Part shown: positions 1-64,000 of the stretch, piece after piece | How positions within the stretch are numbered: the first letter of the stretch is position 1 | How the letters are laid out: every line of letters begins with the position of its first letter | From: Candidatus Omnitrophota bacterium | GTDB taxonomy: Bacteria > Omnitrophota > Gorgyraeia > Gygaellales > Profunditerraquicolaceae | Reading direction: 5' to 3' | Assembly (NCBI GenBank): GCA_028717245.1 | Contig: JAQUOD010000001.1 | Span: forward strand, 85,514 to 149,513 | DNA length: 64,000 nt | Notes under the pieces: generated by a model | Told to the model about the DNA's origin: nothing | Database searches by the model: none | Seen by the model: only the letters and a program-made list of their open reading frames with translations | Program-made: the position numbers and the translations under genes

Positions 1-606
1 TATTTTATCGATTACCTCGCCATAAAATTCTACTGCTTTATATGTGGCTCCGTTAGAGCCTATACTGCTGATAATATGTAAAATAATATCCTTAGCGAAT
101 ATCCCCTTAGGCATCTTACCCTTTACAATTATTTTTATGCTCTGAGGTACTTTAAACCAGTTTTTTCCCGTAGCCAAGGCGACTGCCAGGTCAGTTGAAC
201 CTACTCCCGTAGCAAAAGCGCCCAGCGCCCCGTAAGTACAGGTATGCGAGTCTGCGCCCAGTACTAAATCCCCGGGCAGGATCTGCCCGGATTCGGGGAT
301 AACCTGATGGCACACGCCGCAACCGGCTTCATAAAGGCCCACATTATAAGCATCGGCGAAGGCACGCATCCTTTTGTGGATCCTGGAGACGCCTTCGTTT
401 GGCGAAGGGGCGTTGTGGTCAATCACCATGCAGAATCTTGTTTTTATCCGTTTTACCTCTAATTCTTTTAACCTGTCCAGAATAATGGACGATGTCCCGT
501 CTTGGCCGAAAGCAAAATCAACCTTGCATATAGCAAGGTCCCCTGCTTTAAGTTTTCTTCCGGCATGGCTGCTAAGTATTTTTTCGGCGATAGTCTGATA
601 AATCAT
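1..606 (-). CDS. leuC: 3-isopropylmalate dehydratase/homoaconitase large subunit (aconitase family), N-terminal 201 aa; continues past window start
   Basis: Manual translation of minus strand: MIYQTIAEKILSSHAGRKLKAGDLAICKVDFAFGQDGTS...GADSHTCTYGALGAFATGVGSTD. ATG at 604-606 overlaps stop of upstream gene (ATGA). Not in ORF track because truncated. Confidence 0.7.
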   Translation of the reverse strand, partial: MIYQTIAEKILSSHAGRKLKAGDLAICKVDFAFGQDGTSSIILDRLKELEVKRIKTRFCMVIDHNAPSPNEGVSRIHKRMRAFADAYNVGLYEAGCGVCHQVIPESGQILPGDLVLGADSHTCTYGALGAFATGVGSTDLAVALATGKNWFKVPQSIKIIVKGKMPKGIFAKDIILHIISSIGSNGATYKAVEFYGEVIDKI

Positions 607-1778
607 AATTTTTTGGCCCAGCCTTCTATTCTATCCATGCCTTTTTCCAGTTGCGCCAGGCTGGTGGCGAAACTTATACGCACGTAATCATCACAGCCAA
701 AACCCGAACCAGGGATGAGGCTTACGGAGGCCTCATCAAGCAGGCGGCCGGCAAAGGTAAGGGAATCCATTTTAAACTTAGAAATATCGCAGAATATATA
801 AAATGCGCCCTGCGGCTTTACGGGTTTAAACCCCTTGATTTTAATCAGCCTGTTAAAGGCATAGTCCCTTTTCTTCTGGAATTCGCTAGCCATAAGTTTA
901 GAAAAATCATCCGTAGCGTTAAGGGCTTCTAGGGCTGCTTTCTGGCTGATTGAAGCAGGGTTTGAAGTAGAGTGGTCCTGCAATTTGGATATGGCCTCTG
1001 CTATATCCAAAGGGGCCCCCAGGTAGCCGATACGCCATCCGGTCATGGAATGGCTTTTAGATACGCCGTTAACAGTAATAACGGATTCGTATATATCTTT
1101 ACCGAGGGAGGCGATAGAGGTATGTTTTAAATTGTCGTAGATAAGCTTTTCATATACCTCGTCGCTGATTATGAAAATTTTTTTTGCTGTACAGATACGC
1201 GCTATCCCTTTTAGCTCTGCCTCTGTATAAACACAGCCGGTAGGATTGGATGGGCTATTTAGTATCAGCAGTTTTGTTTTGGAATTAATGTGTTTTTCTA
1301 AGTCTTTAGGGGTAATCTTGAAATGATTCTGCGCAAGGGTAGGTATGAAACGGATTTTACCTTCGCATAGATTTACCATTTCCGGATAACTCACCCAATA
1401 AGGAGAAGGTATTAAGACTTCGTCGCCCTCCTCCACTAATACAAACAGGGCATTGAAGATGCTGTGTTTTGCCCCGCAGGAAACAATTATCTGGTTGGGG
1501 GCGTAATCAAGGGAGTTATCTCTTTTGAATTTTTCGCAAATCGCTCCTTTTAATTCCGGGATACCGGTGGTAGGGGTGTATTTTGTAAATCCAGCTTTTA
1601 TCGCGTTTATGGCAGCTTCTTTAATGAAATCAGGCGTATCAAAATCCGGTTCTCCGGCGGCAAAGTTAACGACATCGCGCCCCTCGGATTTTAATTTTTT
1701 AGCTTTTGCGGTTATGGCAAGAGTTTGGGAAGGATTTATTTTCTTAAGGCGTTTTGCCAGCCTTGCATCTTTTTGCAT
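603..1778 (-). CDS. class I PLP-dependent aminotransferase (aspartate aminotransferase-like)
   Basis: 391 aa ORF; SKSHSMTGWRIGY lysine motif region, NPTG motif. Confidence 0.8.
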   Translation of the reverse strand: MQKDARLAKRLKKINPSQTLAITAKAKKLKSEGRDVVNFAAGEPDFDTPDFIKEAAINAIKAGFTKYTPTTGIPELKGAICEKFKRDNSLDYAPNQIIVSCGAKHSIFNALFVLVEEGDEVLIPSPYWVSYPEMVNLCEGKIRFIPTLAQNHFKITPKDLEKHINSKTKLLILNSPSNPTGCVYTEAELKGIARICTAKKIFIISDEVYEKLIYDNLKHTSIASLGKDIYESVITVNGVSKSHSMTGWRIGYLGAPLDIAEAISKLQDHSTSNPASISQKAALEALNATDDFSKLMASEFQKKRDYAFNRLIKIKGFKPVKPQGAFYIFCDISKFKMDSLTFAGRLLDEASVSLIPGSGFGCDDYVRISFATSLAQLEKGMDRIEGWAKKL

Positions 1779-1794
1779 CGAGATTTCTTTATGG

Positions 1795-2358
1795 TTATAA
1801 AGAGTCCCGCTCTTTTTTGAATATTCCCCGAAGCCCCCCTAAGAATTTTTTGGTAGGCTTTTTAGTAATGGGCGGTTTTTCCTTTACCGCTATTTCTGTC
1901 TTTGATTTTTCTTCTCTGAGTTTTTCTTCTTTTAAGGGCCTCTCTTCGGCTATTTCCGTTTTCTTTGGGGTTTCGGCCTGAATTTTCTTAGGCTTTTTTT
2001 CCTTAATTTCGGTAAGCGCCAGGATTGCTAATTGCGCATTATCCCCCCGCCTTACCCCTAAATTTAAAATTCTGGTGTAGCCGCCGATTCTATTGGTAAA
2101 ACGCGGGGCGATATCCTTAAAAAGCAGGCTGACCAGCTTATGGCTGCCCAGTATTTTATAGGCCTGCCTTTTGGCAAAAAGGGAGTTCTTTTTGCCTAAA
2201 GATATAAGCTCCTCTACCAATGGTTTTGCGGCCTTGGCCCTATGCAAGGTAGTTTTAATCTGTTGGTGAATGATCATGGCCCTTGCCAGGCTGATGAGCG
2301 TTGCCTTACGCCAACTGGTAAAACGGTTTAATTGTAATCTAGCCTTTGCGTGTCTCAT
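1795..2358 (-). CDS. rplQ: 50S ribosomal protein L17 with ~65-aa K/E-rich C-terminal extension
   Basis: MRHAKARLQLNRFTSWRKATL... L17 N-terminus; tail EIKEKKPKKIQAETPKK... Confidence 0.9.
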   Translation of the reverse strand: MRHAKARLQLNRFTSWRKATLISLARAMIIHQQIKTTLHRAKAAKPLVEELISLGKKNSLFAKRQAYKILGSHKLVSLLFKDIAPRFTNRIGGYTRILNLGVRRGDNAQLAILALTEIKEKKPKKIQAETPKKTEIAEERPLKEEKLREEKSKTEIAVKEKPPITKKPTKKFLGGLRGIFKKERDSL

Positions 2359-2393
2359 CTAGTTTATCCTTTATTATATTATCTATATTTAAT

Positions 2394-3383
2394 TTATGTT
2401 TTCTTTAATTTCTTAGAATCAACCTGCATGCCTAGGTTCACACCCATGCCCGCGAGCAATTCCTTTATTTCGGTCAGGGATTTCTTGCCGAAATTTTTAA
2501 AACTCAACATTTCCTCTTCCGTCTTCTTTACTAAATCAGCTATGGTCTTGATATTAGCTTCCCTCAGGCAATTTGAGCTCCTTACCGATAATTCCAGCTC
2601 CGATATGGGCAGCTTTAATTTTTCATATAGCATCATTTCTTCCCGGCTCATCTGCGGCTCTTCTTCTATTTCCTCGGGTAGCTGGCCGAAACTGACAAAG
2701 ATATCCAGGTGCCTCTGCAGGATATTGGAGGCATAAAGAAGGGCGTCCTTTGGGGTTATGGCGCCGTTGGTTAATATTTCTAATATCAGTTTATCGTAGT
2801 CTGTCCTTTGCCCTACGCGCGTATTCTCTACGTAAAAATTCACCTTTTTAACCGGGCTGAATATGGAGTCTATGGGGATTACGTTTATACTGGCGCCGTC
2901 TTTTTTATTTGCTTCCTGAGGCACATAACCCCGGCCCCTGGCTACCTCAAGTTCCGCCTGGAACTTTATATCTTTAGTAAGGGTGGCGATATGCAGGTCA
3001 GGGTTAATTATTTCTATAGTTTCATCGACCTCAATATCTTTTCCCTTGACCTCGCCTTTGGTATTTTTTTTCACGTAGATAGTCTTGGGTATCTTTGAGT
3101 GGGAATTCAAGACCAGGCTCTTTATGTTTAAAATTATCTCCGGGATATCTTCCAGTACCCCGGGGATAGTAGAGAATTCATGCTCTACCCCCAAAAATTT
3201 AACCGAGGTAACCGCGCTGCCTTCTATAGAAGAAAGCAAAACCCTTCTTAAGGAACTGCCTAAGGTTACGCCGTAGCCTCTCTCGAAAGGGGCAGCAGAA
3301 AATTTACCATAGGTATTAGTGTAGCTAGCTTCATCGCACTCCAGCTTCTTCGGTAATTGAAAATCCCTCCATTTTGTGCCCAT
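2394..3383 (-). CDS. rpoA: DNA-directed RNA polymerase subunit alpha
   Basis: 329 aa, follows rpsD/rpsK/rpsM as in alpha operon. Confidence 0.9.
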   Translation of the reverse strand: MGTKWRDFQLPKKLECDEASYTNTYGKFSAAPFERGYGVTLGSSLRRVLLSSIEGSAVTSVKFLGVEHEFSTIPGVLEDIPEIILNIKSLVLNSHSKIPKTIYVKKNTKGEVKGKDIEVDETIEIINPDLHIATLTKDIKFQAELEVARGRGYVPQEANKKDGASINVIPIDSIFSPVKKVNFYVENTRVGQRTDYDKLILEILTNGAITPKDALLYASNILQRHLDIFVSFGQLPEEIEEEPQMSREEMMLYEKLKLPISELELSVRSSNCLREANIKTIADLVKKTEEEMLSFKNFGKKSLTEIKELLAGMGVNLGMQVDSKKLKKT

Positions 3384-3416
3384 CTTCCCTCGCTTTCACT
3401 CTTAAGCAATAAAATG

Positions 3417-4046
3417 TTATTTAGAATACAACTCTACAATCAGCTGTTCCTGGATCGGTTGTTGTATATCCTCTTTTTCCGGTAATCTTAAGACCATTGC
3501 CTTTAGTTCTTTGGTGTCGAATTGCAGCCAGGAAGGTACCCCCCTATCGTTAGATAATTCAAGGTTCTCCCGGATTTTCTTTTGTCCCTTTTCTTTTGTT
3601 TTTATCTGAATAACATCGTCTTTACTTATAAGATACGAAGGTATGTTAACCCGCGTAGAGTTTACATAGACTAAATTATGGCGTACTATCTGGCGGCTCT
3701 GTGCCCGGGATAGGCCTAGGCCCAGCCTGAATACGACATTATCCAGCCTTCTCTCTAATAATTGCAATAGCACCTTTCCGGTTACGCCTTTTGTTTTAGA
3801 GGCAATATGGAAATACCTGCGGAATTGTTTTTCTAGGACCCCGTACATCCTTTTGGCCTTTTGTTTTTCTCTTAGCTGTAGCCCGTAGTTAGATAGTTTT
3901 TGCCTCCTGCCCTGGCCGTGTTGCCCCGGGGCATAGCTTCTTTTAGCAATGGCGCATTTGGGTGTGTTACATCTTGGCCCTTTTAAGAATAATTTTTCTC
4001 CCTGGCGCCTGCAGAGCCTACAAACAGCATTTATATATCGGCCCAT
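3417..4046 (-). CDS. rpsD: 30S ribosomal protein S4 (Zn-finger type N-terminus CxxC..CxxC)
   Basis: MGRYINAVCRLCRRQGEKLFLKGPRC... 209 aa. Confidence 0.9.
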   Translation of the reverse strand: MGRYINAVCRLCRRQGEKLFLKGPRCNTPKCAIAKRSYAPGQHGQGRRQKLSNYGLQLREKQKAKRMYGVLEKQFRRYFHIASKTKGVTGKVLLQLLERRLDNVVFRLGLGLSRAQSRQIVRHNLVYVNSTRVNIPSYLISKDDVIQIKTKEKGQKKIRENLELSNDRGVPSWLQFDTKELKAMVLRLPEKEDIQQPIQEQLIVELYSK

Positions 4047-4051
4047 TTATT

Positions 4052-4441
4052 TTATACTCTCCTTCTTTTTCTGGCACGGCATCCGTTATGAGGGATCGGC
4101 GTGACATCCCTGATTGAGACAACAGTCAGGCCCGCAGCCTGTAGCGCCCTGATTGCCGATTCCCTGCCTGAGCCAGGCCCTTTTACGTAGACCTCGATTT
4201 CTTTAATCCCGATTTCTTTGGCTTTTCTTGCCGCGTCGGTTGCAGCTATCTGGGCGGCAAAAGGCGTGGACTTTTTCGAACCGCTGTAACCTACGATACC
4301 GGGCGCCGACCAGACCAGGGCATTACCCTGTTTATCGGTTATGGTAATTATGGTATTATTGAAGCTTGCCTGTATATGGGCTATGCCGTTGGTTATGCCC
4401 TTTGCGATCTTTTTCTTTTTTGCCTTGTCCTTTACCGCCAT
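4052..4441 (-). CDS. rpsK: 30S ribosomal protein S11
   Basis: 129 aa, ...RKRRRV C-terminus. Confidence 0.9.
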
Positions 4442-4459
4442 ATTTTTTCACTCCATTAA

Positions 4460-4879
4460 TTATTTTGCAGGCTTAGCTGCAGGGGCGGCCTTTTTATCGT
4501 CGGTAGATTTCTTTATCACGGCCATGCCGCCTTTACGCGGGCCCTTTCTGGTCCTTGCGTTTGTACGCGTACGTTGCCCTCTTACGGGAAGGCCCTTTTT
4601 ATGGCGCATCCCCCTCCATGACCCGATATCCATCAATCTTTTGATATTTTGCGAGATCTCACGCCTTAGGTCGCCTTCTACCCTCATCCCGCTTTTCTGT
4701 ATGGTATTGGTGAGGCGCACGGTTTCCTCTTCAGTCAGGTCTTTGGCGCGCTTACCGGCATCGATAGCGGCTTCCTTAAGGATTTTATTGGAGGTATCCC
4801 TGCCTATGCCATAAAGATAGGTAAGGGCAATTTCGATTCTTTTTTCCTTGGGTATATCTACGCCTACGATTCTGGGCAC
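4460..4879 (-). CDS. rpsM: 30S ribosomal protein S13 (GTG start; short K/A-rich C-tail)
   Basis: [10 protein letters not shown]...; plus-strand 'cac' at 4877-4879 = GTG start. Confidence 0.9.
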
Positions 4880-4907
4880 TTCTTCCTCCTTTAAAACTTA
4901 ATTACTT

Positions 4908-5021
4908 TTAGCCCTGTTTTTGTTTATGTTTTGGATTAGGACAGATTACCCGGACAATCCCTCTCCTTTTGATAATCTTGCACCTGTCACAGATTTTTTT
5001 TACCGAAGCCTTTACTTTCAC
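4908..5021 (-). CDS. rpmJ: 50S ribosomal protein L36 (37 aa, GTG start), not in ORF track
   Basis: Manual translation: (M)[36 protein letters not shown]; C-x2-C-x12-C-x4-H zinc motif. Confidence 0.85.
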
Positions 5022-5076
5022 CCCGCCCTTCCTTCCGTATATTTCCCCACTCTCCCTTTTTTTAGGAAGGGCGGGG
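5021..5076 (-). promoter_or_regulatory. perfect 12-bp GC-rich stem (ccccgcccttcc / ggaagggcgggg) with 32-nt loop; on mRNA it sequesters the rpmJ GUG start and a GGAAGG SD-like tract
   Basis: Inverted repeat read directly; 3' arm on mRNA ends in the G of GUG. Confidence 0.5.
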
Positions 5077-5084
5077 TTCATATT

Positions 5085-5312
5085 TTATTTTGATCTAAAA
5101 GTAATCCTGCCTCTGGTTAAGTCATAAGGAGAAAGCTCCAGCTTTACTTTATCTCCCGGCAGTATCCTGATAAAATTCATGCGCATTTTACCCGAAACGT
5201 GGGCGAGCACGCGGTGCCCGTTTTCTAATTCTACCCGAAACATAGCATTAGGCAAAGCTTCAATTACCGTACCCTCGGTTTCAATCAGCTCTTCTTTTGC
5301 CATATTTGTCAA
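5085..5312 (-). CDS. infA: translation initiation factor IF-1
   Basis: 75 aa S1-like fold, ...[18 protein letters not shown]... Confidence 0.9.
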
Positions 5313-6052
5313 TCAGTCAATACCTGCGGCCCATCGTCCGTGATGGCTACCGTATGTTCAAAATGCGCCGAAGGCATACCGTCTTTTGTCACTGCGGTCC
5401 AACCGTTATCCAGGATCTCGCATTCCCAAGTTCCCATATTTACCATAGGCTCAATGGCAAAGACCATGCCGTTTTTTAATAATTCGCCCTCGTGGGGCCT
5501 GCCGAAATTAGGTATTTCAGGGGTTTCATGTAAGCTGTGGCCTATACCGTGGCCTACAAACTGCCTGACCACGGAAAAACCGTGTTTTTCCACATAGGTT
5601 TGGATCGCATAAGATATATCCGACAGGCGGTTATTTACCCTTGCCCGTTCTATGCCTTTTAAGAGAGCGTTTTTAGTTACGGCGATCAATCTATCCGTGC
5701 CGGAGGCAAGGCGGCCTACGCCCACGGTAATTGCCCCGTCGCAGAAATAACCTTTATAGTTTATACCTAAGTCCAGGCCGATAATATCGCCTTCTTTTAA
5801 TCGCCTGGGCCCGGGTATGCCGTGCACCACTTCTTCGTTAATGGAAGCGCAGATATTTCCCGGGAAGCCTTTGTAGCCTTTAAATGCCGGCAGGGCCTTT
5901 TCTTTATCCACTAGTTTTTGCGCCAATTCGTCAATTTCTAACGTCGAGACCCCTGCCTTAACAGAGCTTTTCAGCCTCTGCATTATTTCAGCAAGGATCT
6001 TTCCGGATTTTTTCAGCATTTTCAGGTCCTCTTTAGACTTTATGGGAATCAT
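5309..6052 (-). CDS. map: methionine aminopeptidase type I
   Basis: 247 aa; metal ligands region [12 protein letters not shown]. Confidence 0.9.
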
Positions 6053-6692
6053 TAGGTTCTTTTGTTAACTCAATAATTTTATTCAGCACCATTTCCGCAT
6101 CCCCGTCTGCCGAAAGGCGGTAAAGGCTGCCTTTTTGATTGTAGTATTGAACTACAGGAGAAGATTCCTTTAGATAGACCTCAAGACGTTTTTTAATCGT
6201 CTGGGGATTGTCATCGTTTCTTTGATAAAGTTTACCGCCGCATTTATCACAGGCCATATCTACTTTCGGCGGCATGTTCTTAATATGAAAATTCTCCGAA
6301 CAAACGCTGCAGACTAAGCGCCCAGAGAGCCGTTGTATGATTACCGGTTCGCTGGTATCAAGATAAATTACTAAATCCGGACCGGATTTTTTTAACATGT
6401 TATCCAGCGCTTCCGCTTGGCTGATATTACGGGGGTAACCGTCTAAAATAAATCCTCTTTGGGTATCCGATTGGTTAATACGCTCACTTAACATCTGCGT
6501 AACCAATTCATCGGGTACTAAAGCGCCCCTGTTCATAAAATCCTGGGCCTGTTTACCTAACGGGGTATTGCCTGAGACATTTTGCCTGAGTATATCTCCG
6601 GTAGAGATGTGCGGCAGGCCTAACTTCTCTGCCAATACCTTTGCCTGCGTGCCTTTTCCCGCACCCGGCGGGCCCAATAATATTATTTTCAT
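6033..6692 (-). CDS. adk: adenylate kinase (Zn-lid type CxxC..CxxC)
   Basis: ORF track start 6737 is an upstream extension; MKIILLGPPGAGKGTQA start at 6692, 1 nt after secY stop. Confidence 0.9.
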   Translation of the reverse strand: MKIILLGPPGAGKGTQAKVLAEKLGLPHISTGDILRQNVSGNTPLGKQAQDFMNRGALVPDELVTQMLSERINQSDTQRGFILDGYPRNISQAEALDNMLKKSGPDLVIYLDTSEPVIIQRLSGRLVCSVCSENFHIKNMPPKVDMACDKCGGKLYQRNDDNPQTIKKRLEVYLKESSPVVQYYNQKGSLYRLSADGDAEMVLNKIIELTKEPNDSHKV

Positions 6693-6693
6693 T

Positions 6694-8040
6694 CTATCTC
6701 CTTCCCCTGATGCGTCCACCCTTGATAAACCCTTCATAGTGGTGCATGAGAAGGTGTGATTCTATCTGTTTTATCGTATCCAATACGACGCCTACTACAA
6801 TTAATATTCCTGTGCCGCCGAAAAAAGAAGCCACCAAGTAAGGAATCTTAAGCCAGGCCATAATAAAATCCGGAAAGATCGCGATAAAGGCGATAAAAGA
6901 CGCTCCGGCTAAGGTTATGCGCGTCATCACGTAATCCAGGAATTCGGTAGTGGAAGTCCCCGGCCTGATCCCCGGGATAAAGCCGCCGTATTTTTTCATA
7001 TTTTCGGATAAATCCACGGGATTAAACACGATAGCGGTATAGAAATAGCAGAAGAATATAATCAATAACGCATATACAGCCGTATAGAGCAGGTGCCCTC
7101 TTACGAGCCCCTGGGCCCAGCTTTGAAATGTGGGGTTAGGTATGAATGAAGCCAAAGTAGCGGGAAAAAGGATTATTGATTGGGCAAAGATTATGGCAAT
7201 AACGCCGGAGGTGTCTACTTTTAAAGGTATGTAAGTGCTCTGGCCGCCGAAAATCTTTCTTCCTACAACCCTGCGCGCATACTGCACGGGGATCTTTCTT
7301 TGCCCCTGGGTAATGAGGATTACCGCAAAGACTACGCCTACCAAGAGAGCTGCCATAATCAACAAGGTAAAAGGCTGGATTTGCCTGCGGCCAGGCGAGA
7401 AAGGCGAAATCAATATGAATAATTGGTGCATTGCCGGCCAGAGCCGGGAAATAATACCGCAGGTGATGACTAAAGAGATGCCGTTACCGATACCCCTTTC
7501 CTGTATCTGTTCGCCTAACCACATAATAAATATCGTGCCGGTAGTTAAAGTAAGGACGGTTAATATGCGAAAACCCCATCCGGGGTATACGACTATCCTT
7601 AAACCTTCAAAACGCGCGGGATTCTCAAGCCACAGGGCGATAAAGAAGGATTGTATTAAAGAAAGCGCTACTGTCCCGTAACGGGTGTATTGATTTATTT
7701 TTTCATAACCGGCCTTGCCCTCCTTGGCTAGTTTTTCTAAGGCGGGTATGACCGCGGTTAAGAGCTGCAGTATGATAGAGCTGGATATGTAAGGCATGAT
7801 CCCCAAGGCAAAAATAGTAAGCCTTTCCATTGCCCCGCCGGAGAACATATTGATGATACCGAAGATTGTTCCGCCCTGGGTTTTGGCCATGCGATTGAAG
7901 AATTCGGCCAGTGCCGCTCCGTCGATACCGGGGGTAGGTATATAGCAGCCTATGCGGTAGACAATAATAAGGACTGCTGTTACGATAATCCTTTTTTTTA
8001 GGTCGGGGATCTTAAAGGAATTAACCAGCGCGCTAAACAC
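6694..8040 (-). CDS. secY: preprotein translocase subunit SecY
   Basis: 448 aa multi-TM, position between rplO and adk. Confidence 0.9.
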   Translation of the reverse strand: MFSALVNSFKIPDLKKRIIVTAVLIIVYRIGCYIPTPGIDGAALAEFFNRMAKTQGGTIFGIINMFSGGAMERLTIFALGIMPYISSSIILQLLTAVIPALEKLAKEGKAGYEKINQYTRYGTVALSLIQSFFIALWLENPARFEGLRIVVYPGWGFRILTVLTLTTGTIFIMWLGEQIQERGIGNGISLVITCGIISRLWPAMHQLFILISPFSPGRRQIQPFTLLIMAALLVGVVFAVILITQGQRKIPVQYARRVVGRKIFGGQSTYIPLKVDTSGVIAIIFAQSIILFPATLASFIPNPTFQSWAQGLVRGHLLYTAVYALLIIFFCYFYTAIVFNPVDLSENMKKYGGFIPGIRPGTSTTEFLDYVMTRITLAGASFIAFIAIFPDFIMAWLKIPYLVASFFGGTGILIVVGVVLDTIKQIESHLLMHHYEGFIKGGRIRGRR

Positions 8041-8539
8041 TAATAACCTCTATCTTTCCTCCGGCACCCTGGATCTTCTCCATAGCTTTACGGGAAAACG
8101 CGTGCGCCTGTATAGTAACGGGATTTTTGATGTCTCCGTCGCTCAATATTTTAACCCATTTACTTTTGTCCTTAATCATGCCCTTTTCCTGCAATAATTC
8201 CGGGTTTATGGTTTCTGTTTTTATTTTATTCAGGTCGCCTAAATGTATAATCTGATATTCCTTTTTGGACCTGCTGGTAAAACCGCGTTTGGGAATTCTG
8301 CGGATTAAGGGGGTCTGTCCGCCTTCAAATCCGAGATATTTGTGTTTTCCTGAACGCGAAGTCTGGCCTTTGCTGCCGCGGGTAGAAGTTTTGCCGTGGC
8401 CGGAACTGGAACCTCTGCCTAAAATCTTTTTACGCTTATGGGCACCCTTAGGCGTGCTTAAATTATAGAGACCAGTTGCAACAGGAACCGCTGTCTTTAC
8501 TTTGGGATGCGCCTTATTCTTTACTCTCTTTGTTTTCAT
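8033..8539 (-). CDS. rplO: 50S ribosomal protein L15 (23-aa N-terminal extension overlapping rpsE 3' end by 26 nt)
   Basis: ...[25 protein letters not shown]... L15 core; no rpmD (L30) between rpsE and rplO. Confidence 0.85.
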
Positions 8540-8996
8540 TTTGCATTACCTTTAAGTTCTTTAACCCCTGGACAGTAGCTTTAATTACGTTTAACGGGTT
8601 ATTAGACCTGAGACATTTGGTCAAAATATCCTTTATGCCCACGGCTTCGCATATTGCCCTGACCGGGCCGGCAGCGATAACGCCCGTCCCTTCCGAAGCA
8701 GGCTTCAAGAGTACCTTGGCCGCGCCGAATTCGCCAATAATTTCATGCGGTATAGTCGAACCTTCCATGGTTACGTTAAAAAGTTCTTTTTTTGCCTTAG
8801 TTAATCCTTTACGGATAGCATCTGCAACCTCGTTGGCTTTACCCAGGGCAAAACCCATACGGCCTTTGGTATTGCCTACTACTACCAGGGCGCTGAAAGA
8901 AAGTTTCTTCCCGCCCTTAGTTACCTTAGCTACCCTATTGATAGTAATAACCTTTTCTATAAATTCCTGGTTTTGCTCAATCCTTAATTCTTGCAT
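8514..8996 (-). CDS. rpsE: 30S ribosomal protein S5
   Basis: 160 aa, ...[14 protein letters not shown]... Confidence 0.9.
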
Positions 8997-8999
8997 TTA

Positions 9000-9362
9000 T
9001 TAAAACTCCATTCCGCCTTTTCTTAAGGCATCTGCAAACGCCTTGACTCTCCCGTGGTATAAATAACCCGCACGGTCAAAAACAATAGAATTGATGCCTT
9101 TTTCTTTAGCCTTTTTGGCAAAGACTTCGCCAAATAATTCCGCTGCCTTTAAATTTCCGGCAGAGGCGAATTTTTGCTTTATTTCTTTATCCAGCGTGGA
9201 TAGGGAAAACAAGGTCGCATTTTTTGTATCGTCTATAATCTGGGCATAGATATTTTTTAAGCTGCGGCGTAAAATTAAACGCGGCCTTTCTTTTGTGCCG
9301 GATAACAATAAACGTATACGCCGGTGCCTCTTCAATCTGGATAAATCTTTTTTCTTTTTCAT
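9000..9362 (-). CDS. rplR: 50S ribosomal protein L18
   Basis: 120 aa. Confidence 0.9.
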   Translation of the reverse strand: MKKKKDLSRLKRHRRIRLLLSGTKERPRLILRRSLKNIYAQIIDDTKNATLFSLSTLDKEIKQKFASAGNLKAAELFGEVFAKKAKEKGINSIVFDRAGYLYHGRVKAFADALRKGGMEF

Positions 9363-9365
9363 ATA

Positions 9366-9911
9366 TTATTTAGTCGTGGCTTGAGCCTTGCCTACCTTTT
9401 TCTTTATGTATTCCCCCGCGTAGCGAATACCTTTGCCTTTATACGGTTCAGGAGGATAAACCGCGCGTATTTCAGAAGCGATCTTGCCTATCTTTTCTTT
9501 GTCGATACTCCTGATTACAATCTGGGTCTGCTTGGGTGTTTCTATTTTTATTCCTTCGGGTATGGGGAAATTCACCGGGTGAGAAAAACCCAGCTGCATG
9601 TTTAGATTATTACCTTGGACCTGCGCGCGAAATCCCATTCCCTGGATTTCTAATTCTTTGGTATATCCTTCGGTAACTCCTTTAATCATATTAAAGACTA
9701 GGGAGCGATAAAGGCCGTGCAGGGCTTTATCGGATTTTATATTGGTTGCCCTTTTAAAAAAGACCTGGCCGTCTTTCATTTCTAACTTTATGCGGTCCGA
9801 AACGAGACAGTCCAATTTTCCTTTAGGGCCCTCGATATAGATTTTGCCCTCTTTTACCTCTACTTTTACTTCTTTGGGTATAGTTACAGGTTTAGCGCCT
9901 ATTCTAGACAT
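9366..9911 (-). CDS. rplF: 50S ribosomal protein L6 (likely start MSRIGAKP at 9911; ORF-track start 9926 lies inside an intergenic palindrome)
   Basis: L6 N-terminus consensus MSRI/V-AK-P. Confidence 0.85.
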   Translation of the reverse strand: MSRIGAKPVTIPKEVKVEVKEGKIYIEGPKGKLDCLVSDRIKLEMKDGQVFFKRATNIKSDKALHGLYRSLVFNMIKGVTEGYTKELEIQGMGFRAQVQGNNLNMQLGFSHPVNFPIPEGIKIETPKQTQIVIRSIDKEKIGKIASEIRAVYPPEPYKGKGIRYAGEYIKKKVGKAQATTK

Positions 9912-9924
9912 TTTTAATGAGCCC

Positions 9925-9947
9925 ATAACTTACGGAACGTAAGTTAT
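9925..9947 (-). repeat. perfect 10-bp palindrome ataacttacg-gaa-cgtaagttat (stem-loop) in rpsH-rplF spacer
   Basis: read directly. Confidence 0.7.
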
Positions 9948-9959
9948 TTGGGCGAATTA

Positions 9960-9983
9960 ATCCGCCAATGCTTTGTGGCGGAT
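9960..9983 (-). repeat. 8-bp stem hairpin atccgcca-atgctttg-tggcggat just downstream of rpsH stop
   Basis: read directly. Confidence 0.6.
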
Positions 9984-9990
9984 ATCCTAG

Positions 9991-10386
9991 TTACCAGATG
10001 TAACCGATAATTTCTCCGCCTGAACCGGAATCCCTTGCTTGTTGGTCGGTAGTGATCCCCTTAGGCGTAGAGACTATGGCTATGCCTCTTCCTCTTAATA
10101 CAGATGGCAGTTTTTTATGTTTTACGTATACGCGCAATCCCGGCTTAGATACGCGGCTTATATTTCTTATCGCGGGCTTTCCCGAAATATATTTCAAATA
10201 GACCCTAAGCAACCCTTGCTTTTTGTCTTCCATGAGCTTGAAATTTTCGATATAATTTTCCTTTTTCAGGATATCTAAAATCGCATTTAACTGCTTAGAG
10301 GCCGGTATATCCACGATTTCTTTTTTTGCCATCATGGCATTGCGTATCATCGCGAAAGCATCCGCAATTAAGTCTGTCCTGGACAT
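9991..10386 (-). CDS. rpsH: 30S ribosomal protein S8
   Basis: 131 aa. Confidence 0.9.
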   Translation of the reverse strand: MSRTDLIADAFAMIRNAMMAKKEIVDIPASKQLNAILDILKKENYIENFKLMEDKKQGLLRVYLKYISGKPAIRNISRVSKPGLRVYVKHKKLPSVLRGRGIAIVSTPKGITTDQQARDSGSGGEIIGYIW

Positions 10387-10426
10387 TTATCCCCCACTTC
10401 GTTCTAATTAACTTGTTAACTGATTT

Positions 10427-10612
10427 TTACCAGCTTGCTTTTCTGACGCCGGGTATCAAACCCTGCCAGACTAACTCCCTAAAACAGATACGGCAGAGCT
10501 TAAACCTTCTCAAGTAACCGCCTGACCTGCCGCAAATAGAACAACGGTTATATTTGCGCGTAGAAAATTTTGGCGCCCTTTTCCATCTTGCTATTTGTGA
10601 ATTTTTAGCCAT
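10427..10612 (-). CDS. rpsN: 30S ribosomal protein S14 type Z (Zn-ribbon, 61 aa)
   Basis: [23 protein letters not shown]. Confidence 0.9.
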
Positions 10613-10620
10613 ATTTTTAG

Positions 10621-11172
10621 TTAATCCCCGCTCTTAAAAGGCATGCCGAATAACCTTAATAATTCCCTGGCCTGTTCTTTATTCTTAGCATTTTTAATTA
10701 CTAAAGTTATATCCATGCCTTGCGGCCGGGTTATCTTATCATAATCTATATCAGGAAAAATGCCCTGTTCCGAAAGGCCCAGGGTATAATTGCCTTTTTC
10801 GTCAAAAGAATCCGGCGAAACGCCCCGGAAATCTCGGATACGGGGCAGGGCAACGTTTACTAACCTATCCAGAAATTCATACATCATTAAGCGCCTGAGA
10901 GTAACCTTGCAGCCTATGGGATGGCCCTCTCTAATTTTAAAGTTCGCGATTGCCTTTTTCGCCCGCCTTAAGATGGGCCTCTGCCCCGTGATCATGGCTA
11001 ATTCTTCCATGGCCTTCTCCAGAATTTTGATATCCTGCATGCCTTCACCCACTCCCATATTTACCACTATTTTTTCCAGGCGCGGGGCTGCCAATTTGTT
11101 CTTTAGGGAAAAGGTCTGGGCTATCTGCGGTGCGATTTCCTTCCTGTATTTTTCTAATAGCCGGGGAGTCAT
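10621..11172 (-). CDS. rplE: 50S ribosomal protein L5
   Basis: 183 aa. Confidence 0.9.
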
Positions 11173-11480
11173 AACACCTCTTTACAGCGTTTACAGATGC
11201 GGGATTTACTTTTGTCTTTTAAAAAGATAAATCCGGCCCTGGCACGACGGTTACAGTTTTTGCAAAAAAGCATAAGATTAGAAAGTTTAATAGGCACCTC
11301 GATAGAAACAACACCGCCCTGCTGGTCTTGTTGCGTCTTACGCCTGTGTTTCTTGGCTAAATTGATGCCCTCTACGAGTGCCCTGCCGGTTGAAGTAATA
11401 ACCTCAAGGACCCTGGCTTTTTTGCCTCTGTCTTTACCTTTAATAACCTCTACGGTATCGCCTTTTCTGATTTTAAACAT
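11169..11480 (-). CDS. rplX: 50S ribosomal protein L24 with C-terminal CxxC...CxxC zinc-ribbon-like tail
   Basis: KOW N-terminus; C-terminus [33 protein letters not shown]. Confidence 0.85.
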
Positions 11481-11504
11481 CGTCTTAACAGCTTTTAATC
11501 TTTT

Positions 11505-11541
11505 AATTACGAGTTACTAGTTACGAGCTTACGAGTTACTG
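11505..11541 (-). repeat. tandem heptamer array TTACGAG/TTACTAG x5 in rplN-rplX spacer
   Basis: aattacgag ttactag ttacgag c ttacgag ttactg. Confidence 0.8.
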
Positions 11542-11545
11542 AAAT

Positions 11546-11914
11546 TTAAATAACTTCCGGTGCTAACGATATAATCTTAGTAAAGTTCTTTTCTCTTAAC
11601 TCTCTGGCCACAGGCCCGAAGACGCGCGTGCCCATCGGGTTTGACTGGGCGTCGATAAATACAATGGCATTGCGGTCAAACCTTAATACAGAGCCGTCGC
11701 TACGCCTTATGGGTTGTTTTGTCCTTACTATGATTGCTTTGGCAACCGTCCCTTTTTTAACTATAGCATCAGGAGAGGATTCTTTTATATTGACATTAAC
11801 GATATCGCCTATTTCGGCGGCGAATCTTCCTTTTCTACCCAGGGGGGCGATGAAAGATGCGCGTTTTGCCCCGGTGTTATCCGCTACATCTAAAATAGTC
11901 CGTAGTTGGATCAT
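11546..11914 (-). CDS. rplN: 50S ribosomal protein L14
   Basis: 122 aa. Confidence 0.9.
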
Positions 11915-11917
11915 ACC

Positions 11918-12190
11918 TTAAGGCTCCTTGACTTCGATATGGGTTTGCGCCTTTTTGATAACTTCGGTTAACCGGAAACGCTTATCTTTTGATAATGGCC
12001 TGGTTTCTTCTATACGCACCACGTCTCCCTGCTTGGCGCTGTTTTTTTCGTCGTGGACTTTAAATTTATTGTGCTTTTTCATAATCCTGCCGTATTTGGG
12101 GTGTTTGCTTATGCGCGTTACCCTGACAATAATAGTTTTCTGCATCCTGTCGCTTATTACCGTACCCGTAAATTCTTTTCTTTTGTCCAT
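11918..12190 (-). CDS. rpsQ: 30S ribosomal protein S17
   Basis: 90 aa. Confidence 0.9.
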   Translation of the reverse strand: MDKRKEFTGTVISDRMQKTIIVRVTRISKHPKYGRIMKKHNKFKVHDEKNSAKQGDVVRIEETRPLSKDKRFRLTEVIKKAQTHIEVKEP

Positions 12191-12195
12191 CTAAT

Positions 12196-12414
12196 TTAGC
12201 CTTTCTTGACTGACGCCTCTGGGGTAGACTTGGAGATTACGCTTAAAACAGTCTGAATCCTGGCGATATCCCGCTTGATTAAAGAAAACATATGGGGTTT
12301 CTCTACCCTGCCGCCGTAACGCTGCATATTAAGTTTGAATAGGTCCTCTTTTAAGGCCTTTTCCTTTTGCAGCAATTCTTCTTTAGAAAGGTTATGTAAA
12401 TCTTGTATTTTCAT
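12196..12414 (-). CDS. rpmC: 50S ribosomal protein L29
   Basis: 72 aa. Confidence 0.85.
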   Translation of the reverse strand: MKIQDLHNLSKEELLQKEKALKEDLFKLNMQRYGGRVEKPHMFSLIKRDIARIQTVLSVISKSTPEASVKKG

Positions 12415-12437
12415 CCCGCTCTTCCTCTTTTATCTAT

Positions 12438-12464
12438 ATCCCTGCCCATTAGGAAGGGCGGGAT
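12438..12464 (-). repeat. GC-rich hairpin in rplP-rpmC spacer sharing 13-nt motif TAGGAAGGGCGGG with the rpmJ hairpin
   Basis: atccctgccc-attaggaa-gggcgggat; motif identical to 5062-5074. Confidence 0.6.
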
Positions 12465-12469
12465 TCATC

Positions 12470-12886
12470 TTATCTGTGAGTACGGCTGATAAATTTTGTT
12501 TTAAAAGGCAACTTATAGGCAGCTAGCCTGAAACACCTGCGCGCGAATTCCTCCGGTACGGCCCCCAGCTCAAACAAGATACGGCCCCTCTTTATTACCG
12601 CGACCCAATGGTCAAGATCGCCCTTACCTTTACCCATACGTACTTCTGCGGGTTTTTTGGTTATGGATTTATCGGGAAAGGCCCTGATCCAGAGTTTTCC
12701 GCCCCTGTGCAGCTGGCGGGCTAAAATAACACGTACTGCTTCTATCTGGGTATTTTTAAGCCAGCCGTTCTCCAGGGATTTTAACCCGAATTCACCGAAA
12801 GCTAAATTACAACCCGTAGTGGCTATCCCGCGCTTTGTCCCGCGCTGTAATTTACGATATTTTACCCTTTTGGGCATTAAAACCAT
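12470..12886 (-). CDS. rplP: 50S ribosomal protein L16
   Basis: 138 aa (true start probably MPKRVKYRK). Confidence 0.9.
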   Translation of the reverse strand: MVLMPKRVKYRKLQRGTKRGIATTGCNLAFGEFGLKSLENGWLKNTQIEAVRVILARQLHRGGKLWIRAFPDKSITKKPAEVRMGKGKGDLDHWVAVIKRGRILFELGAVPEEFARRCFRLAAYKLPFKTKFISRTHR

Positions 12887-12903
12887 TTTGCACCTGTTTT
12901 ATA

Positions 12904-13581
12904 TTACTGATTAGCTTCTTGCGCCTGTTTTGAAGCTTCTTCAGCAGTATTTTTAGTAAGTATATCGCCTTTGTAAAGCCAAGTCTTAACCCCGATTAAA
13001 CCGTAAGTGGTCAAGCTCTCTGCAAAGCCGTAATCTATGTCTGCGCGTAACGTAGCCAGAGGTATCTTGCCTTGCCGGTAAGTTTCGGTACGGGACATTT
13101 CTGCGCCGCCAAGCCTGCCTGCGCAGGTTATCTTTATCCCCTGGGCCCCTGCGCTCATCGTTTGCTCCATCGCCCGTTTTACTGCCCGACGGAAAGCAAT
13201 CCTCTTTTCCAACTGCAACGCAACGTTTTCCGCCACTAACTGCGCGTCCATAGCCGGGTTCTTTACTTCCTCTATGTCAATAGACAGCTCTTTATTTACT
13301 AGGCTATTTAAGTCTGCCCTCAGGCGTTCAATATCTGAGCCGTGCCTGCCGATAATTATACCGGGCCTGGCGCTGAATATCCTGATCCTGACGCGTTCTG
13401 CCAGCCTCTCTATGATAATCTTTGCGATAGCCGCCTGCTTAAACTTATTCTTAATAAACTTTCTGATTTTATAATCTTCTTCGATAAACTTGGCAAAATC
13501 CTGATGTTTAGCAAACCATCTGCTGTGCCATGTCCTGATAAAACCGATTCTTTGCAAAAACGGACTAACTTTTTGTCCCAT
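12904..13581 (-). CDS. rpsC: 30S ribosomal protein S3
   Basis: 225 aa KH domain. Confidence 0.9.
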   Translation of the reverse strand: MGQKVSPFLQRIGFIRTWHSRWFAKHQDFAKFIEEDYKIRKFIKNKFKQAAIAKIIIERLAERVRIRIFSARPGIIIGRHGSDIERLRADLNSLVNKELSIDIEEVKNPAMDAQLVAENVALQLEKRIAFRRAVKRAMEQTMSAGAQGIKITCAGRLGGAEMSRTETYRQGKIPLATLRADIDYGFAESLTTYGLIGVKTWLYKGDILTKNTAEEASKQAQEANQ

Positions 13582-13588
13582 CTTTCTC

Positions 13589-13924
13589 CTAACGCGCTTT
13601 TACTTCCAGCTCTATTTTAATATGCGCTGTCCTTTTTTTTATGGGCGTCGCCCTGCCGAATGCCGCTGCCTTAAACCTCTTCCAGCTGGGGCCAACGTCG
13701 CATATAGCCTTGGATATGTATAAAGCATCGGCGTTGAAACCTTTTACCTTTGCGTTAGCTACGGCTTGTTTTAATATTTTCCTAAGGTATTCGCAGGCCC
13801 TCTTGTTTAAATTGAGCAATAAGGCCTGTGCCTGAGGCACGTCTTTATTGCGGATTAAATCCATTACTTGCCTTATCTTAGGAGGCGAAACCCTGATAAA
13901 TTTTGCTTCTGCTTTTGCTATCAT
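13589..13924 (-). CDS. rplV: 50S ribosomal protein L22
   Basis: 111 aa. Confidence 0.9.
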   Translation of the reverse strand: MIAKAEAKFIRVSPPKIRQVMDLIRNKDVPQAQALLLNLNKRACEYLRKILKQAVANAKVKGFNADALYISKAICDVGPSWKRFKAAAFGRATPIKKRTAHIKIELEVKAR

Positions 13925-14212
13925 TTATGTTTTTTCCGGTGCCTTCTTGGCTTTTACGCCGCCGTGCTTTCTGAATATCCGGCTGGGTGCAAATTCCCCT
14001 AATTTATGCCCGACCATGTTCTCAGTGATAAAAATCGGTACGTGTTTTTTACCGTCATAGACCGCAAAAGTCAACCCAACGAAATCCGGTATAATAGTAG
14101 AACGCCTGGACCAGGTTTTTATGGCCTGGCGTAACCCCGAGCGTTTTAACCGCTCTACTTTTTCCAATAGCCTTTCTTCCACAAAGGGGCCTTTTTTTAA
14201 TGAACGTGGCAT
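13925..14212 (-). CDS. rpsS: 30S ribosomal protein S19
   Basis: 95 aa. Confidence 0.9.
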
Positions 14213-14214
14213 GG

Positions 14215-15048
14215 TTATTTCCTTCTTTTTATAATGAATTTATTCGAATACTTATTTTTCTTTCTTGTTTTGTAACCTTTAGTAGGCATGCCCCAAGGTG
14301 TTACTGGATGGGGATTGCCCTGGCCTGATTTTCCTTCGCCGCCGCCATGGGGATGATCCACGGGATTCATCGCCAGCCCCCTGACCGTAGGCTTAATCCC
14401 TAACCAACGTATCCTTCCTGCCTTGCCATAACTTATGGCCTCATGTTCAATATTGCTGACCTGGCCTATAGTGGCATGGCAGTCTAAATCTACAAGCCTG
14501 ACTTCTCCCGAGGGCAGCCTGATGTGCGCCCATTCCTGTTCTTTAGCCATAATCTGGGCGGATGAACCTGCGCTCCTGACGATCTGCCCGCCGTTACCTT
14601 TGATTAATTCGATGTTGTGGATCATGGTTCCCGAGGGGATATATCTTAAAGGAAGGCAGTTACCGATTTTGATTTCGGCGTTTTTCTGGTCAGAGGCGAT
14701 AATTTCATCTCCTACCCTTAATCCCTGGGGGCTTAAAATGTATTTTTTTTCCTTATTAGGATATTCAACCAACGCGATCCTGGAGGTACGGTTAGGGTCA
14801 TACTCAATGGCAATAACCTTTGCGTTCACCTCAAGGAGAGCCCTCTTAAAATCAATAAGGCGCAGCATTCTTTTATGCCCGCCGCCGATATGCCTTGTGG
14901 TTATGCGGCCATAAACGTTTCTGCCCCCGGTCTTCTTGAGAGGGGCGATGAGTGACTTTTCGGGTTTATCTTTAGTAATTTCCGAAAAGTCGCACCCGCT
15001 CATCCAGCGCCTTGAATGTGTTGTTGGCTTAAATTTTTTAATTCCCAT
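14215..15048 (-). CDS. rplB: 50S ribosomal protein L2
   Basis: 277 aa. Confidence 0.9.
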
Positions 15049-15051
15049 GGT

Positions 15052-15072
15052 ATTAGAATTACTAGTTACTAA
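15052..15072 (-). repeat. short TTACTAG-family heptamer tract in rplW-rplB spacer
   Basis: tattaga attacta gttacta ag. Confidence 0.5.
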
Positions 15073-15347
15073 GCAACAGTTATCTTCTGCCCTTCTTTTA
15101 GGGTGACTACTGCTTTCTTAAAATCCGGGGTCTTGCCTAATTGATACCTTACCCTTTTTAATTTTCCGCTGGCTATAAGGGTATTGACACCTTTAACCCC
15201 TACTTTATATATATCCTCCACGGCCTTTTTAATTTGAATTTTATTCGCTGCCTTATCTACCAGAAAAAGGTATTGGTTTTCTGGTTCGTGCAGGGTTGAT
15301 TTCTCGGTCTTTAATAAAGCCTTGATGATTTCGTGAGAATAAGTCAT
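15069..15347 (-). CDS. rplW: 50S ribosomal protein L23
   Basis: 92 aa. Confidence 0.9.
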
Positions 15348-16015
15348 TTTTTTAATCTTGCGGTCAACTCGCGCAGGCCATCTTTGGTAATAATCAATTT
15401 ATGGGCAGCCAGAATCTCATATGCATACGTATCCTGCGCGCGGTTAATACTTAAAAAATCAATATTACGCAAAGCCAATTTTAAATTTTCGCCCATTTTA
15501 TCTAATAATAGGAGCGCTTTTACATGCTTTGAGCCGGAGCCCTTTCTGTTTTTCTTGTTTGGATTAATTTTTAAATGAGAAAGGATCTTGACAGCCTCTT
15601 TTGTTTTTGGCGTTTCTATTTTTAGGTTATCCAGGACAATTAAATTATTTTCATTCACCTTTGCGTTAAGGCTGGACATTAGGGCCAAGTTTTTTATTTT
15701 CACAGGCAGGGTATAAGAAAAATCCCGCGGATGGGGCCCGAAGATTACGCCGCCGTGCCTCCAGAGAGGAGAACGTATGGAACCGACCCTGGCGCGCCCG
15801 GTCCCTTTCTGCCTCCAGGGTTTACGTCCGCCGCCGGATACCTCGCCCATAGTCTTGGTAGAGGCCAAGCCCTTTCTTTGGGATGCCCTGTAAGCGACCA
15901 CAGCCTGATACATAGCCTTGGTATTGACCTGGCCGTTAAAAACAACAGCATCAAGCTTTAAGGTTTCTATTTCCTGGCCTTGCGTATTATATATAGGTAA
16001 AGTAATGCTGTTCAT
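15344..16015 (-). CDS. rplD: 50S ribosomal protein L4
   Basis: 223 aa. Confidence 0.9.
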   Translation of the reverse strand: MNSITLPIYNTQGQEIETLKLDAVVFNGQVNTKAMYQAVVAYRASQRKGLASTKTMGEVSGGGRKPWRQKGTGRARVGSIRSPLWRHGGVIFGPHPRDFSYTLPVKIKNLALMSSLNAKVNENNLIVLDNLKIETPKTKEAVKILSHLKINPNKKNRKGSGSKHVKALLLLDKMGENLKLALRNIDFLSINRAQDTYAYEILAAHKLIITKDGLRELTARLKK

Positions 16016-16024
16016 TATCGTTGT

Positions 16025-16654
16025 TTATTTTTTAGTTTCCGGTCTCTTCTTTTTTTTCGCCTTAGTAATAACTAAATAACTATTATTACATCCCGGCACC
16101 GCGCCTTTTATTAATATAAGGTTATTTTGTGCGTCTATCTTAACTACCCGTAAATTCTGTAAGGTTACGCGAGCGGCACCCATATGTCCGGGAGCGTGAT
16201 GGCCTTTAAATACCCTGCCGGGAGTAGTGCTGGAACCCATGGAACCTACGCGGCGGTGCGATGTTGAGCCGTGCGTCTTGGGCCCGCCATGCCAATTCCA
16301 ACGCTTCATCCCTCCTTGAAACCCCTTACCCTTGGATATACCGGATATATCTACAAAATCCCCGATTTGAAACAAATCCACTTTTAATTCCTCTCCGACT
16401 TTATATTCTCTACCAGGTTCTTTTATAAACTCTCTAATTAATTTCCGGGGGGTAATGTTTAGTTTTTTAAAATATCCTGCCAGCGGTTTTTTTGTGCGTT
16501 TCTCGGTAGCGGCATCAAACCCCAGCTGTATGTGTTTGTCTTTGACGGCTAAGACAGGGCATGGGCCTGCCTCAATGGCTGTAACGCAGACCTTTTTATT
16601 ATCCGCGCTAAAAACCTGCGTCATCCCTATTTTTTTTCCTAATATCCCTGTCAT
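16025..16654 (-). CDS. rplC: 50S ribosomal protein L3
   Basis: 209 aa. Confidence 0.9.
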
Positions 16655-16953
16655 TTGATTTCCACATCTACCCCTGCCGGCAGATTGAGTTTTCTTAACG
16701 AATCAATCGTCTTGGAGGTAGGCTCGAAGATATCGATAAGGCGCTTATGCGTAGAGAGCTCGAATTGTTCGCGCGATTTCTTATCGATAACCGGAGACCG
16801 TAACACGGTATAAATTTCTCTTTTAGTAGGCAACGGCACCGGCCCGGAAATTTTTGCGCCGGTGCGTTTTACGGTTTCCACGATCTCTTCTACTGCCTGG
16901 TCCAAAAGACGGTGATCGTAGGCTTTTAGTTTTATGCGTATCTTCTGTAGCAT
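16651..16953 (-). CDS. rpsJ: 30S ribosomal protein S10
   Basis: 100 aa. Confidence 0.9.
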
Positions 16954-16987
16954 GTCCGTTTTAGTCCGTTGTTAGTCTGTCAGCCGG
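16954..16987 (-). repeat. direct repeats GTCCGTT / TTAGTC(C/T)GT in tuf-rpsJ spacer
   Basis: gtccgttttagtccgttgttagtctgtcag. Confidence 0.5.
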
Positions 16988-18190
16988 TTAAGCAATAACT
17001 TCAGTTACTACGCCTGCGCCGACGGTACGCCCGCCTTCGCGTATGGCAAAACGTGATTCTTTTTCCATGGCAATAGGCGTGATTAACTCTATTTCTACAT
17101 TCACATTATCTCCGGGCATAACCATTTCTACGCCCTGCGGAAGAGTTACGCTTCCGGTAACGTCAGTGGTACGAAAATAGAACTGCGGCCTGTACCCCTT
17201 GAAGAAAGGAGTATGCCTTCCGCCTTCCTCTTTGGCTAATACGTAGACCTGGGCCTTAAATTTGGTATGGGGGGTAATGGATTTAGGTGCGGCTATAACC
17301 ATACCGCGCTCAATACCGTCTTTTTCGACACCCCTTAAGAGCAGCCCGACGTTATCGCCGGCCTGGCCTTCATCCAAAAGTTTCCTGAACATTTCAATGC
17401 CCGTGACTACTGTTTTCCTTACTTCTGGCCTTAAACCAACCAGTTCGACTTCATCGTTTAATTTGACTTTGCCGCGCTCGATTCTTCCTGTCCCGACCGT
17501 TCCTCTGCCTTCAATGCTAAATACATCTTCCACGGCCATAAGCAAAGGTTTGTCGAGATCTCTTACAGGAATGGGAATAAACTCATCCACTGCTTTCATC
17601 AAATCTAAAATAGGTTTAGCTTCAGGGCTATTTGGGTCATCTGTTGCCATTGCCTTTGAGGCGCTCCCTTTAATAATAGGTGTCTTGTCGCCGGGATAGC
17701 CATATTTTGTCAGCAGTTCCCTGACCTCCATTTCTACTAAATCAAGGAGCTCTTTGTCGGTAACCAAGTCCACCTTATTTAAAAATACTACCATTGACGG
17801 AACGTTTACCTGCCTTGCCAAAAGAATATGTTCTCTTGTCTGAGGCATGGGCCCGTCGGCTGCAGAAACAACGAGTATTGCCCCGTCCATCTGGGCTGCC
17901 CCCGTAATCATGTTTTTGATATAGTCGGCATGGCCCGGGCAATCTATATGGGCGTAGTGGCGCGCATCGGTTTCGTATTCAACGTGCGCAACCGAAATCG
18001 TAACTACTTTTGTTTCGTCCCTTACGGTACCGCCTTTGGCAATATCAGCATAATCTCTTGCAGTAGCCTTACCGAGTTTTGAGAGTACCTTTGTAATAGC
18101 TGCCGTTAACGTTGTCTTGCCATGGTCAATATGGCCTATGGTCCCGATATTTACGTGAGGCTTGCTCCTGACAAACTTTTCTTTAGCCAT
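16988..18190 (-). CDS. tuf: elongation factor Tu
   Basis: 400 aa, [10 protein letters not shown]. Confidence 0.95.
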
Positions 18191-18209
18191 TTATACACCT
18201 CCTGTTTAT

Positions 18210-20306
18210 TTAAAGAGTTTTCCTTGTCCCCGTAGTTGTAAAACCTGACTTTATCTTTTCTGCTATATGTGAAGGCACCTCAGCGTAAAACGAGGGCTCC
18301 ATTGTATAGGACGCCCGGCCTTGCGTTAAAGAACGCGATACGGTTGCGTAATTAAATACTTCTGCCAAGGGCACATAATTTCTGATTGTACGCACATTCC
18401 CGCGCACGGCAAGCGAGGTTATCTTTGCCCTCCGGGAATTTAAGTCGCCGATTATCTGCCCCATATATTCCTCCGGCACGACAATCTCCATGTCCATAAT
18501 CGGCTCTAATAAAATAGAATTTGCTTTCTTGAGGCCTTCATTAAAAGCGATTGCCCCGGCCATTTTAAAGGCCATCTCCGAAGAATCTACTTCATGGAAC
18601 GAACCGTCTATTAATTCCACTTTTACATCCGTAACCGGATAGCCCGCTAATACGCCGCTTTTAGCCGCGCCTAACACACCGTCTTCGACCGACGGGATAA
18701 ATTCTCTAGGGATAGCGCCGCTCCTTATTTTATTCTCAAAGGTTATCCCGGCACCGGGCATCTCCTGGGGCGACATCTCCAAGACCGCATGTCCGTATTG
18801 TCCGTGGCCACCGCTTTGTTGGATAAATTTTCCCGTTGAGATTACCTTTTTAGTAATAGTTTCGCGATAGGCAACCTGGGGTAAACCTACCTGTGCCTCC
18901 ACACTAAATTCGCGTAATATTCGGTCGATAACTATCTCTAAATGTAACTGGCCCATTCCTGAAATAATGGTCTGCCCTGTTTCGTGATTATAGGTTACGC
19001 GAAAAGAAGGGTCCTCTTCCGCTAATTTATGTAAAGCCATGCCCATTTTTTCCTGGTCTTGTTTAGTTTTGGGTTCTACTGCCTGCTGGATTACCGGTTC
19101 GGGAAAACGCATTGCTTCAATAAGTATGGGGTTAGCCTCCTCGCAAAGCGTGTCCCCTGTTTTAGTCTCTTTTAATCCCGCAACCGCAGCAATATCGCCG
19201 GTAGAAATGTTGTCTACGACCTCTTGGCGGTTAGCATGCATAAACATTAATTTTGTAATGCGTTCCCTGGTCCTGCGCGAGGCATTATAAATATAAGACC
19301 CGGAATTCAGGACTCCGGAGTATACCCGCAGGTAATTAATCCTCCCTACATAAGGATCCACCATTACCTTAAAGCATAAAGCGCAGAAGGGCGCTTCGTC
19401 TGAGGCAGCTATCTCCTCGTGCTCCCGCGTTTCCGGCTCCATACCCTTTATCGGCGGTAAATCCAGAGGCGAAGGCAGATAATCGCAGATGGCATCCAAA
19501 AGCATCTGCATGCCTTTGTTCCTTAAAGAGGAGCCGCACAAAACCGGGATAAACTTATCCTCAATAACCTTTCTCCTTATCGTTTCTTTTATCAAGGCCG
19601 CAGTTATTTCTTTATTCTGTACGTAATAACTCATTATCGTATCGTCTACCTCTGCCAATTTTTCCAGCAGTATGTGGTGGTATTTATCTAATTCAGCCAA
19701 TTTGTCAGCGGGCACATCCATAATATCGAACTCTCTGCCTGCGTCGTCTTTATATACGATTAGTTTTTTTTCTATGATATCAATAATACCTTTAAAATTT
19801 TCTTCCTGGCCAAAAGGCAGCTGTATCGCGGCAGCGTTTGCCCCTAATTTTTTATGTATTTCTTCAATAGTGCCGAAAAAGTTGCTTCCGATACGGTCCA
19901 TTTTATTTACGAAGGCGATCTTGGGCACGCCGTAACGCTCAGCCTGGCGCCAGACTGTCTCTGACTGCGGCTCAACCCCGCCCACTCCGCAGAAAACAAT
20001 TACTGCCCCATCCAGCACCTTCAGGGACCTTTCGACCTCTACGGTAAAATCAACATGCCCGGGGGTATCAATGATATTGATGCGAAAGTCATTCCAGTTA
20101 CAGGTAGTACAGGCAGCAGTAATAGTAATGCCCCTTTCCTGTTCCTGGACCATCCAGTCCATAGTAGCAGTGCCTTCGTCTACCTCTCCGATTTTATAGG
20201 TCTTGCCCGTAAAATAAAGTATGCGTTCGGTAGTGGTAGTCTTACCCGCATCAATATGGGCGATAATACCGATATTTCTAAGTTTAGTTAAAGATTTTTC
20301 TTTCAT
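18210..20306 (-). CDS. fusA: elongation factor G
   Basis: ORF-track N-terminus is an extension; [24 protein letters not shown] start at 20306, 13 nt after rpsG stop. Confidence 0.9.
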
Positions 20307-20319
20307 CGTGATAACGAAA

Positions 20320-20790
20320 TTACCACCTAAAATGCGCAAATGCCTTATTAGATTCTGCCATCTTATGCGTGTCGTCCCTTTTCTTAATAGCCGCGCCTTC
20401 TCCTTTATAAGCAGCGATGATTTCATCGGCTAATTTTTCCTTCATACTTTTACCTTTTCTGGTCCGGGAAAAGTCCCTTATCCAGCGTAGTGCAATGGAT
20501 GTGCCGCGTTCCTGTTTTACCTCAATCGGCACCTGGTAAGTCGCGCCTCCCACGCGCCTGGGTTTTACTTCCAGGCGTGGCCTAACATTATCTATTGCCT
20601 TATGAAAAATCTTCAATACGTCCGGATCATTGAGCTGTTGTTTTATTACTTCAAATGCGCCGTAAACTATCCTTTCGGCAATGGACTTTTTACCTTCCAG
20701 CATAACCATATTGACAAACTTGGCTACTATTTTACTGTTAAACTTAGGGTCAGCTAATACTTCTTTTTCCTGTGCTTTTCGTCTTCTCAT
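20320..20790 (-). CDS. rpsG: 30S ribosomal protein S7
   Basis: 156 aa. Confidence 0.9.
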
Positions 20791-21161
20791 TGCTTAGGCC
20801 TCTTGGCTCCATATTTTGAACGCGACTTCTTGCGTTGATTAACTCCGGCCGCATCCAGGGTGCCCCTGACAATATGGTATCTTACGCCAGGTAAATCTTT
20901 CACGCGTCCGCCCCTGACTAAAACTATGGAGTGTTCCTGTAAATTATGACCTTCGCCAGGTATATACGAAGTTACCTCTATCCCCGTCGTTAACCTTACC
21001 CTGGCAATTTTACGTAAGGCAGAATTAGGTTTCTTGGGAGTCATAGTACGCACCTGTAGACACACGCCCCTTCTCTGAGGGCAACCTTTTAAGGCTGGCG
21101 ATTTTGTCTTTTTCTTTTTTAAGATCCTACCCTGCCTGATTAATTGTGCAATAGTCGGCAT
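20787..21161 (-). CDS. rpsL: 30S ribosomal protein S12
   Basis: 124 aa. Confidence 0.9.
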
Positions 21162-21167
21162 TTAACC

Positions 21168-24100
21168 TTACTTACTTTCTACGGTAACAGCTTCTTTAGG
21201 TTCGTTTACTGTTTTAGTTACTTCAATATCGCGATGGGTATAAAAACCCGTGCCAGCCGGGATAAGATGGCCTACTATAACGTTTTCTTTGAGGCCGAAT
21301 AATTCATCACTTTTGCCTGAAGCCGCGGCATCGGTAAGGACCCTTGTTGTTTCCTGAAAACTGGCCGCAGAAATAAAACTTTCCGTGGTCAGGGCGGCCT
21401 TAGTAATACCTAAGAGTAAAGGCGTGGCGACCGCGGGCTTCTCGCCTTTTTTGATTACGCGCATATTCTCCTTCTGGAATTTCCATTTATCTACCTGTTG
21501 CGTAGCCAGGAATTCCGTATCGCCCGGATCTTCTATTCTGATTTTTTTTAACATCTGCCTGATAATTGTCTCAATATGTTTATCGTTTATGCGTACGCCT
21601 TGCAACCGGTAAACCTCCTGGACTTCATTAACCAGGTATTCCTGTAAAACCTTATCGCCGCAGACCCTTAAAATATCCTGCAATACTACCGGCCCGTCGG
21701 TTAATTGCTGTCCGGCTGAGACCTTATCGCCCTTATATACGTTGGGGTGCTTTCCGTGAGGAATACTGTATTCCCTCTGCATACCGGTAGGCGATTTTAC
21801 GATAATCACGCGTTGGCCTTTCTTAGTCTCGCCGAATTCTACGAAACCGTCTATTTCGCTGATGATTGCCGGATCTTTGGGCCGCCTGGCTTCAAATAAT
21901 TCCGCTACGCGCGGTAGGCCGCCGGTAATATCCCTGGTTTTCACGATGTGCCTGGGGATTTTCGCTAAGAGCTCGCCCGCAGTTGTTTTCTGGCCGTCAT
22001 TGACCAATATATGTGCCCCCGCAGGGATAGGATATATACCCATAACTTCTTTTTTGTCGTCCAGGATTATTATTTGCGGGTGGTATTCCTGCTTGTGTTC
22101 TACGACCACGCGTTCGGTTAATTTGGTTACGGGATTCAGTTCTTCCCTGATAGTAACATTATCGCGCAGGTCCTCATATTTTACCTGCCCGGCCACTTCA
22201 GTAAGAATAGGCTGGGTATAGGGGTCCCAACGGATAAAAGAGATGCCTTTTGCTACCTCTTCTCCGTCAGCAATACTGATAAAAGAACCTTGCGGCACGG
22301 CATAACGTTCAAGTTCTCTTCCCTGTTTATCGTTTATGCTTATGGAACCATTTCTGTTTAAGACTATAACCCCTTTATTTTTTTCTACAACCCTTAAGCT
22401 GTGGTATTTGATTTCCCCCTTATTTTTTGCCTTTATAAATGACTGCGCAACGATCCTGGAAGCAGTACCGCCGATATGGAAGGTCCTCATGGTCAGCTGT
22501 GTGCCGGGTTCGCCTATGCTCTGCGCGGCGATTACGCCTACTGCCTCACCTAACTCTACGGGCCTGCCGGTGGCGAGATTGCGGCCATAACATTTCACGC
22601 AAACTCCTCTGCCTACTTCGCAAGTGAGGACGCTGCGTATACGTATCTTCTCAATGCCCAATTTCTCGATCATCTCGGCTTTTTCTTCGGTAATTTCAGA
22701 ACCCGCTTCTATGATCACCGCATCAGTAATGATATCCACGACATTATCCAGCGCCACTCTTCCTATTATACGGTCCTTCAGGCTGACTACTACTTCGTCG
22801 CCCTCAATAATCGCAGAAACCGTAATACCGTTTAGCGTGCCGCAGTCACCCTCAGTCACAATAACTTCCTGAGCCACATCTACGAGCCTGCGCGTAAGAT
22901 ACCCTGCGTCCGCGGTCTTCAGCGCCGTATCGGCAAGCCCCTTGCGCGCGCCGTGAGTAGAAATAAAATATTCCAAAACGTTCAAGCCTTCCCTAAAATT
23001 GGCGGTGATAGGGCTTTCGATGATTTCTCCCGAAGGCTTGGCCATCAGGCCGCGCATGCCCGCTAACTGCCTTACCTGGAGCCTTGAACCTCTTGCCCCT
23101 GAATCCGCCATCATAAATATGGGGTTAAACGGCTCCATCTCTTTAAATAATAAATCGGAGACCTTATCGGTAGCGTGGGTCCAGACATCAATAACCTTAT
23201 TATAGCGTTCTCTCTCTGTAATAATGCCGTTACGATACTGCTCCTCGATCTTGGCGACTTCATCCTTGGCTTCTTTTAAGACCTCTCCCTTGGCTTTGGG
23301 GATCTTGAGGTCATCTATACCGATAGATATTCCTCCGAGGGTAGCGAATTCAAATCCCATTTTTTTGATATCATCGAGCAGCACGATTATCCTGGAGTGC
23401 CCGAAACGTTTATAGCATTCGGCTACGATATCGCCTACCTTGCTTTTGTTTAATTCTCTATTCACAAAACCAAACCCGGAAGGTAATATCTGATTAAAAA
23501 TAATCCTGCCTACGGTGGTAGAGATAATCTGTTTTTCCGTAATGACTTTTTTTTCTTCTAAATCATAAAGGGAATTTATCCTTAATTTTATTTTGGCATG
23601 CAGGTCCAGTTCTTTATCTTCGTAAGCGATGATGGCCTCATCGGAATTAGCGAATATTTTATTCTCGCCCTTTGCCCCGGGTTTCTCTTTGGAAAGATAC
23701 GATACCCCTAAGATTGTGTCCTGGGTAGGGCTGATAATCGGCCTTCCGTCTGCCGGAGAAAATACGTTGTTTATGGAGAGCATGAGTATTTTTGCTTCGA
23801 TTTGGGATTCTAGCGAAAGGGGCACATGCACTGCCATCTGGTCGCCGTCAAAATCCGCGTTAAAAGCAGTGCATACTAAAGGATGAATTTTTATGGATTT
23901 GCCTTCGATTAAAACGGGTTGAAAGGCCTGTATGCTTAAGCGGTGAAGGGTGGGTGCGCGATTTAAAAGAACGGGATGGTCTTTGATTACTTCATCCAGG
24001 ATATCCCATACTTCAATCTTTCCGTGTTCTACCATTCTGCGCGCGCCTTTAATGGTATGCACAAACCCTCTTTCTCTTAATTTTTTGATGATAAACGGTT

Positions 24101-25202
24101 CAAATAATTCCAGGGCCATCTGTTTAGGCAGGCCGCATTCGTGCAATTTGAGTTCCGGCCCTACTACAATGACGGAACGGCCGGAATAATCCACGCGTTT
24201 GCCCAGGAGGTTCTGCCTGAACCTGCCCTGTTTGCCTTTAAGCATGTCCGCAAGCGACTTAAGCGGCCGGTTATTCGCGCCCATTACCGGCCGGCCGTGG
24301 CGGCCATTGTCCAGAAGGGCATCCACTGCTTCCTGGAGCATGCGTTTTTCGTTACGGATAATGATTTCCGGGGCGTTTAATTCTATAAGTTTCCTTAAAC
24401 GATTGTTGCGGTTAATAACCCTGCGGTATAAATCATTGAGGTCAGAGGTAGCAAATCTTCCGCCGTCTAAGGGCACCAGGGGCCTTAGATCCGGGGGTAT
24501 AACCGGTAGAATATCCAAAATCATCCACTCCGGCTTATTACCGGATTTCTTAAAATCTTCAATAATCTTTAAGGTTTTTAGGGTTTTGCGGTTAGCCATT
24601 ATTTCTTTGGACTTGCCTAAATCCCGGCGCAGCTTACGGCAGTAAGTATCCATGTCTAATTCTTTTAATAAATCCTGCACTGCTTCTGCGCCGATCTTGG
24701 CCTTAAAATTACCGCCGTATTTACTTAATGCCTCCTGGTATTTCTCTTCGCTTAAGAGCTCTTTTTTCTTTAAAGTAGTGGTGCCGGGGTCAATGACCAC
24801 ATATTCTTCATAATAGATTATTTTTTCTAAATCCCGTAGCGTCATATCTAAGAGTGCTGATAAGCGGCTGGGGACAGCTTTAAAAAACCAGATATGCGTA
24901 ACGGGCGCGGCTAATTCAATGTGCCCCATACGTTCCCTGCGTACGGCTGAGCGCTCTACGGTTACGCCGCAACGGTCGCAGGTGACCCCTTTAAATTTTA
25001 TGCCTTTATATTTACCGCAGTTACACTCCCAGTCACGCACAGGGCCAAAGATTTTTTCGCAGAACAAGCCGTCTTTTTCCGGCTTAAGGGTACGGTAATT
25101 TACCGTCTCTGCCTTTCTAACCTCTCCCTTGGACCAGGATTTTATCACCTGGGAGGATGCAATTTTAATCGAGATACTGTTAAACTGGATAATTTCTTCC
25201 AT
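21168..25202 (-). CDS. rpoC: DNA-directed RNA polymerase subunit beta'
   Basis: 1344 aa, NADFDGD motif. Confidence 0.95.
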
Positions 25203-25204
25203 GC

Positions 25205-28200
25205 TTATTTGTCCTTGTCCATATGCACATCCAGGCCTAACCCCTGGAGTTCTTTTATCAAGACATTAAATGATTCGGGCGTGCCATGGGTCAACCTCTG
25301 CTCTCCCTTGACAATTGCCTCGTATATACGAGTCCTTCCTGAGACATCGTCGCTTTTTACGGTAAGCATCTCCTGTAAGGTAAATGCCGCCCCGTATGCC
25401 TCTAATGCCCAGACTTCCATTTCTCCTAATCTTTGGCCGCCAAACTGGGCCTTGCCGCCCAAAGGCTGCTGTGTAACCAAAGAATAAGGCCCGATGGAAC
25501 GGGCGTGGATCTTTTCATCTACCAGATGAATCAGTTTCATCATATAGATATAACCTACAGTGACCTTCTGGTCAAAAGGCTCGCCGTTAAATCCGTCGTA
25601 AAGGGTTATTTTGCCGTCTTCGGGTAAGCCCGCTTTTTTCAACATTTCTTTAATTTCTGCTTCTGTGGCACCGTCAAATACCGGAGTGGTCACCGCAAGG
25701 CCCAAGGCCTTGGCTGCCCAGCCCAGATGCGTCTCCAGGATTTGCCCTACATTCATACGGGAGGGGACGCCCAGGGGGTTTAATACTATATCAATAGGCG
25801 TGCCGTCGGGTAAATAAGGCATGTCCTGCTCGGGGACTATTTTTGCCACTACCCCTTTATTGCCGTGCCTGCCGGCTAATTTATCGCCTTCGGAAAGCTT
25901 GCGCTTTGTGGCAATATAAACCACTACCCTTTTTAAAACCCCGGGCGGCAATTCATCGCCGCGTCTGACCTTTTCTATTTCCTGTTCCTGTTCGGCTAAT
26001 AGTTTTTGTATCTGCTCGTCGAATGAAGAAGCCAGAATTTTTGCCTCTTCATTATTAGTAAAATCCATGGTCTCTATTTTTCTTTTATCTACGCCTAAAA
26101 CCTGGCTCAGGCGCGCTGTTTTTTCGGTCTGTATAAAATCCATTTCCTGTTTATAGTAAGCCTTTAGTTCCCGGATTTTTGCCAATTCCTTGGTCTTATC
26201 TTCCTTGGATTTCCTGCCTCTTTCTTTACGCTGGAAGATGTGTACGTCTATAACTACGCCTTCTACGCCCGGCGGAACGGTTAAAGAAGTATCGCGTACA
26301 TCCCCGGCCTTTTCGCCGAATATGGCGCGTAGGAGCCTCTCTTCCGGAGAAAGCTCTGACTCGGTCTTGGGCGTAACTTTGCCTACCAGGATATCCCCTG
26401 AAGCTACTTCTGCGCCGATACGGATTATACCTGTTTCGTCTAAGTTGTTTAAAGATTCTTCGCTGACATTGGGGATATCGCGGGTTATCTCTTCGTTACC
26501 CAGGCGCGTTTCAGTGGCTTCTGTTTCAAATTTTTCTACGTGTATAGAAGTAAAGGCGTCTTCTTTAGTCACCTTTTCGCTGACCAGGATAGCATCTTCA
26601 AAATTATACCCTCGCCAGGGCATAAAGGCGCAGAGTAAATTCTTTCCCAGCGCCAATTCCCCATTTTTTGTAGCTGTGCCGTCGGCAATGACCTCGCCTT
26701 TTTCGACATGCTGGCCCGGTTTTACCAGCGGCCTTTGATTTAAACAGGTATCTGCGTTTGTACGCAAAAATTTATTAAGGTGATATGTCTTTTTACCTAT
26801 AGTTATGGTTGAAGCATCGACATAGGCCACCTTGCCTGATTCCGCGGCTACTATTACAGTGCCCGAATCAACGGCAACCTTCTTCTCCATGAATGTCCCT
26901 ACGATAGGCGCCTCAGTAATCATTAATGGCACAGCCTGTCTTTGCATATTTGAACCCATCAATGCGCGGTTAGCATCATCATGTTCCAGGAAAGGGATTA
27001 AAGAAGCAGCAACGGAAACCAGCTGTTTTGGGGAGACGTCCATATATTCCACGCGCTTAGGGCTGACTTTGGGAAAATCGCCTTTATAGCGGCAGGATAT
27101 TTCGCGTTCTAAGAAATGCCCTTCGTCGTCTATGGGGACGTTCGCCTGGGCGATTACCTTTTCTTCCTCAATATCCGCGGTTAAATATTCAATCTTACGC
27201 GTAACCCGGCCCTCTTCTGCCTTACGATATGGCGTCTCCAGTAATCCCAGGGGATTTACCCGGGCATAAGTACTCAGAGAGGCGATCAAGCCGATATTCG
27301 GGCCTTCAGGGGTTTCAATGGGGCAAACCCTGCCATAGTGCGAAGGGTGTATATCCCTGACTTCAAACCCGGCGCGTTCCCGGGATAACCCGCCGGGGCC
27401 TAAGGCGCTAAGCCTGCGTTTATGGGTCATCTCAGCCAGAGGATTTACCTGGTCCATAAATTGCGAGAGCTGGCTGCGCATAAAGAAATCGCGGATCTGG
27501 TTAGATAATAGCTTGGAATTTATCAGGTAATGCACGCTTATGTTGTCAAAATCGCCCAATATGCTTAATCTCTCGCGTATCGAACGTTCGATCCTGCTTA
27601 GGCCTATCCTTACCTGGTTCTGCACTAATTCGCCGATAGTCTTGACGCGGCGGTTGCCCAAATGGTCTATATCGTCAATTTTTCCCTGGCCGTCTTTTAA
27701 TTTAATCAAGTATTCTATTACCTTAATAATAGTAGCCGAATCAAGGATCCTTTTTTCTAAAGCTACGTCCATGCCTAATTTTCTGTTTAAGATAAACCTG
27801 CCCGCCCTTTCTAAATCGTACCTGTTGGGGTCAAAGAATAAGCGGTAGAATAAGGCCTCAGCTGCTTCTTTAGTAATCGGCTCAGTCGGCCGCATCTTGC
27901 GATAAAAATCTAAATAAGCCTCTTCTTTATTTTTGGTATAGTCTTTCTTTAAGGTATTGGTTATCTCCGGATACTCATGGCCGAAGGCCGCAATAATCTC
28001 CTGGTCGGTGGAAAAACCGAGTATCCTTAATATCTGGGTGGCGGGAAAATTTCTGCGCCTGTCTACATAAGCAAGGATGGTTTCGGATAAGTCATATTTA
28101 AACTCAAGCCATGCCCCGCGGTAAGGGATAACCCGGCCGTGGAATATCTTTTTGCCGGTAGGATGGCTTTCTTCTTCAAAGGAAACTCCCGGAGAACGCT

Positions 28201-28609
28201 GCAATTGGCTGACTACTACGCGTTCATCGCCGTTTATGATAAATGTACCGGTTTCTGTCATTAAAGGTATTTCGCCGAAGTAGGCATCCTGTTCTTTGAT
28301 TTCTTTGGGGGTAGTCAACCTGAACTTTACCTTTAAAGGTGCAGCGTAGCTTAATGCCCGGCGCTTGGATTCGGCAATATCATATTTGGGTTTCCCGAGA
28401 GAATAACTGATAAATTCCAGCCTCACTGTGCGGCTTGCGTTTTCTATCGGGAATATATCCAGGAATACCTCCTGTAATCCCTGATGTTTTTTTTCGCGGG
28501 AGGGAATATCTATCTGCAGAAATTCACAGTAAGATTCAAGCTGGATATCAAGAAGATTAGGCAGGCCGTAATATTCCTTAAATTTTGCAAAGTTTTTATG
28601 TTTAAGCAT
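25205..28609 (-). CDS. rpoB: DNA-directed RNA polymerase subunit beta (compact, 1134 aa)
   Basis: [10 protein letters not shown]... rpoB; 2-nt gap to rpoC. Confidence 0.95.
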
Positions 28610-28620
28610 ATTGTCTATCA

Positions 28621-28722
28621 GGTTACGTAAGGTTGCCTAAGGTTACGTAAGGTTCCATAAAGCTGCCTTTTTTAAGGTAACCTTATGTAACGTTATGGAA
28701 CCCCATGGAACGTTAGGTAACA
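28621..28722 (-). repeat. inverted arrays of 10-mers GGTTNNNTAA forming a ~45-bp imperfect hairpin in rplL-rpoB spacer
   Basis: ggttacgtaa ggttgcctaa ggttacgtaa ggttccataa ... ggtaacctta tgtaacgtta tggaacccca tggaacgtta ggtaac. Confidence 0.8.
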
Positions 28723-28729
28723 TTTCTTA

Positions 28730-29122
28730 TTATTTTAATTCTACCGTTGCCCCGGCGGCTTCCAATTTTTTCTTCATCTCCTCAGCCTCTTCCTTAGCTA
28801 CGTTTTCCTTTACGGGCTTGGGAGCTGCGTCTACTAAGTCCTTTGCTTCTTTTAGGCCGAGGCTGGTCATTGTCCTCACTTCTTTTATTACCGCAATCTT
28901 ATTGGCACCTGCGCTAGCCAAAACTACGGTAAAGGTACTTTTTTCTTCCGGCGCTGCGGCAGCGGCCCCTGCAGCAGCCCCCCCGGCAGCTGGTGCCGCC
29001 ATAATCGGCATATTCGCCTGCACGCCGAACTTCTCCTCCAAGGCCTTCACTAAATCCGATAGCTCTAATACGCTCATCTCCTCTATGGATTTAATCAGCC
29101 CTTCCATATTTTCTTTAGCCAT
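28730..29122 (-). CDS. rplL: 50S ribosomal protein L7/L12
   Basis: 130 aa. Confidence 0.9.
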
Positions 29123-29149
29123 TTTATGAACCTCCTTTTAGACAAGTTT

Positions 29150-29221
29150 GTATCAAAGTATCAGGTATCAAGGTATCAAAGTTTTTTCTTTGACACTTTT
29201 GACACATTGATACTTTGACAC
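29150..29221 (-). repeat. GTATCAA/TTGACAC inverted octamer arrays (hairpin, loop ttttttc) in rplJ-rplL spacer, directly upstream of rplL RBS
   Basis: gtatcaaagtatcaggtatcaaggtatcaaag-ttttttc-tttgacacttttgacacattgatactttgacac. Confidence 0.85.
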
Positions 29222-29225
29222 TATT

Positions 29226-29753
29226 TTAGTTTTCTTTCTTCTTCTTTATCTGCTCTAAACAATAAACTAATTTTCTTAAATTCCCCTTAAGAACCATTAC
29301 TAAACCAAAGATAGGTGATTTTAAAGCCATTACAGCCTGATATCTCAAAATTTCCTTACAGGGAAGCCGGGCCATCCTTTCGATATCTTTTTTATCCAGG
29401 ATCTTGTCTTCTAAAAATCCTGCTTCTAATTTTAACTGTTCATGCTCACGGAAAAAGCCATATAACACGCGCGAGGTATCTACTGGTTCTTCTTTGGCAA
29501 ATACTAAACCGCAGGGCCCCTCTACGGACTTAATTAAACCTTCTAAACCGGAGTCTTTCAGGGCGCGCCTGGCTACGCTATTTTTGGTCACGAAGAGCTT
29601 GGCCTTTGCGCCTTTTAGCGATTTCCTCAGGGTAGTCAGATCCGGACTGGATAATTTCGAATATCCCACGATAAAAAGGCCCTGCGATTCCTTAAAATAT
29701 TTTTTAAGGCGGTTTTCCAGAGTTTCCCTGAATACTAAACCCAGTTTTTTCAT
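29226..29753 (-). CDS. rplJ: 50S ribosomal protein L10
   Basis: 175 aa. Confidence 0.9.
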   Translation of the reverse strand: MKKLGLVFRETLENRLKKYFKESQGLFIVGYSKLSSPDLTTLRKSLKGAKAKLFVTKNSVARRALKDSGLEGLIKSVEGPCGLVFAKEEPVDTSRVLYGFFREHEQLKLEAGFLEDKILDKKDIERMARLPCKEILRYQAVMALKSPIFGLVMVLKGNLRKLVYCLEQIKKKKEN

Positions 29754-29755
29754 CT

Positions 29756-30436
29756 TTAGAATACCAGCCTTAAGCCCTGGTTCATGGTAGTAGAAACGAA
29801 CATACTGTCTATAAATTTACCCTTGACCGATGCGGGCTTGGCTTCATTAAGCGCCTCTATTACCCGCGAAGCGTTTTCGTAAATTTTATCTTCCGGGAAG
29901 GAAAGTTTGCCTACGGATAAATGTATGCCGCCCTGCTTATCTACGCGGAATTCAACCTTACCCTTCTTTACGTCTTCGATGGCCTTGGCAATATCATTAG
30001 TCACTGTGCCGGTCTTAGGGCTAGGCATCAAGCCGCGCGGCCCCAAAATCTTCCCCAGTTTACTTAAGTCTTTCATCATTTCCGGGGTAGCGATGGCGCA
30101 ATCAAAATCCAGGAATCCTGCGGACACTTTATCTATCAGATCATTAGCCCCTATGTAATCGGCAGCAGCTTCTTTTGCCTGTTTTTCGTGTTCTCCCCTG
30201 CAGAATACAGCCACCCTTACCTTTTTTCCGGTGCCGTGCGGCAGGACTACCGTGCCGCGGATCATCTGGTCTGATTTTTTCGGGTCAACATTAAGATGAA
30301 AGTGCAAATCTACAGAGGGGTCGAATTTAGGGAACGACAACTTCTTTAAAACAGAAATTGCCTCTTTTAATATGTAAGCCTTATTTCTATCTACTTGTTT
30401 TTCAGATTCCCGGTAACGTTTACTGTGCGTTTTCAT
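29756..30436 (-). CDS. rplA: 50S ribosomal protein L1
   Basis: 226 aa. Confidence 0.9.
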   Translation of the reverse strand: MKTHSKRYRESEKQVDRNKAYILKEAISVLKKLSFPKFDPSVDLHFHLNVDPKKSDQMIRGTVVLPHGTGKKVRVAVFCRGEHEKQAKEAAADYIGANDLIDKVSAGFLDFDCAIATPEMMKDLSKLGKILGPRGLMPSPKTGTVTNDIAKAIEDVKKGKVEFRVDKQGGIHLSVGKLSFPEDKIYENASRVIEALNEAKPASVKGKFIDSMFVSTTMNQGLRLVF

Positions 30437-30451
30437 CTCTTTTTTTGGCCT

Positions 30452-30877
30452 TTAACCCTCTATGGCTATACCCATACTCTTAGCCGTGCCTGCTATGATC
30501 TTAATTGCCTCTTCCATATCGGTAGTATTTAAGTCCTTTGCTTTCTGTTTCGCAATTTCTTCAACCTGTTTTTTGGTCACCTTACCGATGATTTCTTTAC
30601 CGCTTATGCCTGATGCCTTGGCGAGGTTGGCTGCGCGTTTCAGGAGCACTGAAGAGGGGGGGCTTTTTATAATAAAACTGAAGGTCCTGTCTTCATACAC
30701 GCTGATCACTGCCGGTAGAATTAAGCCGTCCCTGCCTTTAGTCTGGTCATTGAACTGTTTGCAGAATTGCATAATATTTACTCCGTGCTGGCCTAACGCG
30801 GGCCCGACCGGAGGAGCGGGATTCGCCTGCCCTGCGGGAACGTGTAATTTAATTTGCGCGACTACCTTCTTAGCCAT
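30452..30877 (-). CDS. rplK: 50S ribosomal protein L11
   Basis: 141 aa. Confidence 0.9.
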
Positions 30878-30880
30878 AAC

Positions 30881-31408
30881 TTATACCTTTTCTACCTGCC
30901 AATACTCTAATTCTACGGGCGTTGACCTGCCGAATATGGAAACGTTCACCTTCAATTTACCCCTTTCGGGATGGATTTCTTCAATGGTGCCGTTGAAATT
31001 CAAAAAAGGCCCTTCGTTTACCCTGACCTGTTCGCCTTTTTCAAAAACAATCTTAGGGCTGGGTTTGGCCTGGGTCTCCTGCGTCCTCTTTAAAATATTT
31101 TCAACTTCCGCTTCCGATAAAGGCATAGGTTTTTTTCCTAAGCCGATAAACCCGGTTACTCCCGGCGTAGTCTTAATATGGAAATAAGTGTCTTCATTTA
31201 ATTCCATTTCCACAATAAGATAACCCGGGAAAAATTTTCTTTGCGATATCTTCTTTCTGCCGGAACGAACTTCGGAAATCTGCTCGGTAGGGATAATAAC
31301 TTTGGTGACAAATTCCCCGAGCCCTTGCAAGGCGATTTTATTCTCTAATGCCTGCTTTACTTTACTCTCTAAACCGGTCTGTGTGTGAACAACGTACCAC
31401 TTCTTCAT
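30881..31408 (-). CDS. nusG: transcription termination/antitermination factor NusG
   Basis: 175 aa NGN+KOW. Confidence 0.9.
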   Translation of the reverse strand: MKKWYVVHTQTGLESKVKQALENKIALQGLGEFVTKVIIPTEQISEVRSGRKKISQRKFFPGYLIVEMELNEDTYFHIKTTPGVTGFIGLGKKPMPLSEAEVENILKRTQETQAKPSPKIVFEKGEQVRVNEGPFLNFNGTIEEIHPERGKLKVNVSIFGRSTPVELEYWQVEKV

Positions 31409-31596
31409 CTAAATACCAACCTCAATATGCGGGAAAGTAAGATGTCGATTACGCCTATAAATAAAGCCATAATAAAGGTGGCCGCGATCACCACGGCAGT
31501 AGAACCCATCAATTCCTGGCGGGTCGACCAGGATACCTTGCTTAGCTCTGCTTTGACCTCTTTTAAAAAGGTCGTTATCTTTTTGAATACGTTCAT
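31405..31596 (-). CDS. secE: preprotein translocase subunit SecE
   Basis: 63 aa single TM. Confidence 0.85.
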   Translation of the reverse strand: MNVFKKITTFLKEVKAELSKVSWSTRQELMGSTAVVIAATFIMALFIGVIDILLSRILRLVFR

Positions 31597-31621
31597 TTTT
31601 TAGGTTCGGCCTTCAATTAAG

Positions 31622-31692
31622 CAGGAGCGGCAGGAGTCGAACCTGCAGTAACGGTTTTGGAGACCGTTGGTTTGCCATTAACCGACGCTCCT
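31622..31692 (-). tRNA. tRNA-Trp (anticodon CCA), no encoded CCA end
   Basis: Manual fold: acceptor AGGAGCG/CGCTCCT, anticodon loop CTCCAAA, T-arm GCAGG-TTCGACT-CCTGC. Confidence 0.85.
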
Positions 31693-31807
31693 ATTTTTAT
31701 ACCGTTTTCTTTCCCTCGTTTATACGTTTGCAGCCACAAAACGCAGGCGGAACTTGGCCGCTTGAGTATTCAGCTCCGGGAAACCGCGTGCTTTAACCCG
31801 CGGAGCT

Positions 31808-31957
31808 TCATTTTATCTCCTTGTGGAGGGTATGCTTATAACAGAATCTGCAGAACTTTTTTATCTCTAACTTATCCTGATGCAATTTTTTATTCTTAGT
31901 GGTGGTATAATTCCTATTTTTACAAACCGTGCATTCTAATGTAATAATTTCGCGCAT
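31808..31957 (-). CDS. rpmG: 50S ribosomal protein L33 (49 aa, C4 zinc ribbon), not in ORF track
   Basis: Manual translation [49 protein letters not shown]. Confidence 0.85.
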
Positions 31958-31963
31958 CTTTGT

Positions 31964-32035
31964 AGTGTCAAGGTGTCAAAGTATCAGAGTGTCAAAGTAA
32001 AACTTTGATACCTTGATACATGATACTTTGATACA
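31964..32035 (-). repeat. GTGTCAA/TTGATAC inverted octamer arrays (hairpin) between rpmG and tRNA-Thr
   Basis: gtgtcaaggtgtcaaagtatcagagtgtcaaag-taaaac-tttgataccttgatacatgatactttgatac. Confidence 0.85.
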
Positions 32036-32044
32036 GCTTTTACA

Positions 32045-32117
32045 AGCTGGAGACGGGAATCGAACCCGTGACCCCGTCCTTACCAAGGACGTGCTCTACC
32101 GACTGAGCTACTCCAGC
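32045..32117 (-). tRNA. tRNA-Thr (anticodon GGT), no encoded CCA end
   Basis: GCTGGAGTAGCTCAGTCGGTAGAGCACGTCCTTGGTAAGGACG...GGTTCGATTCC...CTCCAGCT. Confidence 0.9.
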
Positions 32118-32549
32118 GGTTTACCATAAGCCACGTCATTAGTAAAAAACCCTTTAGACGATTTTATCGTCGGGCTATAATCCATTGTTATCCTATGGAG
32201 CCCCACGGCTTTACAGCCGTGGTACCTATATTTACCCGCCTACACTTCGCTACGGCGGGTCCGCCTTAGACACGTTTATACGACATCCGCCGTAATGCTA
32301 CCTCCCTGCATTCATCTACGGGTTTACACCCGTGGATTTCTGCACGAAGGCGGATAAAAATAATTTCAGGATAAAAAAACTCACCCCATGAAGAATTTAT
32401 AAAATTCTCCTTAACCTTATATGCCGTATATCTATACAGAGAGATATAGAAAAGCGACTTTAGGTTTGCGTAAAGGAAAAAGTATATATTAAAAATCTAC
32501 CTTTGTCAACCTTTTTTTAATATTTTTTTATAGGCTAGCGGGGTATGGC

Positions 32550-33362
32550 CTATTCCACCTCTAAAACGGAACAGGTTTTAATGTTGGATAGATTGGCGAA
32601 ATCCTGAAGAGTAAGGTCTTCGGGCCGGATATTTCTATTGATCCCGTATTTTTCAAAAAATGCGGTTAGTTTCAAAACAGGGATAATGCCAGAAAGGCTG
32701 TTCCTTAAGGTTTTTCTCCTTTGGTTAAATGCCTTTCTGATAATGGTAAAAAATAACTTTTCATCTTTTAACCTGACAGCGCCTTCCTCCCTGACCTCTA
32801 GCTCTATAAAGCAGGAATCTACTTTGGGGGCGGGGAAAAAACTGTTCTTTTTAATAAAAAATAACGGCCTAGCGGCGCAATAATACTGCACATAGCAGCT
32901 AAAAGAGCCGTAGTCCTTTGAGCCGGCTTTAGCGGTTATCCTTTTAGCGAATTCCTTCTGGACGGTAATAAAGATGGATTCAATCTTATCGCGGTATTTT
33001 AAAAGATGCTCGATAATAGGCGTGGTAATATAATATGGGATATTTCCCACCACTTTTATTCTCCCCTTCACTTTCTTAAAATAATTCTTCAGGTTAAATT
33101 TCAGGATATCCCGGTTAATTATCCTTATATTTGCGTAATCCTTGGTACTATCCTTTAAAACCCTGCTTAAATCTGGATCTATCTCCAGCGCATAGATAAA
33201 GGCGCAATGCTGTCCTAGTAACCTGGTTAAATCGCCGTAACCCGAACCTATTTCTAATACATGGTCGCCTGCCCCTAATTGACAGGATACGGCTATCTTT
33301 CTCTGGATATTTTTATCTACCAGGAAATTCTGGCCTAATCTTTTTTTTGGTTTAAGGTACAT
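32550..33362 (-). CDS. rsmA: 16S rRNA (adenine1518/1519-N6)-dimethyltransferase
   Basis: KKRLGQNFLVD..., SAM motif LEIGSGYG. Confidence 0.9.
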   Translation of the reverse strand: MYLKPKKRLGQNFLVDKNIQRKIAVSCQLGAGDHVLEIGSGYGDLTRLLGQHCAFIYALEIDPDLSRVLKDSTKDYANIRIINRDILKFNLKNYFKKVKGRIKVVGNIPYYITTPIIEHLLKYRDKIESIFITVQKEFAKRITAKAGSKDYGSFSCYVQYYCAARPLFFIKKNSFFPAPKVDSCFIELEVREEGAVRLKDEKLFFTIIRKAFNQRRKTLRNSLSGIIPVLKLTAFFEKYGINRNIRPEDLTLQDFANLSNIKTCSVLEVE

Positions 33363-34300
33363 CTGTATGCGAGCATGGTTGCCTCAATTAATGATGCGGG
33401 ATTGGCCAACCGGTAGTTTTTTGCGATATCAAAGGCAGTCCCGTGTAAAGGAGATGTTCTGATAAAAGGAATGCCCAATGTCAAATTTACACCGCTAAAG
33501 CCGGCTGATACCTTCAAAGGGATTAATGCCTGGTCGTGATACATGGCAATCATGCAGTCGTATTGTTTTTGCAGTGTTTTTAAGGCTGCTATATCCGCCC
33601 CCTGCGGCCCGGCTATGCTTATGCCTTTTATTTTTTTTCTTAAAAGCGACAGAACAGGTTTAATCACCCTATTTTCTTCCTTTCCTATCAGCCCATTATC
33701 AGAGGCGTGCGGATTAAGCCCGCACAATACGATGCGCGGGTTTCTTGTACGGAAGAGTTTTTTTAAGGATTCATAAGTTAAAATTACGGTTTGAAATATT
33801 GCTTTTTTGCTTAAGCATAGGGGGACGTCTTTTAAAGCAATGTGGCGCGTAACCAGGGTGATTTTTAATTTTTTATTTAAAAGCATCATGGCAAAATTTT
33901 TCGTATTTGTAACAGAGGCCAAATATTCCGTATGCCCGCTGAAATTTTTAAACCCCGCCAAACTCACTGCCTCCTTGGATATAGGGCAGGTAACCAGAGA
34001 ATCTATCTTGTTATGATTAATTAAATCCATTGCCTTATCCAGGTATTCTATGGATGCCTTGCCATATTCAGCCCGCATTTCACCGAATCTAAAATTTTTA
34101 CGTGCTACATTATTTAAATCTATAAATTTTATATCTGACACCTGACACCTGGCACCTGACACCTGATTAAATACCCACCTATCTCCTATGATAACAAAAT
34201 CAGCCAAACCTCTTAATTGAGGTATTGCTTTAGCGATAATAGCAGGGCCTACACCCGCCGGGTCGCCTATGGTAATGCCGATTTTTATTTTATTATGCAT
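33335..34300 (-). CDS. pdxA: 4-hydroxythreonine-4-phosphate dehydrogenase
   Basis: IGITIGDPAGVGP..., HTEY, synteny surA-pdxA-rsmA. Confidence 0.9.
   Translation of the reverse strand: MHNKIKIGITIGDPAGVGPAIIAKAIPQLRGLADFVIIGDRWVFNQVSGARCQVSDIKFIDLNNVARKNFRFGEMRAEYGKASIEYLDKAMDLINHNKIDSLVTCPISKEAVSLAGFKNFSGHTEYLASVTNTKNFAMMLLNKKLKITLVTRHIALKDVPLCLSKKAIFQTVILTYESLKKLFRTRNPRIVLCGLNPHASDNGLIGKEENRVIKPVLSLLRKKIKGISIAGPQGADIAALKTLQKQYDCMIAMYHDQALIPLKVSAGFSGVNLTLGIPFIRTSPLHGTAFDIAKNYRLANPASLIEATMLAYRCTLNQKKD
34135..34165 (-). repeat. in-frame tandem heptamer tract CACCTGA/CACCTGG x4 inside pdxA (encodes periodic QVSGARCQVS)
   Basis: ctgacacctgacacctggcacctgacacctg. Confidence 0.8.
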
Positions 34301-34310
34301 TTATTTGTTT

Positions 34311-34392
34311 CCGTAATCCGTAATTGGTAATTCGTAATTCTTATTTTATTTTAAAAAATTACGATTTACGATTTATGAATTACGATTTACGG
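34311..34392 (-). repeat. inverted heptamer arrays CCGTAAT x4 / ATTTACG x5 (hairpin) in pdxA-surA spacer
   Basis: ccgtaatccgtaattggtaattcgtaatt ... aattacgatttacgatttatgaattacgatttacgg. Confidence 0.85.
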
Positions 34393-34417
34393 CTTTTAAA
34401 TTACTATTTACTAAAAG

Positions 34418-35365
34418 TTAATCTTGCATAATTTTAATATAAGACTGCTTTTTGAGTTCGTCCAACCACGTTGCTAATGCCTCTTGCATCTTTTGGTCAA
34501 AAAGGAAGGTATAAATATCACCCTGGGCCCCAGAGATACTTTGCTGCCGGGGGGGTATTATATTATCCAGTTTAAAAATATAATATTGTTCTTCTATTTT
34601 GACCGGTGCGGAGATTTCACCTACCTTCAACCTGAATATTTTTTCTTCGATGTCTTTTCTCAACTGCCCATTCCCTGCCCCGCTCATTTTATTTACAGCC
34701 AGGAAATATTTACTGGCGACATCCTGAAATTCCTGCCCATTCCTTAAATCATTAAAGACTTTGCTCGCCAGGTCCTCTTCACCGGTATTTATGGATTCAA
34801 ATTCGCGCTGTTCGGGTAGTTTAAATTTATCGATGTTTTGCTGATAGAAATCGGTGACTTCTGCGGGATTAACCAGAATCTTGCTCTTTATCTTTATTTC
34901 GATAATAGTATACATAAGCAGCTGGTCTCTTATCTTTGATTCTAAGTCTGCCTGCACCAGCCCTTGCTTAGCCAGGGAAGTTTGAAAATCCTTCTCTGAA
35001 TCGTAACGCCTGCGGATATCGTCTATCCTAGCTTTGATCCTGCTCTCGTCTATTCTGATATTGCTTTTTTTGGCTTCCTGTAAAATAATGCGGTCTTCAA
35101 TAAGCTTGTCCATTAAATCCAGCTTTATAGATTGCATTTTACTTTCCAGGCTTCTCCCTTTAAATTCTCCCATTAATTGTACGCGCGTAAAATTAACGAA
35201 GTCGTCTAAGTCTTTCTGGGTGATGACATCGTTATTCACGATAGCGACGATTTTGTCTTCGGCGTGTAAGTTGTAAGCTGTAAGTTGTAAGCTGTAAGCA
35301 ATGGAAAAAAGCAAAAATAATGATATTTTTAAACCCTTTAACCCTTGGTTTTTGATTTTATCCAT
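34418..35365 (-). CDS. surA: SurA-like periplasmic chaperone/peptidyl-prolyl isomerase (signal peptide, short form)
   Basis: 315 aa, N-terminal signal peptide; position upstream of pdxA-rsmA as in E. coli. Confidence 0.6.
   Translation of the reverse strand: MDKIKNQGLKGLKISLFLLFSIAYSLQLTAYNLHAEDKIVAIVNNDVITQKDLDDFVNFTRVQLMGEFKGRSLESKMQSIKLDLMDKLIEDRIILQEAKKSNIRIDESRIKARIDDIRRRYDSEKDFQTSLAKQGLVQADLESKIRDQLLMYTIIEIKIKSKILVNPAEVTDFYQQNIDKFKLPEQREFESINTGEEDLASKVFNDLRNGQEFQDVASKYFLAVNKMSGAGNGQLRKDIEEKIFRLKVGEISAPVKIEEQYYIFKLDNIIPPRQQSISGAQGDIYTFLFDQKMQEALATWLDELKKQSYIKIMQD
35264..35299 (-). repeat. in-frame tandem heptamer tract (C/T)TGTAAG x5 inside surA signal-peptide region (encodes AYSLQLTAYNLH)
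   Basis: gtgtaag ttgtaag ctgtaag ttgtaag ctgtaag c. Confidence 0.8.
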
Positions 35366-37262
35366 TTTGAAATACGCCTGTATTCTTAAAATTTCCGATT
35401 GTTTCTCTTAATAACCTGCAGTATAAATCGAATCCTACCGCAGCTATAAAACCGTGCTGTTCTAGGCCTAAAAGGTTGCCCGCGCCCCTAAGTTCTAAAT
35501 CCTGCATGGCAATTTTAAAACCCGCGCCTAACTCGGAATGTTCCTGAATAGCTAAGAGCCTCTTTTGCGCATCCGTATCCAGCATTTCTTTTCTAGGGAC
35601 CATATAATAAGCATAAGCAGGCTTATCAAACCGGCCCACCCTTCCGCGCAACTGGTGCAGGTCGGATAATCCAAAGTGCTGGGCATTATTGACAATGATG
35701 GTATTGGCATTAGGGATATCAATGCCGGATTCTATAATCATGGTACAAACTAAAACGTCTATCTTAGCTTTAAAAAAATCCAGCATCACATCCTCCAGTA
35801 AGCTCGCGTTCATCTGGCCATGTGCTACGGTTAATCTGGTAGTGACGGGTAAAAGCCTCAATATCCGTTCCTTGATTTTTTCGATATCAAGGATGCGGTT
35901 ATGCACGAAATAAACCTGGCCTTTTCTTTGGATCTCCCTCAAGATGGCCTGCCTGATCAGGTCCTCATCGTATTCTACCACAGTTGTCTTTATAGGCAAT
36001 CTATTTTCAGGAGGGGTATTGATTACGGATAAATCCTTAGCGCCCATCAGGCTCATATATAAGGTGCGGGGTATAGGTGTAGCAGTAAGGGTGAGGACAT
36101 CGCAGTCAAGCCTTAAGGTCTTAAGCCTCTCTTTTGCCAAGACCCCGAAACGCTGCTCTTCGTCAATAATTACTAACCCCAGGTTCTTAAAGATTACGTC
36201 CTTCGATAATAATCTATGCGTCCCGATTACTATATCCACGTTGCCGTTATTGAGCCTCCTGATGATTTCATCCTGCTCTGTTTTAGTTTTAAAACGCGAG
36301 AGCATCTGGATATGCACGGGAAAATCCTTCAGGCGCCGGCTGAAATTCTGATAATGCTGTTCTGCCAGAATTGTCGTGGGCACTAGATAAACTACTTGCT
36401 TATTATCCATAAGCGCCTTAAAGGCTGCGCGCATGGCTACCTCAGTCTTTCCATACCCTACATCCCCGCATAGAAGCCTGTCCATGGGCTTAGCTGATTC
36501 CATATCGGTTTTTACCTCTTGGGTCGCCTTGATTTGGCCGGCGGTCTCTTTGTAAGGAAAGGTAGCCTCAAATTGCTTCTGCCAGTCCGTATCCGCAGAA
36601 TAAGCGAAACCCGAAACACTTAAGCGCATTGCCTGTAACGAAAGAAGCTCCAGGGCTAATTTACGTATGCCTTTCTTTGCCCTCTCCTTTGTCCGTAGCC
36701 AATCTTTGGTGCCTAAACGATAAAGCTTGGGCCTTCTAGTTTGAAAGGCAATGTATTTTTGCACCAGGTGCATATCTTCGATGGGTACATATAATTTTTC
36801 CTGCTGGTCATACTCAATAGTCAGGTGGTCTTTGTAGGTACCCGCAACCTTTATTTTATCTAACCCCAGAAACCTGCCTATGCCGTGCTGCGTATGCACC
36901 ACATAATCGCCTATATCTAAATCCAGAAAGTTTTCTACGGGAAAGTTTTCTGTCAGCAGCGCGGCTTTAAAAGCATGGGCCCTTTTTAAAGGCAGTATAA
37001 TAACCATTTTGTGTTCCCAAAGAGGAATTCCGTCGGAAGGATTAAACGTTTTTATAGAGGCAATCCTGCCTTCTCTATCCAGTTCGAAGCGTATGGGCAG
37101 TTCAAAGGCAAAGGGAAATATGTCCAGGATTGCGCCCCTCCGGGAAAAATCCCCTTCTTCAGAAGGCATTTCCTGCCTTTTATAGCCAAAGTCAATGAGG
37201 GCAGCACAGGTGTCTTCCAAATCCACTGCCCCACCTACATATAACTTTAAGGATTTAAACAT
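35358..37262 (-). CDS. mfd: transcription-repair coupling factor Mfd, minimal form (RID + SF2 translocase only, 634 aa)
   Basis: GYKRQEMPSEEGDFSRRGAILDIFP; RID-like IGDYVVHTQHGIGRF; LLCGDVGYGKTEVAMRAAF, DEEQRFGV, TATPIPRT, ELRGAGNLLG. Confidence 0.75.
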   Translation of the reverse strand: MFKSLKLYVGGAVDLEDTCAALIDFGYKRQEMPSEEGDFSRRGAILDIFPFAFELPIRFELDREGRIASIKTFNPSDGIPLWEHKMVIILPLKRAHAFKAALLTENFPVENFLDLDIGDYVVHTQHGIGRFLGLDKIKVAGTYKDHLTIEYDQQEKLYVPIEDMHLVQKYIAFQTRRPKLYRLGTKDWLRTKERAKKGIRKLALELLSLQAMRLSVSGFAYSADTDWQKQFEATFPYKETAGQIKATQEVKTDMESAKPMDRLLCGDVGYGKTEVAMRAAFKALMDNKQVVYLVPTTILAEQHYQNFSRRLKDFPVHIQMLSRFKTKTEQDEIIRRLNNGNVDIVIGTHRLLSKDVIFKNLGLVIIDEEQRFGVLAKERLKTLRLDCDVLTLTATPIPRTLYMSLMGAKDLSVINTPPENRLPIKTTVVEYDEDLIRQAILREIQRKGQVYFVHNRILDIEKIKERILRLLPVTTRLTVAHGQMNASLLEDVMLDFFKAKIDVLVCTMIIESGIDIPNANTIIVNNAQHFGLSDLHQLRGRVGRFDKPAYAYYMVPRKEMLDTDAQKRLLAIQEHSELGAGFKIAMQDLELRGAGNLLGLEQHGFIAAVGFDLYCRLLRETIGNFKNTGVFQNG

Positions 37263-37271
37263 TCTACTAAA

Positions 37272-39476
37272 TCAAGCGCGGGATTTTTTTCTCTGCCAGG
37301 CAAGGACTAAAGGCGAAGCAATGTAAACCGTAGAATATACGCCGGAGATAAAACCTACCAATAAGGCAAAGGCGAAGTTGCTCAATACCTCTCCGCCGTA
37401 AAACAGGATAGCAACGACTATCAATAGAGTAAAACCGGAGGTAAGCAGGGTCCTGCCTAATGTCTGGTTTACGCTTAAATTGATCAGTTCACGTAGGCTA
37501 ATTTTGTGTAAAAGGCGGCTATTCTCCCTTACCCTGTCATAAATAACAATCGTATCATTTATGGAATAACCGGCGATGGTCAAAAAGGCAGTGACGCTTA
37601 AGAGGTCTATTTGCCTGCCGGTTACAGCCAAAAATCCCAAAGTGACCAGTACGTCGTGAATGAGGGCAATTACGCCGGCTATGGCAAAGTTAGGGTGCTT
37701 GAATCTAAAGGCCACGTAAATAAGAATCCCGAGCATTGACCAGATAAGGGCATGGACAGCTTTGTTTTTAAGGTGTTTGCCGGCTACCGGGCCGACATGC
37801 TCTATGCGCAATACCTGGATATCCTGTTCGGGGAATTTCTCTTTTAATTTACTGGTAATCAGGTCGCTTTTATTAGCCGCTGTCCTGATAAGCACAATCC
37901 TGGGATTCTCCTTGAACTGCTGTATGGAGGCATCGCCTAAGTTCAATTCCTTCAGCGTCTCTCGCACGGCATCCGGGGCAACGGGTGCTTTAAAACTATA
38001 TTCCTGTAATTCCCCTCCGGCAAAATCAATCCCATAGGCATTTTTACCTTTAGCGAAGAAGGCGACGAGCCCGAATATGATGACAAATAGTGAGATAGCA
38101 TAAAAAATTTTTCTTTTACCGATAAAATCCAGCTTTGTCTCTTTGATAAGCCTGAGCATGGGTAAAGATCTTAGAATCCCAAGATCCAGGAGGATTTCAA
38201 AGATAGTGCGCGTAACCACGATAGCCGTAAACATACTGGCAATAAGGCCGATGGTCAGGGTAACGGCAAAACCCCTGATTGCGCCTGTCCCGAACTGAAA
38301 TAATAAAAAGGCAGCAATTAAAGTGGTAAGGTTAGAATCAAAAATTGCGCTAAAGGCCTTATTATAGCCATTGGCTATAGCAGTGCGCAGGGCCTTGCCC
38401 GTAGAAATCTCTTCCCTGATACGCTCATTAATAAGTACATTGGCATCTACAGCCATGCCTAAGGATAAGGCTATACCGGCAATACCGGGTAAGGTTAAGG
38501 TCGCGGATACGCCCGGAAATAAAAGCGGCAACAACCCCAGACCGCCTAAAATAATCAGCAAGTTTAGTAAAAGCGCTATATCGGCGATAACCCCGGCCAA
38601 AAGATAATAAGCAGCCATAAAAATGAATACCAACGCGCTTCCTATAATAGTAGCTCTTATCCCTTTATTTATGGAATCCTGCCCCAATAAGGGGCCGATG
38701 GTCCTCTCTTCTTCTATATACATAGGCGCAGGCAAAGCGCCTACCCTTAAGACAATGGATAAATCCTGGGCCTGCTCAACGCTAAAACGGCCGGTAATGA
38801 CTGCCTCTCCCGTAGGTATAGCTTCTTTTATACGCGGGGCAGACTGCACCTTACCGTCTAGCACAATAGCCAGGCGCCTGTCTATATTATTTCTGGTAAT
38901 CTCGGCAAATTTCTTTGCTCCCTGGGCATTAAATTCCAAGGAAACTACCGGTTCGTTGAATTGGCTCTGGCTGAAACGTACCGAGGCATTAGTCAGGGCA
39001 TCGCCGGTTAAAACCGCTTCTTTTTCTAAAAGCAGAGGCTCATTATCTTCCTGGGAATATTTTAATTCATAGCCTTCTACTGCATTATTTTGCAGGGCTT
39101 GTTTTAATTTATCCGGGTCGGACGAGACAAGCTTAAATTCCAGCATGGCGGTCTTGCCGATTATATCTATCGCGCGTTCTCTATCAGTGACCCCGGGTAA
39201 TTGCACCACGATTTCATCCTGCCCCTGTTTTTGTATAGAGGTCTCCCTGACGCCGAACTGGTCAACCCTGTTTCTGATTACCTCTATGGCGCGGTCAGCC
39301 GCATCCTCCTTGGCCTGCCCCGTAAGGCGGCTGGCATCGACTTTCAACAAAAGATGCATACCACCCCTTAAATCCAGGCCTAAATTTATCCTTTTTTCCA
39401 GAGGAAAGGAAAAATATACGCAGATGCCCAGTACGGCTAAGATAAAAATTATTTTGTAAATAAGTTTTCTTCCCAT
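37272..39476 (-). CDS. secDF: protein translocase subunit SecDF (fused)
   Basis: SecD and SecF halves in one ORF; start MGRKLIYKII at 39476. Confidence 0.85.
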   Translation of the reverse strand: MGRKLIYKIIFILAVLGICVYFSFPLEKRINLGLDLRGGMHLLLKVDASRLTGQAKEDAADRAIEVIRNRVDQFGVRETSIQKQGQDEIVVQLPGVTDRERAIDIIGKTAMLEFKLVSSDPDKLKQALQNNAVEGYELKYSQEDNEPLLLEKEAVLTGDALTNASVRFSQSQFNEPVVSLEFNAQGAKKFAEITRNNIDRRLAIVLDGKVQSAPRIKEAIPTGEAVITGRFSVEQAQDLSIVLRVGALPAPMYIEEERTIGPLLGQDSINKGIRATIIGSALVFIFMAAYYLLAGVIADIALLLNLLIILGGLGLLPLLFPGVSATLTLPGIAGIALSLGMAVDANVLINERIREEISTGKALRTAIANGYNKAFSAIFDSNLTTLIAAFLLFQFGTGAIRGFAVTLTIGLIASMFTAIVVTRTIFEILLDLGILRSLPMLRLIKETKLDFIGKRKIFYAISLFVIIFGLVAFFAKGKNAYGIDFAGGELQEYSFKAPVAPDAVRETLKELNLGDASIQQFKENPRIVLIRTAANKSDLITSKLKEKFPEQDIQVLRIEHVGPVAGKHLKNKAVHALIWSMLGILIYVAFRFKHPNFAIAGVIALIHDVLVTLGFLAVTGRQIDLLSVTAFLTIAGYSINDTIVIYDRVRENSRLLHKISLRELINLSVNQTLGRTLLTSGFTLLIVVAILFYGGEVLSNFAFALLVGFISGVYSTVYIASPLVLAWQRKKSRA

Positions 39477-39478
39477 AT

Positions 39479-39778
39479 TTAATTTCCCGGGTTTATGCCT
39501 TGTGTTTTCTTGATATAAGCTATGCAATTTTTCTCTATTTCTATCTTTACGTTATCGTCTACCCTTAAGATTACGCTCTTATCCTTTACATTAATGATTG
39601 TGCCATGGATGCCGCTGGAGGTCACTACCTCATCATTCTTATTAAGGCTGCTCAACATCTTCTGGTGTTCTTTCTCCTTTGTTTTTTGCGGACGGATAAG
39701 CAGAAAATAAAAAATAACGAAGATAAGGATTAACGGAAAAAACTGCATGATAGGATTAACTGCCGGTGCCTGTGGCAT
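39479..39778 (-). CDS. yajC: preprotein translocase subunit YajC
   Basis: 99 aa, single TM. Confidence 0.8.
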   Translation of the reverse strand: MPQAPAVNPIMQFFPLILIFVIFYFLLIRPQKTKEKEHQKMLSSLNKNDEVVTSSGIHGTIINVKDKSVILRVDDNVKIEIEKNCIAYIKKTQGINPGN

Positions 39779-39779
39779 C

Positions 39780-40034
39780 TTATGCCTCCTTTTGGGTAAC
39801 GGATTGTTTTTTCATCAGACTTTTAACTGTCAGAGAAAGCTGGGCGCCATTCTTTTTCCAGAATTCCAGCCTCTCCTTATTTATCCTGGTAGCCCCTGAA
39901 ACCGGATTGTAAAAACCTATTTCTTCGATGAACTTACTATCCCGCCCGGAGCGTTCATCAAAGACGCTGAGGCGAAAATGCGGCCTCTTCTTGGGATTTT
40001 TACCTATCCTTCTTAGACGTATAATTACTGCCAT
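39780..40034 (-). CDS. rpsP: 30S ribosomal protein S16
   Basis: MAVIIRLRRIGKNPKKRPHFRL... Confidence 0.9.
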   Translation of the reverse strand: MAVIIRLRRIGKNPKKRPHFRLSVFDERSGRDSKFIEEIGFYNPVSGATRINKERLEFWKKNGAQLSLTVKSLMKKQSVTQKEA

Positions 40035-40062
40035 TTCGTTAGCCTCCTTTTTAGATACGTTT

Positions 40063-40125
40063 GTATCAAAGTGTCAGGTATCAGGGTATCAAAGTTTTTT
40101 CTTTGATACTTTGATACTTTGACAC
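40063..40125 (-). repeat. GTATCAA/TTGATAC inverted octamer arrays (hairpin, loop ttttttc), paralogue of the 29150-29221 element; abuts trpE stop and rpsP RBS
   Basis: gtatcaaagtgtcaggtatcagggtatcaaag-ttttttc-tttgatactttgatactttgacac. Confidence 0.85.
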
Positions 40126-41612
40126 TATTTAACAATTGCCTCTATTAATGCCTTTGCCTTGTTTATAGATTCCTGGTATTCATTTTTTGGCACCGAATCA
40201 GCGACGATACCGGCACCTGCCTGAATATATGCCATCCCATCTTTAATAATTACGGTCCGAAGGGTTATGCAGGTATCCATATTATGCGAAAAGCTGAAAT
40301 ACCCTACGCATCCGGCATAGGGCCCGCGCCTTAAATTTTCCAGCTCGTCTATAATTTCCATAGCGCGTATCTTAGGGCTGCCGCTTACTGTCCCGGCGGG
40401 AAAACAGGCCCTTAAAACATCGTAGATATTATATCTCTTATCCAAAATACCCTCAACTTCACTGACTATATGCATTACGTGGGAGTATCTTTCTATGGAC
40501 ATAAACTCACTCACCGCTACCTTGCCTTTTTTACAGACCTTGCCTAAATCATTCCTGCCTAAATCTACCAGCATCAGGTGTTCTGCGCGTTCTTTCTTAT
40601 CTTCAAGAAGCTCCTTTTCTAATTGCTTGTCTTCTTTTTCATTTTTCCCGCGGGGCCGGGTACCGGCAATAGGCCGGGTGCGGGCAATGCCGTCTTCACA
40701 GCGTACCAGTATCTCAGGAGAAGAGCCGACTAAGGTAACTTCCTTTAATTTCAAAAAAAACATATAGGGAGAAGGGTTCAGGCTCCTTAAATCCCTGTAG
40801 ATATCGAAGGGGTCTTTATCTATCTTTATTTCAAAGCGCTGCGACAATACTGTCTGGATGATATCCCCCTTTTTTATATAATCCCTCGCCTTATTTACTA
40901 TTTTACAAAATTCCTTTTCTTTAAAGTTAGAAATTACTTTTATGCTGCGCTTACCAGTATCATTACGCTTTGCTTTCTTGAGCAAGGGTTTCTTCAGTTC
41001 ATTGCATATGGAATCTATTTTTTTCAGCGCCTGATAATAAATCTGCGTTTTTTTAACCCGGGGGATTTTTTTATGCGCCGGCAGGATAATGTTAACAATG
41101 ATCTTTATGGTATGGTTAATATGGTCAAAGACTAGGATGCTATCGGTAAGTATAAAGACGGAATCGGCGATCTTTAGGTCATCCGGATTTCTATCGGGCA
41201 GGTCCTCAAAGAACCTTACCATATCATAAGCCATGAAACCCACGAGCCCTCCGTAAAAGCGCGGTAGTTCTTTAATCCGGGCGGCCTTAAAATCCTGCAT
41301 GATTTTTTTAATTTCATCCAGGGGGTCATTGCGGGTAACAAAATGCCTGGCTGAACTTCTTGCAGGATAAATGACCCGGACATCCCTGCCTTTACTTCTA
41401 AAAATAAGCGCGGGGTTACTCCCTAAGAAAGAATAGCGGGCGATCTTTTCCTGTCCTTCTACGGACTCAAGGAGAAAGGCATAATCGCCTTTTTTTATTT
41501 TTAAGAAGGCAGACACAGGCGTATCTAAATCCGCGCTGATCTCCTGATAAACCGGAATAAGATTATATTTTTTAGATAGTTCCAGAAATTCTTTTAGTGA
41601 TGGATAGTACAT
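40125..41612 (-). CDS. trpE: anthranilate synthase component I
   Basis: TPVSAFLKI, LLESVEGQEKIARYSF motif. Confidence 0.8.
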   Translation of the reverse strand: MYYPSLKEFLELSKKYNLIPVYQEISADLDTPVSAFLKIKKGDYAFLLESVEGQEKIARYSFLGSNPALIFRSKGRDVRVIYPARSSARHFVTRNDPLDEIKKIMQDFKAARIKELPRFYGGLVGFMAYDMVRFFEDLPDRNPDDLKIADSVFILTDSILVFDHINHTIKIIVNIILPAHKKIPRVKKTQIYYQALKKIDSICNELKKPLLKKAKRNDTGKRSIKVISNFKEKEFCKIVNKARDYIKKGDIIQTVLSQRFEIKIDKDPFDIYRDLRSLNPSPYMFFLKLKEVTLVGSSPEILVRCEDGIARTRPIAGTRPRGKNEKEDKQLEKELLEDKKERAEHLMLVDLGRNDLGKVCKKGKVAVSEFMSIERYSHVMHIVSEVEGILDKRYNIYDVLRACFPAGTVSGSPKIRAMEIIDELENLRRGPYAGCVGYFSFSHNMDTCITLRTVIIKDGMAYIQAGAGIVADSVPKNEYQESINKAKALIEAIVK

Positions 41613-41622
41613 ATTGGGCTTT

Positions 41623-41676
41623 GAGCTTTAAGTTGTAAGCCATAAGCTTAAAGCTTAGAGCTTACAGCTTATAGTC
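41623..41676 (-). repeat. heptamer array AGCTTAN (consecutive agcttaa agcttag agcttac agcttat) with inverted partner; overlaps hisI stop codon
   Basis: gagctttaagttgtaagccataagcttaaagcttagagcttacagcttatag. Confidence 0.85.
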
Positions 41677-42018
41677 TATTTTTCTATAAAAGCACGATCT
41701 ATTTCCCGTATGGCAGGCAACGCCTGACTGGCGCACCTTAATCAGCAACGCATCCATATCGCAATCGTAAGCCACTGACTTGACAAGCTGGTAATTACCC
41801 GACGTTGCGCCTTTAATCCAGTAAACTTTGCGCGAGCGCGACCAGAAGCAGGTCTTGCCTGTTTTCAACGTCCTCTTTAGAGAAAATATATTCATATAAG
41901 CGAGCATGAGCACTTCACCGCTTCTATAGTCCTGTATTATCGCGGGGATTAACCCCTGTTTATCCAGCTTTAATTTTTTTAAACTAAATCCTTTTTTCAT
42001 TTTTATAGGCGCACGCAT
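41662..42018 (-). CDS. hisI: phosphoribosyl-AMP cyclohydrolase
   Basis: GLIPAIIQD...LMLAYMN...YWIKGATSG...[10 protein letters not shown]. Confidence 0.9.
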
Positions 42019-42758
42019 ACCCCTTTTTCTTTCAGATATTCCTTTACCTGCCTGACGGTATATTCCTGGTAATGAAAGATGGAGGCTGCCAAGCTTGCAG
42101 AAGCCTCTGTTTTAGCCAGGACATCATAAAAATGCTCCGGTTTTCCTGCCCCACCGGAAGCTATCACCGGAATGTTCACCTTTTGCGCGACAGCCCTGGT
42201 TAAAGGTAAATCGTAACCGTCTTTGGTGCCGTCATAGTCCATACTTGTCAGGAGTATCTCACCTGCACCCAGTTCCTCTGCTTTTTTTGCCCACTCCAGG
42301 GCATCTAATTCCGCAGAGGTCCTGCCACCGTTAATATAAACCTGCCAGCTATTGTCCTGTTTCTTTGCGTCTATCGCTACCACGATACACTGACTGCCGA
42401 ATTTTCTGGAAGCATCGCTGATTAAATCCGGGCATTTTACCGCCGCGGTATTTATGGAAACTTTATCCGCGCCTGCATTTAAAAGGTCGCGGATATCTTC
42501 AATATCCCTGATTCCGCCGCCTACGGTAAAAGGCATAAATATATTCTCGGCGATCTTCTCGACCAAACCAATAAGCGTCTTCCTGTTCTCAAAACTGGCA
42601 GTAATATCTAAAAATACTAGCTCATCTGCCTGCTGCTGGTCGTAAATCTTAGCTACTTCAACAGGGTCGCCCGCGTCCTTTAAGGCCACAAACCTCATAC
42701 CTTTAACCACCCTGTTTTCTTTGATATCCAGGCAGGGGATAATACGTTTCGTTAACAT
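42003..42758 (-). CDS. hisF: imidazole glycerol phosphate synthase cyclase subunit
   Basis: [13 protein letters not shown]... Confidence 0.9.
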
Positions 42759-42765
42759 TTATTTT

Positions 42766-42818
42766 GCTTTAAGTTGTAAGCTATAAGCTGTAAGCTTAAA
42801 GCATAAAGCTTATAGCTA
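42766..42818 (-). repeat. tandem heptamer array GCTNTAA x7; overlaps lipoprotein stop codon, 8 nt upstream of hisF start
   Basis: gctttaa gttgtaa gctataa gctgtaa gcttaaa gcataaa gcttata gcta. Confidence 0.85.
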
Positions 42819-43268
42819 TTTAACTTTCTTATCCAAATACCCTTTCAGCAAGTCCCAGGTTTTATTACCCATTTTACCATCTGGACTGAGATTATTTGCT
42901 TTCTGAAAAGCCCTTATTGCTTCACGGGTCTGCTTACCCATACGGCCATCAACAGATCCGGGATTATAGCCGGCATTAGTTAAAGCAACCTGTATCTGTT
43001 TTATAGTTGGCCGTGATTTTGTTTCTTGGCTGACCTTCTTTTTACCTGTTGCTTTTACCAGGCTTTCTTTCTGCTCAACAGTACTAGTTAAGGTGTCCCT
43101 TAGGCCGCCGATCTCTTGGTCTTTGGCTTCAATTTCTGCCTGTAAAACCGAAATCTGATTTTTTAATCCCTGAATTTCCAAATCCTTATCTTTGCGGCCG
43201 GTAGCGCATCCACCCAGAGAAATTAGAAAAATAGAACAGACGAAAAAAATAACTACCCTTTTAAACAT
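42816..43268 (-). CDS. lipoprotein with coiled-coil and C-terminal peptidoglycan-binding (PG_binding_1-like) domain
   Basis: signal peptide + lipobox LGGC; ...GYNPGSVDGRMGKQTREAIRAFQKANNLSPDGKMGNKTWDLL. Confidence 0.7.
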   Translation of the reverse strand: MFKRVVIFFVCSIFLISLGGCATGRKDKDLEIQGLKNQISVLQAEIEAKDQEIGGLRDTLTSTVEQKESLVKATGKKKVSQETKSRPTIKQIQVALTNAGYNPGSVDGRMGKQTREAIRAFQKANNLSPDGKMGNKTWDLLKGYLDKKVK

Positions 43269-43290
43269 ACCTGCCTCCTTTTTTTACCTC

Positions 43291-44010
43291 TTATAATATT
43301 TTTATGGCCTCAGCTAAAGTAAATTTTCCTTCATATAAGGCCTTGCCTATAATTACACCTACTAATTCTTTTTTATCCAGCAGCCTAAGTTTAGATATAT
43401 CAGCCAGAGAAGAAATCCCGCCTGAAGCAATCACCCCTAAGCCTGTTTCCTTAATTATACTCTTTATGCCTTTTATATTAGGTCCCTTTAAAGTCCCGTC
43501 CTTGAGGATATCAGTATAAATTACCTGCTTAAACCCTATTTGTTTTAAGCGGCATGCCAACTTTAAGATATCTACGCTTGCGGAATTACTCTGCCAACCC
43601 TTGGCTAAGACACGGTTAGCCTTAGCATCAAGGCTAACGATAATCTTATCTTTAAATTTCTTAAAGGATTTTTCCAGAAAACCCTTATCTTCTACTGCCT
43701 TAGTGCCCAAAATTATACGCCAGATACCGCAATCAAGCAATGTTTTTATTATTATTTCATTTCTTACGCCGCCGCCGAATTGAACGGGTACGTCTATCTC
43801 TTTTACTATCTTTTTTACTATATCCAGGTTTTTCGGCTTACCGCTTATCGCGCCGTCTAAGTCTACTATATGGATTAACCTTGCTCCCTGTTTCTGCCAG
43901 TGCCGGGCAGTCTTTAGGGGGTCGCGGGAATAAACCTTTTTGTCAAATCTTCCCTGCGTGTATCTGACTACACACCCATCTTTTAAATCTATAGCGGGAA
44001 TGATTAGCAT
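43291..44010 (-). CDS. hisA: ProFAR isomerase
   Basis: MLIIPAIDLKDGCVVR... Confidence 0.9.
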   Translation of the reverse strand: MLIIPAIDLKDGCVVRYTQGRFDKKVYSRDPLKTARHWQKQGARLIHIVDLDGAISGKPKNLDIVKKIVKEIDVPVQFGGGVRNEIIIKTLLDCGIWRIILGTKAVEDKGFLEKSFKKFKDKIIVSLDAKANRVLAKGWQSNSASVDILKLACRLKQIGFKQVIYTDILKDGTLKGPNIKGIKSIIKETGLGVIASGGISSLADISKLRLLDKKELVGVIIGKALYEGKFTLAEAIKIL

Positions 44011-44639
44011 AATTCTACAAAATTTTTCAGTATTTTTAAACCGGTTTCCTGGCTTTTCTCAGGATGAAACTGCACGCCGTATATATTCTCCCGCCAAAGA
44101 ACCGGGCTAAAGCTAATCCCGTATTCAGTAGTAGCAGCGATGATATCTTTATCCTTGGGTTGCGGATAATAGGAATGGCAGAAATATACGTAAGCATTAT
44201 CCGGTATATCTTTTAACAGGGGGCATTCCTTTGACACCTTGACACCCTGACACCTTGATACTATTTTCAACTGGTTCCAGCCCATATGCGGGACCTTCAA
44301 ATTGCCTTTAATTTTAAATTTCTTTACCTCGCCTTTTAATATCCCTAATCCTTTTATCCCTTTTGCTTCATCGCTTCTCTCAAAGAGAAGCTGCATCCCT
44401 AAACAGATACCCAGAAATATCTTTTTTGCCTTAATATGCTCCTTTAGCGCCGTCAACAGATCCTGTTTCTTTAATTCTGCTACAGCATCGGCGAATGCCC
44501 CTACCCCCGGCAATACTACCTTATCACAAACCTTGATATCTGCGGGCTTGTTGGTAACTATTGTCTTTGCGCCCATAGACTCTAAGGCCTTTTGCACGCT
44601 ATGAATATTTCCCATGCCGTAGTCAATTATGGCAATCAT
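44004..44639 (-). CDS. hisH: imidazole glycerol phosphate synthase glutaminase subunit
   Basis: MIAIIDYGMGNIHSV..., GICLGMQ, HSY. Confidence 0.9.
   Translation of the reverse strand: MIAIIDYGMGNIHSVQKALESMGAKTIVTNKPADIKVCDKVVLPGVGAFADAVAELKKQDLLTALKEHIKAKKIFLGICLGMQLLFERSDEAKGIKGLGILKGEVKKFKIKGNLKVPHMGWNQLKIVSRCQGVKVSKECPLLKDIPDNAYVYFCHSYYPQPKDKDIIAATTEYGISFSPVLWRENIYGVQFHPEKSQETGLKILKNFVELC
44229..44262 (-). repeat. in-frame octamer tract TTGACACC x3 inside hisH (encodes SRCQGVKVSKE; about 9-aa insertion relative to HisH homologs)
   Basis: ctttgacaccttgacaccctgacaccttgatactatttt. Confidence 0.8.
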
Positions 44640-45242
44640 CTAGTCAATTACGCCTTTCGTTGAGGGGATACCTTTTCTGCGGGGATCAATTTGAGTAGCT
44701 TCATCTAACGCCTTGCCTAAGGCCTTAAAGACGGGTTCAATAGTAGCATGCAAATCGTCATTGGGATTTTCAACCGATATATTCAGGTTCATTCCTAGTT
44801 GTTTAGCAAAAGCATCTAGGAAATGCTCTGCGCAATTAAGCTCGTAGCCATCTTTGTCAGCAACTGTTGTTGGAGCTATGTTAAATCTTGACGACCCCCT
44901 CCCGCTTATATCAACTGACACACTTGCAGTCACATCTTCCATCGGGACAGATGCAGAACCAAGCCTTTTAATTCCTTCCTTATCCCCCAAGGCTTCTTTG
45001 AACGTTTGTCCCAAAAGAATCCCCGTATCCTCATTTGTATGGTGTATATCGATTTTAAAATCGCCTTTGTTAACCTTTATTTTTAAATCAAAATGCCCCC
45101 AAAAAGCAAATAATTCAAGCATATGATCCAAAAAACCTATGCCCGTATCTATTTCGTATTCCCCGGCACCATCGATATTTAATTCGACGATTATGTCAGT
45201 CTCTTTAGTTTTTCTTTCTTTCTTTGCTATTCTTTCTTTCAT
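44640..45242 (-). CDS. hisB: imidazoleglycerol-phosphate dehydratase
   Basis: 200 aa IGPD. Confidence 0.9.
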   Translation of the reverse strand: MKERIAKKERKTKETDIIVELNIDGAGEYEIDTGIGFLDHMLELFAFWGHFDLKIKVNKGDFKIDIHHTNEDTGILLGQTFKEALGDKEGIKRLGSASVPMEDVTASVSVDISGRGSSRFNIAPTTVADKDGYELNCAEHFLDAFAKQLGMNLNISVENPNDDLHATIEPVFKALGKALDEATQIDPRRKGIPSTKGVID

Positions 45243-45258
45243 ATGCGCTCGCTTTTTA

Positions 45259-46482
45259 TCAAAACCTTATCTTCACCGAATCCAAATGTTTATCCAAGCC
45301 TTCAATACCGGCCATCTTTTCCAGGGGCTCTTTAATTTTCTCGAGGGCCTTACGCGAGTAACCGATGATGTGGCTGCTCTTCATAAAATCCAGCACCGAG
45401 AGCCCGGAAAAGAACCTGGCAGTGCCGCCTGTAGGTAAAACGTGGCTCGGGCCTGCTACATAGTCGCCTACTGCAGTCGGGCTATGCGGGCCTAAAAATA
45501 TAGCCCCGGCATTCCTGATTCCTTTTAATAATCTTTGTGGATTCTTGACCAGAATCTCCAGGTGTTCGGGTGCAATCTTGTTGGCAATATCAACTGCCTG
45601 TTCCAGGTTTTTTGTCAGAATAATAAAACCCGGGTTATCCGCGCATTGAGATTTTATTTCTCTCGCCAGGCTCTTAGAATTGGTAATCAATACCGCTAAA
45701 CCTCCGGCGTGTTCAGTCTGTGCCCTAAGGTCAGCGACAATAAATTTAGGGTCGCTGAAACGGTTGGCAATAATCACCAGCTCCGTAGGCCCGGCGATCA
45801 TATCAATATCCACTGACCCGAATACCTGCCTTTTCGCTTCGCTTACATAAATATTGCCTGGCCCGACTATTTTGTCTACCCGCGGAATAGTCTTTGTCCC
45901 ATACGCTAAAGCAGCAATGCCTTGCGCGCCTCCTACGCGATAAATTTCATCTACCTTAAGCAGGTCTGCTACTACAAGTATGTGGGGATTTATAAGCCCT
46001 TGTTTATCCGGGGGGCTAGCCAGGGTTATCTTCTTTACCCCGGCCATTTTTGCGGGAAGCACTGTCATATAAACAGTAGAAACCAGTGGCGCTGTGCCCG
46101 CGGGGATATATATGCCTACCCTGTCTAAAGCAGTATAATTCTCGCCTAAAATAGCGCCATCCCCGGCTTTCATCCTCCAGGATTTCTTTATGGTCCTGCG
46201 GTAAAAACGGTTGATATTTTCAATGATAACCTTGAGGCTGGAAACAAAATTAGGGCTGATATTCTGATATGCGCCGCTGATTTCAATTTCAGAAACTTTT
46301 AGCTGTCTGGGTAGCATTTTAACGCCGTCAAATTTACGCGTATACTTTAAGAGCGCTTCATCACCGAGAAGGCGCACATCATCAATAATCTGCCTGACTT
46401 TTTCTTCAACTCGCCTGGATTTAATAAACCCGCGGTTATAAATCTTCTCTAACTTTTTGCTGCTAAAGCGTATGATTTTCAT
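45259..46482 (-). CDS. hisD: histidinol dehydrogenase
   Basis: 407 aa. Confidence 0.9.
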   Translation of the reverse strand: MKIIRFSSKKLEKIYNRGFIKSRRVEEKVRQIIDDVRLLGDEALLKYTRKFDGVKMLPRQLKVSEIEISGAYQNISPNFVSSLKVIIENINRFYRRTIKKSWRMKAGDGAILGENYTALDRVGIYIPAGTAPLVSTVYMTVLPAKMAGVKKITLASPPDKQGLINPHILVVADLLKVDEIYRVGGAQGIAALAYGTKTIPRVDKIVGPGNIYVSEAKRQVFGSVDIDMIAGPTELVIIANRFSDPKFIVADLRAQTEHAGGLAVLITNSKSLAREIKSQCADNPGFIILTKNLEQAVDIANKIAPEHLEILVKNPQRLLKGIRNAGAIFLGPHSPTAVGDYVAGPSHVLPTGGTARFFSGLSVLDFMKSSHIIGYSRKALEKIKEPLEKMAGIEGLDKHLDSVKIRF

Positions 46483-49097
46483 TTTAGTTCCCTGATAATC
46501 TCTTTAAGTTTCTTGAATGCCTGCGGAAAATTCTCCGGTTTATTTCCCCCTGCCTGGGCAAAATCCTTCCTGCCTCCGCCGCTACCGCCGATTTCCGGGG
46601 CGATTGCTTTTATTATCTTAGCGCTATCAATATCTAAAATTTGCGTATTTAAATTTGTACCCGTAACCAACAGGGCCCCTCCAACGGAAGTAGTTGTCCC
46701 TAAGGCAACGATAACGCTTTTTTCCTTCGCTTTGATTAAATCCACGGCCTTTCTTAAGGCGTCCATATCCTGGCCTTCAATAAAACGGGCGATAACATTA
46801 ATACCGTTAATAATTTCTCCCTCTTTAATATAATTATCTATTGAGGCTCTAAGCATATCCGTCTTGCGGTAACTTAGCTTTTTTTCCAGTTCTTTTATCT
46901 GAAATAGCTTCTTCTCTAATTCCTGGGTTATCTTTTGGCTAGGGACATTTAAAAGAGAAGAAATATCAGCCAGGATATTCTCTTCTTCCTTAAGCGCCTT
47001 ATAGGCACAATCTCCTGTAAGCGCTTCTATCCTTCTTATCCCGCTGGCTATCGACCCCTCGTTAACTATCTTAAAGAGCCCGATTTGGCCGGTGCATTCA
47101 AGGTGTGTTCCGCCGCAGAGTTCTTTAGAGAAATCTCCGATTGCTACCATACGCACCTTTTCTGCGTATTTCTCCGTAAAGAATGCCAATGCCCCTTGTC
47201 TTTTAGCCTCTGCGAGGGTCAGCGTCTTTGCCTTCAAGCACGTATTATTTACTATGTAGTTATTGACTAATCCTTCTATTCTATCCAACTGTTCCCTAGT
47301 CACATCCTTAAAATGCGTAAAGTCAAAACGTAATCTATCTTCGGCTACTAATGAACCTTGCTGTTGCACATGCGCTCCCAAAATTACGCGTAATGCTGCC
47401 TGCAATAGGTGTGTGGCAGTATGATTTCTGGCTATGGATAGCCTGCGTTTAATATCCACACAGGACATTAACTCATCTGTGGTTCTAAAACTTCCGGTTT
47501 TTACCCTTCCTTTATGCACAATAACATTATCAAATTTACGGGTACCGGTTATCTGAAAGACATTCTTCCCTTTTATCAATTCACCCGTATCGCCTACCTG
47601 GCCGCCGGATTCAGGGTAAAGAACGGTTTTATCTAAAATTATCCGGGCCTCTTCGCCCGCGCTTATTTTTTTTACCGGAGTATTATCTTTAATAATCTTG
47701 ATAACCTTTGCCTTTGTCTCGTATTTGGAGTAACCCAGAAAACTAGTCTTAGCGCCTGCTAAATGCAATTCTTTAATATCAAAGACATCGCCTTTCATCC
47801 GACTCTGTAATTTAGAACGGTTTTTCTGCTCTCCTAATTCCTTATCAAATGCCTCCTGCGAGAAATTTATGCCGGCTTTCTCCAGCCAACCCCTGGTTAA
47901 CTCTAAAGGTATCCCGTAGGTATCGTACAACTGAAAGGCAAGCCTGCCGGCCCTTTGCGCGTCCTGCTTATTACTAAAACCCTTAAATTTTTCTTCAAAC
48001 AAAACGCTGCTAGAATCTAAAGTAGAAATAAAATTATTCTCTTCAGCCAGAATAATCTGGGAGATATTTTCTTTACGTTTATCCAACTCTGGATATGGCA
48101 ACTTCATAATATCGGATAAAAGAGGGGTTAATTTATAAAGAAAAGGTTTAGCTATCCCTAACGCCCTTAAATGCAGCATGCTTTTACGGATTATTTTTCT
48201 TACTACATACCCGCGGCCTTCATTAGAAGGCAATACGCCATCATAAATAGCAAAAACAATGGCACGTATATGGTCACTAACAGCATAAATAAATTCCTTA
48301 TCTGACACTTTGACACTTTGACACTTTGACACTATCTCTTTCACTATGGGTTGGAATAAATCCGTTTCAAAATTATTCGGCACCCCCTGCATAACCGCTG
48401 CCAATCTTTCCAGCCCCATACCCGTGTCAATATTCTTTTTGGGTAAAGGTTCTAATTTTCCGTCTGCTTTGCGGTTAAATTGTGTAAACACTAAATTCCA
48501 TATTTCCGGGAACCTGCCGCAACTGCAAGCCGGGCCGCAGCCAGGCTTCCCGCAACCTGCGCCCTGGTCAAAGAATATCTCAGAACATGGCCCGCATGGC
48601 CCATTTGGGCCGTTAGCTTTGGCTTCTGATGGCCAGAAATTTTCTTTATCGCCTAATTTTACGATTTTATTTACCGGAACCTTTATTTTATCTTTCCATA
48701 TGTTATACGATTCATCATCGTCTTTATATACAGAAACCCAGAGTTTATCTTCTTTAATCTTAAGCTCTTCGGTCAGGAACTCCCACGCCCAGGTAATTGC
48801 CTCTTCCTTAAAATAGTCCCCGAAAGAAAAATTTCCCAGCATCTCAAAAAAGGTATGGTGAGACGGGGTCTTGCCTACCTTATCTAAATCATCGGTGCGC
48901 AGGCAGCGCTGGCTGCTGGCAGCGCGGCTAAAACCGGTTAAATGCCCCAGGAATTGCCTCTTGAATTGGTTCATTCCGGCAGGAGTAAATAATACGGTAG
49001 GGTCGTCCTTGGGGATAAGCGAATCGCTTTCTACGATTTTATGCTTTTTAGCTTTAAAAAAGATGGGGAATTTTTCTCTTAATAAATCCGCTTTCAT
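46479..49097 (-). CDS. alaS: alanine--tRNA ligase
   Basis: start MKADLLREKF at 49097 overlapping recX stop (ATGA..TAA); ORF-track start 49154 is an extension. Confidence 0.9.
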   Translation of the reverse strand: MKADLLREKFPIFFKAKKHKIVESDSLIPKDDPTVLFTPAGMNQFKRQFLGHLTGFSRAASSQRCLRTDDLDKVGKTPSHHTFFEMLGNFSFGDYFKEEAITWAWEFLTEELKIKEDKLWVSVYKDDDESYNIWKDKIKVPVNKIVKLGDKENFWPSEAKANGPNGPCGPCSEIFFDQGAGCGKPGCGPACSCGRFPEIWNLVFTQFNRKADGKLEPLPKKNIDTGMGLERLAAVMQGVPNNFETDLFQPIVKEIVSKCQSVKVSDKEFIYAVSDHIRAIVFAIYDGVLPSNEGRGYVVRKIIRKSMLHLRALGIAKPFLYKLTPLLSDIMKLPYPELDKRKENISQIILAEENNFISTLDSSSVLFEEKFKGFSNKQDAQRAGRLAFQLYDTYGIPLELTRGWLEKAGINFSQEAFDKELGEQKNRSKLQSRMKGDVFDIKELHLAGAKTSFLGYSKYETKAKVIKIIKDNTPVKKISAGEEARIILDKTVLYPESGGQVGDTGELIKGKNVFQITGTRKFDNVIVHKGRVKTGSFRTTDELMSCVDIKRRLSIARNHTATHLLQAALRVILGAHVQQQGSLVAEDRLRFDFTHFKDVTREQLDRIEGLVNNYIVNNTCLKAKTLTLAEAKRQGALAFFTEKYAEKVRMVAIGDFSKELCGGTHLECTGQIGLFKIVNEGSIASGIRRIEALTGDCAYKALKEEENILADISSLLNVPSQKITQELEKKLFQIKELEKKLSYRKTDMLRASIDNYIKEGEIINGINVIARFIEGQDMDALRKAVDLIKAKEKSVIVALGTTTSVGGALLVTGTNLNTQILDIDSAKIIKAIAPEIGGSGGGRKDFAQAGGNKPENFPQAFKKLKEIIRELK
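48302..48333 (-). repeat. in-frame octamer tract TTGACACT x4 inside alaS (encodes SKCQSVKVSDKE)
   Basis: ctgacactttgacactttgacactttgacact. Confidence 0.8.
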
Positions 49098-49558
49098 TAT
49101 TGATTCAATGCCTCTAAAATTATACCGGGAGAAAAACCGCGGCGTAAAAGGCATGCATAGATACGCCTTTTTATTTTTTGGGGATCGCTGCCTTTTGCTT
49201 TATTGAGTTTATCTTGGATAATCCGCGTAACTATCTCCTTTTCAGGATAGTTTTTTTTGATTTCGTTTATCTGGTTCTCAATGATTTCTTTATCAACGCC
49301 TTTTACCTGTAATTCCTGCCTTAGCCTCCTTATCCCTAACGGCCTTTTTATGCGCGATTCAATCCAGGCCCTGGCAAAATGATTATCGTCAATAAAGGCC
49401 TTGTCTTTTAAAAAAGAAAGGGTTTCTTCTATAATCCCGGGGGTGAATTTTTTCTTTTTCAGCCGTTGGCGAATCTCCTGCTCGCTACGCGGCCTGAATT
49501 TAAGCAGCAAAAAGGCGTAATTTTTTGCCTTTTCCAATAAACCTTTATCCTTATCCAC
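49097..49558 (-). CDS. recX: recombination regulator RecX
   Basis: 153 aa. Confidence 0.8.
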   Translation of the reverse strand: MDKDKGLLEKAKNYAFLLLKFRPRSEQEIRQRLKKKKFTPGIIEETLSFLKDKAFIDDNHFARAWIESRIKRPLGIRRLRQELQVKGVDKEIIENQINEIKKNYPEKEIVTRIIQDKLNKAKGSDPQKIKRRIYACLLRRGFSPGIILEALNQ

Positions 49559-51053
49559 CCGCTTTTATCAGAAAGAATCCCCTGTCGGTTTTTACCAGGC
49601 AATCGCCTTTTAAGCCTTTGGTTAGCTTCTGGTAATCCGCAAGGTTATTGACTTCTTGTCTATTCAGCTCTAAAATTACATCCCCGGGAATTATACCTGC
49701 TTCATCTACCGGGCTGTTTGATTCCACATCTATCACTACTACGCCTCTCTTCTCCTCAATCCCAAAGCGCTTGATGTTTTCCGGGTTTAAATCTTCTACG
49801 GCTAAGCCGCGCCATTTATCCTGCGCTTTTTCAACGGCGGCCTCTTCCTTTTCCTCTAAGTCCTGGGGCCTTTCGCCTATGACTACCTCTAAAGATACGG
49901 GATGCTTATCCCGGATAACGTTTAATTTTACCTTCTGGCCGACTTCTTCTTTTCCGACGATACTCAACAACTCCCTTACGTTATTAACCCGCTTATTATC
50001 GAATTCTTTGATAATATCGCCTTCTTTTATGCCGCCTTTCTCTGCCGGGCTATTCTCCAGGGTCTTGGCTACTAAAACACCGTTTTTATCGGCTAACCCG
50101 AAATGTTTAGCCAGGTCTTCGGTTAAATCCTGCACAGTTACGCCTAACCAGCCATACATTATCTTTTTACCTTCAATCAGCCGCGAAATGATTCTTTTAG
50201 CGCTATTAATGGGTATGGCAAAACCTATGCCCTGATAACCGCCGCTTGTAGAGAATATAGCCACATTAATGCCCACTATTTCGCCTTTAAGATTGACTAA
50301 GGGCCCTCCTGAATTACCGGGATTTATGGCAGTGTCGGTCTGGATCAGGTCATTATAATCCCGCTCGCGGGAAACAGTCCTGCCTAAGGAGCGGTGCAGT
50401 GCGCTGATGACTCCTACGGTTACCGTAGGCTCGGAATTCTGCATGGCAAAGCCAAAAGGGTTACCGATAGCCACTACCCACTGCCCGATTTTTAAATTAT
50501 CCGAATCCCCTAAAGATGCTATGGGTAAATTACGCGCGTTTATTTTGATGACGGCTAAATCCGAACGCAAATCCTTGCCCTTTAATTCGCCCTTAAACTC
50601 TCTCCCGTCGGGTAAAATCACGTTTATTTTATCGGCATCATTAACCACATGCTCATTAGTCAGAATGTAGCCTTCGGCATCAATGATTACGCCGGAACCC
50701 AGGCCCATTTGTTTATATTCTTTCTGCGGCATCTCGCCAAAAAATTCATCAAAGAACCGGCGGAAAAACTCGTCTTCCCCAAAAGGCGCTTCTTGTCCAA
50801 AGGGAGAATTAAAATAAAACCTCTTGCCTCCCCCGATCTTTGCCGTATGCTCTGTGCTGATAGATACTACTGCCTTACCGGCAATATTCGCCACATTAAC
50901 TACCGCATCTTCCATCCCGGAACCTTCAAGAGAAGGGTTTTTTGCTTCCTGGCTCTCTGCGGGCGAAAAAAGATTCAACTTAGCGGTAGAAATGACCCCC
51001 ATAGTTAAGCCCAGTAATAAAGTTATCGCGAAGAATATTATTTTTTTCTTCAT
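49551..51053 (-). CDS. degP: HtrA/DegP-family periplasmic serine protease with two PDZ domains
   Basis: signal peptide; GNSGGPLVNLKGEIVGINVAIFS. Confidence 0.85.
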   Translation of the reverse strand: MKKKIIFFAITLLLGLTMGVISTAKLNLFSPAESQEAKNPSLEGSGMEDAVVNVANIAGKAVVSISTEHTAKIGGGKRFYFNSPFGQEAPFGEDEFFRRFFDEFFGEMPQKEYKQMGLGSGVIIDAEGYILTNEHVVNDADKINVILPDGREFKGELKGKDLRSDLAVIKINARNLPIASLGDSDNLKIGQWVVAIGNPFGFAMQNSEPTVTVGVISALHRSLGRTVSRERDYNDLIQTDTAINPGNSGGPLVNLKGEIVGINVAIFSTSGGYQGIGFAIPINSAKRIISRLIEGKKIMYGWLGVTVQDLTEDLAKHFGLADKNGVLVAKTLENSPAEKGGIKEGDIIKEFDNKRVNNVRELLSIVGKEEVGQKVKLNVIRDKHPVSLEVVIGERPQDLEEKEEAAVEKAQDKWRGLAVEDLNPENIKRFGIEEKRGVVVIDVESNSPVDEAGIIPGDVILELNRQEVNNLADYQKLTKGLKGDCLVKTDRGFFLIKAGG

Positions 51054-51073
51054 CCCACGCCCCTTTTTTAAGT

Positions 51074-52099
51074 TTATGCTAAGGAGATTTTCTTACGGAT
51101 TTCTTTTTCTATCTCTTCCTGTAATTTTGGTTTTTCTCTCAGCGCCTTTACTGCCTGGTCTCTTCCTTGGCCAAGCTTCTCGCCTCCAAAAGAAAGCCAG
51201 GTCCCGGTTTTCTCGATAATTTCTAAATTCACCGCGGCATCTATAACGCTGCCGGGCTTGACAATGCCTTCATTATGCATGATTTCAAATTCTGCCTCGC
51301 GAAAAGGAGGGGCTACTTTGTTTTTAACTACCCTGGCCCTGACCCGGTTGCCGATAACCATATCGCCGGATTTTAGGGTAGCAATCCTTCTTAAATCCAG
51401 CCTTACAGAGGCATAAAATTTTAGTGCCCGTCCCCCGGGCGTGGTTTCCGGCGAACCAAACATTACGCCGATTTTTTCCCTGATCTGATTAATAAAAATC
51501 ACGCAGGTGCGCGACTTGCTGATGGCCGCGGTAAGTTTACGCAGTGCCTGCGACATCAGCCGGGCCTGCAAACCCATATGCGAATCTCCCATCTCGCCTT
51601 CTATTTCCGCGCGGGGAGTAAGCGCGGCTACGGAATCAATCACCACCATATCTACGGCATTTGAACGCACTAATGTCTCGGCAATCTCCAGCGCCTGTTC
51701 TCCGGTGTCCGGCTGAGAAATCAAAAGTTCGTCTAAATTTACCCCGATAATCTTAGCATAAGTAGAATCAAAGGCGTGTTCGGCATCAATAAAAGCAGCA
51801 ACTCCGCCTTTCTTCTGAATTTCCTTGATTACGCTTAAGGTGAGCGTAGTCTTACCTGAAGCCTCTGGACCGAAAATCTCGATTACCCTGCCGCGGGGAA
51901 GGCCGCCTACGCCTAAGGCAACATCCAAAGTAAGCGCGCCCGTAGGGATGGCCTCTACGTCTACTTTTATGTCCCCGCCCAGCTTCATAATTGAACCTTT
52001 ACCGAATTGTTTTTCTATCTGGGAGAGCGCCAATTCCAGTGCTTTTTGACGGTCAGAAATGTCCTTTGCGCCTTCTTTCTTTATGTCTTTGGTAACCAT
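51074..52099 (-). CDS. recA: recombinase RecA
   Basis: [13 protein letters not shown], 341 aa. Confidence 0.95.
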
Positions 52100-52133
52100 G
52101 ATAACCTCCTTTTTTTCTGCAAATTAGATTTTA

Positions 52134-52173
52134 ATTATATCTTAACACCCCTTGCCTGTCAATACATATTGAC
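52134..52173 (-). promoter_or_regulatory. recA promoter: -35 TTGACA (52157-52162), 17-nt spacer, -10 TATAAT (52134-52139); 7-2-7 palindrome GTCAATA-CA-TATTGAC (52158-52173) overlaps -35
   Basis: rc reads TTGACAggcaaggggtgttaagaTATAAT...aaaaaaaggaggttatcATG. Confidence 0.55.
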
Positions 52174-52401
52174 CCATACTTAACATTTAACGGGTGGCTT
52201 GGTTTGGTTTCGCACAGCAGTTTTAAAGGGGACCCCGCGAGTGGGTGTGGGCGAGGAAAATTTGACGAGTACACACCCTAAAAGCAGGGGATATTTTTAA
52301 TCCCTGTGGGAAGCAAAACAAGACAGCCGCAATAAAAATCCCTCCTTTCTACTCCTAATAGACGCAGGAGTAAGAAAAATCTAACAGTCAGTCCTCCTGG
52401 C

Positions 52402-52430
52402 TTGACAATAAGCTGAAAATATGTTAGATT
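52402..52430 (+). promoter_or_regulatory. candidate sigma70 promoter for GGDEF gene: TTGACA-17-TAGATT, start codon ~10 nt downstream (near-leaderless)
   Basis: cTTGACAataagctgaaaatatgtTAGATTtataacattATG. Confidence 0.4.
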
Positions 52431-52439
52431 TATAACATT

Positions 52440-53606
52440 ATGGAAGAGATAAATAAAATCAAACAAGAAATCGAGCGCACCAAAACCGAACTGGCTATCC
52501 TTTATGAAATATCCAATGCCATGCGTACCACTCTTAAGCTGGATGAAATACTCTACATTATCCTGACCGGGGTCACCGCGCATATAGGATTGGGGTTTAA
52601 CCGCGCCATCCTCTTTTTAGTCAACGAAAAAAATAGTGTTATCGAAGGTAAAATGGGTATTGGCCCGGGAGACGGCGAAGAAGCTAATCAAATCTGGACC
52701 AGGGTAGAACGCGAGCAGATGGATTTAGACGACCTGATTAATGCTTATAAGGTTTCTAAGGATATCCTGGAATCCAGCTTCAACCAGCAGATACGCGCCC
52801 TGAAGATGCCCTTAAAAGAACAAAATGGCGGATTACTGGCTTTGGGGGTACTGGAGGGCATGCCTTTGCATCTAACCGCTGAAACCATACAAAACTATAG
52901 TAAGGATCCTATTATACGGATATTAAAGGCTGATGAGTTGGTAGTAATCCCCCTGAAAGCAAAGGATAAAGTAAACGGAATAATTTTAGCAGATAATTTT
53001 ATTACTAAAAAGCCTATTACCAAAGATGATATACGCATGCTGATTATGCTGGCTAACCAGGCGGGTCTAGCCGTTGAGAATTCACAACTTTACGAAAAAG
53101 CCGTTATCCGCGCCCATACTGACTTGCTTACCGAACTTTATAATCATGGGCATTTCCAGTACCTTTTATCTACAGAGATAGAGAAGGCAAAGGCGAGTTC
53201 CCTTCCTTTAAGCCTGATTATGCTGGATATCGATAATTTTAAGGTCTATAACGATGCGCTCGGGCATCAGGCCGGGGATAAAATCTTAAAGGCGCTGGCG
53301 TTGCTGCTAAAGAACCAATCCCGCAAAATGGATTATGTCTGCCGTTACGGCGGGGAGGAATTTACCATTATCCTGCCGCAGACGGAAAAAAAAGAGGCGT
53401 TCTTAATCGCTGAACGCCTGAGGATGGATATTGAAAAATACACCTTTATCAATGAAGAAATCCTGCCTAATAAAAAATTAACCGTGAGTATGGGTTTGGG
53501 TTCTTACCCGGAAAACGGGGCTACTGCCTCTGATTTAATCACCAGTTCTGACCAAGCCCTCTATCAGGCCAAGCATAAAGGAAAAAATAATACCTGCTGT
53601 TGTTAA
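52440..53606 (+). CDS. diguanylate cyclase with N-terminal GAF-like sensor domain
   Basis: RYGGEEF motif, LIMLDIDNFKVYND. Confidence 0.85.
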   Translation: MEEINKIKQEIERTKTELAILYEISNAMRTTLKLDEILYIILTGVTAHIGLGFNRAILFLVNEKNSVIEGKMGIGPGDGEEANQIWTRVEREQMDLDDLINAYKVSKDILESSFNQQIRALKMPLKEQNGGLLALGVLEGMPLHLTAETIQNYSKDPIIRILKADELVVIPLKAKDKVNGIILADNFITKKPITKDDIRMLIMLANQAGLAVENSQLYEKAVIRAHTDLLTELYNHGHFQYLLSTEIEKAKASSLPLSLIMLDIDNFKVYNDALGHQAGDKILKALALLLKNQSRKMDYVCRYGGEEFTIILPQTEKKEAFLIAERLRMDIEKYTFINEEILPNKKLTVSMGLGSYPENGATASDLITSSDQALYQAKHKGKNNTCCC

Positions 53607-56600
53607 GCCCCGGCAGGTTCAACTACGGCTACATCCGCCTCTTTATCTTTTACGGCTTTACTCCCCCCGAACTTCACGGAAACAATCTTAGAAACCCCGG
53701 ATTCCTCCATAGTGATCCCGTACATCACGTCCGCGTTGGCAATGGTTTTCTTGTTGTGGGTAATCACGATAAACTGGGAGGTCCTAATAAACTCCTGCAG
53801 CATGCGGCCGAACCTGTCCACATTGGCTTCATCCAAGGCAGCGTCTATCTCATCCAATACGCAGAAAGGCGAAGGCTTAACTTTAAATATGGCAAAAATA
53901 AGCGCTATCGCAGACATGGATTTTTCTCCGCCGGAGAGTAAAAGCACATTCTGTAATTTTTTGCCCGGAGGCCGGCAGATAATTTCAATCCCCGATTCCA
54001 GCGGGTCCTGTTCATCAACTAAAAAAACCTGGGCATCGCCGCCGTTAAAGAGCAGCCGGAAATAATTCTTAAACTCCAGGCGCACCTTTTCAAAGGTCTC
54101 TAAAAACATTTTTTTAGTGGTGCGGTTAATCTTTAAGATCGCCTCATGCACTGATTCGCGCGCCGTTACCAGATCATTCTGCTGCTGGGTCAGGAAATCA
54201 TAGCGTTTCTTTAATTCGTCATATTCTTCTATGGCTACCAGGTTAACCGTGCCATAGGAATCTAACCTGTCTTTTAATTTTTCTATTTCCTGGGAAAGCG
54301 TATCCTTATCTATTGCCTCCTGGAGGCTATTACAGGGCATATCCAAATCCGCCTTATAGGACTGCAGGATCCTCTCTTTAAGGCTAGTGATTTTAAAATC
54401 TACGTCTTTATTTTGCATCTGTAGCTCGTATAATTTATTTTTTATGTTGTCCAATTCTTTCCTGTCTGCCTCTACCTTGCCTACGGCATCGCTTACACCT
54501 TCATTAATCCCGCGGTATTTATCTTCTGTTTCTTTGAGGAGATTATTTTGCTCCTGAATATCCAACTGCGCCTGCTCAATCCTGCCCTCTGAATTTTTAA
54601 TCTCCAAGGCCAGTTGTTGTTGTTTATCCGCATTTTCTTTGACTTGCTCCTCAAAATTCAGGAGGCTCTCCTTATCCTGTTGACAGGTATCTTCCAAAAT
54701 TTTAAGCGTAGCTCCTTCAGAATCTATGCGCTTACTTAAACCCTCCAGCTCTGTTTTAGCCTGGGTAATCGCCACTAACGTCTGCTCTTTAAGGCTATGA
54801 TTTGCATTAATGTTATTCTGTTCTTTAAGGATCAGCTCTTCATGTCCCTTTTGCTCTTTATCCAGCTCTGCTGCCTGGGTTTGTAGGCCCACTAGCGTAT
54901 TCTCAAGACTGGATAAATCCTGCCCCACTTCAGATAATTCTAAAACTATTACCTCCTCTTCATCCCTTATTTTATTAAACTGCTCCAGGACTGCCTGATG
55001 AGATGCTTTTTTATTGGCTAAGGTTATTTCCTGGTTACGTAAGGCCTCCTGAAGATGAAAGATAGCCTGATTTAATTCTGCGATACGCGCCTGGCTTGCT
55101 GTCTTAGCGCCCTCCATGGCCCTTAGGCTGTCTTCAAGTATAGATAATTTCTGGTTAATTTTCTGCGCATCCAAATCAATGGGTTTAGCTTCTCCGTATA
55201 ATTTAAATTTTGCGCCTTCGATAAGTCGGCCATCCAACGTCGAGCCGGATGGATCTTTTATTTTTATTACTAAAGCGGTTATTTTATCCGATGGCTGCCT
55301 GTCTAAATAAATCTGCGCATTCATGGATTCACTGATATCTTCGTATTTTGTCTTTAGCTTATCCAGGAATTCTTTGTGGGACAACAAACCCGACTTTTCT
55401 CTTTCTAAATTAGAGATGTCTGTATTTAAGTTATTCAGGCCCTGGGTTTCCCGCTGTAATTTATCCTTAGCATCGGATATCTTCGAACTTAAATCCTGGA
55501 AGTCTTTTTCCAGCTCTTTTAGTTCTTGGTTGAGATTATCCAGATTATCCTGAATCTTCGCCTTTTCTTCATTGACCTTTATCTTTTCGATTTCCAGCCT
55601 CTTTTTACGCGCTGAATAAATGTGCTGCTTGCCGGTTAAATCAGCAATCTCATTTTTAACCTGCGTAAATTTAGTAACCAGCCCAAGAATGCTTCTATTG
55701 GTTTTAGCAATAGCCTCCAGGGAATTTTTAGTGGATAAGGTTATATTGCTCAGCCGCCCTTCTTTATCCTGCAGGAAGAGCCTTTTTTCTTCAATGGTTT
55801 GGTTTATCGCATTGCGTTCGTTCTTTAAATTATTTAATTTTTCTTCATCCAGCGAGAGCCTCTTCTTGGTCTGCTCAATCTGCCCCTCTAGGTGCTTCTG
55901 GCTTACGTCTAATTCCTTTATCTTTTCTTGGTTAAAATTGACGCGCTCTTTATTGGCTAAAATAGAGTTCTCCAGGGTCATGATTTGATTTTTTATGGCC
56001 ATGATCGCCTCTTCCATGGCTTTTAGTTCACCGCGTTGGTCGCTATTCTTTGATTCATGCCCCTGGATGATGCTTAAAAGCCGGTCTTCTGCTACCTGCA
56101 ATTCCTTCAGCTGGTTTATGATATTATCTTTTTCTAAGGCCAATTGGTTCTTATCCCATAGGGCCAGGCTGATTTCTTTTTGTTTTAATTCCTCAAAGGC
56201 TTCTTTATACCGGCGCGCCTTATTGGCCTGGCGCTCTAAAGAGCCGATCTGGCGTTTTACTTCCGTAATGATATCATTGACCCTTAAAAGGTTCTGTTGG
56301 GTTTCTTCTAATTTCCTCATTGCCTCTCTTTTTTGAACCTTATATTTAGTAATCCCTGCGGCCTCATCAAAAACCAGGCGCCTGTCTTCCGGCCGGGAAC
56401 TTAAGACTAAATCTATCTTTCCCTGCTCTACCAGAGAATAACTTTCAGCCCCAATGCCGGTACCCATCAGCAAATCCAGGATATCCTTAAGCCGCACCTG
56501 GGTTTTATTTAACAGGTATTCGCTCTCGCCTGACCTGAAGATCCTTCTAGTAATGGTCACCTCATCATGATCAATACTGAAATATTTCTGGTCATTATCA

Positions 56601-56851
56601 AAGGTGAGGCTGACTTCTGCCATGCTTAAGGGCTCTTTAATATCCGTGCCGTTAAAAATCACATCCTGCATATCCGAGCCGCGTAGCGACTTTACTGACT
56701 GCTCGCCCAGAACCCAGCGTATAGAATCAAAGATATTGGATTTCCCGCAGCCGTTTGGGCCGACTACCGCAGTAACCCCGGGTTCAAAATGTAAAACGGT
56801 TTTATTCAAAAATGACTTGAAACCCACTATCTCCAGTTTTTTGAAATACAT
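53603..56851 (-). CDS. smc: chromosome segregation protein SMC
   Basis: MYFKKLEIVGFKSF...GPNGCGKSN, long coiled coils, 1082 aa. Confidence 0.9.
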   Translation of the reverse strand: MYFKKLEIVGFKSFLNKTVLHFEPGVTAVVGPNGCGKSNIFDSIRWVLGEQSVKSLRGSDMQDVIFNGTDIKEPLSMAEVSLTFDNDQKYFSIDHDEVTITRRIFRSGESEYLLNKTQVRLKDILDLLMGTGIGAESYSLVEQGKIDLVLSSRPEDRRLVFDEAAGITKYKVQKREAMRKLEETQQNLLRVNDIITEVKRQIGSLERQANKARRYKEAFEELKQKEISLALWDKNQLALEKDNIINQLKELQVAEDRLLSIIQGHESKNSDQRGELKAMEEAIMAIKNQIMTLENSILANKERVNFNQEKIKELDVSQKHLEGQIEQTKKRLSLDEEKLNNLKNERNAINQTIEEKRLFLQDKEGRLSNITLSTKNSLEAIAKTNRSILGLVTKFTQVKNEIADLTGKQHIYSARKKRLEIEKIKVNEEKAKIQDNLDNLNQELKELEKDFQDLSSKISDAKDKLQRETQGLNNLNTDISNLEREKSGLLSHKEFLDKLKTKYEDISESMNAQIYLDRQPSDKITALVIKIKDPSGSTLDGRLIEGAKFKLYGEAKPIDLDAQKINQKLSILEDSLRAMEGAKTASQARIAELNQAIFHLQEALRNQEITLANKKASHQAVLEQFNKIRDEEEVIVLELSEVGQDLSSLENTLVGLQTQAAELDKEQKGHEELILKEQNNINANHSLKEQTLVAITQAKTELEGLSKRIDSEGATLKILEDTCQQDKESLLNFEEQVKENADKQQQLALEIKNSEGRIEQAQLDIQEQNNLLKETEDKYRGINEGVSDAVGKVEADRKELDNIKNKLYELQMQNKDVDFKITSLKERILQSYKADLDMPCNSLQEAIDKDTLSQEIEKLKDRLDSYGTVNLVAIEEYDELKKRYDFLTQQQNDLVTARESVHEAILKINRTTKKMFLETFEKVRLEFKNYFRLLFNGGDAQVFLVDEQDPLESGIEIICRPPGKKLQNVLLLSGGEKSMSAIALIFAIFKVKPSPFCVLDEIDAALDEANVDRFGRMLQEFIRTSQFIVITHNKKTIANADVMYGITMEESGVSKIVSVKFGGSKAVKDKEADVAVVEPAGA

Positions 56852-56863
56852 CGCCTCTCCTTG

Positions 56864-57055
56864 TTATGAATGTACTTTGGTTTCTAACCAGGCATCAATT
56901 TTATCTTTTTTAAAACGCCACTGGCCGACAAGCTTTACTGCCGGGATCTTATTATTTTTGAGCCAGTCATAAATGGTCCTGCGGGTTACTTTTAAGTAAC
57001 CGGCTAAATCTTCAATAGTCATTAATGCACTGTTATTCATCATAACTTGCCTCAT
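56864..57055 (-). CDS. small helix-turn-helix (excisionase/MerR-like HTH_17) DNA-binding protein
   Basis: MTIEDLAGYLKVTRRTIYDWLKNNKIPAVKLVGQWRF. Confidence 0.65.
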   Translation of the reverse strand: MRQVMMNNSALMTIEDLAGYLKVTRRTIYDWLKNNKIPAVKLVGQWRFKKDKIDAWLETKVHS

Positions 57056-57067
57056 AGTATTGTTTTA

Positions 57068-57096
57068 ATTATAAAGAAAAAAACAAAATTTGTCAA
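57068..57096 (-). promoter_or_regulatory. perfect-consensus sigma70 promoter TTGACA-17-TATAAT for the HTH-smc pair; predicted transcript is leaderless or near-leaderless
   Basis: rc reads TTGACAaattttgtttttttcttTATAATtaaaacaataATG. Confidence 0.5.
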
Positions 57097-57431
57097 GGAA
57101 AATCTTTACATTCTTTTACATATATATCCAAAAGGGATAGTTTTAGTGCTAAAAGGTATGAAAATAGGAAGAATTTCTAAAATAACGGTTTAGCGGGTGA
57201 CGAGGCATGTTTTAAGCAGCATCTTGAAGATGCGAGCGGGCAGGGTTCACCTGCTCTTAGAAACCAGTGAGAGCGAGCAGCTTCACCGAAGCGAGAAAAT
57301 TCCACGCTGGGGAATTTCGAGCGGTGCTGCGAAAACATGACTCGGCAGGACCCGCTACCTCGTAAGAGAAAAGATCGATAGCGCTATAAAAAAATATGCA
57401 AGGCAGGACCCGCTCTAAATGGATGGGAAAA

Positions 57432-58634
57432 TTATTTCCTGAGGGTTTGTTGGAATTGTTTGGTTAAGACAGGAACTATTTGGAAGAGGTCACCGACAAT
57501 ACCATAGGTCGCTACTTTAAAGATAGGCGCATCGGGATCTTTATTGATGGCGATGATGATTTTTGAGGACTGCATGCCTACGAGATGCTGGATCTGGCCG
57601 GAGATGCCGCAGGCAATATAAATTTTAGGCGATACTGTTCTTCCGGTCTGGCCTACCTGATGCGAATAAGGCATCCACCCGGAATCTACTGCTGCGCGCG
57701 AAGCACCCACTGCGGCACCTAAAACATGTGCGAGCTCTTCTAAAATTTTAAAGTTCTCCGGTCCTCCCATCCCCCGGCCGCCTGAAACAATAATATCCGC
57801 CTCTGATAAATTTATCAGGGCCTCTACTTCTTCTACTATATCCAGGAGTTTTGCGCGCGAAGCGTAGAGAGAATTATCAAAAGTTTCCCGGATAATTTTA
57901 CCCTTTCTCTTTTTATCCGGCTCCATCGGTTGCATTACCTTATGCCGGACAGTGGCCATCTGCGGCCGGTAGTTTGGGCTGATGATAGTAGCCATGATGT
58001 TTCCGCCGAATGCCGGCCGGGTCTGCAGGAGTATTTTCTTTTCCTGGTCAATATCCAGGCCCGTGCAATCCGCAGTCAGGCCTGTTTTTATTTTAACGGC
58101 CACGCGCGAGATTAAAGAACGGCCGATAGCCGTTGCCCCGCAGAGCACGATCTCGGGCTTATGTTTCTTGACTAACTCAACTAAGATATTAGTGTAAGGT
58201 TCATCCTGAAAATTAGCTAATTCCGGGGCCTCTATTAGATAAATATTATCCGCCCCGCGCCAAGCCAACTCATCCAATTGGTCATCTAGATTGTGGCCGA
58301 TTAAAATACCGCTTACCTGACAATTAAGTTTTTGGGATAATTCCCGGGCCTTGCCTAAGAGTTCATAGGAGACAGACTGGACTTTACCTTTCTTCTGTTC
58401 GATGAATACCCAGATCCCTTTATAATCTTTTATATCCGGTAAAACGCAGGCAGTAACCTCTTTTTCTAAAAACACTGCCTTAAATTTACAGGCAGGAACG
58501 CAAGCGCCGCAGAGATTACATTTATGTAAGTCAATCACTGCCTTCTTGTCCATTATGCGGATTGCGTCAAAAGGGCAAGCCTTAACGCAAAGCGTGCATC
58601 CCGTGCATTTTTCTATAATTATTTGTATACCCAT
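57432..58634 (-). CDS. etfA: electron transfer flavoprotein alpha subunit with N-terminal 2x[4Fe-4S] ferredoxin domain
   Basis: [12 protein letters not shown]...[11 protein letters not shown]; Etf alpha FAD-binding C-terminus. Confidence 0.85.
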
Positions 58635-58643
58635 ATCTTTTTT

Positions 58644-58702
58644 GGCACCTGGTGCAAATTCAATCGGGTACCTGGTGCGAATTTAAGATTGTACCTGTCC
58701 CC
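58644..58702 (-). repeat. 57-nt element copy A (two CACCTGGTGC palindromes 23 nt apart) in etfB-etfA spacer
   Basis: ggcacctggtgcaaattcaatcgggtacctggtgcgaatttaagattgtacctgtccc; about 90% identical to 60671-60728. Confidence 0.8.
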
Positions 58703-58706
58703 AGCG

Positions 58707-59486
58707 CTATACCTGGACCTGCAATAGCTCTACTAATTGCGCGGCAATCTCAGGAATCTCACCCTTAAGTATCTGGCCACCGGTTCTCTGAGGAGGAGTA
58801 AAAATCTTCACTACTTGCGTAGGAGAACCGCATAATCCGATCTGTTGGGGATCTAAATTTAGTTCTTTCTGCGTCCAGAGGGTAATTTTAGCCTGCTTAG
58901 CGCGCATCATCCCTTTTAAAGAGGGCAGCCGCGGTTCATTTATCTCTTTGACCACAGTTAAAAGCGCCGGCAGGGGTACTTCAATTATCTCAAAACCCTC
59001 TTCCATTAATCTCTCTACGCGCAGAGTTTTTTCTTTTATCTCTTCTATCTTTTTGACATAAGTAACCTGGGGTATGTCTAAATGCGTGGATATCCCCGGC
59101 CCAACCTGGGCAGTGTCGCCGTCAGAGGCCTGCTTACCGCAGATAATTAAATCAAACCCCCCTATTTTTTTGATGGCAGCGGATAAGGTATAACTGGTGG
59201 CCCAGGTATCGCTTCCGGCAAAGGCGCGGTCGCAAACCAGGATACCTTCATCTATGCCCATGGAAATCGCTTCTCTTAAGGCCGCTTCTGCCTGCGGAGG
59301 ACCCATAGTAATCACCGTGACCTTGCCGCCGGTTTTTTCTTTCAGCCGCACTGCCTCTTCAATAGCATACATGTCAAAGGGATTAATAATGGACTTTACC
59401 CCTTCGCGGATTAAGGTATTCGTTTCCGGGTTAATTTTTACTTCGGTGGTTTCCGGGACCTGTTTGATGCAGACGATGATATTCAT
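58707..59486 (-). CDS. etfB: electron transfer flavoprotein beta subunit
   Basis: MNIIVCIKQVPE... Confidence 0.9.
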   Translation of the reverse strand: MNIIVCIKQVPETTEVKINPETNTLIREGVKSIINPFDMYAIEEAVRLKEKTGGKVTVITMGPPQAEAALREAISMGIDEGILVCDRAFAGSDTWATSYTLSAAIKKIGGFDLIICGKQASDGDTAQVGPGISTHLDIPQVTYVKKIEEIKEKTLRVERLMEEGFEIIEVPLPALLTVVKEINEPRLPSLKGMMRAKQAKITLWTQKELNLDPQQIGLCGSPTQVVKIFTPPQRTGGQILKGEIPEIAAQLVELLQVQV

Positions 59487-59500
59487 TTTCAGCCTTAAGC

Positions 59501-60652
59501 TTATTTAGCCATTTCTTTGATTAACTGCAATGCGATAATGTTACGCTGAATCTGGTTTGTACCTTCGTAAATTTGGGTAATCTTGGCATCGCGCATATAT
59601 TTTTCCGCGGGATAATCCCTCATATAACCGTAACCGCCGAGTATCTGTACGGCATCAGTAGTAACTTTCATGGCTACGTCTGAGGCATACATCTTGGCCA
59701 TGGCCGAATCCTTGCCTACGTCTTTACACCCGCCATCTATTTCCCTGGCGCAGGAATAAACTAAGGCCCGGGCAGCTTCAATTTCCGTAGCCATATCTGC
59801 CAACATCCATTGTATACCCTGAAAGCTAGCTATGGTTTTACCAAACTGCTGCCTCTCTTTAGCATATTTTACCGCCACATCCAGCGCCCCCTGGGCAATA
59901 CCTAAGGCTTGAGCAGCTACTCCCGGCCGCGACATATCAAAGGTCTTCATAGTCACGATAAAACCCATGCCTTCTCTGGATAAAAGATTTTCTTTGGGGA
60001 TTTTGCAATCAGTGAAAATAAGTTCACGCGTTGAAGAAGCGCGGATGCCTAATTTTTCTTCTTTTTTACCAAAGGTAAAACCAGGCGTGCCCTTTTCTAC
60101 TATAAATGCCGAAGCACCCCGAGCCCCCTTAGTCTTATCCGTCATGGCAATAACCGTATAGACATCGGCATCCCCGCCGTTAGTAATAAAGTGTTTAAGG
60201 CCATTTAAGATATAATGGTCCCCGTCTTTACGCGCAGTAGTCTTAATGCCGGAGGCATCAGAACCTGCTTCCGGTTCAGTAATGCCGAAGGCAGCGATTT
60301 TTTTGCCTTTTGCCAGCTCCGGCAGGTATTTTTTCTTCTGCTCGTCATTGCCGAATAAGACAATCGGAAATGTCCCTAAGGCCGAGGCAGCATAGCATAC
60401 CGCGATACCTCCGCAGGCACGCGATAATTCTTCGGTAGCAATACACAAGTTTAATACGCTGTTAGCCATACCGCCATACTCAGCAGGAATAAATAAACCG
60501 AATAAATCCGCATCCGCAATGATCTTGATAATTTCCCAAGGGAATTCTTCGGTTTGATCGTGTTTGGCCGCTACCGGGCGGATCTTCTCGTCGGCGATTT
60601 TACGCGCCAGTTCCTGAATCATCTTTTGTTCGTCACTTAGCAGGTAATCCAT
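59501..60652 (-). CDS. acyl-CoA dehydrogenase (butyryl-CoA dehydrogenase-like)
   Basis: 383 aa ACAD fold; adjacent to etfBA. Confidence 0.85.
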
Positions 60653-60670
60653 CCCTTCCTCCTAAAAATT

Positions 60671-60728
60671 AACACCTGGTGCAAAGTCAATCGGGCACCT
60701 GGTGCGAAACTAATCTTGTACCTGTCCC
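60671..60728 (-). repeat. 57-nt element copy B in the 5'UTR of the acyl-CoA dehydrogenase gene, between predicted promoter and RBS
   Basis: aacacctggtgcaaagtcaatcgggcacctggtgcgaaactaatcttgtacctgtccc. Confidence 0.8.
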
Positions 60729-60746
60729 TTTAAATAAATCTTAAGA

Positions 60747-60774
60747 ATTATACCATACTGAAATTATTTTACAA
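60747..60774 (-). promoter_or_regulatory. candidate sigma70 promoter TTGTAA-16-TATAAT for bcd-etfBA; -35 overlaps the GNAT gene stop codon
   Basis: rc reads TTGTAAaataatttcagtatggTATAAT. Confidence 0.4.
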
Positions 60775-61218
60775 GGTTTTTAGAAGGGCGATTTCCTGGC
60801 AATTGGGGAATTTGCAGCAGTTAATGCATTCTGCCCAAATTTTATGGGGGAGAGCAGAATTCTTTACTCTTTTGAACCCGAATTTCTTAAAATACCCGGG
60901 CTGATAGGTAAGCACAAATATCCTCCTGGCTGCTAAGGCCCTGGCTTCATTTAAACATGCCAGGATTAATTCCCTGCCTATACCCTTGCCTTGTTTTTGT
61001 TTGGCTACGGCCAGGGATTTTATCTCCGCCAGGTCCTCCCAGGAGATATGTAAAGCACAACAACCGATAATTTTCCCGCCTTCTTCAATTACCCAGAAAT
61101 CCCGCAAGTTTTCATATAATTCATTAAGCGAGCGCGGTAACATCAGGTCCTGTTTGGCAAAAAAATTAATCAAACCCTGTATTTGTTTTATATCTTTTAT
61201 CTTTGCTTTTCTAATCAT
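60769..61218 (-). CDS. GNAT-family N-acetyltransferase with C-terminal Cys cluster (CINCCKFPNC)
   Basis: 149 aa; acetyl-CoA binding motif QKQGKGIGRELI. Confidence 0.7.
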   Translation of the reverse strand: MIRKAKIKDIKQIQGLINFFAKQDLMLPRSLNELYENLRDFWVIEEGGKIIGCCALHISWEDLAEIKSLAVAKQKQGKGIGRELILACLNEARALAARRIFVLTYQPGYFKKFGFKRVKNSALPHKIWAECINCCKFPNCQEIALLKTL

Positions 61219-61224
61219 CTTCTT

Positions 61225-61260
61225 CGGCTTATAGCTTACAACTTATGGCTTACGGCTATT
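61225..61260 (-). repeat. tandem heptamer array (G/A)GCTTA(T/C) x5 overlapping glgC stop codon
   Basis: cggcttat agcttac aacttat ggcttac ggctatt. Confidence 0.8.
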
Positions 61261-62482
61261 TAATTTCTGCCCCCTTCTCCACTACCACGATGCCCGATTT
61301 GGTAACATAAAACCTTTTTCTATCCTCTTCAAGATCATAGCCGATTACCATACCTTGCGGGATATGCACATCCTTATCAATAATGGCCTTTTTTATCTTG
61401 GCGTATCTGGCTACATTGACGCCTTCCATAATTATAGAATCATAAACCTCTGAATAGCTGTGGATTCTTACATCCGGAGAAAGTATAGAACGCTGAACTT
61501 TGCCTCCGCTGACAATGCATCCTCCGGCAATCAGTGAATCCAGCACCAGCCCGACGCGGCCGGTGATCTGATCCCCGGAAAAGACTGTCTTAGCCAGGGG
61601 AAACTGCTCTTGATAGGTCCTGATCGACCAGTCTTTATCGTAAAGATTAAATACCGGGTCAACCTGCACTAAATCCATATTTGCTTCATAATAAGCATCA
61701 ATAGTTCCGATATCCCGCCAATACTGCGCCTCTTTTTTATTCTCATCAACAAAATTAAAAGCAACGACCTTAAGGCCTTTTTTGAGCATCTGCGGGATGA
61801 TGTCTTTGCCGAAATCATGGGTAGAATTGTGTTTCTTAGCGTCCTGCTGCAGTTCCTCTTCCAGGACCGGATGTTTAAAAACATAGATGCCCATAGAGGC
61901 ATAGACCTTATCCTGATTCTGGGGTATGGTCTTGGGCCTTGCCGGCTTCTCCTGAAAACCGCTCACCCTGCCTATTGCGTCTACCTCTACTACGCCTAAA
62001 TGCGGGGCTTTATTTTTATCCATCTCTACCACCCCGACGGTCAAATCCGCATCAGCCTGACGATGAAAATCTATCAGGGTATAATAATTCATTTTATAGA
62101 TGTGGTCTCCGGCCAGGATTAAAACTTCATCCGGATTATCAATTTCCAGGGTATAGAGGTTTTGATAAATGGCATCGGCAGTGCCTAAATACCAGGAATC
62201 CCCTACTCTTTGTTGTGCCGGTAATAATTCGATAAACTGGCCTAACTCAGAAGGCAGGATATTCCATCCCAAACGGATGTGCCTCTGTAAAGATGCGGAC
62301 TTATATTGCGTGAGGACATAAATTTTGCGCAGCCCCGAATTGATGCAATTACTCAGGGTAAAATCAATAATCCGGTATATCCCGCCAAAAGGCACTGCGG
62401 GTTTGGTGCGGTCTTTGGTCAGGGGCAATAGCCGCTCGCCCTTACCGCCTGCCATGATAAAAGTTAAAACGCGTTTCCTCAT
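61256..62482 (-). CDS. glgC: glucose-1-phosphate adenylyltransferase
   Basis: [25 protein letters not shown]. Confidence 0.9.
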
Positions 62483-63078
62483 TTGAATAAGATACCGGTT
62501 AACCCGCGCCTGACCATCATTACGCCGATGGCTGCCAGTAAGATATACATCACCTTAGAAAATGCCCTTGTCCCGCCCTGCCCCATAATTTTCATAAAAA
62601 ATTCTGCCTTTACCAGGGCGATCCAGACAATCAGCATATTCAGCACCAGAGAAACAAAAGTAGGCACAACGCCGAAAGTATCCAGCATGATTAAGGTAGT
62701 AGTTAAGACTGCCGGCCCGGTAATCAAGGGTGTACCTAAGGGAAACACACCAGCATCTTTATCATGGCCATCGGATAAAATAATCTTGCGCGCACCGGGT
62801 AACAATAGGCGCACAGAAATTACAAAGAGGAGCGCGCCGCCGGCAATCTGAAAATCAGGGATACTAATACCGATGAGGCGAAATACCCATTTACCGACAA
62901 ACATAAAAAGGATTGCCAATACCGTGGCTGTGGTTACGGATTCGGTAATCGTCCTTTTCTTCTGGTGTTTACTGATTCCTTCTACCAGAGAAATAAATAA
63001 CGGGATAGTGCCGATAACATCCACGGCCACAAAAATGGGGATAAAGGTAAGTATATACGGCTCTAATATCTTTAACAT
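62479..63078 (-). CDS. marC: MarC-family integral membrane protein
   Basis: 199 aa, 6 TM, UPF0056 pattern. Confidence 0.7.
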
Positions 63079-63124
63079 AATTTTATATTATACCGAAGAG
63101 TTGCCTAAAAGGCAAGAAAGAAAC

Positions 63125-64000
63125 TCATTCTATTTTCTTAATTAAAAACAGGCATAAGAAACTAGTCAGGGAAGATAAAACGATGAGCCATTTTAATCCC
63201 AGAATAGGCAGTAAAAAAGCCCCTGATAAATTACTTGTTACGAGTGCCAGGTTACTTATGCTGCATAAAAGCGCAAAGGAAGTGGCCTCTAGTCCTGGTA
63301 TGGTATTTCTAGCCATAAAGTCCATAACCATGATAAATATAAACATACCTATCAGGCTATAGAGCGTATCATAAATCACCGCGGTAACGGGCGTATAATA
63401 AAGGTAGCTTAAAGAAGTCAAGGCCCCTAAAAATACCGATATATATAGCCATTTCTTAATATTAATCTTTTGGCTGATTTTATAATAGACCAATGACCCA
63501 ACAATCCCAAAAACCGTGCTGATTGTCCCCAATCCCCCTATCCATATTTTACTCCACTTAAAACTATCTCTCTGTATAAAGAAAAGCGGCGTCCCGAAAG
63601 ACGGAGAGTATCTGTATAAAAATATAAATAACCCTACAATGAGCAGCTTTTTATGGGAAAATAATTTTTTTAAGTCTAGAAGCAGTGTTGTGGATGGCTT
63701 ATTCTGTGAAGCATTATCTTCCTTATAGAAATACGCGGGGATCCCTACTAACACATAAACAGGAACCAGGCACAAGAATGCCGCGCGATACCCCCATTTC
63801 TCTGCGATATATCCTCCCAATATCCCCGTAAGTAACCCTGCTATGGAAATAGATATCCACTGAATACTCTGGATCCTGCCTGTAGCATTATATTTTTTTC
63901 CTTCTACGCACATAATCCCGTCTACGGCGACATCCCGGAAGGCGGCATTAGCAGAATTAATAATTAATATAGCGATAAGGATAACAAGCGGTAACTGAGT
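63125..64000 (-). CDS. MFS-type transporter, C-terminal part (frame stays open upstream to window end)
   Basis: multi-TM; manual extension ...NSANAAFRDVAVDGIMCVEG... has no stop before position 64000. Confidence 0.6.
   Translation of the reverse strand, partial: TQLPLVILIAILIINSANAAFRDVAVDGIMCVEGKKYNATGRIQSIQWISISIAGLLTGILGGYIAEKWGYRAAFLCLVPVYVLVGIPAYFYKEDNASQNKPSTTLLLDLKKLFSHKKLLIVGLFIFLYRYSPSFGTPLFFIQRDSFKWSKIWIGGLGTISTVFGIVGSLVYYKISQKINIKKWLYISVFLGALTSLSYLYYTPVTAVIYDTLYSLIGMFIFIMVMDFMARNTIPGLEATSFALLCSISNLALVTSNLSGAFLLPILGLKWLIVLSSLTSFLCLFLIKKIE

Follow-up and report, generated by a model that had tools for sequence, protein, structure and literature searches.

What is a tandem repeat with a seven-nucleotide unit doing, in frame, inside a gene of vitamin-B6 biosynthesis? 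Repeat-driven ON/OFF switching is textbook knowledge for the surface genes of pathogens, and slipped-strand mispairing is the accepted mechanism for SSR contingency loci. The window, as the whole analyzed stretch of 64,000 nucleotides is called here, comes from a Candidatus Omnitrophota bacterium, and its tract lies near the 5' end of pdxA. A preliminary description made from the letters alone had left two origins side by side: a contingency-like slippage site in an unexpected gene, or an exapted fragment of a dispersed element. Choosing between these, and weighing readings that neither covers, requires the tract itself, its counterparts in related species, and the other arrays of the same genome.

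The tract and its host protein

The features concerned are the following.

33335..34300, minus strand: pdxA coding sequence, 321 aa, 4-hydroxythreonine-4-phosphate dehydrogenase (Pfam PF04166, E = 1.3e-87)
34135..34166, minus strand: heptamer array, sense TCAGGTG x4.6, PdxA residues 45-56 (NQVSGARCQVSD), in the in-frame (ON) state
32550..33362, minus strand: ksgA/rsmA (from Pfam RrnaAD and the ORF coordinates)

Direct reading of 34135-34166 gives CTGACAC CTGACAC CTGGCAC CTGACAC CTGA, in sense TCAGGTG TCAGGTG CCAGGTG TCAGGTG TCAG, with two imperfections: unit 3 is interrupted by a single A>G change, and the fifth unit is degenerate. Tandem Repeats Finder reports a period of 7, 4.6 copies, 92% matches and a score of 57, and an independent scan concurs. 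The tract had been described as CACCTGA x4; that register spans 34139-34166 and denotes the same tract as CTGACAC x4.6, whose reality and in-frame position in pdxA are confirmed by direct reading, both repeat searches and Pfam. It encodes N-QVSGARCQVS-D at PdxA residues 45-56, in the only stop-free orientation possible within a coding sequence, since CACCTGA holds a TGA when read in three frames. NCBI lists a protein with 100% identity to the window PdxA, encoded on a 374-kb contig of a 'Candidatus Omnitrophica bacterium' MAG. This species has two assemblies, the window and Logan contig L001, which do not differ in 1971 nt.

As in SSR contingency loci, short near-identical units lie inside an ORF and their length is not a multiple of three. 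Simulation on the window allele bears out the expectation that gain or loss of one unit would shift the frame: a change of one or two units in either direction yields products of 54-65 residues, and a change of three keeps the frame. The start of ksgA overlaps the 3' end of pdxA by 28 nt, identically in relatives, so a premature pdxA stop could affect ksgA too.

The array does not lengthen the protein. The spacing from IGD to FIDLNNV is 18 residues in the window PdxA, equal to that of homologues without the array, these length controls being PdxA proteins from metagenome contigs at no more than 59% identity, mostly without a clean array. A scan of genome contigs with PdxA returned distant relatives only (39-45% identical; Nitrospirae and others), none with an array. 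In solved PdxA-family proteins the segment is longer than in the window and aligns poorly. An AF2 model of PdxA (mean pLDDT 87) assigns the array to the end of helix 41-51 and to loop 52-57; confidence in the N-terminal half is lowest in the array segment, where residues 50-52 fall below a pLDDT of 50. The variability that had been expected after the VIIGD motif is thus seen in the homologue alignment, in the comparison with solved structures and in the model. The site is therefore no insertion; it is a variable helix end and loop of normal length, which the model places in a permissive surface segment of PdxA.

Length variants and clade-wide persistence

If the array slips, related genomes should contain alleles that differ by whole units. 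Candidates were PdxA proteins of 258-271 residues, on long contigs in 90%-identity clusters, that start in or just past the array; the evidence consists of assembled contigs. Three related species yielded such alleles. In species A, two contigs (L087 from JGI and L088 from ENA) carry five units and an intact PdxA of 322 residues, and two from other assemblies (L093 and L097) carry three units, a loss of 14 nt that splits the gene. In L097 a called N-terminal ORF of 61 residues is followed by one of 258; in L093 the N-terminal frame ends just past the array, and the sole called ORF has 271 residues. Over 6747 nt L087 and L093 show no mismatch, and only two length differences separate them: the pdxA array accounts for 14 nt and a 45-nt repeat of ksgA for 90 nt. 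L088 and L097 show 2 mismatches over 18316 nt; the same two sites again differ by 14 and 90 nt, and further indels affect a poly-A run (1 nt) and the array of the neighboring gene surA (7 nt). In species B, three contigs (L094, L095 and L096) have five units, and L092, a contig of 82 kb, has four and a split gene; one 7-nt unit is the sole difference between L094 and L092 in 6798 nt, with no mismatch. In species C, the NCBI MAG contig L098 has CCAGGTG x4 and a split pdxA, its cluster mates being in frame. Across the four split alleles (L092, L093, L097 and L098) the ORFs measure 56-61 aa plus 258-271 aa, and in species A and B the five-unit contigs are otherwise 99.99-100% identical to those with three or four units.

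The ksgA repeat is a second hypervariable repeat in the pdxA operon. In species A, ksgA/rsmA contains a 45-nt in-frame tandem repeat (L087, about 9040-9130) that the window ksgA lacks; its copy number differs among otherwise identical contigs, with products of 388, 373, 358 and 343 aa.

The suggestion of a contingency-like slippage site is thus borne out in relatives, where three- or four-unit alleles split pdxA. In-frame alleles of two or eight units were not seen among the relatives' contigs. Perfect arrays, those of pdxA and surA, varied between near-identical contigs, and imperfect intergenic arrays on the same contigs stayed constant. With length changes at about 1e-4 substitutions per site or less, the per-array rate would be, as a rough estimate from sequence comparison, 10^3-10^4 times the per-site substitution rate.

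How old is the site? The 120 best PdxA homologues, 59-71% identical excluding the query's own record and with Omnitrophica/Omnitrophota as their named sources, were aligned with the window protein. Most of them have, exactly at the array position, an 11-residue peptide with a 7-residue period whose sequence is lineage-specific; examples are QVSGVRCQVSG, IPNPKSQIPN, QLSAISYQLSA, KVQSSKFKVQS and KNQKSKIKNQN. When each peptide is compared with the three-frame translation of every stop-free heptamer, a pure heptamer fits at least 9 of 11 residues in 56 of the 120 homologues and all 11 in 16; control windows elsewhere in those PdxA proteins never exceed 8 of 11 (n = 2828). The other 64 have decayed arrays, with a fit of 8 of 11 or less. 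At the DNA level, four relatives that share the synteny trpE-rpsP-yajC-secDF-mfd-surA-pdxA-ksgA have pdxA arrays of TCAGGTG x5.1, ATCAGGT x5.3, AAAGTTC x4.4 and CAGCTAT x4.7, each 100% pure. The preliminary description had held that the same peptide in unrelated PdxA sequences would speak against a slippage site. The peptide does recur in related PdxA, but as a test this is misleading, because it is the DNA array itself that is conserved.

Could the protein be what keeps the repeat? That PdxA needs a 7-residue peptide repeat is barely credible: the in-frame length is indeed constant across homologues, but the lineage peptides (QVSGVRC, IPNPKSQ, QLSAISY, KVQSSKF and others) are unrelated and have only their heptamer three-frame origin in common, the segment they occupy is the lowest-confidence part of the N-terminal half of the model, and in the relatives' DNA the units are identical within an array, even at positions that fall third in a codon in some of the units. 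Since protein selection cannot account for such identity, the homogenization must act on the DNA.

Together, these observations suggest, with a probability of about three in four, that the tract is a hypermutable heptanucleotide SSR in a permissive segment of PdxA, acting as a slippage frameshift switch that is ON with five units and OFF with three or four. Slipped-strand mispairing would add or remove whole 7-nt units; five units would be read through, and three or four would bring a stop after about 55-65 residues. Seven not being a multiple of three, only one copy-number class, that of five units, reads through. Unit turnover would at the same time homogenize the units, a form of concerted evolution, so that the array could be kept at one site and one in-frame length across the clade while its unit sequence drifts. 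That slippage causes the changes in unit number, and that they are reversible, we infer from the assembled alleles. The window's own allele, which is ON, may still be switching; its interruption and decayed fifth unit probably make it less prone to mutation than the perfect tracts of relatives, so that it would switch more slowly.

Slippage may not act alone. L099 and L100 have flanks that are 97-100% identical around a hyper-divergent patch of about 110 nt (about 60% identity), which takes in the array and a further stretch of roughly 50 nt on its downstream side in pdxA, and unit number is not what differs; recombination or local, repeat-associated mutagenesis therefore appears to reshape the array as well. 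A wholesale rewriting of arrays at more than the neutral pace was also considered; it is weakened by this one close pair, in which the divergence spans the whole patch of about 110 nt.

Arrays elsewhere and the competing explanations

Arrays of about 32 nt with units of 7-10 nt form a population across the genome, to which the pdxA tract belongs. Counting arrays with a period of 6-10, at least three copies and a Tandem Repeats Finder score of at least 40, the window holds 15; 100 shuffles that preserve dinucleotides give 0.03 on average and 1 at most. The units of 7, 8 or 10 nt fall into at least three loose families, and further units occur in relatives. Total array length is nearly constant in the window and its relatives for units of 6 to 10 nt, at 26-45 nt (median 33), a range whose lower bound is partly a detection limit and beyond which no longer arrays occur. 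The arrays outside pdxA include these.

35265..35299, minus strand: surA heptamer array, sense GCTTACA x5, in the signal-peptide region (AYSLQLTAYNLH)
48301..48338, minus strand: alaS octamer array, sense AGTGTCAA x4, 100% pure, in frame (EIVSKCQSVKVSD, residues 273-285)
44231..44261, minus strand: octamer array in a hisH-like class-I glutamine amidotransferase gene, sense GGTGTCAA x3.5-3.9, in frame (VSRCQGVKVSK, residues 127-137)
34312..34391, no strand assigned: inverted heptamer arrays CGTAATT x4.1 and TTACGAT x4.7 in the surA-pdxA spacer, a long hairpin
29150..29222, no strand assigned: inverted octamer arrays GTATCAAA x4.2 and CTTTGACA x4.2 between the rplJ and rplL positions, a hairpin of about 30 bp
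31964..32034, no strand assigned: inverted octamer arrays AGTGTCAA x4.4 and TTGATACC x3.9 adjoining a tRNA gene
28620..28721, no strand assigned: inverted decamer arrays in the rplL-rpoB spacer
40060..40135, no strand assigned: octamer-array hairpin directly past the trpE stop codon
41644..41671, no strand assigned: AAGCTTA x4 array at the junction of a PRA-CH (hisI-like) gene and trpE
42766..42817, no strand assigned: adjoining GCTGTAA and AAGCTTA arrays in an intergenic spacer
11507..11539, no strand assigned: TTACGAG x4.6 array between two ribosomal-protein ORFs

Of the arrays in genes, that of surA is conserved in position in relatives, with other units, and differs by one unit between near-identical contigs of species A. 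The surA array of species A, TGCCATA (L087 6822-6852; L088 6574-6604), which carries the one-unit difference between L088 and L097, overlaps the start codon, and since every unit holds an ATG, surA keeps an in-frame ATG whatever the copy number. The AlaS loop has arrays with units of 7 or 8 nt, various in sequence, in 18 of 86 homologues. As a control in an essential gene, members of array-bearing AlaS clusters were examined; in this small sample one gene is split, and its break, near residue 505, lies away from the array at residues 253-285.

The intergenic arrays are usually inverted pairs at operon junctions that form hairpins of about 30 bp (-23 to -38 kcal/mol), some of them conserved in place in relatives; at the rplJ-rplL site, species A has the same units GTATCAAA/CTTTGACA at the same place. 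Segments that form hairpins with stems of tandem 7-10-mers lie at 29140-29228, 31955-32042, 40060-40135, 28612-28730 and 34301-34417. The pattern of G·U pairs favors the sense RNA at rplJ-rplL (-36.3 vs -27.4 kcal/mol) and the opposite strand beside the tRNA gene (-38.1 vs -23.2 kcal/mol), and across the hairpins this asymmetry points to no consistent strand. For the arrays of pdxA, surA, alaS and hisH, neither a complementary partner nor a local RNA structure was found, only the intergenic pairs folding, and Rfam at gathering thresholds finds two tRNAs and nothing else in the whole window.

Such a population offers the switch reading its most serious competitor, namely that the window tract is a frozen relic, an odd loop-coding sequence, and that the OFF alleles of relatives are ordinary deleterious or neutral losses of function at a mutational hazard. 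The tract is only 92% pure, its last unit is degenerate and its two assemblies are identical; 64 of 120 homologues have decayed arrays; and arrays are a genome-wide trait, a similar one lying in the essential alaS, where switching cannot help. However, no other array persists as well as that of pdxA, which is perfect in L090 and L094 although the homologous regions there hold almost no other arrays. Natural OFF alleles moreover dominate some samples: assembly gave the OFF form in several samples, from three species. The tract also sits close to the 5' end of pdxA, like classical translational switches. Persistence, 5' position and assembled OFF alleles argue for something more than a tolerated hazard, and we regard the relic as rather unlikely.

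Is the switch, then, an adaptation? It is conceivable, though doubtful, that the pdxA array is a selected bet-hedging device that toggles reversibly between vitamin-B6 prototrophy and auxotrophy, possibly with polarity on ksgA, and that second-order selection has kept it across the clade despite the drift of its units. Against this adaptive reading stand the occurrence of arrays in alaS and the fact that PdxA is a housekeeping enzyme. Were the switching selected, cells could become auxotrophic, and so dependent on the vitamins of a community or host, in a way that is both heritable and reversible, and the array would provide a concrete marker, countable in reads, for studying vitamin dependence in situ; if bet-hedging is true, an environmental bacterium, free-living or host-dependent, would have a contingency locus that governs a metabolic public good. 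Even if the array is only tolerated, the clade carries hundreds of hypermutable arrays with 7-10-nt units, some of them in essential genes; a split gene in one of its MAGs need not be an error or a pseudogene but can represent a phase state; and a microsatellite coding for a loop can persist over long evolutionary times through concerted evolution.

A different possibility is that the periodicity works in nucleic acid, for example as a platform on which an oligomeric protein binds RNA or DNA, or through pairing in trans between complementary arrays, with copy-number change being incidental. The clustering of array length at 26-45 nt (median 33) whatever the period would suit this idea, as would the GTGTCA core common to pdxA, alaS, hisH and several intergenic hairpin arms and the hairpins of about 30 bp at conserved operon junctions. 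However, the detection threshold partly determines the lower bound of that length distribution, units that vary by locus and lineage do not suit any one sequence-specific reader, and the pdxA array has no nearby complementary partner, predicted structure or Rfam match. We consider such a function improbable.

Two other kinds of small element were noted. A 56-nt element occurs in two copies, at 58646-58701 and 60673-60728 (89% identical), each with a pair of CACCTGGTGC palindromes at a distance of 23 nt. On the minus strand the copies lie upstream of two acyl-CoA-dehydrogenase-like genes, and they look like an operator or promoter region common to both. The GC-rich CCTGCCTGCCGG(C/A)AGGCAGG looks like a very small mobile palindrome. 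It sits at different spots in the surA-pdxA spacer of L099 and L100, is present in three PdxA homologues (P0078, P0115 and P0105) and in an AlaS (P0257), and in some homologues lies in frame within array-coding loops, reading ..PACRTGR.. or ..PACRQAG...

That the tract was exapted from a mobile or dispersed element, for instance as a piece of the CACCTGGTGC-bearing one close to the acyl-CoA dehydrogenase genes, is highly improbable. The kinship that had been proposed between the two comes down to the hexamer CACCTG, all that they have in common, and the insertion of a different element, the mini-palindrome, in frame into the PdxA loop of some homologues gives the idea a measure of precedent. 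Yet there is no net insertion at the site relative to homologues without the array, the CACCTGACACCTGA 14-mer searched across the window with up to two mismatches matches only inside the pdxA tract, and the site is conserved while its unit sequence changes between lineages.

Known repeat systems

A literature search on Omnitrophota and tandem repeats found nothing relevant and no prior description. Judged by the alleles of its relatives, the pdxA tract appears to behave like an SSR contingency locus, but one placed in a housekeeping gene of an uncultivated environmental phylum, and several known systems share parts of this picture.

REP/BIME-type repeats are intergenic hairpin repeats. The intergenic Omnitrophota arrays resemble them as long hairpins at operon junctions, but here the stems consist of tandem units of 7-10 nt that are specific to each locus, and the pdxA tract is a single arm without a partner.

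Long heptameric SSRs are over-represented in cyanobacteria, Xanthomonas and Beggiatoaceae, as STRR, GGGAATC / GGGGA(T/C)T and TAACTGA direct repeats, and they show inverted pairs and positional conservation with variation in sequence and length (PMC4692102, PMC4679880). The Omnitrophota arrays are like them in that heptamer arrays occur far above chance, lie mostly between genes and in some cases form inverted pairs able to fold into stem-loops. Unlike STRR-type genomes, in which one unit dominates, each Omnitrophota locus has its own unit of 7, 8, 9 or 10 nt, in loose families; the arrays are also short and uniform (about 32 nt), and several lie in frame inside conserved or essential genes.

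In Staphylococcus aureus, SSRs are described as length-dependent switches that turn non-surface genes off and back on (bioRxiv 10.1101/2025.07.08.663602). The pdxA tract is like this loss of function in being an SSR in a non-surface gene; the abstract of that preprint contains no counterpart to a heptamer site kept across a clade.

The nearest parallel is Haemophilus influenzae, where heptanucleotide tracts lie inside ORFs, such as (AATTTTG)14 in hmw1A and (AACAACC)8-13 in the HI1369 homologue, and where heptamer contingency tracts of 8-38 units differ in unit number among close strains, truncating the ORF (PMC2651432). A 7-nt unit within an ORF, a unit number that varies among close strains and truncation by frameshift are common to both. 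The differences are as clear. The pdxA tract has 3-5 units against 8-38, and its host is an uncultivated environmental Omnitrophota rather than a host-adapted pathogen. The H. influenzae loci encode surface, iron-uptake and restriction-modification functions, whereas PdxA is a housekeeping enzyme of vitamin-B6 biosynthesis; contingency loci are expected in genes for variable environments or host interaction, and a biosynthetic enzyme does not answer to that description. Finally, unlike in H. influenzae, the pdxA site is conserved across a clade of about 60-70% protein identity, while the sequence of its unit has turned over.

Follow-up and report, generated by a model that had tools for sequence, protein, structure and literature searches.

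Introduction

The closest described systems to the array studied here are the intervening sequences (IVSs) of bacterial 23S rRNA. In Coxiella burnetii the IVS is a selfish element in 23S rRNA that carries an S23p ORF, its terminal inverted repeats pair into a 28-bp stem that is cleaved by RNase III, and tandem heptamers, three or four of them with the number varying among strains, lie upstream of the S23p ORF (PMC4990558). IVSs without an ORF are also known, and the mode of IVS movement is not known (PMC4990558). Our array lies between hisI and trpE, not in an rRNA helix, in a 64-kb window, by which we mean the whole stretch of Omnitrophota DNA that was analysed (64,000 nucleotides). The elements described below share with the IVSs of Leptospira and C. 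burnetii terminal inverted repeats that form a long stem (about 28 bp in the IVS), an optional small PF05635 ORF between the arms so that forms with and without the ORF exist, a sporadic distribution, and the standing of selfish elements, and Coxiella likewise has heptamers beside the ORF. Classic IVSs occupy rRNA helices 9, 25 and 45 and are excised by RNase III, whereas the elements here occupy mRNA operon junctions and protein-coding loops. Unlike the IVS, their arms are explicit tandem arrays, and the hisI copy has no ORF. The function of the PF05635 family is said not to have been known since 1993.

Several other repeat classes are similar in part. The STRR heptamers of cyanobacteria are lineage-specific, are dispersed in intergenic DNA and form variable-length arrays that are used for fingerprinting. 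The elements here are also lineage-specific dispersed tandem heptamers and the cyanobacterial plasmid PF05635 genes that we examined sit in such arrays, but STRRs are not known to form well-defined arms, about 30 nt long, that enclose a gene. REP/REPIN sequences and the Rickettsia palindromic elements (RPEs) are short high-copy palindromes at gene ends, and RPEs insert in frame in conserved genes and are translated. The elements here differ in having arms composed of tandem units and in lacking any sequence relation to RPEs, and a RAYT was not seen. The Borg elements of Methanoperedens carry pervasive perfect tandem repeats between genes and in frame within them, the in-gene units being multiples of 3. 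Borg repeats and the arrays here thus occur both between and in frame within genes and give low-complexity peptide segments, but here the unit length is 7-10 nt, divisibility by 3 holds for the insert as a whole only, and the two arms fold together into hairpins.

Heptamer direct repeats of the unit TAACTGA have been described in marine Beggiatoaceae, cyanobacteria and Bacteroidetes (MacGregor 2015, PMC4679880). Like the hisI array these are sets of 2-6 tandem heptamers just before start codons that sometimes overlap the upstream stop; as in the arrays here the forward orientation gives stops in all three frames, the reverse is tolerated inside ORFs, and ribosomal-protein operons are among the sites. 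The unit is TAACTGA there and TAAGCTN/CTNTAAG here, and the Beggiatoa sets are almost all direct (1 inverted in 170) whereas the hisI arms are inverted. No PF05635 link, hairpin form or in-frame insertion in conserved enzymes was reported in that study (PMC4679880).

The array at the hisI-trpE junction

The genes and arrays at the three gene ends considered here are as follows, each gene without a stated basis being called from its translation.

40125-41612, minus strand: trpE-like gene
41619-41678, minus strand: two-armed TAAGCT-family element at the hisI-trpE junction (sequence reading, RNA fold)
41662-41673, minus strand: HisI codons Y-K-L and the TAA stop, all from array units (orthologues end RKI(K) and stop)
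41662-42018, minus strand: hisI (PF01502; domain match, the PRA-CH domain ending at residue 111)
42003-42758, minus strand: hisF
42759-42818, minus strand: two-armed TAAGCT copy at the lipoprotein-hisF junction (fold -18.0 kcal/mol, z -2.5)
42816-43268, minus strand: peptidoglycan-binding lipoprotein gene
60769-61218, minus strand: GNAT gene
61219-61258, minus strand: single-arm TAAGCT copy at the glgC-GNAT junction (sequence; fold not significant)
61256-62482, minus strand: glgC

The earlier note on this DNA had described four consecutive AGCTTAN heptamers that differ only at position 7 and are preceded by inverted units, and a direct reading of the sequence agreed. Eight heptamers stand in tandem at 41619-41678. 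Four are AGCTTA plus A, G, C or T (AGCTTAA 41645-41651, AGCTTAG 41652-41658, AGCTTAC 41659-41665, AGCTTAT 41666-41672), and the units gctttaa, gttgtaa and gccataa lie ahead of them at 41626-41646. Position 7 does carry all four bases in turn, but about 9% of sets of four units would be expected to do so, the other copies do not, and we attach no meaning to it.

The AGCTTAN units form one arm of a palindrome and the inverted GCTNTAA units form the other. Read on the minus strand the element opens with TAG (41678-41676), continues with a 5' arm of ACTATAAG CTGTAAG CTCTAAG CTTTAAG (41675-41647) and a 3' arm of CTTATGG CTTACAA CTTAAAG CTCAAAG (41646-41619), and is followed by CCCAAT and the trpE ATG (41612-41610). 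The general form is TAG-(CTNTAAG)x4-(CTTANAG)x4 and, because AAGCTT is self-complementary, a run of (CTNTAAG)n continues into the complementary (CTTANAG)n. The palindrome takes up the whole hisI-trpE junction, with no spacer between the arms and no ORF. Its arms are mirror images, and the predicted stem is about 25 bp with single mismatches every 7 nt. RNA folding of 41613-41684 gave -21.7 kcal/mol (z -3.9) for the sense strand and -27.8 kcal/mol (z -5.0) for the antisense strand. Every forward unit (CTNTAAG) contains TAA, so that the arm closes all three reading frames.

The array was identical, with constant copy number, in two independent Logan assemblies of the same species (SRR22315506 and SRR22315508), which excludes an assembly artefact. 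There was no rRNA in the window, as Rfam at gathering thresholds returned two tRNAs only.

Effects on gene ends

HisI ends in ...SCFYRKI or ...RKIK in 75 of about 80 Omnitrophota orthologues, whereas the protein in the window ends in RKI-DYKL. The hisI stop corresponds to the complement of 41662-41664; within the array, at 41665-41673, are the codons for Y, K and L, and the D codon (41676-41674) spans the 5' edge of the element. DYKL and the TAA are therefore array-derived and the native hisI stop has been lost, as the earlier note had proposed for YKL and the stop. In Omnitrophota orthologues trpE usually starts 0-10 nt after hisI, often as an overlapping TAATG, and by sequence comparison this stop-start coupling was lost in our lineage along with the native stop. 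The closest relatives (L003 and L007) have no array between hisI and trpE, showing that the element was gained at this junction, recently, in the present lineage.

The two sibling arrays did not behave in the same way. The lipoprotein ends in ...YLDKKVK, the same endpoint as in about 70 orthologues (...YLYKKVK), and GlgC has 408 residues ending in ...EKGAEIK while its orthologues have 408 residues ending in ...AKGTEIK. Judged from these alignments the stop of both genes is at its native position; the array merely opens with that TAG and nothing was displaced. The earlier note had held that all three arrays had fused onto gene 3' ends and supplied the stop codons. The sibling arrays are real and do open with the stop TAG, but only at hisI was a native stop displaced, and for the lipoprotein and GlgC, which have their native length, the claim is right in a trivial sense. 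Its suggestion to compare the C-termini of orthologues accordingly gave an extension by DYKL for HisI and none for GlgC.

Other arrays in the window

The earlier note had suggested a genome scan for GCTNTAA arrays at other gene ends, and the window does contain further arrays, some of them inside ORFs. The lipoprotein-hisF copy reads TAG CTATAAG CTTTATG CTTTAAG CTTACAG CTTATAG CTTACAA CTTAAAG CAAAATAA and then the hisF ATG, and has its unit order in common with the hisI-trpE hairpin. The glgC-GNAT copy reads TAG CCGTAAG CCATAAG TTGTAAG CTATAAG CCGAAGAAG and then ATG. The arrays end 6-9 nt ahead of the trpE, hisF and GNAT ATGs, and start codons that follow an array at 6-10 nt have no Shine-Dalgarno sequence. 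Two more loci belong to the TAAGCT family.

35265-35299, plus strand: single-arm TAAGCT copy in the opposite orientation, (TGTAAGT/TGTAAGC)x5 (sequence)
59487-59503, minus strand: two-unit remnant (TAAGCTTAAGGCT) from the acyl-CoA dehydrogenase stop to the etfB-like start (sequence)

On the minus strand the copy at 35265-35299 is an in-frame IAYSLQLTAYNLHA within the signal-peptide region of a SurA-like gene. This reverse, stop-free orientation is the only one in which the TAAGCT family occurs inside a gene; forward units contain TAA and close all frames, which accounts for the confinement of forward copies to gene ends.

Three or four unit families were recognised within the 64 kb using TRF and direct reading. 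TAAGCTN has five loci, TGTCAAAG with its 7-mer variant has six and TAACTCG/TTACGAN has two, and there is also a 10-mer family.

11507-11539, minus strand: single-arm TAACTCG array at rplN-rplX, TAACTCG TAAGCTCG TAACTAG TAACTCG TAA (sequence)
28620-28721, minus strand: hairpin with tandem 10-mer arms (GGTTACNTAA) at rplL-rpoB (fold -32.8 kcal/mol, z -3.5)
29150-29222, minus strand: TGTCAAAG hairpin at rplJ-rplL, TAG-(TGTCAAAG)x4-AAAAAA-(CTTTGATAC)x4 (fold -36.3 kcal/mol, z -9.4)
31964-32035, plus strand: TGTCAAAG hairpin from tRNA-Thr to rpmG, inverted relative to local transcription (fold -38.1 kcal/mol on the plus strand, -24.6 on the minus strand)
34135-34166, minus strand: (CAGGTGT)x4.6 array in frame in a pdxA-like gene, encoding QVSGARCQVS (sequence)
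34312-34391, minus strand: TTACGAN hairpin between the surA-like and pdxA-like genes (fold -24.5 kcal/mol, z -5.4)
40060-40126, minus strand: TGTCAAAG hairpin at trpE-rpsP, beginning at the stop codon of trpE (AAATAG; fold -26.1 kcal/mol, z -8.1)
44231-44258, minus strand: single-arm TGTCAAAG array in frame in hisH (sequence, orthologue comparison)
48303-48333, minus strand: perfect (TGTCAAAG)x4 array in frame in alaS (sequence, orthologue comparison)

The in-frame coding copies of the window, in hisH, alaS and the pdxA-like and surA-like genes, are all single arms. The hisH array encodes VSRCQGVKVS and makes the protein about 8 residues longer than most orthologues, and the alaS array encodes VSKCQSVKVS with length unchanged relative to orthologues.

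These repeats exceed chance. The doubled-unit pattern with at most two mismatches matched 33 times in the window against 9.9 +/- 3.4 in shuffles, with 0 of 100 shuffles reaching 33, and arrays of period 7-10 with at least three copies numbered 17 against a mean of 0.37 in 30 dinucleotide shuffles. Arm length was narrow regardless of period (7, 8 or 9), with a median of 31 nt and an interquartile range of 28-35. The three TGTCAAAG hairpins can be aligned across about 72 nt with the 5' TAG included, and one copy is inverted relative to transcription. Their second arm has common irregular unit lengths (CTTTGATAC, CTTGATAC, CTGATAC, TTTGATAC), including the 7-nt third unit. Irregular units common to copies of one genome indicate that these are copies of one another and not independent products of slippage.

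Most copies are preceded by TAG, ATAG or GTAG, which is often the host stop codon and may be a mere partial unit. A defining rule that units end in AG or have an AAATAG head was tried and dropped, as AG was found in 63% of units against 44% expected, a trend only. The asymmetry between G·U and A·C pairs was uninformative as an indicator of the folding strand: it picked the sense strand in the rplJ and trpE TGTCAAAG hairpins, the antisense strand in the hisI array and the non-transcribed strand in the tRNA-Thr-rpmG hairpin. Because nearly all genes are co-oriented, a tally of orientation against gene strand cannot separate transcription from replication.

Arrays across Omnitrophota

The window was assigned to Candidatus Omnitrophota by its hisF relatives. 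About 110 such arms were found in 80 hisF loci (about 820 kb) of Omnitrophota, so that elements of this build are common across the phylum. Identical sites were struck in many genomes with units that differed by genome, and arrays inside genes were always in frame. The recurrent sites were the hisI-trpE junction, with arrays in about 10 genomes, the one upstream of hisF, the end of trpE, and one loop each of the HisH, AlaS and HisF proteins. The HisF loop (AIDAK^...W[QE]V) had inserts in about 25 genomes, of 15-108 nt, all of them multiples of 3 and stop-free. Within one genome the same unit was used at several loci, such as GTCTACA in hisH and hisF (L074), GTCGCAG in alaS and hisH (L055) and CAGAAGA at several loci of L068. 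This recurrent in-frame pattern is what a dispersing element filtered by selection would give, with survival only where it is harmless.

PF05635 genes between the same kind of arms

Two Omnitrophota loci (L014 and L020) have a 124-aa gene wedged between hisB and hisH, two genes that are directly adjacent in the window. The gene belongs to PF05635/TIGR02436, a family named "23S rRNA intervening-sequence protein", a four-helix bundle that is distantly Avd-like. Its arms are inverted and read TAG TAACTTG TAAGCTCG TAACTAG TAACTAG TAA upstream and TTACTAG TTACGAG TTACTAG TTTACTAG TTACTA downstream. The orthologous arrays of L014 and L020 differed by point changes only, with equal unit number and no compensatory changes. 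The irregular 8-mer in the single arm at rplN-rplX of the window is that of the 5' arm in the PF05635 cassettes of L014 and L203.

A metagenome scan for TAAGCTNTAAGCTNTAAGCT returned 120 loci, 6 of them with complete PF05635 genes. Five of these six (the TAAGCTN-armed relatives L091, L109, L148, L162 and L185) lie exactly between forward and reverse TAAGCT arms, and the sixth lies between TCGATNC arms. Elements with the same arms as the hisI array thus carry PF05635 genes. Spacing between arms was bimodal: 30 ORF-less hairpins had 6-132 nt, and 4 cases, each holding exactly one such ORF, had 350-441 nt.

The scan selected for TAAGCT arrays and 6 of the 25 cassettes come from it, giving an ascertainment bias on one side. 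Against this bias we took a protein-first sample of five homologues picked on the size of the surrounding contig alone. These were located at ilvB-ilvN (twice), at pheS-pheT in a Parcubacterium, between cca and an aminotransferase gene in a Spechtbacterium, and in a glycosyltransferase cluster, and all five were flanked by inverted TAACT(A/C)G arms. Fourteen plasmid genes of cultured bacteria (Nostoc, Trichormus, Anabaena, Calothrix, Picosynechococcus, Geminocystis, Pseudanabaena, Oscillatoria, Azospirillum and Treponema) were likewise embedded in heptamer or octamer arrays, at sites that include cas6-cas4 and cas10-cmr3 junctions. Altogether 25 of 25 PF05635 genes, spanning five phyla (Omnitrophota, CPR, Cyanobacteria, Spirochaetota and Alphaproteobacteria), adjoined at least one array, and in 23 of 25 there was one to either side of the gene; the arms were mostly inverted and usually of 4-5 units. 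The flanking arrays were direct and not inverted in three cases (L212, L219 and L245). The PF05635 gene was co-oriented with its annotated neighbours except upstream of the Oscillatoria copy (L245).

Proteins of the TAACTNG group are tight (59-76% identity), the group having been chosen by homology. The four-helix-bundle proteins with TAAGCTN arms are diverse (28-49% identity), so that protein and unit do not strictly co-vary. The relatives in the PDB (2gsc and 2rld) have five chains each. As there was no PF05635 gene in the 64-kb window, the connection of the window arrays with such a gene is only one of family resemblance. The elements were not tied to any transposase, recombinase or reverse transcriptase, and among the roughly 65 ORFs of the window, whose translations were inspected by eye, none was transposase-like. 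Phage were considered as vectors and set aside, since none of the 20 viral contigs with TAAGCT arrays had a PF05635 gene, and no viral contig had the TGTCAAAG array.

Interpretation and competing explanations

The hisI array is probably one two-armed copy, lacking an ORF, of a palindromic element that is dispersed, has arms of about 30 nt made up of 7-10-nt units in tandem, and resembles the IVS as a selfish cassette. The hairpins would be the empty or non-autonomous, MITE-like form of an IVS-like cassette (arm, small ORF, inverted arm), and the classic 23S rRNA IVSs would be its rRNA-resident subset. Insertions would survive where the stem rejoins the flanks or where the peptide falls in a surface loop, the sites being coupled stop/start junctions, helices of rRNA and loops of proteins. 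RNase III may cleave the long stems, a possibility drawn purely from analogy with the IVS. Spread might use the arrays as portable homology, or might need the pentameric four-helix-bundle protein to bind about five tandem units. We regard the hisI copy as a tolerated insertion that uncoupled trpE from hisI, with no evidence of a host function. Several observations stand against the cassette reading. They include the absence of a PF05635 gene from the window, of a tied transposase, recombinase or reverse transcriptase and of compensatory changes in the L014 and L020 arms, the diversity of the proteins with TAAGCTN arms, the three cases of direct arrays and the one-sided ascertainment bias of the scan. 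In addition, inverted repeats cannot shed their cargo by simple recombination, which bears on the relation of empty to loaded forms, and the single-arm copies are unable to form hairpins.

A wider proposal is possible, but we hold it with considerable doubt. PF05635/TIGR02436 proteins (S23p, relatives of the DGR protein Avd) together with arms of about five heptamers might constitute an unrecognised class of very small selfish cassettes in operon junctions across many phyla, in which a pentamer would read about five units, ORF-less arms and hairpins would be MITE-like offspring, and 23S IVSs, STRRs and TAACTGA-type repeats would all be one system.

Replication slippage, an operator for an RNA-binding protein, REP/RAYT elements and terminators all fit the data less well than a cassette. 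If the arrays were ordinary simple-sequence repeats of the LSSR or STRR type, arising by slippage in place and possibly acting as contingency loci, the loci would be unrelated. Heptamers are the commonest long simple-sequence unit in bacteria and slippage has been proposed for them (Mrazek 2007, as cited in PMC4679880), their number upstream of S23p differs among Coxiella strains (PMC4990558), and the alaS array is a perfect 4-mer. Units including irregular ones nevertheless recur at several loci of one genome, arm length is held to 28-35 nt for periods of 7, 8 and 9, the L014 and L020 arrays differ by point mutations and not by copy number, the hisI array is identical in three assemblies, and slippage would not give pairing of inverted arms with mirrored 8-mers among them. 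We consider this origin quite unlikely. It is rather unlikely that the arrays are mRNA binding sites for an oligomeric protein (either TRAP/HutP-like and reading NAG at 7-nt intervals, or one of S1, Csp and CsrA, which have been suggested for the TAACTGA repeats) that sets translation of trpE, hisF and GNAT. Such a role would suit arrays that end 6-10 nt before starts lacking a Shine-Dalgarno sequence, a layout like that described for TAACTGA repeats (PMC4679880), as well as the array upstream of trpE and the presence of AG in the sense-strand units of 63% of arrays against 44% expected (CT 29%). Operators of the TRAP/HutP type have (G/U)AG triplets at a fixed spacing in a leader, together with a competing terminator and antiterminator. 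In the arrays AAG or TAG recurs every 7 nt, but there is no competing terminator, the downstream genes are unrelated, and arrays are also found in ORFs, as an inverted copy in the spacer from a tRNA to rpmG, and behind the final codons of unrelated genes. Several unrelated unit families also occur in one genome, and most relatives are array-free at the hisI-trpE and lipoprotein-hisF junctions and have coupled stop-start overlaps instead.

Mobilisation in trans of REP/REPIN-like elements, by a RAYT or an IS200/IS605-type Y1 (HUH) transposase that recognises a hairpin and a conserved tetranucleotide ahead of it (GTAG in REPs), also seems distinctly improbable. It would account for high-copy imperfect palindromes and for the TAG, ATAG or GTAG that stands 5' of many copies of any unit family, the transcription-inverted copy among them, and there is a weak Y1_Tnp match 1.6 kb from the cassette in L210. 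The window however contains no Y1 transposase, the TAG head may simply be part of a unit, AG being the end of many units, and the only cargo ever seen is PF05635 and not RAYT. Single-arm copies, in-frame coding copies and direct-repeat flanks are atypical for REPs, which are strictly extragenic, whereas arrays here are in frame in hisH, alaS, the pdxA-like and surA-like genes and, for about 25 genomes, hisF. Stem-loops that are stable and lie between genes could also be intrinsic terminators or attenuators between operon genes, and one terminator-like match was found on the antisense strand (42786-42817). A scan of the minus strand was negative at all arrays, no U-tract follows the stems on the sense strand, and the elements lie within conserved operons with essential downstream genes (rplL, rpoB and rpsP), making this explanation very improbable.

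Implications and additional observations

By inserting at hisI the array altered the 3' end of a biosynthetic gene that is essential, and a stop-start coupling that is otherwise conserved was lost; related insertions put low-complexity peptides into HisF, HisH and AlaS of many Omnitrophota. An unexpected by-product of the analysis was the consistent association of tandem-heptamer arms with PF05635 genes across phyla, which would link two long-standing orphans, the tandem heptamers of bacteria (STRR, LSSR and TAACTGA) and the large PF05635 "23S rRNA IVS protein" family. The physical association in 25 of 25 cases leads to the directly testable hypothesis that the PF05635 protein binds or propagates the arrays, and it offers a rationale for where such elements can live. 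In the literature on Omnitrophota repeats and on a link between the four-helix-bundle gene and heptamers we found nothing beyond the Coxiella remark.

The arrays are relevant to the annotation of MAGs, affecting stops, starts and apparent "insertions", and to their assembly. Arrays also coincided with assembly gaps, for example in L058.

Conservation of the repeat unit at individual sites

In six different genomes an array of TAGTAGR/TAGATAG units occupied the same gene junction, which lay some 2.5-3.7 kb upstream of hisF (L-numbers denote the compared loci).

L035, 3312-3332, TAGTAGR/TAGATAG array
L036, 3483-3511, TAGTAGR/TAGATAG array
L046, 3554-3579, TAGTAGR/TAGATAG array
L060, 2144-2178, TAGTAGR/TAGATAG array
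L067, 3452-3473, TAGTAGR/TAGATAG array
L074, 2297-2321, TAGTAGR/TAGATAG array

The unit at this junction was common to all six genomes, whereas at other array sites it was not conserved across genomes. Arrays were also found in the AlaS linker, all encoding ...CQSVKVS... from TGTCAA(A)G units.

Window, 48303-48333, AlaS linker array
L077, 264-290, AlaS linker array
L048, AlaS linker array
L061, 521-549, AlaS linker array

AlaS identity among the genomes with this linker array was only about 58-65%. Either the array is ancient and its unit has been retained, or the site has been re-colonised by the TGTCAA(A)G unit.

Arrays around hisF, hisI and trpE

Two pairs of related genomes shared an array in the hisF loop.

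L071, 6399-6530, and L072, 6400-6465, common hisF-loop array
L004, 1030-1132, and L015, 6415-6452, common hisF-loop array

Because one genome of each pair had an additional array or segment nested beside the common array, these loci suggest that sequence accreted in steps where an array was present already.

Translational coupling joined hisI to trpE in most relatives, through TAATG or a gap of at most 10 nt, as compared to the window (41613-41661), where trpE started 49 nt past the new hisI stop and had no Shine-Dalgarno sequence. The stem of the two-armed element at this junction would place the hisI stop and the trpE start near each other. The start of hisI overlapped the hisF 3' end by 16 nt (42003-42018). 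Because the N-terminal extension of the listed hisI ORF is long and basic, translation may actually begin farther downstream.

Two of the TGTCAAAG hairpins had similar 3' flanks (ACAAAC-T-TCTAAAAGGAGG; window 29130-29150 and 40040-40060, minus strand) and this likeness extended across the rplL and rpsP Shine-Dalgarno sequences. Either a ribosome-binding site may be part of the element, or the likeness may simply reflect what is common around ribosomal-protein genes.

Four-helix-bundle cassettes and their sites

Genes for the PF05635 four-helix-bundle protein were found flanked by arrays in the following settings.

L014, 3695-4151, gene between hisB and hisH, inverted heptamer arms on either side
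L020, 3704-4185, gene between hisB and hisH, inverted heptamer arms on either side
L212 (Pseudanabaena pPg_01), gene and heptamer arrays within a CRISPR-cas operon
L241 (Anabaena sp. 90 pANA02), gene and heptamer arrays within a CRISPR-cas operon
L215 (Picosynechococcus PCC 7003), gene and heptamer arrays within a CRISPR-cas operon

hisB and hisH adjoin in the window (44639/44640) and are separated by the cassette in L014 and L020, where its inverted 35-nt heptamer arms were mirror images of each other down to an odd 8-mer. The CRISPR-cas sites were cas6|cas4 (two) and cas10|cmr3 (one). 23S_rRNA_IVP has previously been reported among cas-neighbourhood genes, and the cassettes inside cas operons may bear on these reports. 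The sole transposase-like gene seen near any cassette (L210, 3641-4366) encodes 241 aa, matches Y1_Tnp (PF01797) weakly and lies 1.6 kb upstream of a four-helix-bundle cassette on a Spechtbacteria contig.

Assembly and sequence irregularities

Downstream of hisI in L058 (7289-7399) a run of N, marking a scaffold gap, lay within a long ATACGAG/ACGATTC array, and short-read assemblies appear to be broken by arrays of this type. The hisF gene of one MAG (L033, 6001-6771) contained an in-frame stop (...RLVE*IAKNIF...), which either stems from a sequencing error, marks the gene as a pseudogene or is recoded.

Follow-up and report, generated by a model that had tools for sequence, protein, structure and literature searches.

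Non-triplet tandem repeats are expected to be absent from essential coding sequence, since the reading frame is lost whenever one unit slips. Among dispersed palindromes, REP, BIME and REPIN elements are mobilised by RAYT transposases and consist of an imperfect palindrome preceded by a conserved tetranucleotide, and it is GTAG that precedes the REP hairpins. Small dispersed repeats were reportedly found nested in the heptamer arrays of Nostoc by Elhai and colleagues in 2008.

Long simple sequence repeats, with units of 5-11 nt, include the GGGAATC repeats of Xanthomonas and Nostoc, for which a preference for about four units was reported (PMC4692102). The TAACTGA repeats of Beggiatoaceae and cyanobacteria border on or overlap the stop codon of the preceding gene and are located shortly before the next start codon, and stop codons restrict how their arrays can be oriented inside ORFs (PMC4679880). 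According to the summary in PMC10969869, Rickettsia palindromic elements (RPE) are palindromic, about 150 bp long (about 100-150 bp), and lie in frame within unrelated genes, where they encode a conserved peptide.

In the stretch of Omnitrophota DNA analysed here (64 kb, called the window), a tract of direct repeats was identified in frame inside hisH, and its unit was met again between genes and inside other genes (Table 1).

Table 1. Position of hisH and of the repeat arrays and hairpins in the window
Feature	Position	Strand	Remarks
Single intergenic array (GTAACTC)x4.6, rplN-rplX spacer	11507-11539	minus	TRF
Hairpin of 10-nt tandem units, rplL-rpoB spacer	28620-28721	minus	TRF
Hairpin (GTRTCAAR)x4 - loop - (YTTGAYAC)x4, rplJ-rplL spacer	29150-29222	minus	RNA fold -36.3 kcal/mol, z = -10.7
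GTRTCAAR hairpin between tRNA gene and downstream putative rpmG	31964-32035	minus	fold z = -4.2
pdxA in-frame array (CAGGTGT)x4.6	34135-34166	minus	encodes QVSGARCQVS
Hairpin of 7-nt units (CGTAATT / TTACGAT), surA-pdxA spacer	34312-34391	minus	TRF
In-frame array (GCTTACA)x5, signal-peptide region of SurA-like gene	35265-35299	minus	encodes AYSLQLTAYNL
GTRTCAAR hairpin between anthranilate-synthase-like gene and rpsP	40063-40126	minus	fold z = -8.1
Hairpin of AAGCTTA-type 7-nt units, hisI-trpE-like spacer	41616-41671	minus	overlaps hisI stop codon
Hairpin of AGCTTAC / AAGCTTA 7-nt units, PG-binding gene-hisF spacer	42766-42817	minus	TRF
hisH, glutamine amidotransferase subunit of imidazole glycerol phosphate synthase	44004-44639	minus	211 aa, intact ORF
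hisH in-frame array, four 8-nt units	44229-44261	minus	sense GTATCAAG GTGTCAGG GTGTCAAG GTGTCAAAG
alaS in-frame perfect array (GTGTCAAA)x3.9	48303-48333	minus	encodes IVSKCQSVKVSD
Single intergenic array (GCCGTAA / AGCTTAC type)x4.7, glgC-like gene-GNAT gene	61225-61257	minus	TRF

The array inside hisH

The identity of the host ORF was given by a Pfam GATase match (E=1.4e-22) and by its 100% identity to an NCBI protein that bears the name HisH and comes from a Candidatus Omnitrophica MAG; the catalytic residues Cys79, His192 and Glu194 are kept. The tract ctttgacaccttgacaccctgacaccttgatactatttt (44229-44267, + strand) lies within this ORF, which reads across it as ...NQLKIVSRCQGVKVSKECPLL... 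The array itself comprises 33 nt of direct repeats encoding VSRCQGVKVSK, with exact boundaries that are ambiguous within the repeat, and TRF reported it at 44231-44258 with period 8, 3.5 copies and 90% matches. No duplication was seen between the flanks AAAATA and GGAATGCCC, and the tract has direct repeats only, with neither terminal inverted repeats nor a target-site duplication. Self-complementarity was not found in the tract either: its fold reached -4.1 kcal/mol (z = +1.38), a value equalled or bettered by 186 of 200 shuffles. The first-pass annotation had read the tract as the arm of a palindromic element, which its head-to-tail 8-nt units, its weak fold and its lack of inverted ends contradict. 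Since it is neither palindromic nor bounded by terminal inverted repeats or a target duplication, the tract is a heptamer/octamer simple-sequence-repeat (STRR-like) array and not a Rickettsia-type palindromic element.

HisH in relatives

Between GWN and YFCHSY the window has 29 residues, where Vibrio HisH (4gud) has 20 and Thermotoga HisH (1gpw) has 13, which confirms the earlier remark that this stretch is longer than in homologues, and the proposed alignment placed the insert as a gap against both solved proteins. In the outgroup set (relatives of at most 61% identity, from a contig scan with general peptide patterns), the GWN-FxHSY stretch had 19-23 residues in 66 of 67 HisH among the matches listed, and the sole exception there was an Omnitrophota MAG. 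Among 120 close Omnitrophota homologues the loop was short in 80 and longer by 7 or 8 residues in 35, an excess of exactly three units; loops of 15 residues have a 7-residue periodicity and loops of 16 residues an 8-residue one. Measured against the closest short-form relatives, the window gene is longer by a net 24 nt, which is 8 residues or three units; the insertion of about nine residues claimed at first is real, and only its size had to be reduced. No relative was found that has these extra residues without the repeat, in agreement with the proposal of an insertion rather than an ancestral loop. Judged from these alignments, the hisH array is an insertion relative to the ancestral gene. 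Of the idea that an element had entered as RPE do, without breaking the frame, the derived state, the kept frame and the kept catalytic residues stood, but the RPE mode did not.

The insert lengthens the loop after the GWN strand. For the AF2 model of the window HisH (pLDDT 89.8), the TM score is 0.82-0.91 against solved HisH structures, and the fold is predicted to be unperturbed by the insert.

Two relatives that are 94.6% identical over 2633 nt (L089 and L090) differ by a single hisH indel, which is 21 nt long (3 x 7) and lies at the array. At the same codon position, the hisH of other relatives carries (GTCACAA)x4.3, (GTCACCAG)x3.8, (AAAGTCA)x4.7 or (AGTGTCAA)x4.2, each 100% perfect, and the peptide at the site varies by lineage (VSRCQGVKVS, VTSHKSQVTS, VTRSPGHQVT, VKSQKSKVKS). 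The hisH loop site is thus a recurrent hot spot that holds different units in relatives. Long and short forms were interleaved in the NJ tree from which gain and loss were assessed; this tree is built on 189 columns and is weakly resolved. The repeat region was read through in full to the conserved downstream motifs in 120/120 HisH and 120/120 PdxA homologues; no frameshifted single-unit allele was seen among them, and the HisH length classes differ by 7-8 residues.

An array is present inside hisF too in relatives. In one genome (L082), the arrays of hisH, hisF and pdxA each have a different unit, and none of them has a matching intergenic copy in the 20 kb of that genome analysed. In addition, short GC-rich palindromic insertions were observed nested in arrays of relatives, in HisH of P0089 (SAEGGPACGG), in PdxA of P0144 (LAEGGPASGG) and in hisF of L089/L090, where the nested insertion is CCTGCCTCACCGGCAGGCAGG.

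The repeat family in the window

Three intergenic hairpins of the window have arms made, on either side, of the GTRTCAAR unit that builds the hisH array, and this unit is also used in the in-frame arrays of alaS and pdxA; the hisH array unit is present at 6 loci in 64 kb. A search of the window with GACACCTTGATAC, allowing up to 2 mismatches, gave 17 matches against 0.71 expected, a count reached in 0 of 100 shuffles, and all but one of the matches fell into five clusters at 29150, 31965, 40063, 44233 and 48304. By hand count on an alignment, the identity between the hisH tract and the rplJ-rplL hairpin's right arm is about 80%, with the ACTATTTT end included. The likeness to the intergenic GTATCAA elements, which had been noticed at first reading, is real and not due to chance.

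By the TRF calls (a stricter detector of our own recovered only 5 arrays), nine intergenic elements lie in at most 7.0 kb of non-coding DNA versus four coding arrays in 57 kb, which makes arrays at least about 18-fold denser in non-coding than in coding DNA of the window. All four coding arrays (4/4) share a unit family with intergenic arrays there, and arrays in the window have 3.2-5.0 copies each. The genes flanking the intergenic elements are all on the minus strand and hence co-directional. The rplJ-rplL hairpin has the L10 and L7/L12 genes as neighbours, meanwhile the hairpin at 31964-32035 stands beside a tRNA (32045-32117) and upstream of a gene whose putative rpmG label was read from the start of the protein. 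The Rfam scan of the window matched two tRNAs and nothing else. The elements at 42766-42817 and 61225-61257 both adjoin the upstream stop codon TAG.

Selection at the RNA level, sought in an asymmetry of G.U and A.C pairs in the hairpins, gave an inconsistent picture and was dropped, with the antisense strand folding better in 5 of 7 hairpins. The shared orientation of three coding arrays was also considered as a sign of directional insertion; it was rejected, because stop codons in the opposite orientation explain it fully.

Other coding arrays

For alaS, a relative (L139) has an array at the matching site which is perfect and identical to that of the window, with flanking alaS DNA 73% identical. 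A further alaS array was seen in P0245 (VSNIKCQVSN). A search with an AlaRS fragment gave only partial proteins below 350 aa, few of them from Omnitrophota, which were unusable for statistics. Truncated alaS calls were considered as frameshifts at arrays and set aside: in P0244, on a contig of 2.15 Mb, alaS falls into three separate calls and hisB looks truncated, and the split, from the gene coordinates only, looks like scattered indel error and not like breaks at arrays.

In metagenomes, (GTGTCAAA)x3+G was found in at least 120 stretches. The modal copy number of these arrays is 4 (56/84), and 24 of them lie within ORFs of at least 200 codons, whose products include AlaRS, FabD-like, IspD-like and MiaB-like proteins (putative, from flanking residues). 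The (GCTTACA)x5 array of the SurA-like gene belongs to a second unit family, common to the intergenic arrays at 41644, 42766 and 61225. Inverted heptamer arrays were also seen at loci of Anaerolineae, Planctomycetota, Salinibacter and Latescibacterota, in a cross-phylum survey of relatives with at most 61% identity.

In pdxA, the 7-residue periodicity of the array is retained in 90 homologues while the sequence changes. Within-protein identity is 0.459 at offset 7 versus 0.02-0.10 at other offsets, identity between homologues is 0.224, and 59 distinct tetrapeptides were counted. The arrays of the window and of L082 have identical boundaries and are both 32 nt long, with units that differ, and among PdxA homologues the units drift single base by single base, in concert. 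The pdxA array is ancient, and the periodicity kept with changing sequence indicates concerted evolution.

Origin of the arrays

The hisH tract is probably a member of a genome-wide short tandem-repeat family, which was copied ectopically, is homogenised by slippage and encodes a passenger peptide. This reading starts from what is established, namely the family membership, the derived state, the in-frame three-unit steps, the recurrence at the same site and the concerted evolution. The format of the family is 7-10-nt units, about four units and about 30 nt in total. Between co-directional genes the arrays stand as inverted pairs forming long perfect hairpins, while inside genes a single array would survive only in the orientation without a stop codon in any frame, with a net change of three units that keeps the frame, and in a loop tolerant of extra residues. 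In hisH, three extra GTRTCAAR units add 8 residues of low complexity to the loop that follows the GWN strand; the enzyme stays intact, and the added peptide is presumably neutral. We infer that existing arrays serve as donors for new sites, through microhomology-guided template switching or ectopic gene conversion, and that transient slippage with templated repair would keep them uniform inside. Slips of one unit in either direction would be frameshifts and be purged, and slips of three units would lead to the long/short polymorphism among relatives. As counterpoints, the hisH units of some relatives look derived from local sequence, the differing units of the hisH, hisF and pdxA arrays in L082 have no intergenic match in the 20 kb analysed there, and the four-unit preference holds in intergenic arms too, where the frame is irrelevant.

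Insertion of a true mobile element (MITE, REP or RPE-like) is unlikely. On this view the intergenic hairpins would be non-autonomous and would owe their movement to a dedicated enzyme, such as a single-strand transposase of the RAYT/IS200 type, which targets hairpins that follow a short conserved motif; the hisH tract would be what remains of an inserted element, namely one half of it. In its favour, an identical unit is present in many copies at unrelated sites and the size is nearly fixed at about four units, and ATAG stands directly 5' of about 7 of about 12 array loci of the window by reading of the flanks, including three TAG stop codons of upstream genes and the hisH and alaS arrays, in resemblance to the GTAG ahead of REP hairpins. 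However, the hisH and alaS copies are one-armed, without inverted ends or target duplication, and ATAG, enriched in the window, was given up as an element boundary: ATA stands immediately upstream of only 2/84 metagenomic arrays of the GTGTCAAA unit, and the AAAATA flank of hisH predates the array, as the short-form orthologue L091 already has the Lys-Ile codons AAA ATA. The gacactatttt flank, which the first-pass annotation had counted as part of the element, is thus host sequence. Orthologous sites with different units yet identical boundaries, and units drifting in concert by one base, are not expected of transposition, and neither a RAYT (IS200/IS605-like) domain nor another transposase-like domain was found in the 18 proteins scanned within the 64-kb window. 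The ancient, concertedly evolving pdxA arrays point to a simple-sequence-repeat process rather than transposition.

The array could also have arisen by purely local amplification of a 7-8-nt piece of the ancestral hisH loop, with a family likeness that is convergent, which we consider distinctly unlikely. Short forms do hold one unit-like copy (TTGTCAG in L090, and KKVTSE, KKLSVE and KIVSSV in others), the hisH arrays of different lineages have a GTCA core in common, and the conserved Cys-Pro codons TGTCC resemble the unit. The unit nevertheless recurs at six window loci and in unrelated genes of at least 120 metagenomic stretches, the window and L139 have identical alaS arrays despite diverged flanks, and simple slippage offers no way to turn one unit into four at a stroke while keeping the frame; because of this jump an ectopic donor is assumed in the preferred reading. 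Very unlikely is a role of the arrays as selected functional elements, either as periodic RNA or DNA sites for a protein reading 7-8-nt steps, or as arms pairing in trans or at long range to co-regulate genes, in which case the hisH array would be a regulatory site that happens to be translated. The periodicity and length of pdxA kept over 90 homologues, the four-unit preference outside genes as well, and an inverted partner of the hisH-internal array directly 3' of the hisH stop codon in L085 would fit with it. Against this, the units differ between sites and genomes, a variety that does not suit a single reader protein; no array complementary to those of hisH, alaS and pdxA lies near them in the window; the transcribed strand is not consistently the one with the more stable hairpin; and the hisH array is absent altogether from many relatives.

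Significance

Non-triplet arrays at recurring loop positions in several housekeeping genes across a phylum were unexpected. If genome-wide, they would offer a natural system in which to study how concerted evolution and templated mutagenesis proceed when the reading frame acts as a filter, would reveal by which mutations conserved enzymes gain loop insertions, and would show that the heptamer four-unit preference is independent of G-quadruplex formation. In practice, gene calling, alignment and assembly of Omnitrophota MAGs can be led astray by arrays of this kind.

A wider reading, which we regard as rather unlikely, is that Omnitrophota, and perhaps other phyla, have an active process that writes and re-homogenises four-unit arrays of 7-8 nt (about 30 nt), between cistrons, where they give hairpins, and in frame within essential genes; it could be replication-linked or enzymatic. 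If so, orthologous loop sites would keep their length and periodicity in the long term while units swap or drift in concert. Such a process would drive the evolution of loops in conserved proteins in a manner not recognised before, and would be a general explanation of the 'heptamer, four copies' rule in bacterial long simple sequence repeats.

Comparison with known systems

No description of in-frame heptamer/octamer arrays in Omnitrophota or in conserved enzymes was found in the literature, the coverage of which was incomplete, so that novelty is unproven. Phase-variable contingency loci also have a non-triplet coding repeat in which a one-unit slip shifts the frame, but the hosts of the Omnitrophota arrays are essential or biosynthetic housekeeping genes and not surface or virulence genes, and only three-unit differences were seen.

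Like RPE, the arrays are dispersed copies in frame in metabolic and housekeeping genes, which are not disrupted and whose fold tolerates the peptide. The hisH tract differs from RPE in being 33 nt long (net 24 nt), made of direct repeats and non-palindromic, with 8 residues and a freely variable peptide, and from MITE in having no terminal inverted repeats or target-site duplication. The window's intergenic members resemble the RAYT-mobilised REP, BIME and REPIN elements, as they are strong hairpins in operons and many are preceded by ATAG, whereas their arms consist of tandem units, the motif is not general (2/84), and the coding copies are single arms.

The cyanobacterial STRR heptamers and long simple sequence repeats, like the Omnitrophota arrays, have head-to-tail units of 7-8 nt, mostly between co-directional ORFs and sometimes as inverted pairs. 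The hisH family has at least three head-to-tail units, is mostly intergenic, differs in copy number between close relatives and has about four units, as is characteristic of long simple sequence repeats. The GC-rich palindromic insertions nested in arrays of Omnitrophota relatives recall the nested repeats of Nostoc, but are translated in frame inside enzymes. The Omnitrophota units are not G-rich, so the G-quadruplex explanation of the four-unit preference is inapplicable to them. Unlike long simple sequence repeats, the Omnitrophota arrays lie in the middle of genes in HisH, AlaRS and PdxA (and HisF in relatives) at orthologous loop positions, and they change in three-unit steps, with units that turn over in concert across the phylum.

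The tandem array in hisH

An ORF of 211 aa on the minus strand (44004-44639) was identified as HisH by its Pfam GATase match (E = 1.4e-22), with a translation including ...HMGWNQLKIVSRCQGVKVSKECPLLKDIPDNAYVYFCHSY... The first-pass annotation had seen a GTATCAA-family tract read in frame inside this gene, and such a tract was present in the intact ORF at 44229-44267 (ctttgacaccttgacaccctgacaccttgatactatttt). TRF gave an 8-nt tandem array of 3.5 copies with 90% matches, whose sense-strand units were GTATCAAG GTGTCAGG GTGTCAAG GTGTCAAAG; by itself the tract was without secondary structure in RNA folding (z = +1.38). The NCBI HisH of a Candidatus Omnitrophica MAG was 100% identical to the window ORF, and an independent Logan assembly contig encoded the same protein, which rules out an assembly artefact as the source of the tract.

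The extra residues claimed relative to other HisH were also found. The segment was a gap of 9 residues against 4gud and 16 residues against 1gpw (solved HisH structures), and the GWN-FxHSY spacing was 19-23 residues in 66 of a diverse set of 67 HisH genes from other phyla, the sole exception (spacing 29) being itself from an Omnitrophota MAG. Of the 120 nearest homologues (66-80% identity), 80 had a short loop, e.g. NQLKVKNTSCP, 35 were longer by 7 or 8 residues (long form) and 5 were of other lengths. Loops of 15 residues had a 7-residue periodicity and those of 16 residues an 8-residue periodicity, therefore the excess corresponds to three units of a 7-mer or 8-mer.

Orthologous hisH DNA was read on contigs of relatives encoding selected homologues, and arrays lay at exactly the same codon position as the window tract in L083, L082, L085, L087 and L089 (Table). 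The contigs L091, L088 and L090 carried short-form hisH with the array absent, one unit-like copy (TTGTCAG) being left in L090. L089 and L090 were 94.6% identical over 2633 nt, and the only indel between them in hisH fell at the array and measured 21 nt (3 x 7). Long and short forms were interleaved in a weakly resolved neighbour-joining tree from which the loop was left out. Judged from these comparisons, the tract is an insertion relative to the ancestral gene. In L085, a reverse-complement partner, (GTGACCTG)x2.8, was located directly 3' of the hisH stop codon (7921-7942), and with the internal array it could form a long-range stem around the last third of hisH.

The 'ACTATTTT' flank, which had been pointed out in the first-pass annotation, corresponds to AAA ATA (Lys-Ile codons). 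These codons were already present in the short-form orthologue of L091, so the flank is host sequence and does not belong to the inserted element. On the sense strand, AATAG stood directly 5' of many window arrays (29222-29229, 40125-40130, 41671-41676, 42816-42821, 61256-61261 and 44262-44266); its TAG served as the upstream gene's stop codon in three cases, and TAG made up only 10 of the window's 56 stop codons. The motif is not general: of 84 metagenomic arrays of the unit GTGTCAAA, only 2 had ATA upstream.

The catalytic Cys79, His192 and Glu194 were invariant. An AlphaFold2 model (mean pLDDT 89.8; TM 0.82-0.91 and rmsd of about 2 Angstrom to solved HisH structures) had a short helix at 127-130 and coil at 131-139, with 10-residue block means of 86 and 75 around the insert versus >90 for most of the core.

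Repeat arrays across the window

With up to 2 mismatches, GACACCTTGATAC was matched 17 times in the window against 0.71 expected, and TGAYAC/GTRTCA hexamers clustered at six loci. Three of these were intergenic palindromes, (GTRTCAAR)x4 - loop - (YTTGAYAC)x4, and the other three were single arrays within hisH, alaS and pdxA. Window arrays built from other units all had about four units, or about four per arm (one array of an inverted pair) when intercistronic. [quoted passage not shown] The L082 orthologue of the SurA-like gene had unrelated sequence at the (GCTTACA)x5 site. An Rfam scan of the window returned two tRNAs only.

Array positions in the window and in related or other contigs
Feature	Position	Unit or fold	Context
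hisH array, L083		(AGTGTCAA)x4.2, 100% perfect	in hisH
hisH array, L082		(GTCACAA)x4.3, 100% perfect	in hisH
hisH array, L085	7644-7673	(GTCACCAG)x3.8, 100% perfect	in hisH
hisH array, L087		(AAAGTCA)x4.7, 100% perfect	in hisH
hisH array, L089		7-mer GTGTCAA, imperfect	in hisH
GTRTCAAR hairpin	29150-29222	-36.3 kcal/mol, z = -10.7 (RNA fold)	rplJ-rplL spacer
GTRTCAAR hairpin	31964-32035	-23.2 kcal/mol, z = -4.2	between tRNA gene and next ORF (putative rpmG)
GTRTCAAR hairpin	40063-40126	-26.1 kcal/mol, z = -8.1	between trpE-like gene and rpsP
10-mer hairpin	28620-28721		rplL-rpoB spacer
CGTAATT/TTACGAT hairpin	34312-34391		surA-pdxA spacer
AAGCTTA-type hairpins	41616-41671, 42766-42817		
Single intercistronic arrays	11507-11539, 61225-61257		
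SurA-like gene array	35265-35299, minus strand	(GCTTACA)x5	in frame, part of predicted signal peptide (AYSLQLTAYNL)
pdxA array	34135-34166, minus strand	(CAGGTGT)x4.6	in frame, encodes QVSGARCQVS
alaS array	48303-48333, minus strand	(GTGTCAAA)x3.9, perfect	in frame, encodes IVSKCQSVKVSD; variable loop of essential gene
hisF array, L082	12301-12337	(AAGCTCC)x5.3	in frame, after AIDAK strand
hisF array, L085	9935-9966	(AAGTCAC)x4.6	in frame, after AIDAK strand
Inverted heptamer pairs, L010	5419-5570, 8130-8196, 8800-8872, 9476-9542		
Inverted heptamer pair, L017	2671-2778		
Inverted heptamer pair, L076	2277-2349		
Inverted heptamer pair, L060	11321-11409		

Array density in noncoding DNA of the window was at least about 18-fold that of coding DNA. 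For each of the four coding arrays, the orientation present was the only one free of stop codons in every frame, so their shared orientation is uninformative on mechanism. Stability of the window hairpins had no consistent preference for the transcribed strand, which argues weakly against RNA-level selection. Over the whole window (1-64000), nearly all genes were on the minus strand and plus-strand GC skew stayed below zero (-0.05 to -0.16), a pattern that fits the minus strand as leading strand from one end of the window to the other.

Arrays in pdxA, alaS and hisF

The pdxA arrays, whose DNA was read for the window and L082, had identical boundaries (both 32 nt) and different units, TCAGGTG versus AAAAGTT/CAAAGTT. 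The same loop length was present in 90 of 120 PdxA homologues. Measured on proteins, within-protein identity was 0.459 at offset 7 versus 0.02-0.10 at other offsets, while between-homologue identity at the array positions was 0.224, with 59 distinct tetrapeptides. Since the 7-residue periodicity was kept while the unit changed, the array is ancient. The drift often went one base at a time in all units (QVSGVRCQVSG, QVSGIRYQVSG, QASGFRLQASG), and this upheld periodicity with a drifting unit is concerted evolution.

The alaS tract by itself was without structure (z = -0.15) and added no loop length relative to L082 or to the non-periodic homologous proteins P0241 and P0274. An identical perfect array occurred at the same site in L139, which had short-form hisH and alaS DNA 73% identical to the window. 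Identical units amid such flanks would be unlikely to arise by independent drift, for which the estimate was 0.73^8, about 0.08, and lower if silent sites are saturated. In L212 (a 2.15-Mb contig), alaS was in three gene calls and hisB was truncated (3502-6111); array-linked frameshifting in alaS was set aside there, long-read indel error being the probable cause.

The hisF of the window (42003-42758, adjoining hisH) and of L091 were short forms without an array, and in the contigs compared the post-AIDAK site is another polymorphic hot spot. In hisF of L089 (11897-12712) and L090 (1860-2675) the array held a nested GC-rich palindrome. Short palindromes of this kind, e.g. CCTGCCTCACCGGCAGGCAGG, were also nested in arrays and translated in frame in P0089, P0144, P0198, P0235 and P0225, giving peptides such as PASPAGR, AEGGPA(S/C)GG and PACRTGR; they look like a second kind of mini-insertion, targeting arrays.

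Occurrence in metagenomes and other phyla

An exact scan for (GTGTCAAA)x3+G gave at least 120 stretches in metagenome contigs (raw count). Among the matches listed, 84 exact (GTGTCAAA)n arrays from 80 metagenome loci (L092-L171) peaked sharply at four units (56), with three units in 8, five in 11 and six in 5. Twenty-four of the 84 were inside ORFs of at least 200 codons, the putative hosts by flanking residues including AlaRS, FabD-like (GEYSALVA), IspD-like, MiaB-like and ValRS-like. Several adjoined arrays of other units and so made up compound arrays (e.g. L103, L104, L125, L145 and L167).

Inverted heptamer arrays, some up to about 10 units, were found near hisH in Anaerolineae, Planctomycetota, Salinibacter and Latescibacterota contigs, therefore the intergenic architecture is not confined to Omnitrophota. 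The hairpin of tandem units appears to be widespread.

Possible mechanism and comparison with known repeats

We infer that a repeat-driven DNA process fits the data better than transposition. In such a process, microhomology-guided template switching or ectopic conversion would copy arrays to new sites; this would account for one unit recurring at many unrelated loci and for the alaS arrays being identical. Uniformity of arrays would be kept up by transient misalignment followed by templated correction, a direct-repeat counterpart of quasipalindrome template switching, which is an established process. Within genes, a one-unit slip would be a frameshift and be lost, and a three-unit slip would produce the long/short polymorphism; the preference for about four units also holds outside genes.

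The likeness to Rickettsia palindromic elements drawn in the first-pass annotation held in outcome only, namely family copies in frame inside housekeeping genes (PMC10969869); in length, palindromy and conserved peptide, each tested, the hisH tract differed from them. The closest known class is that of heptamer-type long simple sequence repeats, comprising STRR, GGGAATC (PMC4692102) and TAACTGA (PMC4679880) repeats. These are described as rare in coding regions, or as occurring only in hypothetical proteins and protein termini. They resemble the Omnitrophota arrays in unit size, in favouring four units, in lying between co-directional ORFs and in overlapping stop codons.

What the first reader, a model, noticed from the sequence alone, without database searches (positions are those of the whole stretch)
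48302..48333. Octamer tract (TTGACACT x4) translated inside alaS as SKCQSVKVSDKE
The same 8-mer family occurs in the intergenic hairpins and in hisH. Because the 8-nt unit is tandemly repeated, the peptide is quasi-periodic (CQSVKVS). The peptides coded by the hisH tract (SRCQGVKVSKE) and the pdxA tract (ARCQVS) are related, which argues for a common DNA-level origin rather than protein-level selection.
Basis: seen in the sequence. Interest (0 to 1): 0.6.

Follow-up and report, generated by a model that had tools for sequence, protein, structure and literature searches.

The report
Repeat element translated inside alanyl-tRNA synthetase
A 32-base run of four 8-base repeats sits in frame in a variable surface loop of the essential alaS gene; it is one copy of a genome-wide family of small repeat elements, and related bacteria carry such repeats at this same loop again and again.

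Summary
The tract is real. Window 48302-48333 is CTGACACT plus three TTGACACT. On the alaS sense (minus) strand it reads AGTGTCAA x3 + AGTGTCAG and encodes VSKCQSVKVS.

- The tract fills a hypervariable connection between two helices of AlaRS and uses mostly non-preferred codons.
- A distant ortholog (67% amino-acid identity) has the identical DNA at the same codons, although its flanks are saturated at synonymous sites. The closest ortholog (81%) lacks it.
- 23 of 120 Omnitrophota AlaS proteins carry a peptide at this one loop that only a 7- or 8-nt periodic DNA would encode. At least 14 different units are involved, and DNA confirmed arrays in all 10 array-bearing genes I could read (two further genes without a periodic peptide had none).
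- The hisH tract is a 24-nt insertion relative to orthologs.

In the window the same GTRTCA-core units also form roughly 70-nt hairpins with (A/G)TAG at one end, placed right after stop codons.

My reading: alaS carries an in-frame "tag plus first arm" copy of a REP-like repeat family whose stems are tandem 7-8-mers, and the peptide is a passenger. How the family spreads is inferred, not shown. This is a new variant of a known kind.

The parts
48302..48333 (-). The alaS octamer tract. On the sense strand it reads AGTGTCAA x3 + AGTGTCAG and encodes VSKCQSVKVS. It is a solo first arm with no complementary arm.
   Evidence: TRF: period 8, 3.9 copies, 100% matches. There is no unusual RNA structure in context (z = +0.27).
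48332..48335 (-). ATAG at the 5' boundary of the tract on the sense strand. It is formed by the conserved Ile codon ATA plus the G of the next codon, and it overlaps the first two bases of the tract.
   Evidence: ATAG lies at the sense-strand 5' boundary of 7 of 13 array loci in the window, against a background of 3.4%.
46479..49097 (-). The alaS coding sequence (alanine--tRNA ligase, 872 aa from M20). The ORF extends upstream to 49154.
   Evidence: 100% identity to an NCBI 'Candidatus Omnitrophica bacterium' alanine--tRNA ligase. (E = 4e-119 to Aquifex AlaRS, PDB 1RIQ).
44230..44261 (-). The hisH tract. On the sense strand it reads ATAG|TATCAAGG TGTCAGGG TGTCAAGG TGTCAAAG. It includes a 24-nt (8-aa, IVSRCQGV) insertion relative to orthologs.
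   Evidence: Pfam GATase.
34135..34166 (-). The pdxA tract, a heptamer GTGTCAG x4.6 encoding QVSGARCQVSD. The PdxA of Omnitrophica WOR_2 (L072, 49% identity) carries an AGTGTCAA octamer array at the same site.
35265..35299 (-). A heptamer array (sense CTTACAR x5) that encodes the end of the signal-peptide-like N-terminus (AYSLQLTAYNLHA) of a SurA-like protein.
   Evidence: Pfam SurA_N, Rotamase.
40065..40126 (-). Hairpin element between trpE and the next downstream gene (rpsP in the syntenic relatives): TAG-(TGTCAAAG/TATCAAAG)x3-A6-(YYTGAYA)x4. The TAG is the trpE stop codon. Orthologous hairpins of the same unit family exist in L001 and L004.
29150..29222 (-). Hairpin element of the same unit family between the ORFs 29226-29753 and 28730-29122 (rplJ and rplL by position and size only). 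It starts 5 nt after the TAA stop, with ATAG at its 5' edge and an A6 loop. MFE is -37.0 kcal/mol on the sense strand.
31964..32034 (+). Hairpin element of the same unit family in the opposite orientation: GTAG-(TGTCAAGG...)x4-TAAAA-(CTTTGATA...)x4. It lies 11 nt from a tRNA gene. MFE is -42.2 kcal/mol.
28620..28721 (-). Hairpin between the ORFs 25205-28609 and 28730-29122 (rpoB and rplL by position and size only), made of inverted 10-mer arrays of the TTACG unit family.
   Evidence: MFE -32.8 and -38.1 kcal/mol on the two strands.
34312..34391 (-). Hairpin between surA-like and pdxA, made of inverted heptamer arrays (TAAATCG / CGTAATT, the TTACG family).
42766..42817 (-). Array or hairpin of the TAAGC unit family between the PG-binding gene and hisF. 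It starts at that gene's TAG stop codon (..GTT AAA TAG).
41644..41671 (-). Short hairpin of the TAAGC family at the end of hisI. The hisI stop codon TAA lies inside a repeat unit.
61225..61257 (-). Solo array of the TAAGC family that starts at the TAG stop codon of a GlgC-like gene (..ATT AAA TAG).
11507..11539 (-). Solo heptamer array (sense TAACTCG-like, TTACG family) between rplN and rplX.

Best explanation
The alaS tract is an in-frame, intragenic copy of a dispersed family of small DNA repeat elements. It is not a protein motif.

In full form the element is an (A/G)TAG end tag, then about four tandem 7-8-nt units (here GTRTCA plus 1-2 purines, about 32 nt), then an A-rich loop, then the complementary array. 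This forms a hairpin of about 70 nt. The hairpins sit directly after stop codons, and the tag often supplies the TAG stop itself. alaS carries only the tag plus the first arm.

Shown:
- The tract has a DNA-level identity that is independent of the protein.
- It sits in a permissive connection between two helices at the junction of the aminoacylation domain and the helical domain of AlaRS.
- Only the AGTGTCAA strand is free of stop codons, and that strand is the sense strand in every coding copy.
- Related arrays recur at this same loop in many lineages.
- The sister tract in hisH is a 24-nt insertion.

Inferred:
- New copies arise by a non-reciprocal DNA process, either template switching or gene conversion from other genomic copies, or a REP-type single-strand transposase. 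This process starts at short homology: the conserved AlaS codons K-E-I-V-S read AAA GAA ATA GTG TCA, which already spells tag plus first core.
- The same process keeps the array close to the family consensus.
- The encoded peptide VSKCQSVKVS is a tolerated passenger.
For: Family membership:
- The same unit family occurs at 6 loci in the window. The exact octamer is found 8 times against 0.7 expected. There are 18 short-period arrays against 0.2 in shuffles.
- The three intergenic copies form hairpins with arms of about 32 nt and share one polarity: tag, GTRTCA arm, A-rich loop, TTGAYAC arm.
- ATAG lies at the sense-strand 5' boundary in 7 of 13 window loci (background 3.4%). TAG lies there in 13 of 20 arrays in related loci (background 14%).
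- TAG is the upstream gene's stop codon at 40125, 42816 and 61256, and at trpE in L001 and L004.

DNA level rather than protein level:
- A 67%-identical ortholog has the identical 31-35 nt, while only 46% of conserved residues share a codon elsewhere.
- Within that clade only G<->A changes occur, and they alter the peptide.
- Nine of ten tract codons are non-preferred.

Recurrence at one site:
- The closest ortholog (81% identity) lacks the tract, and a neighbour-joining tree places the window far from the other array-bearing clade.
- 23 of 24 hits for peptides compatible with periodic DNA, across 120 full-length AlaS proteins, fall in this one loop, with 14 or more different units.
- DNA confirmed arrays in window, L001, L004, L005, L006, L007, L080, L081, L083 and L084. 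Seven of these ten start directly after ATAG, an eighth (L081) within a few bases, and L007 and L080 start after ATAA and ATTG.

Insertion events:
- hisH gained 24 nt at a site that reads AAAGTCAA in orthologs.
- hisF gained 8-20 aa of array or hairpin at one site in L001, L081, L083 and L084.
- pdxA has arrays at the same site in two lineages.

Permissive location:
- The AF2 model puts residues 256-265 at the end of one helix plus the connection to the next. They align to the 'EVSGKKYGEKFETD' stretch of Aquifex AlaRS.

Literature parallel:
- GTAG-tagged REPs lie just downstream of ORFs, supply TAG stop codons, show G-T pairs in their stems and occur in frame inside genes, including tRNA synthetase genes (PMC3733652).
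Against: - No mobility event was caught directly. I saw no target-site duplication, and no transposase (RAYT or IS200-like) is encoded in the 64-kb window. The rest of the genome could not be read.
- In alaS the 'ATAG' is made by conserved Ile/Val codons, so its presence there may be coincidence rather than targeting.
- The ATAG/TAG motif was chosen after looking at the data, so its P-values are inflated.
- The loci I fetched were chosen because their peptides looked periodic, so '10 of 12 with arrays' is a biased sample. The unbiased figure is 23 of 120.
- The neighbour-joining tree is crude. An ancient tract that decayed in most lineages is not strictly excluded.
- Known GTAG REPs have 6-13-bp stems and no tandem-unit architecture.
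- Strand asymmetry from G-U pairing in the hairpins is inconsistent: two favour the element's top strand and one the bottom strand.
Confidence: 0.6

Rival explanations
1. The tract is a locally born microsatellite. Replication slippage duplicated and expanded an 8-nt seed in a loop that tolerates anything. Similar tracts elsewhere arose independently through the same mutational bias. This is the 'long simple sequence repeat' view, in which units of about 7 nt are favoured by polymerase slippage.
For: - Unit lengths of 7-8 nt are the class reported as most abundant among long simple sequence repeats in prokaryotes (Mrazek 2007, as summarised in PMC4679880).
- Many different units occupy the AlaS loop in different lineages.
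- The arrays are short (3-5 copies).
- The loop is hypervariable.
Against: - The window's arrays fall into only three unit families, and six loci share the GTRTCA core.
- The same 24-mer occurs in 72 stretches of species-representative genomes, against about 0.004 expected for a given 24-mer.
- Copy number peaks at 4 (36 arrays) rather than at the search floor of 3 (22 arrays), which is not the monotonic decline slippage predicts.
- Arrays share a TAG end tag and one polarity.
- The hisH units (GGTGTCAA) are not duplicates of the local seed AAAGTCAA.
- The tract is identical across 33% protein divergence.
Confidence: 0.2
2. The tract is a functional cis-element, selected as nucleic acid. It would be a binding site for a factor that recognises GTRTCA repeated every 7-8 nt on RNA or single-stranded DNA, or a stretch of slow codons at a domain boundary that paces translation and co-translational folding.
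For: - The DNA is conserved beyond what the peptide needs.
- Coding copies tend to lie at domain junctions. In AlaRS the tract is at the junction of the catalytic and helical domains. In HisRS it lies between the catalytic and anticodon-binding domains. In TrpE it lies between the two Pfam domains.
- The codons are mostly non-preferred.
- The trpE-rpsP hairpin is kept at the orthologous position in three lineages.
- The same octamer is found in about ten phyla.
Against: - The closest AlaS ortholog has no array.
- Other lineages have unrelated units at the same site, so no single sequence is required.
- The alaS mRNA around the tract has no unusual structure (z = +0.27).
- No candidate binding factor is known.
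Confidence: 0.12
3. The peptide SKCQSVKVS is itself selected, for example as a surface contact or a Cys-based site in AlaRS, and the DNA periodicity is a side effect.
For: The same peptide occurs in two separate AlaS lineages. Related peptides occur in hisH and pdxA.
Against: - Codon identity is far above expectation. The chance of 11 identical codons is about 0.46^11, roughly 2e-4, even granting identical residues.
- Cys changes to Tyr and Val to Ile inside the sister clade.
- Most of the 120 orthologs have unrelated sequences and different lengths here.
- The same peptide appears in unrelated enzymes: HisRS, IspG, AroA, QueA, IspD and MnmE.
Confidence: 0.04

Closest known systems
GTAG-tagged REPs (repetitive extragenic palindromes; Di Nocera et al. 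2013, PMC3733652), thought to be mobilised by RAYT transposases
   Same: - A small palindromic repeat family with an unpaired (G/A)TAG tag at one end.
- Placed just downstream of ORFs, between genes transcribed in the same direction.
- The tag often supplies the upstream gene's TAG stop codon.
- G-T pairs occur in the stems.
- Several families coexist in one genome.
- Some copies lie in frame inside genes, including tRNA synthetase genes, sometimes at about the same site in related species (compared).
   Different: - Known stems are 6-13 bp with 2-3-nt loops. Here the arms are about 32 nt, built of four tandem 7-8-nt units, with A5-7 loops.
- The tag here is mostly ATAG.
- Solo arms with no palindrome, such as the alaS tract, are common.
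- No RAYT gene could be looked for beyond the window.
Rickettsia palindromic elements (RPEs)
   Same: Selfish palindromic repeats inserted in frame into unrelated housekeeping genes, adding a passenger peptide at positions compatible with protein folding (review PMC10969869).
   Different: RPEs are about 100-150 bp, encode a conserved peptide of 30 aa or more, are restricted to Rickettsia, and are not tandem arrays. The alaS tract is 32 nt and replaces loop sequence rather than lengthening it.
TAACTGA heptamer direct repeats of Beggiatoaceae, Cyanobacteria and Bacteroidetes (MacGregor 2015, PMC4679880), and cyanobacterial STRR heptamers
   Same: - Short arrays (2-6 copies) of a specific 7-nt unit, mostly intergenic and often overlapping an upstream stop codon.
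- One orientation has stops in all frames, so coding copies exist only in the other orientation.
- A patchy distribution across several phyla with no known vector (compared).
   Different: - The unit sequences differ.
- The TAACTGA arrays lie mainly just upstream of start codons and rarely form inverted pairs.
- Coding copies there lie mostly at protein termini or in hypothetical proteins, not at recurrent internal loops of essential enzymes.
Contingency loci (phase-variable simple sequence repeats)
   Same: A tandem repeat whose unit length is not a multiple of three, lying inside a coding sequence.
   Different: - The host gene is essential and single-copy.
- Copy number is the same (4) across deeply diverged lineages.
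- A change of one unit would be lethal, not a switch.
- No population variation was seen: L001 and L002 come from two samples and encode the same protein.

Membership tests
Long simple sequence repeat (LSSR; Mrazek 2007 sense) | A tandem repeat of a 1-11-nt unit that is longer than chance predicts for the genome. | tested here: met
   TRF gives period 8, 3.9 copies, 100% matches. There are 18 arrays of period 7-10 with at least 3 copies, against 0.2 in 30 dinucleotide shuffles.
GTAG-tagged REP | A short imperfect palindrome that can form a stem-loop. | tested here: not met
   The alaS tract has no complementary arm. MFE is about 0 to -3 kcal/mol, and the mRNA context has z = +0.27. Its intergenic relatives at 29150, 31964 and 40065 are palindromic (MFE -35 to -42 kcal/mol), but their arms are about 32 nt, against 6-13 bp in described families.
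GTAG-tagged REP | An unpaired GTAG-type tetranucleotide at one end. | tested here: inconclusive
   ATAG lies at the 5' boundary of the alaS and hisH tracts and of 7 of 13 window loci (P about 8e-8, motif chosen post hoc). GTAG is found at 31964 and at trpE in L001 and L004. In alaS the ATAG comes from conserved codons.
GTAG-tagged REP | High copy number and an associated RAYT (Y1 HUH transposase) gene in the genome. | not testable with these tools
   Only 64 kb of the 374-kb contig is available. It holds 13 array loci and no transposase among the ORFs scanned.
Rickettsia palindromic element | An in-frame palindromic insert of about 100-150 bp that encodes a conserved peptide, in Rickettsia. 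| tested here: not met
   The tract is 32 nt, is not palindromic, causes no length increase in AlaS, and the organism is an Omnitrophota MAG.
Cyanobacterial STRR / TAACTGA heptamer arrays | The specific unit sequences (CCCCAGT, TTGGTCA, CAACAGT; TAACTGA). | tested here: not met
   The units here are AGTGTCAA or GTRTCAR, TTACG-type and TAAGC-type.
Contingency locus (phase variation) | Copy-number variation that switches the reading frame of a dispensable gene, usually one for a surface structure. | tested here: not met
   The host gene is alaS. Window, L001, L004 and L005 all have four units. Variation within a population was not testable.
CRISPR array | Repeats of 24-40 nt separated by unique spacers of similar length. 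| tested here: not met
   The units are 8 nt and lie head to tail with no spacers.

The most novel reading that the evidence does not exclude
A class of micro-element that has not been described: a TAG tag plus about 32 nt made of four tandem 7-8-nt units, either solo or as a hairpin with a complementary arm. It would be actively copied by a site-directed, homology-primed or HUH-type single-strand mechanism and shared across many phyla (Omnitrophota, Nitrospirota, Nitrospinota, Planctomycetota, Bacteroidota and others). It would repeatedly colonise the same surface loops and interdomain linkers of essential enzymes (AlaRS, HisF, PdxA, IspD, TrpE, HisRS). If so, these loops would be defined insertion hotspots, and a steady share of 'hypervariable loop' sequence in these phyla would be repeat-derived.
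Probability: 0.3. Interest if true: 0.8.

Novelty: new variant of a known kind. Interest (0 to 1): 0.62.

Why it matters
This shows that a stretch of an essential aminoacyl-tRNA synthetase is written by a genome-wide DNA repeat process rather than by selection on the protein.

The same loop has been overwritten many times in Omnitrophota. About one ortholog in five carries an array there, with at least 14 different units. This gives a natural map of positions in housekeeping enzymes that tolerate arbitrary 8-20-residue inserts. It also warns that such peptides should not be read as functional motifs or used as phylogenetic characters.

The tagged, tandem-unit hairpins that sit on stop codons extend the REP concept to poorly studied phyla. 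They also pose a concrete question: what copies a 32-nt array to sites that begin with ATAG, and why does the same octamer occur in about ten phyla?

No paper in the searchable library contains the array or its peptide.

Tried and rejected
- **G-U strand asymmetry.** I expected the intergenic hairpins to be more stable on the transcribed strand, which would indicate an RNA-level function. The result is inconsistent: 29150 favours the sense strand, and 40065 favours the antisense strand. 31964 favours the plus strand, which is its own top strand. I dropped this as evidence.
- **A distant complementary arm or local structure in alaS mRNA.** None was found (z = +0.27). An inverted-repeat call failed on a strand-format error and was not repeated.
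- **Antisense promoter from tandem TTGACA (-35-like) boxes.** Reading the sequence by eye, I found no acceptable -10 element at 17-nt spacing. This was not pursued.
- **Known RNA families.** Rfam at gathering thresholds finds only two tRNAs in the window.
- **Phage origin.** There is no (AGTGTCAA)x3 in IMG/VR contigs.
- **Wider census of AlaS loops.** A 58-aa fragment in the search for homologous proteins gave only 2 candidates. A 39-aa fragment against 1.84 billion representative proteins gave 0 hits. Both searches were wasted, and the queries were too short.
- **DNA for P0071** (predicted ACGAATT heptamer). The sample has no sequence file.
- **AF2 model of AlaS.** It is poor in the catalytic domain (pTM 0.39). 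I used only the local secondary structure around the tract.
- **Recent transfer of an alaS segment between lineages.** Rejected, because sequence identity stops exactly at the tract edges.
Full report
**1. The observation**

Window 48302-48333 (+) reads CTGACACT TTGACACT TTGACACT TTGACACT. Tandem Repeats Finder gives 48303-48333, period 8, 3.9 copies, 100% matches, score 62. Exact TTGACACT occurs 8 times in the window against 0.70 expected, and no shuffle out of 100 reaches 8.

The tract lies in the 891-codon ORF 46479-49154 on the minus strand. This ORF is alanine--tRNA ligase. It is 100% identical to an 872-aa protein of a 'Candidatus Omnitrophica bacterium' MAG, so the true start is probably M20 at 49097. 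Its N-terminal half matches Aquifex AlaRS (PDB 1RIQ) at E = 4e-119.

On the sense strand the tract is AGTGTCAA x3 + AGTGTCAG and is translated as VSKCQSVKVS, within ...KEIVSKCQSVKVSDKEFIYAVSDHIRA. One unit has a variant base. 'KE' lies outside the tract. The peptide period is 8 residues.

**2. The tract belongs to a family**

The window holds 18 arrays of period 7-10 with at least 3 copies, at 13 loci. Dinucleotide shuffles give 0.2 on average. The units fall into three families:
- GTRTCA plus 1-2 purines: 29150, 31964, 34135, 40065, 44230 and 48302.
- TTACG-type: 11507, 28620 and 34312.
- TAAGC-type: 35265, 41644, 42766 and 61225.

Nine loci are intergenic. Four are coding: alaS, hisH, pdxA and the signal-peptide-like end of a SurA-like protein.

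The three intergenic GTRTCA loci are hairpins with arms of about 32 nt (MFE -35 to -42 kcal/mol). They share one polarity: (A/G)TAG, then four GTRTCARR units, then an A5-7 loop, then four complementary units.

The sense-strand 5' boundary carries ATAG in 7 of 13 loci, against a 3.4% background. At 40125, 42816 and 61256 that TAG is the stop codon of the upstream gene, and all three genes end ..TT AAA TAG. The alaS tract (GAG ATA G|TG TCA...) and the hisH tract (AAA ATA G|TA TCA...) consist of this tag plus the first arm only. The alaS mRNA around the tract folds no better than shuffled sequence (z = +0.27).

The complementary strand (TTGACACT)n has TGA in all three frames. The AGTGTCAA strand has no stop in any frame, and it is the sense strand in every coding copy.

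**3. Orthologs**

In 111 Omnitrophota AlaS orthologs, the segment between the conserved KEI and YAVADHIR is the most variable part of the protein. It spans about 8-24 residues between KEI and the Tyr of that motif and has no conserved sequence.
- The closest relative (P0002, 81% identity) reads YSNAQNAITTSKEP and has no repeat in its DNA.
- A distant clade (P0032, P0059, P0047-51; 67% identity) has VSKCQSVKVSK, VSKCQSIKVST or VSKYQSIKVST. Its DNA is AGTGTCAA x4.1 (L001), or the same array with one or two inner units changed to AGTATCAA (L005, L004). The frame and codons are the same as in the window.

Between window and L001, nucleotide identity outside the tract is 66%. Only 46% of conserved degenerate residues share a codon. 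The longest identical run in the gene is the 35 nt at the tract, and the next longest is 23 nt. A rough neighbour-joining tree with the loop masked puts the window next to P0002 and far from that clade.

The G-to-A changes alter the peptide (C to Y, V to I) but keep the DNA within the unit family. The constraint is therefore on the nucleic acid, not on the protein. Nine of the ten tract codons are used below the level that equal use of synonymous codons would give.

**4. The loop is a hotspot**

I enumerated every peptide 9-mer that a perfectly periodic 7- or 8-nt DNA can encode. I then scanned all 120 AlaS proteins over their full length, allowing one mismatch. 24 proteins hit, and 23 of the 24 hits lie in this one loop. 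They imply at least 14 different units.

DNA confirmed the predictions wherever I could fetch it:
- AGAAATC x4.7 (L006)
- TCAGCTG x4.7 (L007)
- GTGTCAK x4 (L080)
- TTAAGGG x3.6 (L081)
- GYCTCAA x4.1 (L083)
- GTTACGG x4.3 (L084)

All are about 25-33 nt long. Counting the window and the L001, L004 and L005 genes as well, seven of the ten arrays start directly after 'ATA G'. L081's starts a few bases later. L007 and L080 start after ATAA and ATTG. L082 and L003 have no array.

Many orthologs begin the loop with I-V-S, and many carry another V-S eight codons later. So ATAGTGTCA...GTGTCA, which is tag plus core with a second core 24 nt on, may pre-exist. This could explain how an array can replace the loop without changing its length. 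That is inference.

**5. Insertions elsewhere**

- **hisH.** The window has NQLK-IVSRCQGV-KVSKECP where four orthologs have NQL(H/R/K)KV(N/Q)SQCP. This is a 24-nt insertion next to a site that reads AAAGTCAA or AAAGTTCAAAG in the uninserted genes.
- **hisF.** The loop after IDAK(K) carries a 20-aa hairpin-type double array in L001 and L084, a 13-aa element in L081 and a CTCCAGN x4.7 array in L083. The window, L004 and L006 have nothing there.
- **pdxA.** The window's heptamer array and an octamer array in Omnitrophica WOR_2 (49% identity) lie at the same site.
- **trpE-rpsP spacer.** It holds a hairpin of the same family in window, L001 and L004, starting at the trpE TAG. L006 and L081 have unrelated hairpins there.

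**6. Beyond this lineage**

Exact (AGTGTCAA)x3 occurs in 72 stretches of GTDB species-representative genomes, where a given 24-mer is expected about 0.004 times. By record title these come from about ten phyla, including Nitrospirota, Nitrospinota, Planctomycetota, Bacteroidota, Verrucomicrobiota/Lentisphaerae, Omnitrophota and Cyanobacteriota.

Copy number peaks at 4: 22 arrays have 3 copies, 36 have 4, 10 have 5, and 10 have 6 or more. A third of the arrays lie in stop-free ORFs of at least 200 codons, always with AGTGTCAA as the sense strand. Eight of these ORFs were scanned against Pfam, and all are real enzymes: HisRS (array between the catalytic and anticodon-binding domains), TrpE (between its two domains), IspG, PdxA, AroA, QueA, IspD and MnmE.

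None occurs in IMG/VR viral contigs. No paper in the library contains the array or its peptide.

**7. Where it sits in the protein**

The AF2 model is weak overall (pTM 0.39). Locally it places residues 256-265 at the end of helix 249-258 and in the short connection to helix 267-285. The segment aligns with 'EVSGKKYGEKFETD' of Aquifex AlaRS, just before the conserved DHLRAI helix.

**8. Interpretation**

The best-supported reading (confidence about 0.6) is this. alaS carries an in-frame 'tag plus first arm' copy of a dispersed REP-like family whose stems are tandem 7-8-mers, and the peptide is a passenger in a permissive linker.

Shown: family membership, DNA-level rather than protein-level identity, recurrence at one site, insertion events in sister genes, and the orientation rule.

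Inferred: the copying mechanism. This could be template switching or gene conversion primed by short homology such as ATAGTGTCA, or a RAYT-like single-strand transposase. Also inferred is that the same process homogenises the array.

Rivals:
- Independent local slippage (0.2). It is weakened by the shared units, tag and polarity, the copy-number mode at 4, and the cross-lineage identity.
- A selected nucleic-acid element or a translational pause site at domain junctions (0.12). This is compatible with the conservation and the junction positions. It is weakened by the tract's absence from the closest relative and by unrelated units elsewhere.
- Selection on the peptide (0.04).

**9. Comparison with what is known**

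The closest described kind is the GTAG-tagged REP super-family. These have an unpaired tag at one end, lie just downstream of ORFs and supply TAG stop codons. They show G-T stem pairs, and in-frame intragenic copies occur, including in tRNA synthetase genes (PMC3733652). The differences are arms of about 32 nt made of tandem units instead of 6-13-bp stems, A-rich loops, frequent solo arms, and a tag that is mostly ATAG.

Rickettsia RPEs are the classic case of in-frame repeat insertion in housekeeping genes, but they are about 150-bp palindromes (PMC10969869). The TAACTGA heptamer arrays share the short arrays, the overlap with stop codons, the one-orientation coding rule and a patchy multi-phylum spread (PMC4679880).

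The tract itself fails the palindrome criterion for REP membership. It also fails the criteria for RPEs, STRR, contingency loci and CRISPR. It meets the definition of a long simple sequence repeat.

**10. Verdict**

The element is a new variant of a known kind. Interest is 0.62. In-frame repeat passengers are already known. The new points are the repeated overwriting of one AlaRS loop by many different units, the tagged tandem-unit hairpins on stop codons, and the same octamer array in about ten phyla. None of these appear to have been described, and each can be tested directly.

Noticed in passing
L001 16967-17028; L081 hisF (16688-17482); L083 16803-16835; L084 16726-16790: The hisF loop after IDAK(K) is a second insertion hotspot. 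It carries 20-aa hairpin-type double arrays in L001 and L084, a 13-aa element with an internal palindrome in L081, and a CTCCAGN x4.7 array in L083. The window, L004 and L006 have nothing there.
   Followed up: partly
window 40125-40127, 42816-42818, 61256-61258: Three unrelated genes (trpE, a PG-binding protein and a GlgC-like gene) all end with ..TT AAA TAG exactly where an array begins. This suggests that the element, not the gene, supplies the last codons and the stop.
   Followed up: partly
L023, L027, L030, L037, L042, L048, L068 (Nitrospiraceae UBA665 and relatives): AGTGTCAA x4-5 is followed directly by AGA and the complementary CTCTGAYA array. The whole hairpin lies inside long stop-free ORFs and encodes SVKVSKCQSVKDSDTLTLGNSD. 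L030 has two copies in one 1480-codon ORF.
   Followed up: no
L010, L017, L064 (also L008, L075, L043, L060) - Bacteroidales MAGs: The same octamer array sits within longer conserved flanks (..CCTTCTATGGRTTGAATA.. [array] ACTCATTTT..). It often occurs as inverted pairs 100-200 nt apart (L029, L033, L039). It therefore looks like part of a larger MITE-like repeat in that phylum.
   Followed up: no
window 35265-35299 (-): A heptamer array (CTTACAR x5) encodes the hydrophobic end of the signal-peptide-like N-terminus of the SurA-like protein (..FSIAYSLQLTAYNLHAED..). This is a fourth coding array in the window.
   Followed up: partly
AlaS orthologs P0042, P0046, P0060, P0072, P0074, P0082, P0085, P0096: These have longer inserts in the same AlaS loop that share a recurrent 'GTVP(E/Q)(K/R)G' motif. 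This may be a different small element, possibly a GGGACnGTCCC palindrome. I did not examine the DNA.
   Followed up: no
window 31622-31692 and 32045-32117 (-): There are two tRNA genes. The reverse-oriented hairpin element at 31964-32034 ends 11 nt from the second one.
   Followed up: no
L006 257-5185: The SMC homolog of this relative is 1642 aa and carries precomputed Pfam hits for an intein (Intein_splicing, LAGLIDADG_3). The window's SMC (53603-56851) is 1082 aa and has none.
   Followed up: no
window 49097-49154: The alaS ORF extends 19 codons upstream of the probable start (M20) and overlaps the end of recX (49097-49558). The database protein starts at M20.
   Followed up: partly
L045 5402-5473, L067 1220-1283 (Clostridium intestinale); L025 5998-6109 (Phycisphaerales): These are much longer AGTGTCAA arrays (8-14 copies). 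In C. intestinale two loci share similar flanks. They fall outside the usual 4-copy mode.
   Followed up: no
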